Source: Haliotis rubra
Lineage: Eukaryota
Direction: 5' to 3'
Length of the DNA stretch: 64,000 bases
Assembly (NCBI RefSeq): GCF_003918875.1
Contig: NW_025765103.1
Location: 1,984,001-2,048,000 of the forward strand
Shown here: positions 1 through 64,000 of the stretch, one piece after another
Layout: the number at the start of each line of letters is the position of its first letter
Position numbering within the stretch: position 1 is the stretch's first letter
Position numbers and translations under genes: made by a program
Notes under the pieces: generated by a model
Seen by the model: the letters and a program-made list of their open reading frames with translations, nothing else
The model's database searches: none
What the model was told of the DNA's origin: nothing

Positions 1-596
1 TCCCATACCTTAACATAGACTTAAGGTAGTCTTAGCGCTAATGTGACCGTAACTCCCATACCTTAACATAGACTTAAGGTAGTCTTAGCGCTAAGATGAC
101 CGTTACTCCCATACCTTAACATAGACTTAAGGTAGTCTTAGCGCTAATGTGACCGTAACTCCCACACCTTAACATAGACTTAAGGTAGTCTTAGCGCTAA
201 GGTGACCGTAACTCCCATACCTTAACATAGACCTAAGGTAGTCTTAGCGCTAAGGTGACCGTAACTCCCATACCTTAACATAGACCTAAGGTAGTCTTAG
301 CGCTAAGGTGACCGTAACTCCCATACCTTAACACAGACTTAAGGTAGTCTTAGCGCTAAGGTGACCGTAACTCCCATACCATAACATAGACTTAAGGTAG
401 TCTTAGCGCTAATGTGACCGTAACTCCCACACCTTAACATAGACTTAAGGTAGTCTTAGCGCTAAGGTGACCGTAACTCCCACACCTTAACATAGACTTA
501 AGGTAGTCTTAGCGCTAAGGTGACCGTAACTCCCATACCTTAACACAAACCTAAGGTAGTCTTAGCGTTAAGGTTGTTTTGTACAACGGAACCCTG
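1..596. repeat. 53-bp tandem satellite (about 11 units, runs off the window start) ending in a MITE-like terminus
   Basis: Unit TCCCATACCTTAACATAGACTTAAGGTAGTCTTAGCGCTAAGGTGACCGTAAC repeated. The array ends in TTTGTACAACGGAACCCTGG, resembling the terminus of the small MITE at 9077-9167. Confidence 0.95.
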
Positions 597-1194
597 GTAC
601 TAGACAAGGTATTCCTGATACACAAAGAACTTGATGTGAACTTGATTCCTAATATCACTGACATACATGTGACGGTGATTGATTTTCGCTGAGGGTTGGA
701 GACAAGCAATCAAAATGTAACCTCTGTATTGAGAGCGAAAGTAATATTGGAAATAGGGCCAGTCAGCGGGGATATTTATACATAATGCGCCGTTGTTACT
801 AAAATTGTAAGGGGTATTACTTTATTCATACACGCGTCCTTGCTCGGTAGGCAATATAGCGTTCCTGGTCGCGGATAATGTCCACGTACCAGCACGTCCC
901 AGAAATTAGTATACTGTCAGAGCAACACTAGGGGGTTACCATTTGCTAGGTTATGTGTGCGTTTCTTCAGGAAGTGGCAGAATATATCTTGCATCAAACC
1001 CTACCATTCAATCCGAAATGTTACGTTCTATTTTGACGTCCCAATACCGCTATGTCCAGTGTCTGGCAACAAACACTTGATTGTAACCGGTTCTCAATTC
1101 GACATGACAATAGTTCAGCTAATATAGCATACGACTTTATGGACAACAACTTCTTGGTTACTGCATTAAGTCCATTGTTATCCACAAACTGGTA

Positions 1195-1530
1195 AGGCCG
1201 CCTCCGTGGTGTAGGAGTTAGAGCGTCCGCCCGGAGAGCAGGAGGTCGCGGGTTCGATCCCCGGCCGCATCATATCAAAAGACGTTAAAATATGGTACTT
1301 GTTGGTCCCTGCCTGGCGCTCGGCATTAATGGGTACAACAAGGACTAGTCGGCCCTGAGTCAGTATAATGTGTCTGAGCGGAGTATTCATGCTTAACTGC
1401 GGCATGATATCTCAGTGAGCTAGCACCATAAAACCAGCTTAAGTCTGGGCTAGTACAAGCAGCTACACATACATCAGCGAAATATTCTCAAGTACCACGT
1501 TAAACCCCATTTCCCCTCACCTCCCCTCAC
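1195..1530 (+). mobile_element. tRNA-derived SINE, MetaSINE-like central domain
   Basis: tRNA-like head with A box and B box GGTTCGATCCC, then CATATCAAAAGACGTTAAAATATGGTACTTG...GCGCTCGGCATTAA and a CCCCTCAC tail. Second copy at 48710-49005. Confidence 0.85.
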
Positions 1531-1904
1531 CCATAAGTTGTATGCTTTGTTACTGACTCACCAACTTCTAAATGCCCATCAAACAATTAATAGTTCAGCT
1601 TCTCTCAAACTTGTGATACCTACAAGATAACCTAGGAAGGTATTCTGGATATTTTGTTTATCTCTGACATCGGAGAAATGTGTAGGTTTCTTGATAACAT
1701 GTTAAGACATCCCTGTTTTTCCAAATGGTAGACGGGTACAACATGTGTCACTTTCGGTTGTTCTCCTCCAAGCTGGGGCATGTGCTCTAACTGCATCGCG
1801 CTGTATAACCCCCGTGCACCCCAACCCCGTACACGCAGTGCAATCATGTGTACATACACGTTGAGAACATGTGATCAACTTTATTTTGAAGTTGTTCAAC
1901 TGAG

Positions 1905-4900
1905 TTAAAATAGCCTGACTCCCATAAAACTGGTAAAGTACTGACCGATGACAGTGTCAGTTTGAGAGATATGGTCTATAGTTACATACACCCTGGATCC
2001 GACCAATAACTCCAAAATAGCAAATGCCGTTCCCGAACCGGACTTGGACCCTGATGTTGTGGTCGCAGCAACTGTCGCCTCTTCTAGCCTCAGGTTCAGG
2101 TTGAAACTCTTCATGGTGTCTCCTGCGTAATCGTTGACTCCGTTAATCAGAAACAAATACACCCCATTGGTGGGGGCAGTGAAATTTCCAGTTGTGGAGT
2201 TGTAACCTCCGCCGACGTTGTATCTGGTGTCGTTGAACTTCAGTACATCATTTTCGGAGAAGTTTGCTACTTTGTAGTTAGGAAAACTTACATCGAAGTA
2301 GACTTTCGGATCTTGCTCTGCCGAGGAAAGGTGAAAAGGGTAAAGCGTCCTTTGAGGAAATGGCCATGTGAAGGATGACATACAAGTACTTTAATTCACA
2401 ACCCCAAATCATATCTGAATCTATGACTGTACAGATATGTTAACTATCAGGCTGCAAAATAACGCCATTTACACATTCTTGTATTGAATTATTCTACATG
2501 ACAGCTTTGCATACAAAATATAGACGTATGGTCATGTGATAAGGTTCACATACAGAATATAGATGTATAGCCATGTGACAACGTTTACATACAGAAGATA
2601 GACGTATGGTCAAGTGATACTGACTGACTGACTGAGTTTAGTTTTACGCCGCTTTTAGCAATATTCCAGCAATATCACGGCGGGGAACACCAGAAATGGG
2701 CTTAACACATTGTGCCCATGTGGGGATGGTCAAGTGATAAGGTTCACATACAGGGTATAGACGTATGATCATGTGACAACGTTTACATACAGAATATAGA
2801 TGTATAGCCATGTGACAACGTTTACATACAGAAGATAGACGTATGGTCAAGTGATAAGGTTCACATACAGAATATAGACGTATAGCCAAGTGACAACGTT
2901 TACATACAGAATATAGACGTATAGCCATGTGACAACGTTTACATACAGAATATAGAAGTATGGTCATGTGACGTTTACATACAGAATATAGACGTATGGT
3001 CATGTGATAAGGTTCACATACAGAATATAGACGTATGGTCATGTGACAACGTTTACATACAGAATATAGATGTATAGCCATGTGACAACGTTTACATACA
3101 GAATATAGACGTATGGTCATGTGATAAGGTTCACATACAGAATATAGACGTATGGTCATGTGACAACGTTTACATACAGAATATAGACGTATGGTCATGT
3201 GATAAAGTTCACATACAGAATATAGACGTATGGTCATGTGATAAGGTTCACATATACAGTATAGACGTATAGTCATGTGATAAGGTTCACATACAGAATA
3301 TAGACGTATGGTCATGTGATAAGGTTCACATGCATAATATAGACGTATAGCCATGTGACAACGTTTACATACAGAATATAGACGTATGGTCAAGTGATAA
3401 GGTTCACATACAGAATATAGACGTATGGTCATGTGATAAGGTTCACATGCATAATATAGACGTATAGCCATGTGACAACGTTTACATACAGAATATTGAC
3501 GTATGGTCATGTGATAAGGTTCATATACAGAATATAGACTTTGGACTATGTGACAACATTTACATACAGAATATAGACGTATGGTCATGTGATAAGGGTC
3601 ACATACAGAATATAGACGTATGGTCACGTGATAAGGCTCACATGCAGAATATAGACGTATGGTCACGTGATAAGGCTCACATGCAGGATAAAGACGTATG
3701 GTCACGTGATAAGGCTCACACGCAGGATAAAGACGTATGGTCACGTGATAAGGCTCACATGCAGAATATAGACGTATGGTCATGTGATAAGGTTCACATG
3801 CAGAATATAGACGTATGGTCACGTGATAAGGCTCACATGCAGAATATAGACGTATGGTCATGTGATAAGGCTCACATGCAGGTTATAGACGTATGGTCAT
3901 GTGATAAGGTTCACATGCAGAATATAGACGTATGGTCACGTGATAAGGCTCACATGCAGGATAAAGACGTATGGTCATGTGATATGGCTCACATGCAGAA
4001 TATAGACGTATGGTCATGTGATAAGGCTCACATGCAGAATATAGACGTATGGTCATGTGATAAGGCTCACATGCAGGATAAAGACGTATGGTCACGTGAT
4101 AAGGCTCACATGCAGGATAAAGGCGTATGGTCACGTGATAAGGTTCACATGCAGAATATAGACGTATGGTCATGTGATAAGGTTCACATACAGAATATAG
4201 ACGTATGGTCATGTGATAAGGTTCACATACAGAATATAGACGTATGGTCATGTGATAAGGTTCACATACAGAATATAGACGTATGGTCATGTGATAAAGT
4301 TCACATACAGCATATAGACTTTTGACTATGTGCAACGTTTACATACAGCATATAGACGTATGGTCATGTGACAAGGTTCACATACAGCATATAGCAGTCA
4401 TATGACAGTCCTCAGTGAATGCCCAAGTGTACATCTTACCTAAATGCGTTAAGCGAGTCTTGACACTTTCCAAGTTCACAACGGAGCTGACCACAGCTTG
4501 GACTTGTTTGGTGACGCTGGCGAAATCTTTGCTTAACTTCTCAAATGACCTCTCAGACACATTTCTGGCAACCTCATCAGCTGTGGTTGACGTGTTGAGC
4601 AGCCCAACATCCTTGTGCAATATCGTGACTTCATCAGCAAGGCCTTGTAAAGTGTGAAGATGCTCAGCGCTTTCATTAAACAAGGTATCGATGTTAACTG
4701 TCACGTTTTGAAGTTTGCTGTCAAACGAAACACCAAGGAGTTTGTTTTCTTGTTTTCTTTCTTGCACCTGAACTTGAAATGAAGAGTTCAAATGCATTTG
4801 CTGCATTTTCAGCACATACAGTGTCTGCGTCAGTTGTTGGTTTTTTGAGAGACTGGGTGTTCCCTTGTTGTTGTAGATCCATGTTGCATGACGCTAGCAT

Positions 4901-5341
4901 TCCGGACAAGTTGGTGACCTTGTGGTCAAGGTCATTTCTCTCCAATCGCTCTGTGAGGATACTGTTCTCCAGATACGCATTCTTCGCTTTAAGATCTGCA
5001 GCTTTGATTTCCATGTCTGACATTTTCTTTAAAAGAGTAAGCACATCACCTGATAATTGAAAATTCGAGTTTTGAAGAAGTTGCAGATCAGTCTGGATCA
5101 TGGAAAGGGCGTGTGCCGCATTGTTCTGCTGCAAAGTCTTCAACGTTGCCTTCAGGTCGGTGTTTTCCGTTTTAAGAGATGCCACCTCGCTAACCAGATT
5201 GTACATCTCGTTTTGTAGTTGTATCATGTTTGAGTTCAGAAGCGACATTGCAAGGCTGTCGACGGTGGTGTTTGGCGTCCGTGTTGTCGTCCACGCAGGA
5301 AGGATGGCTTGAAGGAAGAGGAAGGGAACTACAACATTCAT
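1905..5341 (-). CDS. Secreted C1q-domain-containing protein (signal peptide + long coiled coil + globular C1q), 2 coding exons, about 437 aa
   Basis: Exon 1 5341-4440: MNVVVPFLFLQAILPAW signal, heptad-rich coiled coil, GTAAG donor at 4439; needs one base removed from the T6 run at 4841-4846. Exon 2 2317-1905: CAG acceptor, C1q motifs F..LKFNDTRYNVGGGYNSTTGNFTAPTNGVYLF and SFMGVRLF*. Splice phases match (G|AG). Confidence 0.85.
2500..4400. repeat. 39-bp minisatellite array filling the C1q-gene intron
   Basis: Unit GACGTATGGTCATGTGATAAGGTTCACATACAGAATATA, with variant sub-blocks (ACAACGTTT vs ATAAGGTTC; ATAC vs ATGC). Interrupted by a SINE at about 2620-2725. Confidence 0.95.
2620..2725 (-). 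mobile_element. 5'-truncated tRNA-SINE (MESC-like 3' core)
   Basis: TTTTACGCCGCTTTTAGCAATATTCCAGCAATATCACGGCGGGG... matches the copies at 8855, 43584, 52375 and 53944. Confidence 0.85.
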
Positions 5342-5888
5342 TTTTCAGCAGCCAGATTGTTTGAGCTACACACGTCATGGAACTTTCTCATATTGTGTAA
5401 CTTTCCAAGAGACTGGACACCTGTTGCCTTGTCTTATCAAGAATTTATGATTCAAAACATGTAAATTTAGTTCATAGCTACTGGTCAACGCGTGTAGTTC
5501 ATGGTCGTTTACAGGTGGTCTCTCTATTTCAATTTCAGCTTTATTCAAATATAATGCTAATGCACGCTAATTAAATCTGAAAACGGATTGAGCGCTTTAG
5601 GTACCTGATCTTCATCTACGAAGCTCCTGAAGGGACATTTGCGTAACCAAAATTAAAAAATAATCTCGTAATAACGACTTTTATTACCTACGAGGGTGAA
5701 AATATCGGGGTTCATAGTTTTCATACCATGCCCTAGGACAAAATATCAGTTTGTCATGGTGACGTGACGTCATGTTTCTTCTATGACGTTGCGTTCTACA
5801 TGCGGCGACGGCGGGTAGCCAGCGTATGTTTGAAAGTAGATTTGGGGTTATTTTCCTCAATTTGACGACTTCGGTAATTAATACTAAA

Positions 5889-6038
5889 TAGAATATTATA
5901 TTCGTGCCAATATCCTACAATGTAACGACACAAGTGCCTAAATATCGGTATATCCCTCGCTCTCGCTCGGGAAATACCAACATTTTGGCACTCGAATCGT
6001 AAACATAGTATGACATAGGCACTCATAATATCCTCTAT
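5889..6038. mobile_element. Imperfect palindromic (fold-back) non-autonomous element
   Basis: TAGAATATTAT...ATCGGTATATCCCTCGCTCTCGCTCGGGAAATACCAAC...ATAATATCCTCTA folds into a hairpin of about 150 nt. Superfamily not assignable. Confidence 0.55.
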
Positions 6039-6146
6039 ATAATCCCGTTATAACGATTTTAAATCTCGTTATAACGACTTTTAAATCTCGTTATAACGAC
6101 TTTTAGTGGCCTTCGTCTACTTCTGAATTGGGTCTGTTTGAACATA

Positions 6147-7670
6147 AACTCTGTCAAAAAAGAAACGCAACCCCTGTCCTCAGATATGAAAAATTCGTTT
6201 GAATGAAGTTATTGCTTCCAAACTAAATTTTATTCGAATGTATTGAAATGATACACGTAATTAATGAAGATTACCATCCAAACAACTGCATTTGTACGCA
6301 TAAGTGTATTTTATTGCTTATTCCGTCACAACGCATGAAATGACCCTCATGGTGACTTCGCACAAAAAAAACACATGCAAATCATGAAAATGGCAGTTAA
6401 TGTAGGGTGTATAAAAGCCCATGTGCTTCCGTATTATATTCATTCATTTGTCGCCGAAAAGCTGTGTTAAAAATGCCACGATTGAGTGCTGCCGACCGAA
6501 ATATCGCCATTGGTCGTGTTCAAGCCGGAGAAAGTTTTGGAACTGTTGCACGGCACCTAAATGTTCACAAAACAACGATATCCCGACTTTGGAGCCGCTA
6601 CAACAACTTCAATTTGACCAACGATCGCCCGAGAAGTGGAAGGCCAAGAATCACGAGCCCCTTCAAGATCGGTACATCCGGGTCCATCACCTGCGTAATC
6701 GGCATGCCCTACCAACCGTGACTGCCACACAAATACCAGGTTTGAGGAGAGTGTCAGCTCAAACGATTAGGAACCGTCTGAAAGAAGCGGGTTTACGTGC
6801 CTGTAGACCAGTTGTTGGACCTGTACTACGCCCCCTACATCGACGCCGACGACTCAGGTGGTGCAACAACGTAAGGATACGGACTTTACAAAACTGGAGG
6901 CGAATCTGGTTTCTGATGAATCACGTTTTCTTTTGCAACGTCACGACGGAAGACAGCGTCTGTATAGGAGACGTCATAAACGTTTTGCGCCCATCTGCGT
7001 CCGACAGGTGGACAGATTTGGCGGAGAAAGCGTCATGGTTTGGGAACCATCTCATACAACCAGAAATCAGACTTGGTGATCGTTCCAGGAACCTGACAGC
7101 CCAACGTTACATCAACCACGTGTTAGAGCTTCACCTTCTCCCGATTATTGACCAACAGACACAGATTTTTCAACGGGACAACGCCCGGCCTCATACTGCA
7201 CGTGCAACAATGAACTTTCTGCAGAATTCCAACGTCAATGTCTTGCCATGACCCTCTAAATCACCAGACCTCAACCCTATTGAACACCTGTGGGATACTC
7301 TGGATCGACGCGTACGTCAACGTCAGCCGCCGCCACAGACGCTGCAACAGCTCGCCGTTGCACTGCAGGAGGAGTGGAGAGCCATTCCCAGGAAAGAATC
7401 CGGCGTCTTATCCGTTCTTGTCCAAGGAGATGCCGTGCAGTGATTGCAGCGCGTGGTGCTCATACGAGATACTGAGAAAGACGCCCCCCTGGTGACAAAC
7501 TGGTGTCTGTGAGATGACTTTTGAAATGACAATTTTAAACATGCCCATCTGGGTTATTATTCTGCCAAATTTCAGACTTCTGTCTTAAATAATAAAAATG
7601 CCGTGTCGTCCTAAAACTTCAGATCAAAATCTCTAAAATACAGGGGTTGCGTTTCTTTTTTGACAGAGTT
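6147..7670 (+). mobile_element. Full-length Tc1 (DD34E) transposon
   Basis: Perfect 31-bp TIRs AACTCTGTCAAAAAAGAAACGCAACCCCTGT, with TA duplication at 6145-6146 and 7671-7672. Confidence 0.97.
6473..7475 (+). pseudogene. Tc1 transposase (HTH + DD34E), disrupted
   Basis: MPRLSAADRNIAIG...RSGRPR; WFSDESRF; FQRDNARPH; SPDLNPIEHLW, with 34 residues between the second D and E; ends GAHTRY*. Several frameshifts and a TGA replacing the conserved W at 7249-7251. Confidence 0.92.
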
Positions 7671-7789
7671 TAGAATTCATGGTTTCGACCGACTTGATGA
7701 GCCTCTGGTCTTTAGAGTCCTGTGTAACATCCTTGCTTACCTTCCTGATCCCTCCATCGAAGATGGTAGTCGCATCCCAAGGTTTGCGG

Positions 7790-8845
7790 TTGGGAACTGT
7801 GAGAAAATCAATGTGTCACAGTTCCCATCAGGTGCGAAAATCAACTTGTCACAGTTCCCATCAGGTGAGAAAATCAACTTGTCACAGTTCCCATCAGGTG
7901 AGAAAATCAATGTGTCACAGTTCCCATCAGGTGAGAAAATCAACTTGTCACAGTTCCCATCAGGTGAGAAAATCAATGTGTCACAGTTCCCATCAGGTGA
8001 GAAATCAATGTGTCACAGTTCACATCAGGTGAGAAAATCAACTTGTCACAGTTCCCATCAGGTGAGAAAATCAATGTGTCACAGTTCCCATCAGGTGAGA
8101 AAATCAATGTGTCACAGTTCCCATCGGGTGAGAAAATCAACTTGTCACAGTTCCCATCAGGTGAGAAAATCAATGTGTCACAGTTCCCATCAGGTGAGAA
8201 AATCAATGTGCCACAGTTCCCATCAGGTGAGAAAATCAACTTGTCACAGTTCCCATCAGGTGAGAAAATCAACTTGTCACAGTTCCCATCAGGTGAGAAA
8301 ATCAATGTGTCACAGTTCCCATCAGGTGAGAAAATCAACTTGTCACAGTTCCCATCAGGTGAGAAAATCAATGTGTCACAGTTCCCATCAGGTGAGAAAT
8401 CAATATGTCACAGTTCCCATCAGGTGAGAAGATCAATGTGTCACAGTTCCCATCAGGTGAGAAAATCAATGTGTCACAGTTCCCATCAGGTGAGAAAATC
8501 AATATGTCACAGTTCCCATCAGGTGAGAAAACCAACTTGTCACAGTTCCCATCAGGTGAGAAAATCAATGTGTCACAGTTCCCATCAGGTGAGAAAATCA
8601 ATGTGCCACAGTTCCCATCAGGTGAGAAAATCAACTTGTCACAGTTCCCATCAGGTGAGAGAATCAATGTGTCACAGTTCCCATCAGGTGAGAGAATCAA
8701 TGTGTCACAGTTCCCATCAGGTGAGAAAATCAATGTGCCACAGTTCCCATCAGGTGAGAAAATCAACTTGTCACAGTTCCCATCAGGTGAGAGAATCAAT
8801 GTGTCACAGTTCCCATCAGGTGAGAGAATCAATGTGTCACAGTTT
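7790..8845. repeat. 33-bp minisatellite (about 31 units)
   Basis: Unit GTCACAGTTCCCATCAGGTGAGAAAATCAA(TGT/CTT); highly homogeneous. Confidence 0.97.
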
Positions 8846-8854
8846 CAATCAAAA

Positions 8855-9005
8855 GTGAGTGAGTGAGTATGGTTTTACGCCGCTTTTTGGCAATATCACG
8901 GTGGGGGACACCAGAAATGGGCTGCACACATTGTACCCATGTCTTGAATGGAACCCCGGTTATCGGCGTGATGAGCGAACGCTTTAACAACTAGGCTACT
9001 CCACT
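8855..9005 (-). mobile_element. tRNA-SINE copy
   Basis: GTGA tail, MESC-like core and decayed tRNA head; same family as 52375 and 53944. Confidence 0.85.
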
Positions 9006-9076
9006 GCTCTTCCACCAAAAGTCGTTATGACGAGATTTAAAAGTCGTTATTACGAGATTAAAAGTTAATCAGCCAG

Positions 9077-9167
9077 CGGCCCGTTTCACAAATCGATCGT
9101 AGCGCTACGACTGTCGTAAGTCTATGTTAAAGTATGGGAGTTACGATCGCTTTGTGGAACGGGCCCG
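9077..9167. mobile_element. Small MITE of about 90 bp (PIF/Harbinger-like termini)
   Basis: TIRs GGCCCGTTTCACAAA / TTTGTGGAACGGGCC. The internal part is the reverse complement of the 53-bp satellite unit at 1-596. Confidence 0.7.
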
Positions 9168-10172
9168 GAGATTTACAAGTCGTTATAACGAGATTTATAA
9201 GTCGTAATTACGTGATTATACGTCACGTCAGAGGTACAGATAAGCTGCGTATCTGCGTAAATTACGCAAATGTTTATGAGAAAACGCAATTCCTATTAAG
9301 TCTATTGCGTACAAGTACGCTTGGAGTTTGGTAAATACCCAATAAATGTGATCTTACATGCGTACAAACAAAAATGTCAAATCTTAGCTTGCGTAACGGT
9401 GGATAAAATAAAATAACTGCGGTATACTGAGAGGTTCTATTTCAGGACATGAACTTGACAACCTGCAGTCTTTCTTATCGTTTCTCATATTAGAGATCAA
9501 ATATAAATAACGAACACTAACATTTAAACTTTTTTATATTTGTAAAATTAATGGAAAATGGAAAAATACCCAATTGAGTTTGAGTGAGGTGAGTACAATT
9601 TATTTAGTTACTCAAAGGAAAATTAGGATACCCAATTGAGATGAACACAAGCGAGTACATAACTCAATGATCCAAAAAGTTATCTGTAGCTCTGTACGTC
9701 GTTATTAAAACGAGATTATAAGTCGTTATAACGAGAATATTATTATTATTTAGTTTTTGGATACGCATATGTCCCTTCAGGAGCTTCGTATTTATCTGAT
9801 GGTGACCAGTAAAAAGAAACTAAATATCATCTTGCTATATACTTTTTCTCCAAATGGTGACAGGTACAAATGTTACTGAGAACTGCGGAACTCTGAACTA
9901 GTCAACTTTAGTATCCAAGCGGTTTTAGCAACGAAACATTTCGTTTTTACACACTACAGGCTGTGGTACAATACTGGTTAAGTGGTACAATACTGGTTTC
10001 ACCACACTTAATACACACAGAGCAGTATAACAGTGTAACGAATAATACTGAGCCTAAGTTTACTTAGACTGTGCGGCCAGCCTACCGTAAAGTATTGAGC
10101 ACTTTCATGGTTTCAAGTTGATGAGCGGCCAAAGGGAGGTAACTCTAATTATCAACGTCATTGTCAACAAAC

Positions 10173-13100
10173 ATGGAAGAGCAGCTGGCAGCCTATCGAG
10201 CGAAGAAGGCGAAAGAAAAGGAGGCGTCCAAAGGATCATTGTCTTCGGCAGTTTACAGCTTTACTTCAGGAATTCTCAGCTCACGGAAAAGGGTAACAAA
10301 CGTAATAATGATGTATGTAGCTTCAAAGCTCAGCCACATCGGCACTGGGGTGACGGCTTCCGTCATCTTTAAAGTTTAAAGATGACGTGTATAAAATATT
10401 TACGTGTTGTTCAATAATAGAATAGGATCAACCACCTGTTTCCCTGTAAACGCCCTTGACCGCTACGCATCTCTTGTTTTTAACCACCTGTGGTTAAATT
10501 GGGAATTATTAATAGAACAATGGTTGTTTTGACAAAAATATACTGAATGGAACCACAACAGAATATGTTCGTCCACAATCCAACCCTTAACCCCACCCTG
10601 GCAAACATTCTCTAGTTGCACCAACTCAGGTTATGCTACTGTTAAGAGCAGGAAGAGGTCACGAGAATGATGATATATTCTTGTCAGATGTTTGATTGAC
10701 ATTGCTTGAACATAGGCAAGTAAAAGTCTATATCCGTCTACGACTTAGAATTTTAGTTACATGGTCCATATATCGTCACCCGTAGCCACAGGATATGTTT
10801 TGAACAAACGTTTCATGACTACTGATGATGCTCATTCAGTTCCAAAATCAGTCAAGCGTGATTAATTCTACAGGTATCCTAGATCTAGATTACAAGTCAA
10901 TTGATGTGTTTATAGTCCAATTAAGTCAACATGTTTATCTTCCAGTAGTTATATAGTGGGGGTTCTATTACAGGGTACCCTATTGGTTTATTTTGGTTTA
11001 ATTCCGCTCCCAGCACCCAGTAACAAATGATCCCCCAAGCATGAGACATCGTTCGATGTTCCCCCTACTGTTGACTACAACGGTGTCCATACGCGTAAGT
11101 CGTGACGCCATCGATGGCGATCCATTGTTTGTGTTCATGGGCGACACCGACGTCTTGTTGAGGGTGATGCCATATATCCTATGCTTGTTACTTCTCAATG
11201 CATTCATTTGATGTTTGAACGTTTGATTCTTGAAGAGAGCTTGTTTGAAGAGGGTGTGTTTGATGTGTTGTTTCACGACATATTTCTTGATCCCTTTGGC
11301 TTTTTTTTATTTCGTCGTCGGCTTTTTTAATGGAATACATCTTAGGTCTTAACCCGATGTATCCCGCACTGGGTGTCCCAGCACATTCATCCTTCATCTT
11401 GCTGAGGACCTTTTTATTCGTTTGGTTGTGTAGGGCGTGGTCTGGGGGTAATCACTTGTATGGTACAGGTGGATGTGTTTTGCCATGTCCTCGTACATGT
11501 CCTTGGTACGAATTTCTAACAACAAGGAATCCGTGTCGGTATACACCACACCACATCAATCGCCGTATTGTGTCTTAAATTTATTATAATAAAAGCCATA
11601 CATCAAGTGTTTGGATAAATCGAGAATGCTCATCCCTGCGTAGACAGGCCGGTTGAGCTTGATATGGCTTTTAGTCATGTGTAGAGCTGCCAAATCATTG
11701 TTGAACATTTTACTTCGGTTAAAGGCTCGACTCGCTATGAGTTTCCTTAGTTTTTCCTCCTGGTGTGATCTGACTAATTTCACGTTGACATGCTTACTTA
11801 AATTCTTCATGTTTTTTCCAAATACTGAGTTGTTCATCAGTTTGTAGAGGTTTTTCTCAAAGTCGCTCGTGGCTTGTTTTCTCAGATCCGTATTCAACCG
11901 AATGTAAGGTTCCATCCAGGGACTTTGATGAAACATCAGAACCCGATGTATTTTGGTGAGCTTCATTCCCAGTGATAAGTACAGTTGCAGATTCCGATAG
12001 TGCACGACTTATTTTTTCTTGTTCATCAAGTTAGGTACGACTTTTTCCATGTTAGCCAGTTTGTTATCTCCCAACAAGTTTCGTTGATATTTGGACAACC
12101 ATTCGCGATCGACCATTAATCGTTCGGGGCCAGCGGATAACTGTTGTGGGAGGCATGCAATTCTTTGGGATAGTCCAAGTCCACTTTGAATATGTATCCT
12201 CTCTCAAAGTTTTCGGGGATAGCCATAATGTTCTTCATTTTAAAATGCTTGCGATCAACCCACTCGAACCAGCCCGTGGGCAAAAGTTGACTCATGGCCG
12301 AACCATAGAGATTATTCGCATCCAGATAGAGGAGATGGTTGGAGGGTTGATTTGGATTATAGTTTTTCCTATATTTATGATTGGCTTTTGTGTAGCGTTT
12401 CGATACCATAGAAATCCCGCTGCGCATTCCTTTCTCGATAAACAGGTGCATGTCGTAATCCGTTAACTATTCCAATTTGACTCTTGTTTTCTTCAAGAGA
12501 GCATCCCATGACAGACCGGGGCTTGTGTAGTACCAAGCGGGGTTGAGTTGATATTATTTCAAACACATCTTTCTAAAAATTTCGAAGATGTCGGCAAGTA
12601 GTAGCACAATCTTCCTCACCAGCAAAGACCGAGTCGCTGCATCAGTGGATCGATTGGTTATAGCGAAGGTATCGTTGGCTTTCACCAAACTGTCGAGGGA
12701 TGACAGGAGAAACTGGGCATTGTGGATAAATCTCAGGCTGTTTAACGAGAAGGAAATGTATTCTTTCCATGTTATTGGGGATGCACTTGATGTCGCCATC
12801 GACCTTCGAGATGGCCTTCATGATGAGGTGGGCATCGTAACGTCTGAGGTTGTGAAACACCACGGGGATTTGTATGGTTTTGGGATTGATTCTAAGTTCA
12901 AGTTACAGCTTTGTGGGCGGCGCCTCTGTATTGACCGGTGATGTGACAATGATCTCTCACGGAATTGGCTTTAAGGGGGCCATGACATACGTGACAATAT
13001 CTAGTTCGTTGATGAGCTCGCTCATCCTCTGGTGTCATATCCATGGGGCCGGGGTCCACCAAAGCTTTCCTGATTTTTTTCTCTTCGTTTTGTAAGTACG

Positions 13101-15559
13101 TGAGAAACGTTTCGGCAGCGTCATGGCCTCGGTAGATCATGGGCTCTTTTGTTTATCCGTCGCATCGGACGACCACGTACCCGAACCCGCAAGCTTCATG
13201 TTCCTGCGTTTTGTACGTGAAACTTTGTTTGGTCGTGTTGGGCAGGTCGTGGTCGACCTGTCTGATAAGGGCTTCGAAGTCAGTGTAGATAACGTAGGGT
13301 ACAGGCATTTGATGTTTGTGGTTGATAAATTTTAAGATGTTTTTCTCTTCTTCAGGCATGTCGATCGTAACAGCAGTCTCTCCCACACTCTAGTTGTTTG
13401 GCGCGACTGTACCCGTGCAGACATCTCTCGCAAAAATACTTCTTCGCTTTGTGAGAGGATTGGTCGTACAACAGCCTGCTCTAACTTTTAATCGCTGCGT
13501 AGTGAAATTGATCCTCTTTTCCGATCAGAAATAAATTGATTCTGCGCACGGTTTTATCCTGGACAGGGCTTATCCTGTGCACAATAACCCTATACCCCTT
13601 GTGTCCAAACACGTTGAAGAGTAAATTGTTTTGCTTTTTGAATCTCGTCCAGTAGGAGATGGATGTGAGGCGCTCTACACTGGTGAAATCGAGCCCAGAT
13701 TCCTCCAGCGTGGGGTAGCTGTAACGCCTGCTTGGATTACCTTGGGGTTTAAATAAGGCAACTATGGGAGCCACCACCGCGCAATAATTATTAAAATCAT
13801 TCCCTTTGGTTTCAGGGTTAACAATGGCCTTTTTTCCCCTGAAATGCTTTGGTACCGGGAAGTAACATCCGCCTTTGAACGGCATGTAGTTCGCTATATC
13901 CACATAGATGGTATCGATACAACCAACCACCCATCGGCTAGTGCGGAGCAAACCGCGACAATGTTGGTCGACATCTTGTCTAGGCTGGACAACGACAACG
14001 AAGAAGAACTCTGGGAGGAAAGCGTTGAGGAGGAGCAAGAAGAGACGCATCTGGATGTCCAGAAGGTGCGACAGATGCTAGAATCGGTCCAAAAGTGGAC
14101 CTACCTTTCGCTAGCCGACGTGTTTCTCTGGAAGGTTGTGCACATGACCTGGAAGCACAGCACACCGACTGATATACCGGTCGACAGACAGGCTGACGAG
14201 AAGACAGAAACGCCCAAACCAGTTTCCATGGCCAAACCCTGGGACCCCTTCCAAATGTACTAGGATAGAAGAAAAAAAATATCGAGAGAGCTGCGATAAT
14301 TTTTCTTGGAATTGGAAATATAGAACTATATAATTTGCGGGTAGTATTCTGTTCTGCATTCCCTGCGGGACTATTTGTTATTAGTTGCCATCTTCCCACC
14401 CCATTGGCAGCAGATACAATACTTGTCGAAACTCCTAGTGCCTTGCAGATTTTGAGGCTCCTATAAACATTAAAAATATTTTGGGGGGGGAATTCACCCC
14501 CAATAAACCTTGCAACACAAACTGTCCAAGAAACCTCACTCGGTCAGTGCTCATATATGAGCACTGGCGTGACCTACAACATGGGGCTATCTAGGCCAGT
14601 AGAACGCTCATATATGAGTGCTGGCCTGACCTACAACATGGGGCTATCTAGGCCAGTAGAACGCTCATATATGAGCGCTGGCGTGACCTACAACATAGGG
14701 CTATTTAGGCCAGTAGAACGCTCATATATGAGCTCTGACGTGACCTACAACATGGGGCTATCTAGGCCAGTAGAATGCCCATATATGAGCGATGGCGTGA
14801 CCTACAACATGGGGCTATCTAGGCCAGTAGAACGCTCATATATGAGCGCTGGCGTGACCTACAAACCTCACTCTGCTCACTTGCAAAAGTTTCTTCCGCT
14901 ATCCCTACTCGAACGCGAGACGCTGGAATCAAAGGCCAGCACTCTACCATTACGCTGGCGGGACGATTGGTGTTAACACGGCGAATTCAACATGCCTAAG
15001 CTGGCGAGCTAGTCTATTTTTAGCATATGGACACCGTTGTAGTCAATAGTAGGGGGAACAGTTTTTACTGGGTGCTGGGAACGGAATTAAACCAAAATAA
15101 ACCAATAGGGTACCTTGTAATAGAACCCCCACTATATAACTACTCTTCCAATTCACAACAAATGTTACCCATTGTTATTTCGTCCTGCAGGAAAACAGTC
15201 CTCAAAGTGTACATCAGCAACAATCAGCAACAGCTGCCCACACAGGAGGTTCTGTCACCATATCTACTGAAGGAGACATCATCACGGAAGAGAAACCATT
15301 CTTCTCCACAGAGACGATACTGAAGATTATCCTGTGGTTCTTGCTGTGGGGAGTGTTTGTGGAACTGGGGTTTGGAGCTGTATATTTCATTGTGTCTTTG
15401 TCCATCATACTATATAGGAACACAAGGACAGGTCCTAGACGGGATGGCCGCCTCAGTGCATACTCTGTGTTCAATCCAAACTGTGAGAGATTGGACGGGA
15501 CATTCACTGCTGAACAGTTCGAGAAGGAACTGAGACATGGCGCAGGTTCAGTTCATTGA
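10173..15559 (+). CDS. SAYSD1: SAYSvFN domain-containing protein 1 (2 coding exons)
   Basis: Exon 1 10173-10292 (MEEQLAAYRAKKAKE, GTAAC donor). Exon 2 15191-15559 (CTGCAG acceptor, in frame), with a hydrophobic hairpin LWFLLWGVFVELGFGAVYF and the signature SAYSVFNPNCERLDGTFTAEQFEKEL. Confidence 0.95.
11065..13945 (-). pseudogene. Protein-primed family B DNA polymerase (Polinton-type), fragmented
   Basis: Motifs in order across frameshifted ORFs: YVIYTDFEAL (exo I); CHVC...RDHCHITGQYRGAAH (endonuclease VII-like Zn finger); FHNLRRYDAH (exo II); YLDANNLYG (pol A); KLMNNSVFGK (pol B); YTDTDS at about 11530-11545 (pol C); KDE and GLRPKMY; C-terminal TTYAYGH. An internal deletion lies between LLVRK and VLLLADIFE. 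Confidence 0.93.
13961..14263 (+). CDS. Small acidic orphan ORF inside the Polinton-like element
   Basis: Open 100-aa frame MLVDILSRLDNDNEEELWEE...KPWDPFQMY*, divergent from pPolB. Its true start may have been lost at the deletion junction near 13945. Confidence 0.45.
   Translation: MLVDILSRLDNDNEEELWEESVEEEQEETHLDVQKVRQMLESVQKWTYLSLADVFLWKVVHMTWKHSTPTDIPVDRQADEKTETPKPVSMAKPWDPFQMY
14548..14863. repeat. 60-bp tandem repeat (about 5 units) subterminal in the Polinton-like element
   Basis: Unit GCTCATATATGAGCGCTGGCGTGACCTACAACATGGGGCTATCTAGGCCAGTAGAAC.., containing the palindrome GCTCATATATGAGC. Confidence 0.95.
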
Positions 15560-15599
15560 TGCTGTGACATTGAGGGAGATACAAGGGTTGTTGCCATGA

Positions 15600-15800
15600 T
15601 GTGAGACGTGATCAGTTCTTGCAGTGACATTGGGCATGATCAGTTGTTGCCATGACATGGGGCGTGATCAGTTGTTGCCGTGACATTGGGCGTGATCAGT
15701 TGTTGCCGTGACATTGGGCGTGATCAGTTCATTGTTACTGTTAGATGAACAAGGGTTGTTGCTGTCACATGGCACAATATCAGTTCATTGTTACTGACTA
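15600..15800. repeat. Degenerate repeat of about 28 bp in the SAYSD1 3' UTR
   Basis: GTGATCAGTTGTTGCCGTGACATTGGGC units. Confidence 0.8.
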
Positions 15801-18800
15801 ACTGGTTTACTGACTAACTTTCTGCAGTGCACATTTTAGTTTAAGGTGTATGTTATTGATAATTGTTAGCACTTGCTCTACATATGTATTGATACCATGG
15901 TAAAATTGCAATACATGTATATACAAAAGACACATATGCAGTATGGTTCAAATGCAGCACTGACATAGAGGTACAAAATAAAGGATTCTCGTGTGCTGTA
16001 TGAAATTTCTGTGCAGCATGTGGTGTATTTGTTGTCATTTCTGTACTGATTTATCTTTCAAGCTGTATTTTAAGTCTTATTTGTCTCTATTTCTTTTCAT
16101 GTATTTTTAGTTGGATGACATGCATATCTTGTGAAACAGGTAAATCACTATTCTTAATGAATGGCCAGTTACTTATCCTCAGCCTAAAAACTCCAAAGAT
16201 TAAAAAGGAAACTTAAAACTTGGAGTTCTTCATGGCACAAAACTCAGAATACTTACTGAGGATGCATTGAATAGAAAAATATTTGCTTTGCAGAACAAAC
16301 ATCATGGCTGCTGTTACACATGGTTGTGACTAATGTATGTTTTATCTGGGCTGGTGTATTGTCATGCTTTGTACTTATCTGGGCTCATTGTTTGGTGATA
16401 CGAATGAAAAGCTTAGGTTTGGATTTATTATGTGCTCTTGAAAACCTTTTCAAAATCATTTCAATACAATGAATCAGGGATAGCTGGAAAGATTGATAAT
16501 TTAAAATATCTTCCATGGAAAGAACTAGTCATGATTATATGAATTACATGAAAATTGGGTGATTTATAAGATCATACATGCACTATTGTGATGAAATAAA
16601 GTGTTAATTTACCAAAACAGACTTGCGCCAAAAACGATGGGCAATCAGTTCATGCATGTCACCAGTCACAAGGGACATGACAAAAGTTGATTTCTTTTGG
16701 ATGTTCTTGTTCAAAGTTACTATTCCAAATAATTATTGATAATCGATTGATATTAAGATAACCATCAATAGCCAGCTTTGCAAAATATGCTAAAAGAATA
16801 TGATTAATGAGATCTCAAAATCCTGCAATGATTCAGTCAAACAGTCCTAACCTGACATGCTGAGAAGGAAAATGTGTGCACTTGTAAATACTTAAGTCGG
16901 TGTTGCCAAACGTCTTTCATGTCAGAACTGGTGGATGACATCATGAATCAGTCTTGTTATATTACTTCATTGGTGTGAAGGTTTTCCTCATATGTAAATA
17001 AACAGCTTGTGTATCCATTTGCAACTTGTTTCTATGGCTACAGCCAGTTTTGTGACTTGAAGTGATGTTTGGTTTAACGACGCTCTGTGCTTATTTCCAG
17101 GATGGATTGGTGATGACAATTGTAAACCAGACCTCATATAAAGGAAGTGATGTTTTAACACACATAGCACCACACTTGAGCTTGTTAGAGTAGACTAAAA
17201 TGAATGGAACTATAATTAATTCAAGCCATTGTTCCACAGCAAGGAATGAGATTTATGTTTTAAGCTACTGGCTTGGTTGGCCCTTGGTTTGCCATTATAA
17301 ATATTTCATTTACTATCGACTGGAACATATATACATAGATACAAAATATACACTACAGACTGTGTCATGGATCAATACACTGAATCATTTCATTGCTTTA
17401 CAGGACACTTATATTTCCTGTAATTAAATAGGGGTGCTAGTTTTGTAGGTCATTGTAAAACCCTGCATGGAAATTTGGCATTGGAGTGGTAGTGGTACTT
17501 CACTCTTCTGGAGGTGCATATATCCAGGCCAGACACAACATGCAGTAGCAGCAAACAGACTTGAAAATATGAGAAAATACCTTTATTTGGCTATAAATAT
17601 CCCCTCGTGTAAGTTGCAGCATCAAATATATGTACAAATATCTGTTATCACCATGGTAATTGTAACCGTAGAAGCATTTACATACACCGTAACAATGACA
17701 AGTCAGAAAAAATCTCATACATGCTACAAATGTAAGACAACTTTGTTCCCACATGCATAATCAAAACAATAAAATCAAATAACTGACTTCATCACCCAAC
17801 TGTATAGCCATGACATGACCCACACTTCTTACTGTTCAATGACAGTCATGCCTGTTAAGTGAAGCATTGGAGGATGTATGATCTCTGGGGACTGAGGGGG
17901 CAGCAGGTCTCTAGTACCCTCTGCTCTCACAACTTTAAGTATATTTGAACAAAATATTGATACCTATTCACTCACATATTCTGCAATTCATTTGAATATT
18001 CCAAGACATTTTGCCCACAAAACTTTCATAAAAATATGATCCAGTTAGTTTATCTCTGACACATTCAACTTACTCTTTGTCAATATGATTCCATTTTCCC
18101 AAGGTATCAATGGAGTTTCAGTGTGTAAATACTGGTATATCCAGACAAACAAGCCTCCAGTGGATAGCTATTGCACCAAAATCCATAAAAAAAACATCAC
18201 AGATGTTAGAGGCACATATTACATTCCTTTTTCTTCAAACATTTATTCATTTTTAAAGTACTTGTGCAATTTTAACTGGTTTCAGGTAAACTTGGAAATG
18301 GTGAAGTTATATGACCTGAGTACTGGCTGGCAGTGTACCTATTTAGGAGACTTAAAACAGAGGTTGTTGAACACTGATTACATTTTTACTGGTTTATCTA
18401 ACCAGTGATTTCATAAATGGATCAAGAAAACACAACAACTTCAAGGTAGAATACCTTACATAACATGATATTTGACAGGTTTTCTCTTGAATGTCCCACA
18501 AGGTTGCCGATACCAGCCCCTGTAGACCCACACACATGACAGTGTGTTTAGTATACATCAGATCATGGAATCCACAGGGATGGTATCACTTCCAAAAGTC
18601 ACTGTGTTCTTTAATCTGTGTCTACTATTTGACATCCCTACAATCCAGGCTGTAGACCGACACTTTGTCATGACATAATGTACATTTCTTTATTAAAGTA
18701 GTGTTACAATCATCTATCTGTCTTAGAGCACATCCAAGTACTTGAATCCAATGAAAAGGTCTTTAAATGTGTTCATTTATGTAAAGGTATCACTTATAGT

Positions 18801-18905
18801 AAAACATTTCAGTTTTTGTATATCCCGAGGTACATCCCTCGTGAGCCACATCGTTCTTGTATAAAGTGTGTTAGTGGAGCATCTAGCAGTGTGTGACAGC
18901 TCTAT

Positions 18906-21900
18906 CTATGGGGATGTCATGGCTGCCTTGGCCTCCTGTGAGAGCTCCTGCAGTTTGTCATATCCTTCCACTGAGGCTGGAGAAACACCAAAGGATTCAA
19001 CCTGGAACATAAGCATGTTAACATACAGAACATTGCTTTGGACAAATTGCTCAAGTAAAGGGAGATAATCATCCTGCTAATGCCATCAATACTTCACGTC
19101 ACCCTAAAACTTTAAAACCAACTAAGACTTTTGAGCTGTACCAAAGAAACAAAAACCATCATTAGTTGAGCTGTAGGCACAGGACTGGAAGTAAACAAAA
19201 CAGTTTCAACACTATTTTAGCTCACACAGATAGATCTGCTTCATGTTGTTATTGCCTACATATTCCCAGGACTGGAGCCCTGTTCCCTCAAATATCCCTT
19301 CCCCAAAGTTGCCCTGTTCTACCTTCTTACAGGTTGCCACCTTCCTGTTCCCTCAAACATCCCTATGGTAACTGACATGTTCCCCTAAGTAGCTCTGATT
19401 GCTACCTTCCTGTTCCCTCAGATATCCCCATGGTTACTGACCTGTTCCCCAAAGTTGGCAATGTCAATGATAAGCTGCTGCCTGATCTTGTCATCGTCTG
19501 AGATCCCCTGCCCCCTCAGTCTTGTCTGTTCCCCGAGCCTTCTTCAGGCGCTTCAGACTGTCTTCCATCTTCTTGACCGATGACAACACTTCTGAGGTGA
19601 CGCCAAAATATCTGGAAATTTGATGTAGAATATTAACATGTTTATATTCTTATGCAGTGCAGATAAACATCTTGTGTTGAATTGTTTATCAGTGAGTAAT
19701 GAATCATTTAGAATGCCACATTTTAAGAACCCCTGTTGTTGACTTCATATTATTTCTCTAATTCTTGTAACCCCACTCAGTGGCTGGAAGCTTGATCAAT
19801 AATCTAAGCATTCTGATGATCACTCAGTCACCACAGATCAGCTCTTGTGACGGAAAAGAGGCATCCCCACCTGGAGACATCCATGGGATACCAGAACACT
19901 GGGACCTATTCTCAGATGGCATTTCAACCTGGAGAATATACAGGTGGCCCTGACTCTGACCCACAAGCCATACTGCATCCAGAAGATTCAGGTAGTGGTC
20001 TTAAGGCATGTACACAGAGGTAGACAACAACTCACTGTTCTGCTAGACTGCTGAAGACTGTCTTGAGGAAGCCTGTTCGCTGTTTCCCTCCCAAGGTCTC
20101 TACATGCTCATCCAAAAACAGTTTCAGTGGTTTGCCCAGACTGATGATGTACGTTGATGGTTTGCTGGGTACCTGAAAGCAGATAAGGCGACACACTTCA
20201 ATTTATCATTAATCAGTCTGTTTCAGGCTTGAGCTAATCTTTATCCCTGTATTCAAGTGAGCATACCACAAGATGAGATTCAATGAAATATCCATATTTT
20301 TCCAACATTAACAAATCATTTCTTTATTTCTGTTTAATAAACAATTTTTCAAACTTCTGGCTCATAGTTACCATTATTTATAAAACATGAAGTTTTCCTA
20401 CTGACACTAATTTTATAAGTCTAGTCTGGACTGTCTTGCCCTCGACAAAAGTAGCGCTGGATATCACCATGAAGCAATCAAGGGGACACAGCTGCTGAGG
20501 TGATATTTTGACTCACATCTCTGTTGGTCCTTCTGTACAACCGAGGGATGTCGCTGACTTGCTTGAGGTAGACACAGCACTGACCAATCAAGTCTCCTGA
20601 CACGAACACCTGGAACTGGGGCAGCCTCTCCAACACAGACAACCCACATTCAACAAAAGTGTCTGAAGCAAACATAAAATATCCGTTACTGAAGTTCTAA
20701 AAGTTAGTACTGCAGAGAAGGAAAATGAGAACGTGTTTGGAATCAGATCCTTATTTATTAATTTTCACAAGCTGAATTCAAATACCTGTTCTGACTGTTA
20801 ATGTTCATGACATTAACAATATAGTTGTGTCCAGTACGTAAACACAATGTATTTACTTGTCATGGTTCACTAAATATGAACCTTGTTATGCAGTTGCGAT
20901 TTAATACAATTCAACAACGCATCAATTTCAATCAGCCAGTAAACCTCTGTGACCATTTAATAACAATAACGCATAAAATGTTTGGTACAAATACAGCACC
21001 ATACTTTCAAACTACTGGGCACCAGACAATTATCTGACTTGTCCATGATTCGACACTCATGATCAAAACGTACTAGAGTTTACCAACAGACAACACAATG
21101 CAAACATATAACATTTTGCCAATCAAGGTATCCTTCGGTTACTCCAGGTTCTTCCCCAAATTGCTCAGCAATGATTCCACAAATACTGATGAATCGTTAC
21201 TCAAACTTATCTCTATCGTGTTTGTGTCATTATCATAAATTTGTTTGATAGAAAGTTGTCGTATCTTAACATCACTTAGTTCATCATGTGACAGTAAATT
21301 GTAACTTATTGTAACTCTTGGAATCAGGATTTGATCTAAATATATGTAATAAGCAGGGACAAAATGGGTTAAAATATGTGATGACACTGACACTTGGAAT
21401 GTGAGTTTCGAATAGTTCAACATTAGATAATAAAAACAAGAGTCATCAGAAGATGACATATCCCCCCGGCCCCCACACATTTGAAAGAACAAATCAACGA
21501 AGCCCACCCTCCCATTTGAGACTAAGTCCAAAACGTTTCCATATAAACTGGAAAAAATAGAAATGCCCAAAATCTGCAAATAGCAAATGCCACCACTTTG
21601 GGATCTGCCTCATATATCTGCCAAGTTTTGCTGAAAGATATTAAGAAGTTTTCAAGTTGTGCTCCGGAAATGAAACCCAACCCTCCCTTTTCAGACTAAG
21701 TCCAAATCAATTCCATGGAAACCGAGGAAAATCACAAAAATCTGTAAATAGAAAAAGGCACCACATTAGGTTCTGTTTGATATATATACCAAGTTTTGCA
21801 GAAATATATTGAACCAGTTTTGAGTTGTGCTCCAAAACCGAAGCCCACCCCTCCCTTTAAGACTAAGTCCAAAACGTTTCCATGGAAGCCGAGAAAAATA

Positions 21901-24900
21901 AAAATGCCAAAAATCTGTAAATAGCAAAAGGCAACACCTTAGCTTCTGTTTGATATATCTACTAATTTTTGTAGAAAAATATTGAACGGTTTTTGAGTTA
22001 TGCTCCGGAAACAAAATGACTACGGACAGACAAATGGACGAGGCATCGACTATATCTCCCCGCATTACATGCCGGGGTGGATAAAAAATTGTCACTGAAT
22101 TCTAACCTTTCAAGCTGTCAGGGTTGGGAAATCCATCTGCTTCTAGTTTAGGCTTTACAGTGGCGAGGAAGAGGTCCGGGAGCTGAAACATCCAGGACAC
22201 CAACTTACCAGTTGTAAAACAAGACTGACACATGAGGACAGTGGTCAAGTCCAGAATACAGATCCAGAAACACCTCTGCCTTTGCAAAATGTCATAGCCC
22301 CTTTACTGTTCATAAAAAACAGCAATATGGTTCTTAAAATTTGTTTCAGCTGCATATCCTGCAGCTTCCTCTTGCCAATATAATCATTACTATAGTACTG
22401 AAGATCCTATGACTGAGAGCAAATGTGGTATTAATCTGACAAACCAATACACAAGAAAGGAGCAAATACTTGAATTCAACTGAAAGTCACTAACCATGTC
22501 AGCTAGCCTCTCCGCATCTGCCAGCAGACACACGATCTGTCCGATTGTGATGGGGGGATTTGCAGGGGATGGAGATCTCTCTGGGGGGTTGTGGGGAAGA
22601 GGATCTCTGCAGGTCACCCACTCCATTCAGCCTCTCTAGGTTCCCCGTGGAGGACACTGTCCTTAGTTTTGTTGGCTTCTCCAGCTGAGACTCTTTCCTT
22701 CTTGCATGCTATCACAGAACAAAATTAATCAAATTCTAATCCTTGACATGTTTTCTCACATTCCTAATATCATTTCAGGTAATACTACCATTTGACAAAT
22801 TGTTAAATGAGAAACACAATTCAGTCCAAAAATGAAAAATGCTTGCCAAAAGTTTACACTACCGGTAAACTTCCTCAATCAAGTCTCAATCTTAATTTCC
22901 TTCTCCAGATCCGCTTCCACCTGCTAATCTTCCCGTACTCATAGCCACCCTCTCAACCTAACCATGCCTCCTGCACTCAAACCTGTCCTCAGCCTACCTA
23001 AACTATCCCACCCCATCCCTGACACCCCCAGCCCTCCACCCCAGTCAAATATCCCGCTTCCTCCACCCACCTCCTCTTCCAGCACTTCCTCCAGCCAGGC
23101 AGTGTAGCGAGACAGCATCTGCAGGTTGAGTTTTAAGAACCTGTGAGACAGTGAAGACAGGTACACACCATCTCGCCAACAGATCTGGAGCGAGTCCCAC
23201 AGGGAGGATGTTGACAGTAAGTGGAAACCATTAGCATTTTCTGAAAGAGATTGACATCTTTAGGAATAACTAGTGCTGTAACGATGCATCAAATTATCAA
23301 TGGACTGCAATTGTTGAGTCAATTAATCGATGGTAGAAACGAAAAACTATTGATGCATCGATGTGAATATCGATAATTTAGTAATTAACTTTCGTTGATA
23401 AATGCACAGTGCCAAATACAGGAAGTACCAGATTTGTTCACTTTGATTTAGAATTATCCGCCCCTATTACCTCTTAAACAAACATGGCGGCAAACATGGC
23501 ATGTGACTCAGAGTTTGAAATTGTGAACTTACAGTAAGTTTATGTTTTAACTGTTTACTTGATCTGGGTTCCAAGTTTCTTGTCAGTTATCAAAAGAGAC
23601 TGAAACTACTTCAACTTGATTATATAGAATAGAAAAGAATAATACTTTAATGCCTATTCAGGAATTTGTGTTACATCAGCAGAGCTACTGACACATCAGA
23701 GAGATACAAAACATATTTACATAAATTCATTGATTTAGGTGTCTTTACATTTGTTTAAGAGAGATATGGTACTTGGAATAAAGGATGTACTGGCTCTCTT
23801 AGTTTTCACAATTGGAACTTTGTGGCGGCGGCCTGAAGGGAGGAGGTTGTATTCCAAATTTAAGTAGTGAGTACGGTCAGATATAATTTTGACAGCTTGA
23901 TTCACGATTTGCCGCTCATATATTGATGATATGCATTCCATATAAACTATATATTCATTTGGGAAATGACTTCAAATGAGACGATTCAAGGAGAAAAAAA
24001 CTATTGCAATAGTATTGCAATAATTGGTCGCAATAGACTATCACTATCACAATAATATGTGGCAATAGACTATAGCTATCGCAATAGTTGTTTCCCTATC
24101 AATAGTCACCCCTAGGAATAACTGTTCTACATTACAATGCAATTACAGAGTCAAACATGACCTCAAGGTTTTCGCAGTGGTAAACAGTGGTTTACAACAC
24201 CAAACACAATTTGTGAGGTAGATATTCCATGTACATCATGGAATTTGTATGTAAAACAATCATGAATTTTAACCACTCAAAATCAACAAAAGCCACCTGT
24301 TAAAAGGATGCTTATAAATCAGTGATGATGAAACACTCTTCAGTTAAGTTAATGTTCTTGGAATGTCCGGGGCATAGATGCAAGCAGCTGAGGCTGCAGG
24401 CTTTCCACTATTTGAAGAACTTTAAGAACTGTAGGATCACATCAGTATAGTGGTATAAGAGAAGCATCAAACCTGGGGAGTTGTTGAATCCAGTCATCAG
24501 CGATGTTTCCAGAGACCCAGCTATTTCTTGGAACCTGCCAAATATTACAATGATCAGAGACATTTGATGTGTTGCTGCACATCATCTTCTCAATTGTCTT
24601 GCAAAAGTACAGCTTTTCACATTCCTTTCATTTGAACAATTCTGATTCTAAACTATTCTTATACAAATATAGCCCTAACTAACATTCCCTGACCCTCTAT
24701 ACACTGAAAATATACACCATAAATTTTACTTAAATATGTAAATGTGTTAATGATGCATCCTCAGTATGAGGACCTAGTAGCCAACCGTCAGTATTCTATG
24801 GTCAGTACAGCAACCCAAGTAATCAGCAGTATACCACAGTAGGCCTCCAGTAATCAGTACTCTATGCTCAGTATGATGACCCTAGTATACCACTGTAGGC

Positions 24901-27900
24901 CTCCAGTAATCAATACTCTGACCAATGCTCCAGTAATATGATGATAACAGTATACCACTGTAAGCCTCCAGGCCTCCAGCTCAGTAATCAAATCAATACT
25001 CTATGCTCAGTATGATGACCAGTACTCTATGCTCATGATGACCCAGTGTACCACTGTAGGCCTCCAGTAATCAATGCTCTATGCACACAGTGATGACCCC
25101 AGTACTCTACCTGATCTGGAAGTACACTGGGAGGCTCCACTTGGACATGTAGGTGTGGTAGCTGGAGTGTTCCCTCAGACGCTTCACACTGGCTTGAGAA
25201 CCACACATCCGCTCAAACTTTCCCAGGAAATCCATGCTTATCAAGTATTTCTGATCAGTTGGAGAAAGAAAAGAAAATATTTTCAGGAAGGAACAATCTT
25301 ATCATAGTTATCTTATAACTTCTCCACCAAAACATAATGACAATACATATGCAGGGCTCCAGATAAGGGCCGTATCAGCATATGTATGGACGAAAAATAT
25401 GCACGATACGGTAGGGAATAATTTAGAAAACGTAGCAGATACGAACCAGAGCAATGGTGTAAGACCTAAGAATCATTTACAGACGTATTTTATCTGAAAA
25501 GTATTGTTTTATTGTTCATTGACCTGTTTACACAAGAGTAGCAATGTTGTGGTGCATATATGAAACGAAACACAAGATTACTGATACTCCATTAATTTCC
25601 ATTCAGTACTCTAAATGTACTCCTACAGTTTTCCAGTACTCCTACATTGAAAAAGTAAGGAGTACGTACTCCTGATGTTGAAAAATTATCTGGAGCCCTG
25701 CATTTGTAATGGAGTGATTACCTCGTGGAAAACATTGGGGTTGCCTGGTGCAAATATGGAAGGAACCCGGGCCTCCAGGTTGCTCACAATCTCCGGCCAC
25801 ACCGAGTTGACCAGGAAGTCGTAGCCCCTCACTATCTCAGTAGTCCTGTAAACATCCACCATAGGACACCATGATATAACCAACCAAACACTAGATTTAC
25901 AGCTACTAATTCTTCATCATGGTGGATTTTTTTCACTACATCTCAGGCTACATTTGCAAATCTGCTCTGCCCTTGAAGACTTAAATATATAGTTATGTGA
26001 GAGGCAAAGCTTCTGTAACTTTGAAAAATCACTATTAAATTGTTTACTAGGTTGTATGTCATTTTCAACATACTGGGTTTGTCATTAATTGCAACATTAG
26101 TGTTGATGAAGCCTTAAAACCTTTTGCCACTGTTGGTTGAAGGTAGCTGTGTCTGATGATGAGTATAGGAGAATGTCATCACTGAAATAGAAAGACAAGA
26201 GACTTCTTACCCCGAACCTCCACTGGTGACATCCTTGAGTATCTTACACTTCTTGGGGATGAACTCGAGCACCTTGCCATAGAGCCCCTGGAGGCCCTGG
26301 CCACTGGAACGGATGAACTGTTCATTGATGAACTGAAAACAAACAATAGTGTGTGCAATATTTTATCCCCATAGGTGCCTCAAAACAGAAACAAGGTACT
26401 CGAGACCTATCTTCCCTGGAATCCCTACACAGTTTCAAACAGTGGCTGAAATGATCACATACATGACATAACAGAACAGATACCTCTTCCATGTACGGCT
26501 TCACAATATGAAGTTTAAAGAGATTCTCTGCATCCCTGGTCTTGTCAATGAGAGCGTAAGTCCTCAAACATTGGCGCAGGATGTCTGTGTTGCCGGACTC
26601 CAGTCCGTCCAGGAAGGATCCCTCCAGGCTGTACTGTAATGTTGTGGTGATGTTGGCTATCCTCTGCAACACAAACAGCAATCACTCTTCCTCTTTTAAA
26701 AACCTAATAATGCCTGATTTTACCAGGCTTCAGTGAAAATGTCCAGCAAATTTGTTCATCTGCAAAGTAAAGCACAAGCCTCACCTGGGGTAGATAAAAG
26801 GGACAGCAAGATATCTGGACACTGCTACAATTCCCTGATGTTTGTATGTCATTCTAACTTTCCTGAGCTAAAGCATTCAAATAATACTTTACTTTTTTCT
26901 CAGAGTACTTTTAAGTCCTTATCTTTCTTAAACAAGAGCCCATAAAGTCCAACTTCAATTCTATCACGATAATTTCTAAACTGAAACATTGACAATATCA
27001 GAAACACTTGTGAAGGCCTGCATCAAATAAACATTGTATAGCATAGTTCCAGCACCAAGAACACATGTTATGAAAGTATGCTGCAGAAGCAGGAAGCAGA
27101 CTTACAGGTCGGATCCTCTCCACCAACGGCAACCCCCTGCTCTTGGTGACATAGAACTGCAGCTTATTGAACTCAGTGGCCACTCTCTCGATCAGCTGAC
27201 CACTCAGCTGACTGCAACATACAACAGACATGAATCAGTTCATTGAATCAGATTACTAGGGTAAGAGGAACTATTGCAATACAACTGTGATAATGCACAA
27301 CACTGTATAGGAGGACTCAGAGGCTTCATGTTACGTACATCTCTACACTATTTTAGGGTCTCACTGAAAGGGAAGGGATATTTTGTTTGAGGAAAATTAT
27401 TACTTCAGTCAATGCATTGGGACCTACAATTATATTCTCTGAACAGATCAGCCAAACATTTCTAGACTAATTAAATCTATATTTCGGAACATGTAGCATG
27501 TCCAGCGAATTGTTTCAAAACTGTATTTGTATATATATAGTTCCCAGCATTTTCGTACAGACAAAATTCTTTAGAAATGATCATGTAACATCACGGTTAT
27601 GGGGTCCTAGTCATTAGAGTTAAAATACTGAAGTCCCTACATACAAATGCGAAATAAGCTTGTGTGAACACCTCCTGAATGTTATTGTTAATACTGAAAA
27701 GTAAAACATGAGAAAGATGACAATGTAGTTTTGGACAAAGAACAAGGTTTAACTATACAAGTTGGTCCTACCCTGGATGCTGGGAGTCTTCTCCTGACTC
27801 CGATCCCTGGATGCCGAGAAGACGTTCAATCTTCTCCACGGACTGGGTTATGTTCATCAAACGCTGCAAGCAGGCCTGGAAGTACCATGGTTACACTTCA

Positions 27901-30900
27901 TTACACATTTCTATTAGAAACATAAAATCATTAAAAACTGATACAGCTGGGCTCAATTTATCTGTATTAATTAAACCTGTGGAACTTATCATTGAACAAT
28001 GTAACCGAATAACAATTTCTATATGAAACAAGACATGTAAAAAAGGTTCAAACTTTTGCCTCCTGAATCCTTAGAAAGGTAGGATACTTTATGTTTGACA
28101 ACTTCTGTATCATATTTTGATGCGACATTTGGGTATAGATGCTTATACTGTGAGTGAGTGCCTGATCCTTACATGTCCACACAACCTGAACTCTGAAGAC
28201 ATTCAATATGTCAAAGCTTTATTATTTATTTATCATACCATACCATATCGCTAATCCCTGTTACGTGTAATTCATGGCACACTTTGAGATCCTAGACTTT
28301 ATGTATTTAGGCTAGATTATGCATCCAACAAACTAGTATTACTAGCTGTTTTTCTTAAAATATACTTCTGTATTCTCTGTGTTATTATATATTTTCTTTG
28401 TAATTCACCCAGATTGAGCTGCGACTACTTTACCTTCTTTTTCTGCACTTCCTGTTGTTTTCTAAGTTTATTTTCAACAGCTGCTATTGCTTCATCCATG
28501 GCAGATCTGACGCTCTGAAAGGAATGAATTCACAATCAGCAAACATTTATAAAGCATTCTGAAACAGTGCATTGTCACATAGAACAATTGCTGAGTGCGG
28601 CATAAAACTAAACTCACTCACTCACTCACATAGAACAAGCTCACACACATAACGTTACTATGGTTATCTGTACTCATTTAATGTCCTTGTGCAAAAAGGT
28701 ATATACATAATAAACATGATAAATACTAAGAAGTTACAGCTAGATTTCTCTTCATTGTTCATATTCAAACAATGACAAGGTAAGGGCTTGTCTGTGGATA
28801 CATAGCTGTAATTCATGAAACAATAATAACCAGTTATATAAATGCCAAAATCCTTACTTGAGTAGCAGTGTGTTGTCATTCAATTGTTTTTTTTCATCAT
28901 ATAACTTCTTCTATTCTAATTTCTACACAAACAATTAAAAAATCAGCAGAGGACGTAACATATGTATACGCGAGACGGTCCCCCATTATGCATACAGGTG
29001 CCTACCTGAGAGGGCATCAATAATACACTGTGCAGTGTTCATTCTTGCGCACGGCATCTTATCTTTTTCAATAATGATGCAAGGATCATCACCCACATAT
29101 GGTAGAAAGGTTCAATGTTTTCTTTTTCAAATGAATCTTATTTTCCACAACATGCATTAGTTTATGACATGGTTTAATTCCATTTCCGGTTGCAATTTGA
29201 CCCAAAGAAGAAATTCATAATTTTTTAGTGTGCTTTCAAATTCACCAAATGCAATTAGATGATAAATTGTAAATATTTCTAAACAAGCACCTTGGCAAGC
29301 CATGCTGACCACCAAGTACTTTGGGGAACCCTTTCAAACTGATCCTGCTTCCCCCAACTATTGTTCAAAATGATTTATGTTTTGGTCAATGATGAACACA
29401 AACTCTTGTTATTCAAAATAATAATTCAATTATATTGACATCCAGAACTAGACCAATTAATGGCAATATTTGTAATTGGTAATGAAAAACGCTCACATAC
29501 CAAGACCTCTTCCTTCAGCTGACCAAGGGGGACAGTCAGGTTGTTAATGGCTTTGTCCATTCCCACCTGAGGTTAAAACAACAAAATGCAACAATATCCA
29601 GACATATGGCCATGCAATCTGCTAAGAAAATTATGTTTCTATGCGAATATCTATTACCAAAGCAAACCATTTATACTTTTAGCTTAAATAAGAATAATAA
29701 TTTGTTTGCACCGAGTTGATATCACAGTTATAAAACTAACAACGTAACACCACTGTACTAATACTATGTCTTGTATTACAACGGATAGAGGACTGAACTG
29801 CACTGATGAGGTTAAATATAGCATCACTATTTTCCTGCTGGACCTATGTATGGCATAGTCTCCCAGGCTGAACTGTGGTGATTACAGATGGAAGACAACA
29901 GCATCATCACTTGCATATTCCCAGTTGAAGATTAATCAACACTATGAGTGTACCAACCAGGTTAGTTGAGAGGTTGACAAAGTCAGCATAGTCCTTGTTG
30001 ATGAGTTCTATCATAGCACTCTTAAGAATTTTGAGGTATATATTGAGATCATCTCGCAGTGTCTCCAGCTGAACATGTCGCCGACATTCGATGACGAACT
30101 GGTCCACATGGAACTCAGTCTGCAAAGACAAGGAAGAAACATGAAGGTACACATGGATTATCTGGGACACTCATCTGCCATGTTTGTTAATTGCTACTAA
30201 TAAAGCTGTGCATGACAACATCACTGTTTGAAAATTGGGTGATAAAAGCTCACAATAAGATGAAATATGACTTGATTTGCAATTGTACGGTTCAATATGA
30301 TTAAATCTGTAAATTGAATGTGATAGCAATAAAGAAAACAACCCATAAACGATTAACAATTTGACATCAACATCAGGATACATAGTGATATATAGTAACC
30401 AACTACGTAATGCACGAAACAAGGTGACGTCACATTCTGTGTGCACAAGAATGTGTGATGATTGCAAATCACTTCGGTAAATTAGCGTTTTATTCACGAG
30501 TGGAATATTAGGCATTTTCAATTTGCTGAAGCAGTGAATAAAATAATCAGTGAGTATACAAAATATAAACCTGCATTTAAAATATGATTTTCGGTGCACT
30601 TCCATCATTCATATCCATTAATCAAGGTTATGCGAGTTTATACCACATGGTACCCACTTGGTAAATACAAATACATTTACATACATTGCATAGGGCAATC
30701 CCCTTACTCCCTGTTATTTTAGCTAGGCAACATAAGAAGATGTCTGATGAACTTAGAACACGTAGAAAGGGATCCATAAATGTAACAGATTCAACCATAC
30801 ACTGCATGGGTATGTTAATTTAGTTCCACTTTCCATGTCAGGTTTAACAGTGGATGTGTCATTTCAGACGTAACGATAAACCATAACATTTCAAGCCTGT

Positions 30901-31170
30901 CATGTTCTATACAGTTGGTTCAATGACCTATGTATAATGCAGGGGACACATCACTAGCTCACTGTTGTACAATGATGCACTTTGTATGCGACGACGTGGA
31001 ATAAGTCACTCTTTCTATCGACATAACTTGAGACTAGACCTAATACACGCAAATATCGGGATATCCAATATGACTACCTTCATAAACTCTTCTTTGTCGA
31101 AACATAAGGACGAGGGGCCTGATGGAAGGGTGAACCCCTTTCCTGCGTCGACAGTCATGCTACCTGTCAT
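18906..31170 (-). CDS. COG2: Conserved oligomeric Golgi complex subunit 2 (18 coding exons)
   Basis: Exons on the minus strand: 31170-31078, 30119-29958, 29566-29501, 28514-28434, 27875-27772, 27211-27106, 26663-26484, 26332-26211, 25845-25722, 25250-25111, 24534-24473, 23240-23071, ~22709-22496, 22182-22107, 20662-20517, 20172-20036, 19611-19442, 19001-18906, all GT-AG. Motifs LCFDKEEF, LINKDYADFVNLSTNLVGMD, IFAPGNP, WSLPVYFQIRFQEIA, IPRLYRRTNR, DDDKIRQQL. Apparent frameshifts near 22600 and 19510. The start may be 31158. Confidence 0.95.
21433..22088 (-). mobile_element. Non-autonomous Helentron/HINE (pearl-like) element with internal tandem units
   Basis: One end AACAAGAG, the other a CCCCGCATTACATGCCGGGG hairpin followed by ATAAAAA. 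GACA-like microsatellite and about three internal units sharing AGACTAAGTCCAAA. Confidence 0.65.
23271..24114. mobile_element. hAT-type non-autonomous element carrying a LINE fragment
   Basis: TAG...CTA termini with exact 8-bp TSD GGAATAAC (23263-23270 and 24115-24122); subterminal ATCGAT/ATCGCAATA motifs. Confidence 0.85.
23620..23945 (-). mobile_element. 3' fragment of a Rex1/Babar-like LINE
   Basis: ORF2 C-terminus HYLNLEYNLLPSGRR...STSFIPSTISLLN followed by a short-repeat tail. Confidence 0.75.
24770..25110. repeat. Degenerate tandem repeat of about 50 bp abutting a COG2 donor site
   Basis: Recurrent CCACTGTAGGCCTCCAGTAATC and CTCTATGCTCAGTATGATGACC. Confidence 0.75.
25352..25700. mobile_element. 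MITE with 14-bp TIRs
   Basis: CAGGGCTCCAGATAA / TTATCTGGAGCCCTG, with flanks CATATG/CATTTG. Ends about 20 bp from the COG2 donor at 25721. Confidence 0.75.
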
Positions 31171-32580
31171 GAAACGTTCACAGTTAACTTCGCTTCCTGA
31201 AAGTTGTCTGCTACATGGCAATATGGCTGCGGATTGCTGCAATGCTACTTCCTGAACAACGTGTTTCCTACTGTAATTGATTAATATAGTTTTTATAGTT
31301 TTTCAGTACATATTTGCAAGATTTGTACCGAGAACTATATTCAAAATTAGAAACAAAATAATCTTTTATCCTACTGATTTCTACTATGGATGAAGAATTC
31401 AAAATCGGTCCGGTAAATGAAAGTATGTTTAGAATTGACATAGCAAGCAGTATAACTGTCAATACACGGAACATTCGGTTTTAAAAACGTGGAATCAAAA
31501 TCAGACAATTGCTTAAAAACGAACGATGACGATATTTGGAAATACAGAACTATTGTTCATATCACGTACGTGACACAAATCATAGTTTGTCACACATCAT
31601 AGTCTATCAGGCGTACATCTGCTAGGTGTTACACTTACAGTTAAATGTTTCACAAACAATGCTGCCTACCATTACTGATGGGAAAAGCAAAAATCATTCT
31701 AAAGATATTTTTAGTGATGATTGTTTGTACTAACAAACAACAAACAACAACAAATATAATCCTGAAAATGTCCTTTTGACTTTTGTCTCAAATCAGGGGT
31801 ATAAGGGACATACTATTAACAGGGATGCGCAAGGAGGAGAGAAGCTGAGTCTGGGTGGATCCCAACATATGCACAGGTGGCTTATCAATCACTGCTTTGC
31901 TTTGGGCCCTTTGCTTTAATCTAAATAGCGATATACCTGGACTGCATCCCGAACCACCTACTCAAAGCAGAAATTGCCGATACAACTAGTTAATTACTAC
32001 GTTGGTAAGTAGAAAACTCCGTGCTTAGTGCGATGTGGGACTTGAACATTTACACCTCTAAAATATTACCATTTCTTAGCAGATGTCAAGCAGGAGACTA
32101 TATGACGCCCTGTTGTAGATTATCCCTTTGTCAAGTTGACAGACTGACTACCGCACATGTTTCCAAGGGAACTGGACAATTTAAAGGGGTGGGAAGAATG
32201 TGAAGAAATGAAGAAAACTGATAAACCAGCTTAAATAAACAGGACTTTGAAAGTTTCATTCTCTGCGAGGTGAATTCGTTTTCAGTAATTGCTGTCATTT
32301 GCGTCTTTTGGTAATTTCTGGTTTTGCCCGATAGTATTTTCGTTTTGTCAAATTATATTATCTAATCTCTTGTTAGATATAGTTTGTACTAAAGTATGTT
32401 GAACAATCGTCATTCTAGATCATTCTTAATGATATACAATACACTAGTTATTCACATGTCTGACCGGCACTTTTACGACATCGGAAATGATTTCTGTTAG
32501 CCAGGGGAGCTAACTCGTTTCCTCGTTCGAAGTCTGTGTGCGTTTTGTTATTACATTTGTCAAGATTTTAAAGCCTCCCG
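31171..32580. promoter_or_regulatory. Divergent COG2/CCNK promoter region with putative non-coding CCNK exon 1 (about 32470-32579)
   Basis: Head-to-head gene orientation and raised CpG content at both ends. ETS-like CTTCCTG and CGGAAA motifs; GTAAGT donors at 32580 and 32600. Confidence 0.5.
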
Positions 32581-34562
32581 TAAGTATTTCTCTTTTCACG
32601 TAAGTTCTGTGTGTGAATATTTGTCCGACAAACAGCACGTTTTCCTCGTGACATGTTCTGGATTCGTAGGAAACAACAGCTATTCATTCAAAGGCAATTT
32701 TAGGGCACTGCTACTGCCAGTGCCATAACCGTGCTAATTCCTGACTCGGCAAAACGTCCCTGATCACAGCTAATTTGATCTGGTGAAAACAGCTGCTTTT
32801 TTCGAGCGAAAACGACACTCCTTATATATAATAATAATTTGAACGACATGACCATTGAATATACTCTGGGCATGGTTACCTTATTTACCAGGTTGTCTTG
32901 TTTATCCTTGTTTACATCTTGCTGAGAGGCCGTTTTAGCTGTAACCCCTGCAGGAAGGCAGCTGCCTTTTCTACAACCTGATTAGATTGTCAGATCCTTA
33001 GGGTGTCTTAGCGAGAAACTCAGTGTACGCAACATTGAGAAATAATGAACAAATGTAAAACCGTAACCTAAATTCGTGGATAACCTTGATTCGTGGAAAA
33101 CCTATTCGCAGTAATTATAATGCTAAGTTTGTATGACGTCACGAAGCGGTACTTTTGATGTACACACAATGCCACGCCTCGCTGACAAAAATTTCCGAAT
33201 CTCTGCCTTACATGTAAATACTCTAAATCTACAATGCCATCAGGTAATTCCGCGCACCTAAGCACATCGATCGCAACACGGCAACTAATGTCTCTTGCTG
33301 GTATCCATCATATTTATCTAGAAATATAAGTTTTATTGACAACTTTAAGATTCTAATGTTGCATTATGTCATACGGTTGACCTTACCGCCGTTCTGACGA
33401 CATCGCTTGCTGTCCAGTAATTCTGTGCAGCAACTGATGCGCATAACATCCAGCTGGAGATCCGAAGTGTGAAGCGTATTAGGGCCAGATTATTTTCAAA
33501 AATCACTTCATCAATGTAAGGAAGAGTGTTTCATATTAAATCCAATTATGAATAATGAAGAAAAAGTTTTAAAAGTCTGAAGAAAACGAATTTTCATAAA
33601 ACTGTCAATTTATCTGTCAATTTACTTACCTTTAGTGATTAAAAGCCAGTCCCTTGTAGAAATGTCCTGACTTGTCCTTCCTCAAGTTCTACAAAGCTTC
33701 AGTCAACCAAGAGGAGACATCTGCTTTTGATCGTGCCTTTTAAGAAAGTTCAAATGCAACATATGGTATATTTTGGATTACACTTTCTCAGTAAAGTACA
33801 GATTCTAATACTTGTTTGGGTTGAGTCTCTTAGACTGAGTAGGGCACCTTATCACTAGCATTTGACCATGGCTCTCCACAGTACCTGCTCCTGGGTGTCC
33901 ATTACAGCGGTGTGTTTCTGGAGGTCAGAGACAGTCTTTGCATCACAAGAAAGTATTAACAATAAAACTTTCAATATTTTTGAAACCTTTGTTGTTTTCC
34001 ATTGCTAAATTCCAACTTTATCACAGCGTCATGCATCTTCTCTTGTCCAAGCAATCAGGTGATCTGGGATCTACCTTTATGCCTAGTGTGGCATGAGTAC
34101 ACAACAATGTTTAAGAAAATAATAGAAATTTAATAATCCATGTGCAGTGCAATGGAACTTTATATACCGATTAACAAAAATAATTCCTGGGTCATATTTA
34201 TTCTTCTGTCTTTTTCTGAATTAGAGGAAAGATTGCATAAAGGGGATAGATTTGAATAAGTATACAGATGTCAGATAATGTCAGATACAAGTGTATTTGG
34301 TTATTGCTGTTTGGTGAAGAAGTCTTCAAAAGCCTGTTGCCATTTTCAGTGAAATGTTGTAGCTGCTTTCAGTCTTGTCATACAGCCTGACTACCAAGTG
34401 AGTTAAGTAGCTGCTTGATGCAAGTAATGGAATGTGAGGGCCTATACTTACCAGGGTCCTGATAAAGGATCTTGCCTATCATACACTCCTACTAACTATT
34501 GCTGGCATGCTTTTATCCAGGAGCAATGTGTTGGTAGGTGAAGTTTTTCTGTTGTTACAGAG

Positions 34563-37500
34563 ATGCCTTGTTGGTATTTCGAGAAGAAAGATATCCGCAA
34601 CTCAGCATCTGCACAGCATGGCTTGGATGCCAACACTGAGGCGCGGTACCGACGGGAGGGAGCTCGTCTTATACTGGATGCTGGTACCAAGCTAGGACTG
34701 TATCCTTGACTTCATAGTACTGTGTATACTCAGTAAGCTACATCCTTTGAAATGGATGCTAGGCCGTAAGGTAGAGACATCTGAATTTGTAGTATTTGGT
34801 AAAAAAGTTAATACAACTATCAATTTTACTTACCCATCATGCCAGGAGGATTTGGTATGGTATATCACTGCTTGTGAGGAGCAGCTTGCTAATATTTGTC
34901 ATGTCAATGTGCCGTTGACTATTATTTTACAAGTTGTCAAGTACAATAATAATAGAAGTTGTTATTTCTAGTGTTATGTGTTCAGAATTATTCTTTTATC
35001 TTAACTAATGTTAAACTACTGATGGATCATCACAGACTGATCTATCATTTTCTGTTAATCCTGTAAATGCCATTAGAAACAGAATCGACTTTCCCATGTT
35101 AAACCTATGTCTGGCAGAGTTGATCCACCTTTATGCAGGAGAACAATATTGATAGTAACATAATATTGTGGATGAATTCTGAACTGTGTGCATGGTGTGA
35201 ACTGTGACGTGTATTTACCGAGAATGTTATCCCTTAATGATCCTCAGTCGCTATGATACATGTTCAACAGGAGTGGTGTACTTTCACAGATTTTACATGT
35301 TCCACTCATTCAAGGAATTCAACAGATATGTAAGTATTCAAGTCATATTGCACAGATGATTAATATTTCTAGACTTTTCAGAATTCTTGTTGCAAACCAT
35401 TATGTCTGTCTCTATGTTAAGTATCCATTGCACCTCATACCACAAATAAATCAACATTTGTTCAAACACTGTCTGAGACCGTAGATGTCTTAGGTTGTAG
35501 CTGTTTGTGTGTTAAGGTGACAGCTGCGTGCTGCCTATTCCTGGCGGGGAAGGTGGAAGAGACGCCCAAGAAGTGTAAAGACATCATCCGCACCTGTCAC
35601 GGCCTCCTTAGCCCCCAGGCCTTTGCTGCCTTTGGAGATAATCCTAGAGTGAGTTGTCGTGTGCCAATCGGGAGTCTTTTCTAGGAAATAGAAACTACAT
35701 CCCGGTAGGAAAAATGATGAAGGGATGGCAAGCTTTTTTAACAGTCTTCACAAATGTTACTGGTCAGGGCTTAAATTCTGTGAAACTCATGAAATAATTG
35801 GACAATATATCCTCAAGACATGGCTCAATTGTAAGATATTTGGATATAAAAGTAGTTTCATAACATGATTTACACCAAGTACGAAATATTCATAGTATAT
35901 GCTTGATTACTAATGTTATCTGTTCCATGTTCTTATATGTTCACAATACAGCAAACAAACATGAATTAGTGAGGCTGTGTATGTTATGGGCCGTGTAATG
36001 CTCTCAGCATGTGTCTCATGCTCTTCCTGTGCATGTAATGCACTCCTTGTGTGTAATGCTCTCCCCGTGTGTGTAATGCTCTCCCCATGTGTGTAATGCT
36101 CTCCCCGTGTGTGCAATGCTCTCCCCGTGTGTGCAATGCTCTCCCCATGTGTGTGTAATGCTCTCCCCGATGTGTGTAATGCTCTCCCGTGTGTGTGTAA
36201 TGCTCTCCCGTGCAATGCTCTCGTGTGTAATGTCCCATGTGTGTAATGCTCTCCCCATGTGTGTGCTCTCTCCTGTGTGTAATGCTCTCCCCCGTGTGTG
36301 CAATGCTCTCCCCATGTGTGTGCAATGCTCTCCCGTGTGTGCAATGCTCTCCCCTGCAATGCTCTCCTGTGTGTGTGTGCAATGCTCTCCCGTGTGTGCA
36401 ATGCTCTCCCGTGTGTGCAATGCTCTCCCCGTGTGTGCAATGCTCTCCCCGTGTGTGTCTCCCCATGTGCTCTCCTCCCAGTGTGTGATGCTCCCCATGT
36501 GTGTGTGCTCTCCCCCCATGTGTGTGTGTGTGCAATGCTATGCTCTCCTGTGTGTGCAATGCTCTCCCCGTGTGTGCAATGCTCTCCCCCGTGTGCAATG
36601 CTCTCCCATGTGTGTAATGCTCTCCCCGTGTGTGCAATAATGCTCTCCCCCGTGTGTGTGTGTATGCTCTCCTCATGTGTGTGTAATGCTCTCCCATGTG
36701 TGTAATGCTCTCCCGTCCCCGTGTAATGCTCTCCTCGTGTCTGTGTTTTATGTCCTCCCGTGTGCAATGCTCTCCCCCTGTGTAATGCTCTCCCCATGTG
36801 TGTTATGTTCTTGTGTGTGTAATGCTCTTCCCGTGTGTAATATTGTTCTCCCTGTGTGTAATGTTCTTCCCATGCGTGTAATGCTCTCTCCTTGAGTATA
36901 ATGCCATCACAGTGTGTGGAATGCTCTTCAATTGTGACTGTCTGCAGGAGGAGGTGATGACACAAGAAAGGATTCTGCTGCAGACCATCAAGTTCGATCT
37001 ACAAGTGGAGCACCCTCACAGCTCCCTGCTGAAGTTTGCCAAGATTCTCAAAGGTACGCTCAGCATCTCATCTCATGTAATCTGATTTCATGTAAGATTT
37101 CCAGTGTCTCATAATTTGTATTCAGTACATCAGTACTGATATCTGTATGCGGTACCTTGATCTCTGTGTACTGTGTGTTGATCTCTGTACAATGTGTTGA
37201 TCTCTGTGTGTGTGATCTCTGTGTAATGTGTGTGATCTCATCTCTGTACTGTGTGTTGATCTCTGTGTACTGTGTGTTGATCTCTGTGTACAATGTGTGT
37301 GATCTCTGTGTACTGTGTGGTGATCTCTGTACAATGTGATCTCTGTGTCTGTGTGTTGATCTGTGTGTTGATCTCTGTGTACTGTGTGTTGATCTCTGTG
37401 TACTGTGTGGTGATCTCTGTGTACTGTGTATGGTGATCTCTGTGTACTGTGTGTGGTGATCTCTGTGTACTGTGTGTGGTGATCTCTGTGTACTGTGTTG

Positions 37501-40500
37501 TTCTCTCTGTACTGTGTGTTGATCTGTGTACAATGTATTGATCTCTGTGTACAATGTGTTGATCTCTGTGTACAATGTGGTGATCTCTGTGTGCTGTGTG
37601 TTGATCTCTGTACTGTGTGTTGATCTCTGTACTGTGTGTTGATCTCTGTGTACTGTGTGATCTCTGGTACTGATCTCTGTGTGTGTGTGATCTCTGTGTG
37701 TTGATGATCTCTGTGTGCTGTGTGTTGATCTCTGTGTACTGTGTGGTGATCTCTGTGTGTGATCTCTGTGTACTGTGTGGTGATCTCTGGGTACTGTGTG
37801 TTGATCTCTGTGTGTGTTGATCTCTGGGTGTGTGGTGATCTCTGTGTACTGTGTGTTGATCTCTGTGTACTGTGTGGTGATCTCTGTGTGTGTCTCTGTG
37901 TACTGTGTGTTGATCTCTGTGTACTGTGTGGTGATCTCTGTGTGCTGTGTGGTGATCTCTGTGTACTGTGTGGTGATCTCTGTGTGCTGTGTGTGTGATC
38001 TCTCTGTGTGTTGATCTCTGTGTACTGTGTGTTGATCTCTGTGTACTGTGTGTTGATCTCTGTGTACTGTGTGGTGATCTCTGTGTACTGTGTGGTTGAT
38101 CTGTGTGTGTGTGTTGATCTCTGTGTACTGTGTGTGTGTGATCTCTGTGTGTACTGTGTGTTGATCTCTGGGTACTGTGTGGTGATCTCTGTGTACTGTG
38201 TGTTGATCTCTGTGTACTGTGTGGTGTCTCTGTCTCTGTGTACTGTGTGATCTCTGGGTACTGTGTGTGTTGATCTCTGTGTACTCTGTGTGTGTGTTGA
38301 TCTCTGTGTACTGTGTGGTGATCTCTGGGTACTGTGTGTTGATCTCTGTGTACTGTGTGTGTTGATCTCTGTGTACTGTGTGTTGATCTCTGGGTACTGT
38401 GTGTTGATCTCTGGGTACTGTGTGTTGATCTCTGTGTACTGTGTGTTTATCTCTGTGTACTGTGTGTTGATCTCTGGGTACTGTGTGTGTGATCTCTGTG
38501 TACTGTGTGGTGATCTCTGGGTCTGTGTGTTGATCTCTGGGTGCTGTGTGTGTGTTGATCTCTGTGTGATCTCTGTGTGGTGATCTCTGGGTACTGTGTG
38601 TTGATCTCTGTGTACTGTGTGTTGATCTCTGTGTACTGTGTGTTGATCTCTGTGTACTGTGTGTTGATCTCTGTGGTACTGTGTGTTGATCTCTGGGTAC
38701 TGTGTGTTGATCTCTGGGTACTGTGTGTGATCTCTCTGTGTGTTGACTGTGTGTGTGATCTCTGGGTACTGTTGATCTCTGGGTACTGTGTGTTGATCTC
38801 TGTGCTGTGTGTGTGATCTCTGGGTACTGTGTGTTGATCTCTGTGTACTGTGTGTTGATCTCTGGGTACTGTGTGTTGATCTCTGTGTACTGTGTGTTGA
38901 TCTCTGTGTACTGTGTGTTGATCTCTGGGTACTGTGTGTTGTTAATCTCTGTGGTCTCTGTACTGTGTGTTGATCTCTGTGTACTGTGTGTTGATCTCTG
39001 GGTACTGTGTGTTGATCTCTGTGCACTGTGTGTTGATCTCTGTGTACTGTGTGTGTCTGATCTCTGTGTGTGGTGATCTCTGTGTGCTGTGTGTGATCTC
39101 TGGGTACTGTGTGTTGATCTCTGTGTACTGTTGGTGATCTCTGTGCTGTGTGTTGATCTCTGGGTGCTGTGTGTTGATCTCTGTGTACCGTGTGTGTTGA
39201 TCTCTGTGTGTACTGTGTGTTGATCTCTGGGTACTGTGTGGTGGTGATCTCTGGGTACTGTGTGTGTGATCTCTGTACAATGTGTTGATCTGTGTGTTGT
39301 TGATCTCTGTGTACTGTGTTGATCTCTGTGTACTGTGTGGTGATCTCTGTGTACCGTGGTGATCTCTGTGTACTGTGTGTGATCTCTGTGTGTGTTGATC
39401 TGTGTGTGATCTCTGTGTGTGTGTGTTGATCTCTGTGTACCGTGTGTGTGTGATCTCTGTGATGTGTGGTGATCTCTGTACTGTGTGGTGATCTCTGTGT
39501 ACTGTGTGTGATCTCTGTGTACTGTGTGTTGATCTCTGGTGTGTGTGTGATCTCTGGGTGCTGTGTGTGTGATCTCTGTGTACTGTGGTGGTGATCTCTG
39601 GGTACTGTGTGGTGATCTCTGTGTACTGTGTGGTGATCTCTGTGTACTGTGTGGTGATCTCTGGGTACTGTGTGGTGATCTCTGATACTGTGTGTTAATC
39701 TCTGTGTGTGTGTGTGTGATCTCTGTGTGGGTGATCTCTGTGTGTGTGTGTGGTGATCTCTGGGTACTCTGTGTGTTGATCTCTGTGTACTGTGTGTTGA
39801 TCTCTGTGGTACTGTGTGTTGATCTCTGTGTACTGTATGGTGTGTGTGTGTATCTCTGTACTGTGTGTTGATCTCTGTGTACTGTGTGTGGTGATCTCTG
39901 GGTACTGTGTGTGGTGATCTCTGTGTACTCTGTGTGTGTGATCTCTGTGTACTGTGTGTGTGTTGATCTCTGATACTCTGTGTTGATCTCTGTGTATGTG
40001 TGGTGATCTCTGGGTACTGTGTGTGTTGATCTCTCTGTACTGTACTGTGTGGTGATCTCTGGTGTGTGTTGATCTGTGTGTGTGTGATTGATCTCTGTAC
40101 TGTGTGTGATCTCTCTGTACTGTGTGTGATCTCTCTGTACTGTGTGGTGACTCTGTGTACTGTGGTGATATCTCTGTGTGTGTGATATCTGGGTACTGTG
40201 TGTGTTGATCTCTGGGTACTGTGTGTGTGTGATCTCTGTGTACTGTGTGTTGATATCTGTATACTGTGTACTGTGTGTTGACATCTGTGTACTGCATGTG
40301 TTGATCTCTCTGTACAGTTTGTGTTGATCTCTGTACTGTGTGTGTTGATCTCTGTGTACTGCATGTGTTGATCTCTCTGTACTGTGTGGTGATCTCTGTG
40401 TACTGTGTGTGTGATCTCTGTGTACTGTGTGGTGATCTCTGTGTACTGTGTGTGTTAATCTCTGTGTACTGTGTACTGTGTGTTGTGGTGATCTCTCTCT

Positions 40501-43500
40501 GTACTGTGTGTGGTGATCTCTGTGTACTGTGTGTTGATCTTTGTGTACTGTGTGTTGATCTCTGTGTACTGTGTGGTGATCTCTATGTACTGTGTGTTGA
40601 TCTCTGTGTATTGTCATGTTCCAGGTGACAAGGAGAAGGTACAGAAGATTGTTCAGATGGCCTGGACATTCATCAATGACAGGTATGTTATTTGTCATGC
40701 TGTTGCTGCTTTGTTTAGTTCACAGACATCACAGAAATAAAAACTACTTGCTTAGTACAGAACCAACTTGCCGCTATGAAGATAATGGTAGGTCCTTTGG
40801 TAGTTATGACGAGGCCATCAACCAGAAACTGTAATATTTGTGTTACGGTAAATCCACCTGCATGTGAACACATGTGTATGATGTCTATTTCAGTCTGTGT
40901 ACCACGCTGTGTCTCCAGTGGGAGCCTGAGATCATTGCAACATCATTGATGTACCTGGCGTCTCGCCTCCAGAAGTACGAGATCACAGACTGGGAGGGTA
41001 AATCACCTGGAAGAGAAATGAAGTGGTGGGAGTTTCTCCTGGAAGATCTGTCCATGCCTTTAATGGAAGGTGAGGGAATTAGTTTTGTCCTGGTCTGTAC
41101 TTCACTCAAACTGATCAAATTACACAGCTTGAACATTCCACACCCAAGCCCATATGGCTCCATGTTTAGAATCCATTCAAATATATTTACACGATTATAG
41201 TACCGATCTTTTATATAGTAGTACATTTTCACCAGTATAGTGGTTGTTCCCCTTTCCCAGTTGCACCTGATGAGGTGTCCAATCAGAGCTGGAAGTCAGC
41301 TGTTGCCTTCAGGCCTGTGGCAAGTACCAGTACAAGTTGGACCTGTAGTTTCAATTTTGTATGGCTTGCTGTAACTTAGTTGCTTGATTATTGTCACAAT
41401 AAGCTGCATTTATTTTAAAAAGGGTTTAGAGAGACTAAAGAGTGTAGTTTGGGCCTGGTAGGTCCTTATGGCATCTAGCTATGGATAATGCTCTTAATAT
41501 CAATCACTGATTTATCTTGTCATGCTTTCATTACTTGCCAAGCATGTTCCATGCCACTGTGATTGACTGGTAGCTGGACCTCTGTGGACATAAATTCTGC
41601 AAAAGCCTCACAGAGTTGGTCTGACGTTTTGATTATGATCAGTGTTTCATTGAGTATTTTATGTTTATTAGTTTTCGAGTTAGATTGCAATTCATCGGTC
41701 TGCTTTTGAGCCAAAGAGACTATATTAAGCCAGAATATTTTCAACCCTGAGTTTTTTATTAAACTTTCAACTTATCCTATCTCATGGAGTCTAGGGATCT
41801 TCAAAAGATAAGGATTGTGCCGTAACCTTGCTTCCAAACTGCACTTTGTTTATTGTTCCATAAAGTATTTGTTATTGAAGGGGCCAAAGCTCACTAGAAT
41901 GTTAATGCAGGGTGCCCAGGACCTTTTGTTTAAGAAAGAGGTATGTCACCATCTTGATGCAAACCAGATGCCAGACATGGCACGTGTGTCTAACATCATA
42001 ACATTGCTGCGGTCCTGCTGAAGGAACTGTCTACTTGTTTTGGAGTGGCATGCATCAACCCCGTCAAGATCTGGGTTAGAAATGGTCTTCAGCTACCCAC
42101 GCTTGTCATAAGAGGCAACTACTGGGATCGAGTGGTCAGACTTTCTGGCTTGTTTGATGCATGTGTCCCAGTGGCATCGACCGATGCTCATGATGTTAAT
42201 CACTGTATTGTCTGGTCCATGCAAATTGGCAGACTGCACTCACATAGCTGGAATGTTGTGAAGTGCGTTGTTGGACAAACACCAACAGAATTCGAGTGCA
42301 CAAATACTCACTGGATCTGTTGTTGTAGAACTTGTTGTTCTTCCAGATCTGTGTCATCAAGTGTTGGACCTGTACTCTCAGCAGAACAAGGACAGTCTCC
42401 AGAAGGGGGAGTCCCCTCCGCCAAGTCCACCCAAGATGGGAGCCCCCACCCCTCCCTCCCCTGCAGTTGCAAATCGGAAGAGAACAGTAAGTTGACATCA
42501 CATGTTGTATCACCCACCACACTGTTTGACTTTCTCGCATCCATTCTGTAAAGACTCAGAATCTGACCAATGATCAACATAAGCCAGGCTATGAAATATT
42601 GCCTTTTTTCATAAAGTTTAAAGCTAGGGACATTTTGAAATGTTTGAGCATTTTGATTAAGATAAGATAAGATAAACTTTATTGTCCCACAAGGGAAATT
42701 TGTTTTGCATTCAAAGAGCCAATACAAGCATATAACAACAAATAATTTAAAGTATATATACACAATGCCAAGCTAATCAGAATATAATGTTGAATTATAA
42801 CATAATCAAAGTTCATGATATAATAATCACTGCGTGCCTCATCATAGATTTCACTATTACAATTTTGAAGGAAGATTTAGAAGTTTTATGCTGTATGGGA
42901 CAAATGATTTTGAAGTTCTATTAGTTTTGTAATACATGATTTTGAAGCGGCGGCCAGAAGGCAGAAGTTCATAACATTCATTTAAAAAGTGTGATGGATC
43001 CAACTGAAAGGCCAGAGCTTTCTTCTTAACTTTTGACTCATACTGAAAAGGTAGAAGTTGGGGCTTTCTATCAATATAAAGATGACATATATAGATTGAT
43101 AATTGTCAACTAAATATTGATCGATTATCTATAAATATCAGAAAAGTAACTTTGAGCCAAAAATGCCAAAAATGTCTGAAAATATTTTTCATATATGTTT
43201 TTGCTTGGATTATTACCAAACCAGCATCCTGAACATAATTTAGAAGCAGACCATGCATAAAGTCTTCAATTTGTATATTGTGTGAGAAAGTTAAACCTTT
43301 TTTTCTGTCACAAAACTTAAAATACGATATTATCTATAACACAATTTTCATGTCAGTAGTCATTAATAATTGTTTCTGATGATACCAAGATATGCTGGGG
43401 TCAACTGATTATTTCCTACAGCTAAGATTTGATGTTGCTCATGAAATGTTTCACCGTAACAACATTGTGGTGAGCTAGTGCCTTTTAAGAAAGAAAACAT

Positions 43501-44851
43501 ATATGCAAGGTAGAGTCTTTTCGTTAATGATATATTGATGAAAGTTTTCGATGTATTTTGACCCTTGTAACATCTTTCAACATACGGGCGATGGGGTAGC
43601 CTAGTGGTTAAAGCGTTGGCTATGCGCCGAAGACCCGGGTTCGATTCCCCACATGGGCACAATGTGTTAAGCCCATTTCTGGTGTCCCCTTGCACTGATA
43701 TTGCTGGAATATTGCTAAAAGCGTAAAAACTAAACTCAGTCAGTCAGTCTTTCAACATACAACAAACTTTACACTAGTGAGAGAGGTACACAATGTATAT
43801 GATCTAGACTTCTTGTCAGAATTCTATTTTTATGGAATCTGCAGTGACTCAGTGGGTTAGATCTCTGACTGCTGGCGATGAGGTACCTCACTATGAGGAG
43901 CGGGTTCTAATCCAAGATGGGACTCAACCTAACAAAAGTACTAGAATATGTACTTTTCTGAGAAAGTGTAATCCCAAATATTACATATGTTGCATTTGAC
44001 CACTTTCTAAAAGACATTGTTTATTCATGTCTGTTGTGAGATCATTTCATGTATTGAACTGTTGTTAATCTCTTTCTGTATTTCCACAGAGCTCTCCAAA
44101 TGAGTCAAAGAAGTCAAGAAAAGAGGTTCCTGAAAAGAAGAGCATGAATGGCACCCAAAAATCAGCTCCCCCTCCACCGACAACTGCTGTGACGACAGTG
44201 GCGCCCGACTAGCGGTATCTCCTCTTACAACCCCTATGTTGACCGCAGCATGTACTCCTCTTCCTTCATGTCACAGGAGGGGAGCCAGACAATTCAGCCG
44301 CTGATATCAGGCACCCCCTCCACCACTGCACAGTATCCCACCTACCCCCCAGGTCAGACTCAGCCTGCTGCTGCACCCCCTGCCCACTATCCTGTCCCAG
44401 GCTACCCACAGGCAGGGTACCCACCTGCAGCAACATATGCTCAGACAGCTAACCCCCAGTACACTGCAACCTCAACAACTGCAGCACCCAGACCCCCCTA
44501 CAATACAGCCTTTCCCCCTAACTACCCTCCCCAGCAGGTTACCCAGCTTCCACCCACCCTCCGCCAACTCAACCCTACCCTGCCCCTGCCTACCCTTACC
44601 CCCCACAGTATGGGTCACAACCACCCCCACATGGCACAGCAGCACCCCCTGTAGGTTACCCCCCAGCTGGTGCCCCACCTCCTGGTGCTCCTCCAGGTGC
44701 CCCGCCAGGATTCCCACCTGGGGCTAGATTCCCACCCCCACCCCAGGGAGGACCACACCCAGTGCCACCAGGACCCCCTGGGGGTAAGTCTCAGAAGAGG
44801 AACCCTAGCATGGTGTCCGGTATAACAACAGTGAGGATAACAGGACGATGA
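34563..44851 (+). CDS. CCNK: Cyclin K (8 coding exons, proline-rich C-terminus)
   Basis: Exons 34563-34699, 35248-35329, 35517-35648, 36948-37053, 40625-40682, 40894-41069, 42347-42486, 44090-44851. Motifs [99 protein letters not shown]. Two single-base frameshifts in the last exon (about 44205 and 44537). Confidence 0.96.
34700..35247 (+). other. U12-type (minor spliceosome) GT-AG intron of CCNK
   Basis: 5' splice site GTATCCTTG; branch point TCCCTTAAT at about 35230-35238, about 10 nt before the CAG; no polypyrimidine tract. The reading frame joins GL|RYDT correctly. Confidence 0.92.
35990..36890. repeat. Degenerate minisatellite of about 21 bp in a CCNK intron
   Basis: TGTGTG(T/C)AATGCTCTCCCCG units. 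Confidence 0.95.
37150..40612. repeat. 3.5-kb minisatellite of about 22 bp filling a CCNK intron
   Basis: TGATCTCTGTGTACTGTGTG(T/G) units. Source of the spurious 1212-aa and 1080-aa ORFs. Confidence 0.97.
42060..42285 (+). mobile_element. Nin-domain/MESC-type SINE-like repeat, diverged
   Basis: CCCGTCAAGATCTGGGTTAGAA...CTTGTCATAAGAGGCAACTA...AGCTGGAATGTTG; homologous to 50004-50250 in the opposite orientation. Confidence 0.8.
42655..43100 (-). mobile_element. 3' fragment of a Rex1/Babar-like LINE
   Basis: Minus-strand [10 protein letters not shown]...[13 protein letters not shown], then AATAAAG and a (TCTTA)n tail. Confidence 0.75.
43584..43750 (+). mobile_element. Full-length tRNA-SINE
   Basis: GGGGTAGCCTAGTGGTTAAAGCG...GGGTTCGATTCCC head, GCTGGAATATTGCTAAAAG core, TCAG tail. 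Confidence 0.9.
43840..44030 (+). mobile_element. Second tRNA-derived SINE family; body also present inverted at about 33735-33830
   Basis: GTGACTCAGTGGGTTAG A box and GGTTCTAATCC B box. Body CTGAGAAAGTGTAATCC...ATATGTTGCATTTGA matches the reverse complement of 33735-33830. Confidence 0.65.
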
Positions 44852-46319
44852 CCTTACTGCTACACCGTAGTGAGTGAGTGAGTTGATGCTACACCGTAGC
44901 ATGTTTTAACTGATTAGTATGTACAGAAGAGAATGGAGGAAACAATGGATTATTATGAAATGTGAGCTTGGGTTCTTGAAGAGTGACATGACAGTAAGCT
45001 GGGTACTTTGTTCTATAGTGGGAAGATCATCTTCATCATAAACTGAAGTGTTCACAGATCTTGTTGCGTGGTCAGTTGGTGATGATAGTTGGAATGTATT
45101 TCAAAGTATTTTCGAATGTGATCATTTCATCATCTTCAGTTTTGTTTTATTTGAAGTTATTTGTTCACTGAATGCAACTCACATTCTCTGATGAAAATAC
45201 CAGAACTCCACGACTAGCTGTGTCACTGTGGTGGCATGCTCCTGTCGTGGTAACTTGTTGGATGTTATTGGAATATTTGTTCAGTGTTGGAATTTCGGGC
45301 CTGAATATTTTTCAAGGTTTCTCCGGACCATTCCTGTACTTGCTGGTTTCAAGTGGTAAAAATCTGAAGCCTAAATCATATTGGGCTTTTCACTGAAATC
45401 AAACAAATATGTCTTGATATAACTGCAATACTGTTGAAAGGAGCTGACTGTTGCCATGGTAACATGGCATGATACACTGGTAGGTTAAAGAACACCCAAT
45501 ATTTTCCTTTTGTCCATGACATCCAATATGGTCACAGGAAACATAGTCAGGTCTTCACTTGAGTAGTAATACTAGTATGTTACTGTTTTGTCAACTTCAT
45601 TCATGACCTGGTCTCTTGTTCTGACTAAGTCCATGCAGTATGTACCACCAGCATGACAGACTTAGCTAAGACAAGACTGACTGTTATTAGTGAAGTAGAG
45701 CTAAGTCACAGGTCATTGAGTAATGGCTGTATTAGCACATAGAACAGTCTGATGGAATATGATAAATAGAATTGTAATGAGACCATCACAATTAAATGCT
45801 ACATGATTTATTACCTCAGCTGACCTGTGATATGTCAGGGGAGTAATTATCATAATCATAATTACATGTAAGCACTTCCATCATTAAGTATTTTCACTGT
45901 TTTATGCTCTTGGCAATGGCAGCCTTAACACACACAAAATGTATTTGAAAGAAATTTCATGTATATTTTGACCAGATTTTTCCAGAAGAATATGAAAGTG
46001 TTTGTAGTATATTGTTTTTGACAACTAAAAGGAACTAGTGTTTGTCAACTAAAGGGGAGGGGGGATGGTCTTTCCTCGATGTTACAGAGTTTGCTTGTCA
46101 CACTGAAGACAAATGTTTGATTTCTCATGTGTACCATTTCTGGTGTCCACTGCCGTGCTATTGCTGGAATATTGCTGAAAGTGGCATAAAGCCAAACACT
46201 CACTCACTTACAGACGAGGATTTCCACCAGACACTGTACTAGCTCCATGCTATGACCTTGTGTTGGAAGAACGTGTTACTGTTGGCGAGGTTGTGTGCCA
46301 TTGCTGCCATGTTTATGTT

Positions 46320-46706
46320 ATTCAGTGAAGTTCAGTTTGTAACAAGCAGAGAGAAGAGACAGGGATTGAGGGATGGTGTGTACTTTAAATGTTGATGTGA
46401 TTCAGTGAAGTTCAGTTTGTAACAAGCAGAGAGAAGAGACAGGGATTGAGGGATGGTGTGTACTTTAAATGTTGATGTGATTCAGTGAAGTTCAGTTTGT
46501 AACAAGCAGAGAGAAAAGACAGGGATTGAGGGATGGTGTGTACTTTAAATGTTGATGTGATTCAGTGAAGTTCAGTTTGTAACAAGCAGAGAGAAGATTG
46601 AGGGATGGTGTGTACTTTAAATGTTGATGTGATTCAGTGAAGTTCAGTTTGTAACAGAGAGAAAAGACAGGGATTGAGGGATGGTGTGTACTTTAAATGT
46701 TGATGT
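46320..46706. repeat. 80-bp tandem repeat (about 5 units)
   Basis: Unit begins TTCAGTGAAGTTCAGTTTGTAACAAGCAGAGAGAAG. Confidence 0.95.
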
Positions 46707-46981
46707 TATGAACCTTGCATATCTACAAACTGGTGTACATGTTGAATGAGATTTGATAAACATGAGCAAATAGGAATGTAAAGTATCAAATCTTGTGAAA
46801 TAAATGCATTTATCTTGATGTTTTTTAGTTCTAAATATTTCCTTATTGCACAAATTGTTGAGTAGATGTAAACAGTGTGGGCTGAACACGGCAACTAAAT
46901 GAGGATTGAATGGCTACAATGTTTGCTGATAAACGGACTTGTTTCCATTAGACTGTGTTGCCACAATTTATAGGTGCAACA

Positions 46982-47455
46982 GAGTTGCCATTCCCCATAT
47001 CATCTAACTAGTGGTTGCCATTCCCCATATCATCTAACTAGTGGTTGTCATGACCGGAACATCGAACTATGGTTGCCATGACCAGATCATCTAACTATGA
47101 GTTGCCATGACATCATCTAACTATGGGTTGCCATGACCGGATCATCTAACTATGGGTTGCCATGACCGGATCATCTAACTATGGGTTGCCATGACCGGAT
47201 CATCGAACTATGGGTTGCCATGACCAGATCATCTAACTATGGGCTGCCATGACCAGACCACCTAACTATGGGTTGCCATGACCGGATCATCTAACTATGG
47301 GTTGCCATGACCGGATCATCTAACTATGGGTTGCAGTGACCCGATCATCTAACTATGGGTTGCCATGACCAGATCATCTAACTATGGGTTGCCATGACCG
47401 GATCATCTATCTCTGGAGTTGCCATGACCGGATCATCGAACTATGGTTTTCATGA
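46982..47455. repeat. 29-bp minisatellite
   Basis: GGGTTGCCATGACCGGATCATCTAACTAT units. Confidence 0.95.
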
Positions 47456-48139
47456 TAGTGTGCTGGTATGGTTATGATGTTGGTGAGTTTCACTTTAAGT
47501 GGCAAATGGCCTTGTCCTGATTTAATTGATAATACAAGTTTTCTCCCGCATTTAACAACGATCTCCTTGGAAATGGAAAAGGTAGGGTCGGAGCTTGATC
47601 TACTGTTATGTAGTGGCATGTTCGTGTCTCCGTAACTACACAGACAACTGCATCAGGACCTTTCAAGTTCTAAATAACTGGTGTGAAATATTTATATACA
47701 AACCTTTATCTTTATTATAGCGTGTAACAGTAAAATATAACAAGAAATGTGCAAATGTCCGAAGTCTCTCTGTGTGTGTGTGTGTGCACGCGCGCATGTG
47801 TGTGTGTGTGTGCAAGACAGAAACGCAACATCGGTTAGCTGTGGTTAGAATTTAATAGCAATTATGTCATCACAGGTACAGTTTTTACCCTGAAACAAAA
47901 AACCCACAAGTATGGAGGTGTAAGTCGATGAAAGGGTGTTGATATTGATACGTGTACTGTCATAGACCTTACTGTCGCAGTTGTGGAAGAATATATATGT
48001 AACAATGTAAAACATTATGAAGAGAGCGCCGAAAAGCTTTCGTGAGTACAGTCTCTTCTTATTATGAATATGCGCGTTTGATTACAAACAAGAGAAAAGT
48101 CCGGTCACGTGATATGCAAATTAGCCTGTGGCAGTGATG

Positions 48140-48580
48140 TTATGTTAAGTCATCGCTGTGCCGGAGTGTAGCTGCTCATGTGTCCGGACTAAACGGCTAA
48201 CAACGGTGTAATAATAGCCCAGAATTCGTCCAATCGCCTTAAAGGACATTCCTGCGGTATGCATACCAATAATCTGATTCCTAGTGTCGATTGACAATCG
48301 TCTCAATGCCATGTTCCATGAATATGCTTGAATGGCCGTTTCAGCCAACGTTAAATACCCACAAATACAGTTGGGCCATACTGCTTTGTGTTATCCTCGA
48401 GGGTAGCATGTTGCACGTGCATGCCACAATCGACAAGAGCGCGATTGTCACGCATCACTGGTTATATCGTCTCGCGCAAACTCTACTCTTCCCATAATTA
48501 TACTTGTATCACTATTTCAAATAATGGGGGGGGAAAATCATCAAAAGTATCAGGGGGTGCTTAACCTTTTTTCTTTGAGT
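48140..48580 (-). mobile_element. 5' fragment of a Tc1-like transposon
   Basis: HTH-like RRLSIDTRNQIIGMHTAGMSFKAIGRILG...VVSRLVR; TIR-like TACTCAAAGAAAAAAGG..GCACCCC at the right end. Confidence 0.7.
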
Positions 48581-48709
48581 ATAAATTTATAAACAGATTT
48601 AGCAAAGATTACCCAATATACAACTATTGTGGAGTGCAGTTGATCTAAATGGTTTCTGCAGCCCTGTTCGCATGGCATGCTGCAACACGTTTACTGTTTC
48701 TAAGATGCC

Positions 48710-49005
48710 AGACCGCCTCGTGGTGTAGTGGTTAGAGCGTCTGCCCGGAGAGCGGAAGGTCACTAGTTCGATCCCCATACCCAAAGACGTTAAAATATGG
48801 TACTTGTTGGTCCCTGCCTGGCGCTCGGCATTAATGGGTACAACACGGACTGGTGGGATATTCATGCTTAACTGTGGCATGGTATCTCAGTGAGCTAGCT
48901 CTATAAAACCGGCTTAAGTCTGGGCTAGTACCAGCAGCCACACATACACACGCATGCACGAAAGTATTCTTAAGTGCGACGTTAAACCCCATTTCACCTC
49001 ACCTC
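48710..49005 (+). mobile_element. MetaSINE-like tRNA-SINE copy
   Basis: Homologous to 1195-1530, with internal deletions. Confidence 0.85.
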
Positions 49006-50003
49006 TATGATGCAAAGAGGCTTTACAGTGGGAATAATCATTTTAATGTTGATACTGCAAATAAGATTCTCAAGCGCCACAAAGCACTGACCTATGTTTT
49101 AAATGTTCAATATGTTCTTCGCACAAACAAACGACACTCAATTGTTTTAGAACACTATATCGGTTAACCACACACCAGGAAGCTTGTTTTACATACGCAA
49201 CAGAGCGCCTGCTATGATTAATGTATAGCAGTTACTGAAGGGCCCTAACATAAGACTGATTCAACACACAATATTAGAACTACTCAACTACAGACTGCTC
49301 ATGATAACAGTGTCATGAGAACGAGATTGTGTGCCGTTTCCTGCACAATTGGAGGGTTGTTCCAGGCACTTTGATTGTATTATAAATCAGCGCTTCTCGT
49401 GTCTCACTACCTCCAATCGAAACTGAGCGTCGAGACGTGCTTTCTCTCCGCTGAATGTAATATCCGATGGTGTTTGCCGATGTTGGATGAGGCGGAAGAG
49501 CTTAGTCAACAGTGTCGGATGCATACAGATAGTGTACTGAAATAACTGGTACAATAACGTCAAAGTAAATATACGGAATTGAGCTGCACACCACTTGAAG
49601 GATGTTTCTGGATGTTTGACTTACTGCCTGAATGCGACTTAGAGCACCACTTTCTGTAGGTATGTTCTACAGTCAATGATTATGTGTTACAGCTTTTCCG
49701 ATAATTCAAGAGCAGACCTAGTGCGGTAAACCGTGTACTAATCAATGGCTCCTAGTTGCAATGCCTATTAAGGACGAGTTAGGTAGTCAGTATGCTTTAA
49801 TAAGAAAAATAACCATCAATGCCTATACTCCGCAGTGCTAATGTACATCCTAGTATGACAAATACGATGACGGACTTAGTACCGTAGCTCCAGTGTTGTG
49901 ATTGGGAATGACAGACGCAAGAGTCACCCAATCCGGTTACATCCACGTGCGATAGGACTTCCGTGGAAAGATAATACAGATGATTTACTACTGAGTAACT
50001 GAG

Positions 50004-50250
50004 GAGTGAGTGAGTGAGTTCAGTTTTACGCCGCACTCAGCAATATTCCAGCTATATGGCGGCGGTCTGTAAATAATCAAGTCTGGACCAGACAATCCAG
50101 TGATCAACAACATGAGCATCGATCCATGCAATTGGTATACGATGACATGTGTCAACCAAGTCAGCGAGCCTGAACACCCGATCCCATTAGTTGCCTCTTA
50201 CGACAAGCATGGGTTACTGAAGGTACATTCTAACCCGGACCTTCACGGGG
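50004..50250 (-). mobile_element. Nin-domain/MESC-type SINE-like repeat
   Basis: Minus strand carries CTTGTCGTAAGAGGCAACTAA, the GCTGGAATATTGCTGAGTGCGGCG core and a TCAC tail. Confidence 0.85.
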
Positions 50251-51355
50251 AGACAAGCATGGGTTACTGAAGGTACATTCTAACCCGGACCTACACGGGG
50301 AGACAAGCATGGGCTACTGAAGGTACATTCTAACCCGGACCTTCACGGGGAGACAAGCATGGGCTACTGAAGGTACATTCTAACCTAGACCTACACGGGG
50401 AGACAAGCATGGGTTACTGAAGGTACATTCTAACCCGGACCTACACGGGGAGACAAGCATGGGTTACTGAAGGTACATTCTAACCCGGACCTACACGGGG
50501 AGACAAGCATGGGCTACTGAAGGTACATTCTAACCCGGACCTTCACGGGGAGACAAGCATGGGCTACTGAAGGTACATTCTAACCCGGACCTACACGGGG
50601 AGACAAGCATGGGCTACTGAAGGTACATTCTAACCCGGACCTACACGGGGAGACAAGCATGGGCTACTGAAGGTACATTCTAACCCGGACCTACACGGGG
50701 AGACAAGTATGGGCTACTGAAGGTACATTCTAACCCGGACCTACACGGGAGACAAGCATGGGCTACTGAAGGTACATTCTAACTCGGACCTGGGTTACTG
50801 AAGGTACATTCTAACCCGGACCTACACGGGGAGACAAGCATGGGTTACTGAAGGTACATTCTAACCCGGACCTACACGGGGAGACAAGACAAGTATGGGG
50901 TACATTCTAACCCGACCTACACGGTACACATTCTAACCCGGACCTACACGGGGAGACAAGTATGGGTTACTGAAGATACATTCTAACCCGGACCTACACG
51001 GGGAGACAAGTATGGGTTACTGAAGGTACATTCTAACCCGGACCTACACGGGGAGACAAGTATGGGTTACTGAAGGTACATTCTAACCCGGACCTACACG
51101 GGGAGACAAGTATGGGTTACTGAAGGTACATTCTAACCCGGACCTACACGGGGAGACAAGTATGGGTTACTGAAGGTACATTCTAACCCGGACCTACACG
51201 AGGGAGACAAGTATTGGTTACTGGGAGGTACATTCTAACCCGGACCTACAGGGGGAGACAAGTATGGGTTACTGAAGGTACATTCTAACCCGGACCTACA
51301 CGGGGAGACAAGTATGGGTTACTGAAGGTACATTCTAACCCGGACCTACACGGGT
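50203..51355. repeat. 50-bp satellite (about 22 units) amplified from the head of the adjacent SINE-like repeat
   Basis: Unit GAGACAAG(C/T)ATGGG(T/C)TACTGAAGGTACATTCTAACCCGGACCT(A/T)CACGGG. Confidence 0.97.
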
Positions 51356-52374
51356 CCGGGATAACTGAGGATATTTCAATTGTGTGACCTTCCTGATGAT
51401 GTCCTAGCGATGTCGTGGACTGTTGCTTGCTATCAACCACTGGTTCATCTCGTCTACAATCGTACGTTGGCAAGCTGCCGCGATGAAGCTGTAATGTTGA
51501 TGCCTCAGTCAACTGTTTGACGCAACATTCAACTGGATGCCATGGCAACCACTTATTGTATGTCACTTGTGGAATCAGCAGTCAGGTTCTTGGCGTTGCA
51601 GTTTCAAACTGTCTGAACGCTACACAACACATGTCCATCATCTCAAGGTAACAACACCATGCCATTAACTGACAAACAAAATACTTTATTAGTCAACAAC
51701 GGTTTGGTATACATTCGTACATAACGATAGTCAGTATTTACACGCACTGTACACTGAGGCCCTTGGTGGTGAATATAGACACTGTAACAAAATTGAGGCA
51801 TGTGACAAAATGACCGTCTTCAGTACTGATATCACTGCGATACATATGAAATCACCGTGTCATCAACGTCATGTTCCGCATCACGCAGCAAGCAGCGGCG
51901 GCGATGACCACCAAGTATTCCTGTAACGGCCAATACTAGCCGGCATAGCAGCCGTTCCATCTTCTATTATCAGGTGTATTGTATATCAACTCTGTCAGAA
52001 TATATACCTGGACCCACGTCTACTGTACATAGCTTCGGTTTGAACTGTGTAAAATGTACACGTCACTGAACATAACGAAACCCCGACTCAACCCTTGAGA
52101 GGCTGTGTGCTATGGTAGTGACAAGAGAGATGTAGATGAAGACGCTGATTCCACAAAGAATCGATGGCGCCTTACGGTAGATTAGATTATCGAGGTGTTT
52201 GGAAGATTTGAATCAATCTGGCTGGGACTACTGTTTTTCCTGAACTATGTCCCCAACTGGTATATTGCTTCACGTCACAAAACCTGAGTGGATTCAGGAC
52301 ATTTACCGACACGATTACATTACCCGCTAAATGATAGAGGGTGCGATCGTCCCACACGAATACAACAGTGTGGG

Positions 52375-52546
52375 GAGAGTGAGTGAGTAAGTTTATTTAT
52401 TACGCCGCTTTTAGCAATATTCCAGCAATATCACGGCGGGGGACACCAGACATGGGCTTCACACATTGTACCCATGTGGGGATTCGAACCCGGGTCTTTG
52501 GCGTGACGAGCGGGCGCTTTAACCACTAGGCTACCCCACCTCCCCG
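52375..52546 (-). mobile_element. Full-length tRNA-SINE
   Basis: Same family as 43584-43750; intact A and B boxes on the minus strand. Confidence 0.9.
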
Positions 52547-53943
52547 TAGGTGATTGTGAATTATGCTCCCCTTCAAGAATCAATTTCCAGATGCAGGATC
52601 TAGGAGAGTTCATAGAAATACCGAATATAACAGAATACTGATGCTGTATCACCATACTGATGCTCATCACGAAGTATTGTGTCACCAACATCTGTCTTGA
52701 CAATGGGGATTCATTACATTGTTTATACTTTTGGTATTCCCGAAATTCCACTGCATGCCCATCCGTATATGATCCATGGTATTTCATTAATACTCTCTGA
52801 TAGTGATGAAAGTGATGGAAGTACATGCGTTCTTTCCAAGGCAAAAAGGAAAATGGAAATATCAGATCGAGTGGGGTACTGAGTGTGACTTTGTGTGTTG
52901 GATAATTAGCTCAACACTTAAAAGAAATACCTAGAATTGATATTAGAACTTCTTTGAGTGGCATTTTAGAAGTTGGGAAGTACAATATAGAACATATAGA
53001 ATTGATATTAGAACTGATATGTACAAAGACTGTCCACCCGATGATAAAGGCACCAACAGTAAATCTTTCAATGAAACGATAACCTCTGTGCACACACACT
53101 CATATCGTATACAATGGACGGAATGTTGTAAACCATCGTGCCAAACACATACAGAAAAACGACGTCACAAGATACACAGTGAAGGTAAGTCTGTTTGCGA
53201 GCCCTCTCCTTCCACCGGTTACATTTGTCTCTGCTCAATTAGGTTAAACATATAGCGAGGCATGGCAGGCCTTTTGAGCCTTGATCCTAACCGATAGATT
53301 GTCTTATATCTTAAAACCTAAGGTACCGGCCACTGACTTGTATCAGTCTAGCTAGGAATCCTAATTGTTTTGGTACCTCGATCCTAACTGGTATGTTGCT
53401 TCAGATCAGGGTCACAATAGTCAACAGCGTAGTAACGCTTTCACCAGTGTTATGGTAGACTTGTAGAGGACCTTTCCAAATTGTCGCAACATTCACCCAT
53501 CTGCAGTTCCCTATTTCCATCGCACTAGATGTTCCAGATGTTCAGAAATATATAAACTGAAAACCGTAGCTTACTTTAAATTTCCATCATTAGGCCTGAC
53601 TTAGCGGCCACGTGAGTAGTGTTTGAACTACTTACATCAATCCAGCTAAGCCGCCAATAATCATCTCCTCACTGATGTCGGAGCAGAGACCATAATAATC
53701 TGTTATATGGTCTCTGGTCGGAGGGAAAAAACAACAGACCACGTGACTCAACTATTGCTCCCATTGGCAGAGGTTAATGTTGTTTCTAAGCTTCCACCTT
53801 AACAGAAATCTAGTACAACGACCTTACAGGTAGGTTTACCTTACAGGTAGGTAGGTTTACCTTACAGGTAGGTAGGTTTACCTTACAGGTAGGTTTACCT
53901 TTAACATGATGAAAGGGAACTCTATTGTCTGCAATTGTTACCA

Positions 53944-54087
53944 ACGCCGCTTTTAGCAATATTCCAGCAACATCACGGCGGGGGACACCAGAAATGGGCT
54001 TCACACATTGTACCCATGTGGGGAATCGAACCCGGGTCTTCGGCGTGACGAGCGGGCGCTTTAACCACTAGGCTACCCCACCCCCGG
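53944..54087 (-). mobile_element. tRNA-SINE copy
   Basis: Near-identical to 52375-52546. Confidence 0.9.
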
Positions 54088-55274
54088 CTGAATTCAATTG
54101 TTCAACTCTGGTATCACGTGTAGCAGTTATACAACCGTTACCAGACTGATTTTCAAAGGTTTTCCTATATTCAAGGTCCATATCAAGTCTTTCATGATAA
54201 AATTTCGTCCAGGGCTAAACGGTCAGTGGTGCGACCAACAGGTGAGACCTACAGTGGCGGAGTCAGGGATCTGTGGTCTACTGTGATACGAGGGAGTGAT
54301 GTGCAGCTTTTAACTACTGCCATACGAGGAAGATACAAACAACATTTACCTACTGTAATGGTACAGGTTTCAACAACTGACTTGTTGGAAGCAGAGGTTT
54401 ACAGCTGGTGGTCACAGTGACATCAACGCAATGTGAAGTTAAGGAAAGCACATTTTCCTACATTTCGTTAAAAGAATGACCGTGGCTACCTATGTGTAAA
54501 GTACTTGAGGGTTCCATCCCACCCCGATCCCCCGCAAACCCTCCCGCCCACCACCAGACCTCCTCCCCACCCCACCCGCGCACTCTTTATCGCCTCTTTA
54601 GAGTCAACTCTCCACACATTGCTTCCTGATGCATCTGTGAGCTGATATTACGGTTAGGTCCCATACTGCCTACAGTTCCAAACTGCCTACATCCCAAACT
54701 GCCCCAAAAAATATTGTAGGCAGCGTGGGAAATGATTTTTTGCCCTGTAGAATAATGGAACAGCCCAATTATCAATGAAAAAGGGATGTGTCGTTTGGAG
54801 TAAGGTAGTAGTAGTTATTTGATTTATTTAATGTCGCACGCACAACTAAGGTATTTCGGCGACGGGGTAGTACACTTACACAAGAAATGAGGGGAACAAA
54901 AAATAGAAATTTTGAAAGAGTGGTGTTACTACCAAAAAAACCCACCCTCAACAACAGAGTATTGAAATTTGAATCGGATGCCGAATTAAAAAGGTAAAAA
55001 GAAATATGAAATAGGTAGAGAGTATTAGAGATTTTGAGTTTACTGTAGATGTGGTGTAGAAAATGGTTATTGTTATTGTTTTTTTTAACCAACCCATGTT
55101 TAAAAACAAATTTATTAAGTGAATAATGATAAATATATAAAAGGTAAATAAATGAACTTATAGAGAACTGATTTAAAAAGTTTAAAGTACATATATACAT
55201 ATTTATAACAATTTTTAAAATGGTAAAAAATGGCACTATTGTTTTTGTTGCTAGATTGTTTGGTATCATTTTGT

Positions 55275-55580
55275 ATAAATGAGAAAAAGCGTTAAACAAT
55301 CCTATAATCTCCCGGCAAACTCCAGTATCTTCACAGCAGAACTCGCAGCCATAGTTCAGGCCTTGCAAACAACATCTGACCAAACAAACACTACCATTTG
55401 CATTTTTACGGATTCCTTAAGCTCCATACAGGCTCTCATAAATTACTCTACAACAACAAGACCATAAGATCTAATAAATAACATATACAGGAGAATACTA
55501 TACCACCAAAACAAAAATATTCAAATACATTTTATCTGGGTCTCGTCACATATCGGAGTCCATGGCAACGAAATGGACAT
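55275..55580 (+). mobile_element. RNase H fragment of a non-LTR retrotransposon (I-group-like)
   Basis: SIFTAELAAIVQAL, ICIFTDSLSSIQAL, FIWVSSHIGVHGNE. Confidence 0.85.
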
Positions 55581-56587
55581 CCTTGTCAGTTGTGCGTAAT
55601 TGTGAAACCAGTAAAACACTGTAAAACCTATCAGTTTTTCATGATATATAGAGAATCTCACCCGAGTGTCTTTTGATATAAAATATATCACCACGAGTTG
55701 TGCTTGCCGAGGATATTTTTACTTTTATCAACGAGTGTGAGATTCTATTCATCATCAAAAATCACTCTTCATTAGTTTTCAATGAAAAATGTACATCTCT
55801 GAACACAGTACTGCCATTGTACAAAATCTACTGTCAAAACGATATCTCCTAGGAGATATCGTCTGATCTCACACAATCGATATCTACTGTGGAACACAGT
55901 TTTAGATGATAAATCCATGTCTCCATGTAAAGACGGAGAATTCTCAGAATGAATAAACCAACCAACACTTGTCATTTTTAAACTTCTGTAGGCAGAGTGG
56001 GAAGACACCATAGAACAGGTCAGTTCATTAACCAAGTAACTGGTCAAGTTCATTTTAGCAGGGGTATAACAGGTCAGAGCGGTGTATTCACTTCCTGATC
56101 ACTGGACCGTATCATGTTGTTTTAACCTGTAGGCAGTTTGGAACTGTAGGCAGTATGGGAATACACCGATATTGCCAGGGTCCGCGGACAGGCTAGAGGT
56201 GATGTGTTTGACGGTGTTTATCGAGGTTATCAGGGGAATGTCGTGATATCTGACCACAACCTGTGACGACCTTGACCGATCCAATGATTGTGTGTTGTCA
56301 AGGATGTTGATTCAAACACGACCTCCGACTGTTACAAGGGAACTACCTTCGCAGATTTCTTTGATCCATTGACACTCTTTTTGGACTGTGAGGATTCTTC
56401 CTGCAATGGACGATCAAGTAAAAATATCATGCAATGAACACATTCATTACGAGCGGCGCAATAGAACGTTTTACTATGAAACAGATGGCGACCATGTGAT
56501 ACATGCGGGGAGGATATGGGCAGAGGTAGCTGGTAGAAATTGTACCTAGTTTAAGACCTACATATATATCCCCAAAAGGTGAGTATA

Positions 56588-57936
56588 CACACTGAAAAAA
56601 CTATCGCAACACCTATACTTTTTAACCTACATTTTGACCCTTTGAATGCAGCATACATTGATTTAAGATAAACAGGGATCACGATCACAGGCGAACATCA
56701 CAAGGTGCAAGATATGATGGTTGTCACCCACCGACTTTCAGTCGATTGGCCAGAAACATCAGCGAATAAACGACGTTAATGGCCGTCAGCGTTGTCGACC
56801 ACGTGGGACAACTTCATTGAGGATACTGCCCAGAATCACAAGACTTCATCTGTTCATGTAAAGTGGCGCGTTGAAAACATGGTAGTTTCCAGATCGTCGT
56901 CTGTCCAACAGACCGGTCCGAAATCGCCTACAAACCACCGGGTGTGGAGCCAGACGACCTATCAGACGCCCGTTGTTATCCCAAGGGCACACAGCAGCAG
57001 GACTTGGTTGATGTCAAGCTCGACGTCACTGGAATTCGAGGTTGTGGAGAAGCTCCTCTGGTCGGACGAAAGCCGACATCTTTTATTCATGAGTGATTGC
57101 CGTGCTCGCGTTTGGCGCCGCAGAAACAATGCACAGGCACAACGGATCTTGGATTGAGTACCGTTTGGCGAGGGTTCATTGGTGGTGTTGGGGTGCCTCT
57201 CACATGACTGTAAACGTGACCCTGTGACCACCAGACATCTGAAGGGACAACAGTACATCTCTGACATCTTAAACGGGGTTGTTGTACCACATTTCCATGG
57301 CCATCCTCTGAACACAAGGACAGTCTTCATCGACGACAACGCACGTATCACTGATTTGTTTCGACGTGAACTATACTATTGCCTACAAGGAGTCCAGATC
57401 TCAATCCCATGGAGCATGTAGGGGTCACAGAATACGCCAGAGAGGTCCTCCACCGATGTATTGGAACAGGCCCTGCACCGGGAATAAGACGCAGTTTGAT
57501 ACAGCCGGTGACAAGGAGGATCAGTGATGTTATTGCACAACGAGGAGAGTTCTATGGATAATTGAACATGTCACTGCATGATGTTATTGCAGTTTGAAGA
57601 GTTACACCAGATATTGACATTATGCTCGGTTATCGATACTTGACTTCTTGGGGACAGTATGCCAGAATGGTGAACATGATCTCACTTGTAAACGTCGTCA
57701 TGCGACCGTAGTTATCAGCTTTACAAAATGAGTCAGTAATGTAACATGTTTGCTGCTCTTAATTAACTGCGGTTTTCCATTCTTTGTGCATTTAGATTTG
57801 CCATTTGATTATTTCTTGAGGGACAGGTTATCCAGATAGTAAGTTAAGTTGAGGTTAGGAATAAGTCCTGTGCCATGCGTGATGGTACTATGATACTATG
57901 TTAAATATAGAGTATTGCGATACCTTTTTCCGTAAA
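56588..57936 (+). mobile_element. Decayed Tc1 transposon
   Basis: LWSDESR, RARVWRRRN, FIDDNAR, SPDLNPMEHV; imperfect TIRs containing AAAAACTATCGCAACACCTATA / TATAGAGTATTGCGATACCTTTTT. Confidence 0.85.
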
Positions 57937-60900
57937 TATATATATATATATGGCTCCTTCAGGAAACTCTTGTATGCTCTCACGCATTGCCAGACAGGGA
58001 GCTTGACCTTTTCAAAATACTAAATTAGTTCGTTGTTCCTTTGAAAGAACCACAGAAGGTTTACGGTGGGTGCATAGGAACATAGGTTTGACATTTCAAC
58101 ATAGAACGGACAGAATAGGACAGGTTTCGAGAGAGACATGTACTTTGACATAGATAACATGGGATGGGATACGAGATGAGCATACATTTACTAAAATAAT
58201 AGGTGGGATGTATTCTCTGCTGGGTACACGTCGAAATAAGCATACATTTTGAGACGGGGTTGATTTATTTCGAGATGCATTTCAAGGTCGAGGAGGATGA
58301 CTGGGCGAATTCCGATACAGGCCTGCATTTTAATATTTGATGACCTGATACAGTCGTCTCAGGGACACTGACTTCCTGATGTGCATGAACTTCGAGAGAG
58401 AGGTGGCTAGATACTACGACAGAGACCTAAACTGCGAGCGAAAGGAGCTAGGGATCCCAGCTGTGCAGTTGGGGCACTGGACACATCACGACATATACAG
58501 GCTATATGAGGAACATAATACTTCATAAATACATGTACAAACACTAGGCATGTGATAGATACTTTGGTTTTACATATTCTTTAAAGAAATATTTCAATGA
58601 ACGATTGTAATGCCCCGCATGAATATTTAACAAAACCCACCCTGGCAACCCCAAAATAGAATATATGCTTGACAAAGAAGACAAAATGAGACAAAGCATG
58701 AGCATATGTAAGGTCAAGTATTGGAAATATATGCAAACATTCTAAGAATTGAGTAAAGGCACAGTGAGAATTTTACAAACAGCTCGTTACAGGAGCGAAA
58801 TACAGAGATATTGTAAAATCAGCAAAATACACAAATTCGCGGAAATAGGTTAAGCAGGAAATATCCTAAGAAATATCAAGAGTCGTATTTCCAATATGTC
58901 AGTTCAGACGTTCAATTAATGTTAAATTAATTCAAAATTACAACATCGACAGCTATAAAGAATAAAAAGAAGTCGTTATCCATAAAACGTTTCATGTATT
59001 ATCATTGTTTGTCCAACTTCTAAATGTCTTTCAAGAATTTCAAACTACAGCCATACTTCTCATCCGATGTAGTGTGAAAACAAATGTTTTAGTATTGGCA
59101 AATGTATTTATCATCCAAAACTGTGTTCCACAGGGGATATTGCTTGTGTGAGATGAAACGATATCTCCTGGCAGTATATTTTGTACAATGCCCTGACAAT
59201 GCTATGACGTCATGAACTTGATGACGTCACAATGCTATGACATCGCTGGACTCCAAGTCTAAAGGCAGAACCCTGTTCAGAGATGTACATTTTGCATTGA
59301 AAACTAATGAAGAGAGATTTTTTATGATAAATATAATCTCACCCTAGTGTCTCCTGATATCAAATACATCAACACTCGTTGATAAAAGTAAAAATATTTG
59401 TAACTTATCAACTCGTGGTCATATATTTGATATCAAAGGACACTCGTGTGAGATTCTCTATATATAGTTGTGAATGTGATCAAGAAGTCAGTGTCTCTGC
59501 ATGCATGCAAAACGATTGGTCTTTGGGGTTTGTAGGCAAGGAAAACCCCCACCCCCTTGTTTATTCATCCTGCCCATCATACGAATTTATAGATTATATA
59601 CACATAAATATTTGAGATAAGTATATATTATTTTGCAAAAGTCACCATTTGCCAATACCTCCTAATCCAGTCTTAATCAGAACCTCCGAGCCTGGCCAAA
59701 CTCGGTGGTATAAGATGACGCCAAAGTTGATCTTTGCTGGACTTTTGCTGCCACAGTTTGTGCAGATCATACATCATCCCCTATCAGCCTGACATGGCCA
59801 TGCTGCCCAGTGGTGGCTCCACAGTCCACAGTCCACAATGCACACAAACAGCCAAACACGCTCAGCGGGATGGTTTACAGATGTCAAGTGATTGGGAAGA
59901 AAAGTTACTTCTTTTCTATAACGTTTGACTTCCTGCATAACCTCCCTTTGTCCGTGAGCCAGTCGATATATGAGTAACATACAACTGGCTACAAACTAAG
60001 CTGGTACCATCAAACCTCTATGGGCCTTCTGGACAAGCTTGCAGTGTCATGAGACAGAGAGACGGGGATTAGGAGTTGATGTGCTACTGTAGTAGGCATA
60101 TATTTTCTGTGTTAGTGGTTATTCGACTAGAGGTAATAAATTAATAATAATGGTATCATGCAGTCGGAAGTTTTTGTTTGAGGTTCTGCTGCTGGGTGTA
60201 AGTATCTCTTTTCAAATGAGCTGAAATGATATTTGCGATCAGTTGGAACAAGCTTGTCAGAACATTGTCTGTTGCCAGAAGTGAGGTTCATACGATGGTC
60301 AAAGAGGATCAGCTCAAACAAGTACAAGGAGGTGGGTTTGGAGCCGGCATGGCTGCTTCTAGCTATTTTCAAAATTATAATCATGCCATTCTTGCTTGTC
60401 CCACCAGGTTATAAAACCGCGATTCATTGTGGTTTAAACGGATATTTTGAAACCAACATTCTTTTCATAGGATATGACATCTGTTTCCCGAGACATGATA
60501 GTAAAGTCCGGTATTGAACAAAACCCAATTCAGTTCCTCGTAAGTGAGAATGTCACGTGTCAGCTTTAACCAGGAAAGCAATTGTATCGCAGGATACACA
60601 GACCTAAGGGTCAACTTAATTGTGGCAAGATGACAAAAGAATAGAAATATAATCTATATATAACTGCTAAAGTGTACATTAATTGACTTATTTGTAAGAC
60701 TACCTTGGTCATTAATACCAGAGGGAAGATATCAGAGGACAGCAGAGGACATGGCAACATACGTCCCTTTTTGAGTCAATTTTCAGTCCAAGCAAGTCAT
60801 TCAAACATCACTTTGTTTACAAAGTGAAATGCTACGATGTTTATCAAGCACCTAAGGGTAACCATTTCACACATGACTGTAGCATACAGCGCCTGGAACA

Positions 60901-61069
60901 TTCCTGGTAAATGACCGCGGCCCGTAACATACAATGATCGTGTTGTACCAGTGACTGACGTCATGACCAACGCTTTACGACGCCAAGAGATCAACTAAGA
61001 CAATACACCTGACCATCCAATCCGTAAAGATGGTGACGTATTCTCACACTCTGTAGCGGAACCTACCTT

Positions 61070-62026
61070 TACTACTCATGAGGATAACCCTTGTATTCTA
61101 GCTCTACTACCCATGAGGATAATCCTTGTATTCTAGCTCTACTACCCATGAGGATAATCCTTGTATTCTAGCTCTACTACCCATGAGGATAATCCTTGTA
61201 TTCTAGCTCTACTACCCATGAGGATAATCCTTGTATTCTAGCTCTACTACCCATGACCCATTCTAGACTACCATGAGGATAATCCTTGTATTCTATTCTA
61301 GATAATCCTCTAGCTCTACTACCCATGAGGATAATCCTTGATAACTCCTTAATCCTTGTATTCTAGCTCTACTACCCATGAGGATAACCCTTGTATTCTA
61401 GCTCTACTACCATGAGGATAATCCTTGTATTCTAGCTCTACTACCATGAGGATAATTCCTCTTACTCATGTATTGTATTCTAGCTCTACTACCATGAGGA
61501 TAATCCTTGTATTCTAGCTCTACTACCCATGAGGATAACCCTTGTATTCTAGCTCTACTACCATGAGGATAATCCTTGTATTCTAGCTCTACTACCATGA
61601 GGATAATCCTTGTATTCTAGCTCTACTACCCATGAGGATAACCCTTGTATTCTAGCTCTACTACTCATGCTCTACTACTACACCATGAGGATAATCCTTG
61701 TATTCTAGCTCTACTACCCATGAGGATAATCCTTGTATTCTAGCTCTACTACCATGAGGATAACCCTTGTATTCTAGCTCTTACCATGAAGATAATCCTT
61801 GTATTCTAGCTCTACTACTCATGAGGATAACCCTTGTATTCTAGCTCTACTACCCATGAGGATAACCCTTGTATTCTAGCTCTACTACCATGAGGATAAC
61901 CCTTGTATTCTACCCATGAGGATAATCCTGTCTAACTGGGGATAATCCTTGTATTAATACTAGTAATCCTTGTATTCTCCACTACCATGAGGATAACCCC
62001 TTGTATTCTAGCTATACTACCCATGA
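61070..62026. repeat. 33-bp minisatellite
   Basis: CATGAGGATAA(T/C)CCTTGTATTCTAGCTCTACTACC units. Confidence 0.97.
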
Positions 62027-62586
62027 CGTTCCCATCAATGACCCAGAAATATATCATTAATACTAGTACTCCACTGGTTTGTATACACTACGTTCCTCAA
62101 TGACCCAGAAATATATAGGCCGACCTGATGACCTAGCTAGCTCCGTCCAAAGGGAAGCAACAGAGAGTTCTGACTAATGAGAGTTCAGATTGCATCGACC
62201 AAACGGAAAGTCTCATGCCCTACAGCCTTGGGTCATCAGCTCTGTATATTACTTTAACATCAGGAAAGGTAGGGTTCGTTTGACTTCCGTGAAATAGTCA
62301 TAAATATAGACAACTTAACAACACATATTGGTTGCCTCGTGTATTTGCGGGTAATTGAGGAACACTGAGCATTCAAACCCTTGAAGCAACGCACTAGTTA
62401 GTGGACACTTATCAATCCCGGAAAGTAAGCTGCTTTAGTTGCATGAGATCAAAGATAAGCCAGGAACGAGTCTAATAGGTAACTGTATGAGAACAAATGA
62501 AAGGGCGGAGGAGAAATATTAGAAAGCCATCATAGAGACTACGTCAGTCCTGTCTACCGAAACATGAAAGGAAGAGAATAGGGTTA

Positions 62587-63816
62587 TACTGACGGAAAAA
62601 AGTTACTGTGCTTCACATAAAATTCAATAATATATATATATATATATATTTTAAGAAATTATACAATGTATCTTTCAATACATTTCACATGGGTATATCC
62701 TTGACTTAAAGGCCCGACCTACAACTTAGATGCTTGGGTGGTTGTTTGGAGATGGTTTCTCAGACACGTGTTTTTGATTGTTTAGCTAATAGGTGCTCAT
62801 ACAAAACTCTTTGTTAAATGACGCCGTAAATAATATCTACGCAATGCTACGGCTGCTATAACCAACGTCTACGTTGCAGGTATGCAGCAGACAGTAATGG
62901 CGACAGAATTGGAAGATCATCGAAAGATCAATAACAAAATAGTATCTCTTTGGAGACCTTATCTACAGCATGGCAACACTGAAGACTTGCCACGGGCCGG
63001 TCGTCCACGTGTGAGCTCACGTCAGCAAAACTACGATATCCGGCTGGTGCCGAATTGATACCGAAAACACTGATAGATCAAATAATTCCTTGATTGAGAC
63101 CAGTTACTGGAAGAAGCGTACGCAGCAGTAGAAGACAAGGCTGGAGCAGTATACCGTTCACACATGAGTCTAAGTCTGCACAGCCCTTATTGTCATGATG
63201 GAGCCTACGTGCATCCAGGAGGACGTATTACCGACGTTGCCAGACGTCGTCAGTATGTGGGTGGTTGTGTAACGGTATCTGGTGGCATCAGAAAACATTG
63301 CAGGGCCCAGCTCACCATTTTAATGGCGACCTTAATGGGGACGGCCTCGTTCAAGATCATGTTGCTGCAGTTGGGTGGACGTCACGCCACCTTGCAGGTG
63401 TTGTTACAGACGTTTTGAGGTAGCATAACATGGCTGTACCGCCATGGCCGGCTGTTTCTCCACACACCTCCCTTACTGAACATGGCTGGAGTGAAAACAG
63501 AACCAGAAGCTGCCGGTAACGCCAGCTCAGTTGAGCCAATCGTTGGTTAACATTTAAACATCACACAAGCTGTTTTCAATCATCCGGTGTCTTCAACACG
63601 TAGTCTGTATGAAAGCGAATGGTGGTCACATCCAGTATTACCTTTGTTAACAGAGTTGCTACACCATCTGTATTTAAAGGCATTTCACCGTTTCCTATTA
63701 CCAGATATTGGTTTGGTCAATTAAATGTTGTTATGACTAATTATTATTGTATTATTTTCAGTTTCATAACATTACAATAACTTTATATGAGGCACAGTTA
63801 CTTTTTCCCGCAAGTA
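62587..63816 (+). mobile_element. Heavily decayed Tc1 transposon
   Basis: TIRs GGAAAAAAGTTACTGTGCTTCACATAAA / TTTATATGAGGCACAGTTACTTTTTCC. Remnants DLPRAGRPRV, YVGGCVTVSGGI and GGHIQY. Confidence 0.75.
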
Positions 63817-64000
63817 TGTAAATAACATTTCAATATCAGAAATGTTCTAACTACAATACTAATGTGACTCACCAACATGCATATCCTTAAGACAGATGTC
63901 CTCGACACTTGCAAGAAATATAAATATATACAGTAAAGGTTCATGCCACCTGCTGTATATGTTAGTTGCAATGCGTATAACGAACTAGGGTTATAACGAA

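What the first reader, a model, noticed from the sequence alone, without database searches (positions are those of the whole stretch)
10944..15144. Polymerase-only mini-Polinton, precisely integrated with a 5-bp TSD inside the SAYSD1 intron
Seen: a 4,201-bp element with AGTAGT...ACTACT ends, near-identical TIRs and exact CTTCC TSD. Its coding content is essentially only a protein-primed PolB plus one small ORF; no retroviral-like integrase, ATPase, protease or capsid is recognisable. Established: autonomous Polintons/Mavericks are about 15-20 kb virus-like elements with those genes and 5-6-bp TSDs. Inference: either a one-off post-insertion deletion or a member of a defective, satellite-like family that retains origins plus polymerase and is mobilised in trans. 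Clean ends and TSD around a heavily decayed polymerase favour mobilisation after decay. This is the best candidate for an undescribed system in the window.
Basis: partly seen in the sequence, partly recalled or inferred. Interest (0 to 1): 0.8.

Follow-up and report, generated by a model that had tools for sequence, protein, structure and literature searches.

The report
Dead polymerase-only Polinton remnant in abalone
A 4.2-kb leftover of a virus-like Polinton/Maverick transposon, keeping only its two ends and a wrecked DNA-polymerase gene, sits in the intron of an abalone SAYSD1-like gene; it is a real, precisely integrated insertion, but one dead copy cannot show that it belongs to a new satellite family.

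Summary
Window 10944-15144 is a 4,201-bp element with AGTAGT...ACTACT ends. Its inverted terminal repeats are 151 and 122 nt, about 95% alike, with one 29-nt indel. It is flanked by CTTCC on both sides. The host is an abalone (Haliotis sp.), not a vertebrate. The element lies in the single intron of a SAYSD1-like gene, 46 nt upstream of the splice acceptor. Haliotis asinina has an empty orthologous site with one CTTCC, so both the insertion and the duplication are real.

The only recognisable coding content is a protein-primed family B polymerase pseudogene with an endonuclease VII/HNH-like insert. It shows 9-12 stops, at least 4-5 frameshifts and 64-83 codons missing internally. No integrase, ATPase, protease or capsid remnant was found. 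Its relatives sit in canonical Polintons that carry rve integrase and a packaging ATPase. A spider relative lies in a 9.2-kb derivative with AGCAGT...ACTGCT ends.

The element is therefore a defective, non-autonomous Polinton derivative. It has more stops than the repeat-arm divergence predicts (P about 0.005-0.11). This mildly favours insertion of an already short, already decayed form with helper enzymes supplied in trans. No other copy could be reached, because the host genome is not searchable with these tools. The satellite-family idea is untested.

The parts
10173..10292 (+). Host SAYSD1-like gene, coding exon 1
   Evidence: tblastn with H. asinina SAYSD1-like protein P0177: residues 1-40, 100% identical
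10939..10943 (.). Left copy of the target-site duplication (CTTCC)
   Evidence: single copy at the empty site in H. asinina, L004 3775-3779
10944..11094 (.). Left terminal inverted repeat, 151 nt, begins AGTAGT
11070..14000 (-). [quoted passage not shown] It has 9-12 in-frame stops, at least 4-5 frameshifts and 64-83 codons missing internally. The variable N-terminal 60-280 residues of relatives are not detectable.
   Evidence: Local tblastn with 13-53 full-length relatives gives outer bounds of about 11070-13999, minus strand only. The palm piece matches Pfam DNA_pol_B_2 at E 1.1e-5. phmmer found 9669 relatives, the best 70-83% identical.
11592..11978 (-). Stretch matching Pfam DNA_pol_B_2 (palm/thumb, profile positions 328-461 of 468)
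   Evidence: 25.0 bits against a curated cut-off of 25.8
12919..13014 (-). Endonuclease VII / HNH-like zinc-finger insert within the polymerase
   Evidence: Pfam Endonuclease_7 at E 0.004 in the window piece. The same domain is found in all 8 full-length relatives scanned, reaching E 2.6e-7.
14001..14548 (.). Region upstream of the polymerase with no recognisable coding similarity. It probably holds the decayed N-terminus and 5' leader.
14549..14864 (.). Subterminal tandem array, 57-bp unit x 5.5, 92% matches
14865..15022 (.). Unique subterminal sequence between the array and the right repeat
   Evidence: It looked tRNA-like by eye, but ARAGORN and Rfam do not support that.
15023..15144 (.). 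Right terminal inverted repeat, 122 nt, ends ACTACT
15145..15149 (.). Right copy of the target-site duplication (CTTCC)
15191..15559 (+). Host SAYSD1-like gene, last coding exon (SAYSvFN domain). The acceptor AG is at 15189-15190, 46 nt from the element's end.
   Evidence: Pfam SAYSvFN at E 3.4e-29; 92% identical to H. asinina; sequence read

Best explanation
This is a dead, non-autonomous derivative of a Polinton/Maverick element. It keeps both termini and the polymerase gene, and has lost the integrase and all morphogenesis genes. The termini are inverted repeats with AG...CT ends. By inference they are the sites an rve-type integrase acts on and the origins for protein-primed replication. 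Shown: it was inserted into the intron of the abalone SAYSD1-like gene after this lineage split from H. asinina, with a 5-bp (possibly 6-bp) target-site duplication. Inferred: the joining was done by a Polinton integrase that the element does not encode. I lean, with moderate confidence, to the view that the short form already existed and its polymerase was already damaged when it integrated. In that case both integrase and polymerase came in trans from a full-length relative in the same genome. It is inert now. Confidence is about 0.9 that it is a defective Polinton derivative and about 0.55 for the whole statement including trans supply.
For: Repeats, ends and duplication. Empty site in H. 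asinina, where the two flanks overlap on one CTTCC. Polymerase remnant with an Endonuclease_7-like insert. No other Polinton gene remnant in the element or the window. Relatives of the polymerase lie beside rve integrase and Pox_A32 ATPase on Mb-scale eukaryotic contigs: L006; L008/L009, 71% identical in the palm piece. A spider relative lies in a 9.2-kb element with repeats of about 930 bp, AGCAGT...ACTGCT ends and GTTCTG/GTTCTC flanks, holding an intact polymerase plus only a fragment of the ATPase. The published ranges for Polinton repeats (100-1500 bp) and duplications (5-8 bp) are met (PMC10748475), and the same paper describes HNH inserts in Polinton polymerases. For trans supply: repeat-arm divergence predicts 3-5 stops from decay since insertion, while 9-12 are seen, predictive P 0.005-0.11. 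The polymerase homology runs right up to the left repeat, leaving no room for the genes that follow the polymerase in full-length relatives.
Against: No second copy was found, so nothing shows that a 4.2-kb form ever moved. The stop excess is only borderline. It could also arise from gene conversion between the repeat arms, from CpG decay in a methylated intron, or from stop counts inflated by tblastn extensions. No helper element is present in the window. The AG...CT terminus rule for Polintons is recalled from Kapitonov and Jurka 2006, which the paper library does not hold.
Confidence: 0.55

Rival explanations
1. One-off in-situ deletion. A full-length Polinton of 13-25 kb inserted here, and a single later deletion removed everything between the end of the polymerase gene and the inner part of the far repeat. 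All decay happened in place.
For: No other copy was found. The closest relatives are full-length Polintons in which the integrase lies directly after the polymerase. The left repeat may be only the truncated stump of a longer repeat, since the spider relative has repeats of about 930 bp. The stop excess is not decisive, with P up to 0.11.
Against: The deletion would have had to spare the whole polymerase homology and both termini by chance. The polymerase carries 2-3 times more stops than the repeat arms' divergence predicts. A second, independent lineage (spider) also shows a short derivative that keeps the polymerase.
Confidence: 0.33
2. Capture. A polymerase pseudogene fragment lies between the repeats of an unrelated cut-and-paste transposon that makes 5-bp duplications.
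For: 5-bp duplications are not unique to Polintons. No integrase is present to tie the repeats to a Polinton.
Against: The polymerase remnant fills the element from one repeat almost to the other, in the arrangement of a Polinton end. The termini resemble those of the spider element that carries a related polymerase, AGTAGT against AGCAGT. No transposase remnant of any family was found.
Confidence: 0.05
3. Autonomous single-gene element. The polymerase with its HNH-like nuclease and N-terminal DNA-binding domain would do both target cutting and self-synthesis, with no integrase needed.
For: All relatives carry the Endonuclease_7-like insert, and many carry C2H2 or SAP-like N-termini. Solitary polymerase genes occur in a snail and a spider. 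Many of the closest full-length relatives sit on contigs of only 4-7 kb.
Against: The nearest relatives with known context lie in canonical Polintons with rve integrase. The spider element still holds an ATPase fragment. HNH inserts are a known feature of polymerases in ordinary Polintons (PMC10748475). Short contigs can equally be transcripts or assembly breaks.
Confidence: 0.03

Closest known systems
Polintons / Mavericks (Orthopolintovirales), self-synthesizing virus-like transposons of eukaryotes
   Same: The polymerase is a protein-primed PolB of the same clade as those in integrase-bearing elements. The inverted repeats are longer than 100 bp and the duplication is 5-6 bp, both inside the published ranges. 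The ends are AG...CT.
   Different: It is 4.2 kb rather than 13-25 kb. It has no integrase, ATPase, protease or capsid genes. By the published definition ('all Polintons encode a pDNAP and an RVE integrase', PMC5499653) it is not itself a Polinton, only a derivative.
Internally deleted non-autonomous DNA transposons and defective-interfering genomes of linear DNA viruses
   Same: Both ends are kept, the interior is lost, and the element depends on a helper's enzymes.
   Different: Such derivatives usually lose the replication or transposition gene. This one keeps the polymerase gene in full extent and loses everything else. An insect preprint reports the opposite case: mobile Polinton-related variants that lack polB (10.1101/2025.02.07.637071).
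9.2-kb element of the spider Parasteatoda tepidariorum around XP_021001758 (L002 6237-15414)
   Same: It has a related polymerase, AGCAGT...ACTGCT ends and a 5-6-bp duplication. It lies in an intron of a host gene. It has lost nearly all other genes.
   Different: The spider polymerase ORF is intact at 1293 aa. Its repeats are about 930 bp. A fragment of the packaging ATPase remains.
Linear mitochondrial and cytoplasmic plasmids, and bidnavirus segments (a few kb, inverted terminal repeats, protein-primed PolB)
   Same: Small replicons bounded by inverted repeats whose main gene is a protein-primed PolB. This comparison rests on general knowledge and on the abstract of PMC4061559.
   Different: Those are free replicons that do not integrate with target-site duplications. 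None was fetched or compared here.

Membership tests
Polinton/Maverick | [quoted passage not shown] | tested here: met
   Present as a pseudogene. Pfam DNA_pol_B_2 at E 1.1e-5, just under the curated cut-off. 348 relatives below E 1e-30. Relatives cover about 11070-14000.
Polinton/Maverick | Encodes a retrovirus-like (rve) integrase | tested here: not met
   No rve match among the element's ORF pieces in Pfam. tblastn with integrases of relatives found no hit in the element. The one window hit lies in a minisatellite at E 0.006.
Polinton/Maverick | Morphogenesis module: packaging ATPase, adenovirus-like protease, major and minor capsid proteins | tested here: not met
   No Pfam match. No tblastn hit in the element with any neighbour gene product of L001, L002, L006 or L008.
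Polinton/Maverick | Terminal inverted repeats of 100-1500 bp | tested here: met
   151 and 122 nt, about 95% identical. Published range from PMC10748475.
Polinton/Maverick | Target-site duplication of 5-8 bp (classically 6 bp) | tested here: met
   CTTCC on both sides and a single copy at the empty site in H. asinina. A 6-bp reading is not excluded.
Polinton/Maverick | Size 13-25 kb | tested here: not met
   4,201 bp.
Polinton/Maverick | Polymerase groups with polymerases of integrase-bearing elements | tested here: met
   Relatives 55-71% identical in the palm piece lie beside rve and Pox_A32 genes. No formal tree was built.
Non-autonomous (trans-mobilised) transposon family | Several copies with the same internal structure and different flanks or duplications | not testable with these tools
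   No eukaryotic genome DNA search is on hand. Indirect routes found nothing: window, exact-protein look-ups, word searches, metagenome and viral contig scans.
Non-autonomous (trans-mobilised) transposon family | A full-length helper with matching termini in the same genome | not testable with these tools
   None is present in the 64-kb window, and the rest of the genome is out of reach.

The most novel reading that the evidence does not exclude
Short Polinton derivatives that keep the polymerase may be a recurrent, semi-autonomous satellite class. They would keep the origins and their own polymerase and borrow integrase and capsid from full-length elements. The abalone copy would be a decayed member and the spider 9.2-kb element, with its intact polymerase, a younger one. 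The many full-length relatives on 4-7-kb contigs would then be further members.
Probability: 0.2. Interest if true: 0.6.

Novelty: new member of a known kind. Interest (0 to 1): 0.35.

Why it matters
As it stands, this is a clean textbook case of a Polinton-type integration in a mollusc: both ends, the duplication and an empty site in a sister species are all visible. That is useful for annotating abalone genomes and for dating Polinton activity in gastropods. It would matter more if copies that keep only the polymerase proved to be a family. Polintons would then have satellites that retain replication but outsource integration and packaging. That is the reverse of the usual defective element, and it bears on how small polymerase-bearing replicons such as linear plasmids and bidnavirus segments arose from Polinton-like ancestors.

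Tried and rejected
1. Vertebrate host. Rejected: the SAYSvFN exon is 92% identical to Haliotis asinina.
2. tRNA-derived SINE at about 14890-14965, suspected by eye. Rejected: ARAGORN found no tRNA and Rfam gave only a chance miRNA match at E 0.25 inside the tandem array. The stretch is unique in the window.
3. The 'small ORF' and other plus-strand ORFs. No family matched them.
4. The N-terminal polymerase piece in the word-index protein search gave no hit in its length band. Palm and motif-A pieces against solved structures gave nothing.
5. Exact-protein look-ups of two window ORF pieces. Not on record.
6. The terminal-repeat 22-mer in metagenome and viral contig collections gave 0 hits.
7. 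The closest fragment, P0297 (83% identity), lies on a 2.6-kb scaffold that ends 37 bp after the ORF. It is only 73% identical in DNA over 709 nt, so it is not a copy of this family.
8. DNA comparison of the element with L001, L002, L003, L006 and L008 showed similarity only in polymerase coding sequence and none in the repeats.
9. Inverted repeats around the solitary polymerase genes in L001 and L003. None found within the stretches read.
10. Kapitonov and Jurka 2006 is not held in the paper library.
11. Literature searches for polymerase-only or non-autonomous Polintons found no such description.
Full report
OBSERVATION. The element spans window 10944-15144 (4,201 bp). It begins AGTAGT and ends ACTACT. 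Its ends are inverted repeats. A 93-nt block and a 38-nt block are each 95% complementary and are separated by one 29-nt indel, giving 151 nt on the left (10944-11094) and 122 nt on the right (15023-15144). The terminal 28-mer occurs exactly twice in the 64-kb window, against 0 expected from shuffles. CTTCC lies directly outside both ends. The window contains no N.

HOST AND SITE. The ORF at 15194-15559 matches the SAYSvFN domain at E 3.4e-29. Searched on its own by reference, this exon is 92% identical to the SAYSD1-like protein of Haliotis asinina and 87% identical to that of H. cracherodii. The window is therefore abalone DNA, not vertebrate DNA. tblastn with the H. asinina protein places exon 1 at 10173-10292 (residues 1-40, 100% identical) and the last exon from about 15190. 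The element fills most of the single intron. It ends 46 nt upstream of the acceptor AG and lies antisense to the host gene.

EMPTY SITE. The orthologous genes span 1.2 kb in H. asinina and 1.9 kb in H. cracherodii, so neither holds a 4.2-kb insert. I compared the two window flanks separately with the H. asinina locus. The left flank aligns up to window 10943 and the right flank from window 15144. The two alignments overlap on L004 3774-3779, where H. asinina has a single (T)CTTCC. This confirms a precise integration with a 5-bp duplication. A 6-bp reading remains possible if the last T of the element is counted as target. It also dates the insertion to after the split from H. asinina.

CODING CONTENT. 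Among ORF pieces on both strands, Pfam recognised only two. One piece matches DNA_pol_B_2 (E 1.1e-5, 25.0 bits against a cut-off of 25.8). Another matches Endonuclease_7 (E 0.004). A full HMMER scan of 1.84 billion representatives with the palm piece returned 9,669 relatives, 348 of them below E 1e-30. These are polymerases of 1,074-1,335 aa from a sponge, a spider, snails, a beetle and a sea slug, plus many unnamed eukaryotic contigs.

Local tblastn with the full-length relatives maps homology only to the minus strand, with outer bounds of about 11070-14000, and nowhere else in the window. Against 13 relatives the remnant shows 4-5 frame changes, 9-12 in-frame stops, 64-83 codons missing internally and 35-41% identity. 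The variable N-terminal 60-280 residues of the relatives (C2H2 fingers or a SAP-like domain) are not detectable upstream. The gene is dead, but about 93% of its homologous span is still present.

The remaining 1.1 kb between the polymerase and the right repeat holds a 57-bp x 5.5 tandem array (14549-14864) and sequence without any match. Proteins encoded next to the polymerase in four related loci find nothing in the element. These include integrases, packaging ATPases and unnamed ORFs that probably include the capsid proteins and the protease.

WHAT KIND OF POLYMERASE. All eight full-length relatives scanned carry the Endonuclease_7/HNH-like insert. HNH inserts in Polinton polymerases are already published (PMC10748475).

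Context of the relatives, all on chromosomal-scale contigs:
- L006, on a 1.8-Mb contig, has the polymerase followed by rve integrase and Pox_A32 ATPase genes and a row of small ORFs.
- L008/L009 hold the closest relative with known context, 71% identical in the palm piece. They show a decayed polymerase followed directly by rve, a PLA2-like gene and Pox_A32.
- In the spider Parasteatoda, an intact 1,293-aa polymerase lies in a 9.2-kb element (L002 6237-15414). It has repeats of about 930 bp, AGCAGT...ACTGCT ends and GTTCTG/GTTCTC flanks, and sits inside an intron of a host gene. Its only other recognisable content is a 203-aa fragment of the packaging ATPase.
- In Biomphalaria and in L001 the polymerase gene stands alone, with no repeats found in the stretch read.

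The clade is therefore Polinton-type, and short derivatives that keep the polymerase occur in at least two phyla.

These look-ups returned host-chromosome loci that hold integrated Polinton-like elements. I read their gene tables and repeats and ran similarity comparisons only. I built, joined, repaired and saved nothing beyond plain translations of the called genes for tblastn. No fetched contig looked human.

ONE-OFF OR FAMILY. No tool here searches a eukaryotic genome by DNA. Every indirect route came back empty:
- There is no second copy in the window.
- Exact-protein look-ups of two window pieces found nothing on record.
- No protein fragment above 83% identity exists among 5.8 billion clusters. 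The 83% fragment is a different family at the DNA level.
- The repeat's 22-mer has no hit in the metagenome or viral contig collections.

Two indirect arguments remain. First, the repeat arms differ at about 7 of 131 aligned sites. If they were identical at insertion, and all decay came afterwards, 3-5 stops would be expected in 2.9 kb. This uses a nonsense fraction of 0.03-0.06 measured on three intact relatives' genes. The observed 9-12 stops have a predictive probability of 0.005-0.11. That suggests a polymerase already damaged at insertion. Repeat homogenisation or CpG decay could mimic it. Second, polymerase homology runs right up to the left repeat, so the loss removed everything after the polymerase and nothing of it. 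The spider element shows the same preference. A random in-situ deletion would not be expected to do this twice. I therefore lean at about 0.55-0.6 to insertion of an already short form, at about 0.33 to a one-off in-situ deletion, and give little weight to capture or to an autonomous single-gene element.

MECHANISM. Shown: the termini, the duplication, the empty site, the polymerase remnant, the absence of other genes and the Polinton context of relatives. Inferred from what is established for Polintons and rve integrases: an integrase made a staggered 5-bp cut in the target and joined the element's ends, and gap filling produced the duplication. The repeats would also have served as origins for protein-primed synthesis. 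Because the element has no integrase and its polymerase is broken, both functions must have come from a full-length relative. The alternative is that they came from the element itself before an in-situ deletion.

COMPARISON WITH KNOWN THINGS. By the published definition, a Polinton has a protein-primed polymerase plus an rve integrase (PMC5499653). This element fails the integrase criterion and is a derivative, not a member. My literature searches found no description of polymerase-only non-autonomous Polintons. An insect pangenome preprint reports mobile Polinton-related variants that lack polB, which is the opposite arrangement. The rule of AG...CT termini is recalled from Kapitonov and Jurka 2006, which the library does not hold.

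LEFT OUT, AND SELF-CHECK. Many of the closest full-length relatives sit on contigs of only 4.1-7.4 kb. That could mean short polymerase-only elements. It could equally mean transcripts, assembly breaks, or free genomes of small animal viruses. I could not tell which beforehand, and fetching an animal virus is barred by any road, so I did not look them up. That step is referred. I noticed this afterwards, deleted nothing, and give no such coordinates in this report.

VERDICT. This is a real, precisely integrated, polymerase-only and now dead Polinton derivative in an abalone. The claim of an undescribed satellite system rests on one copy and remains untested.

Noticed in passing
relatives P0072, P0169, P0037, P0026, P0116, P0045, P0171, P0070, P0040: Many of the closest full-length polymerases (1,100-1,242 aa) lie on ENA or Logan contigs of only 4.1-7.4 kb, barely longer than the gene. 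They could be short polymerase-only elements, transcripts, assembly breaks or small free replicons.
   Followed up: no
L002 6237-15414 (Parasteatoda tepidariorum CM092288.1): A 9.2-kb element with inverted repeats of about 930 bp, AGCAGT...ACTGCT ends, an intact 1,293-aa polymerase ORF and only a fragment of a packaging ATPase, inside an intron of a LolA-like host gene. It is a second short derivative that keeps the polymerase.
   Followed up: partly
L003 10001-14242 (Biomphalaria glabrata LOC106055486): A solitary polymerase gene with C2H2 fingers and an Endonuclease_7 domain. It has an intron and three annotated isoforms, and no inverted repeats or Polinton genes within about 6-10 kb. It may be a domesticated or stranded copy.
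   Followed up: no
L001 8147-9873: Next to a 1,259-aa polymerase on a 1.6-Mb contig lie small genes with Bro-N, VRR-NUC plus C2H2, and HNH_3 domains. This is an unusual nuclease-rich neighbourhood without a called integrase.
   Followed up: no
L008 11947-12522: A Phospholip_A2_4 (parvovirus-type PLA2) gene sits between the integrase and other genes of a decayed Polinton.
   Followed up: no
window 6421-7248 (+): A 276-aa ORF with a Tc1/Tc3-type transposase helix-turn-helix domain (E 4e-11), a Tc1/mariner remnant upstream of the SAYSD1-like gene.
   Followed up: no
window 1908-2381 (-): An ORF with a C1q domain (E 2e-13), probably an exon of a C1q-domain gene.
   Followed up: no
window 55731-55918 and 59102-59348: A pair of inverted repeats (73-88 nt blocks, 86-88% complementary) 3.2-3.4 kb apart, with no long ORF between them. 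It may be another non-autonomous element bounded by inverted repeats.
   Followed up: partly
window 43625-43689, 52439-52503, 53981-54045, 8904-8968: A 65-nt sequence recurs in both orientations at 85-97% identity. It is probably a short interspersed or MITE-like repeat.
   Followed up: no
window 1-689, 2464-4300, 7733-8987, 36009-36745, 37151-40558, 47056-47490, 50125-51354, 61085-61934: The window is unusually rich in minisatellite arrays, with units of 53, 39, 33, 19-20, 21, 29, 50 and 35 bp. The 21-bp array creates a spurious 1,212-aa ORF.
   Followed up: no
window 21083-21283 (+): A weak tblastn match (E 0.014, 30% identity over 63 residues) to the Pox_A32-type ATPase of L006. It is either chance or a very old fragment of another Polinton.
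   Followed up: no
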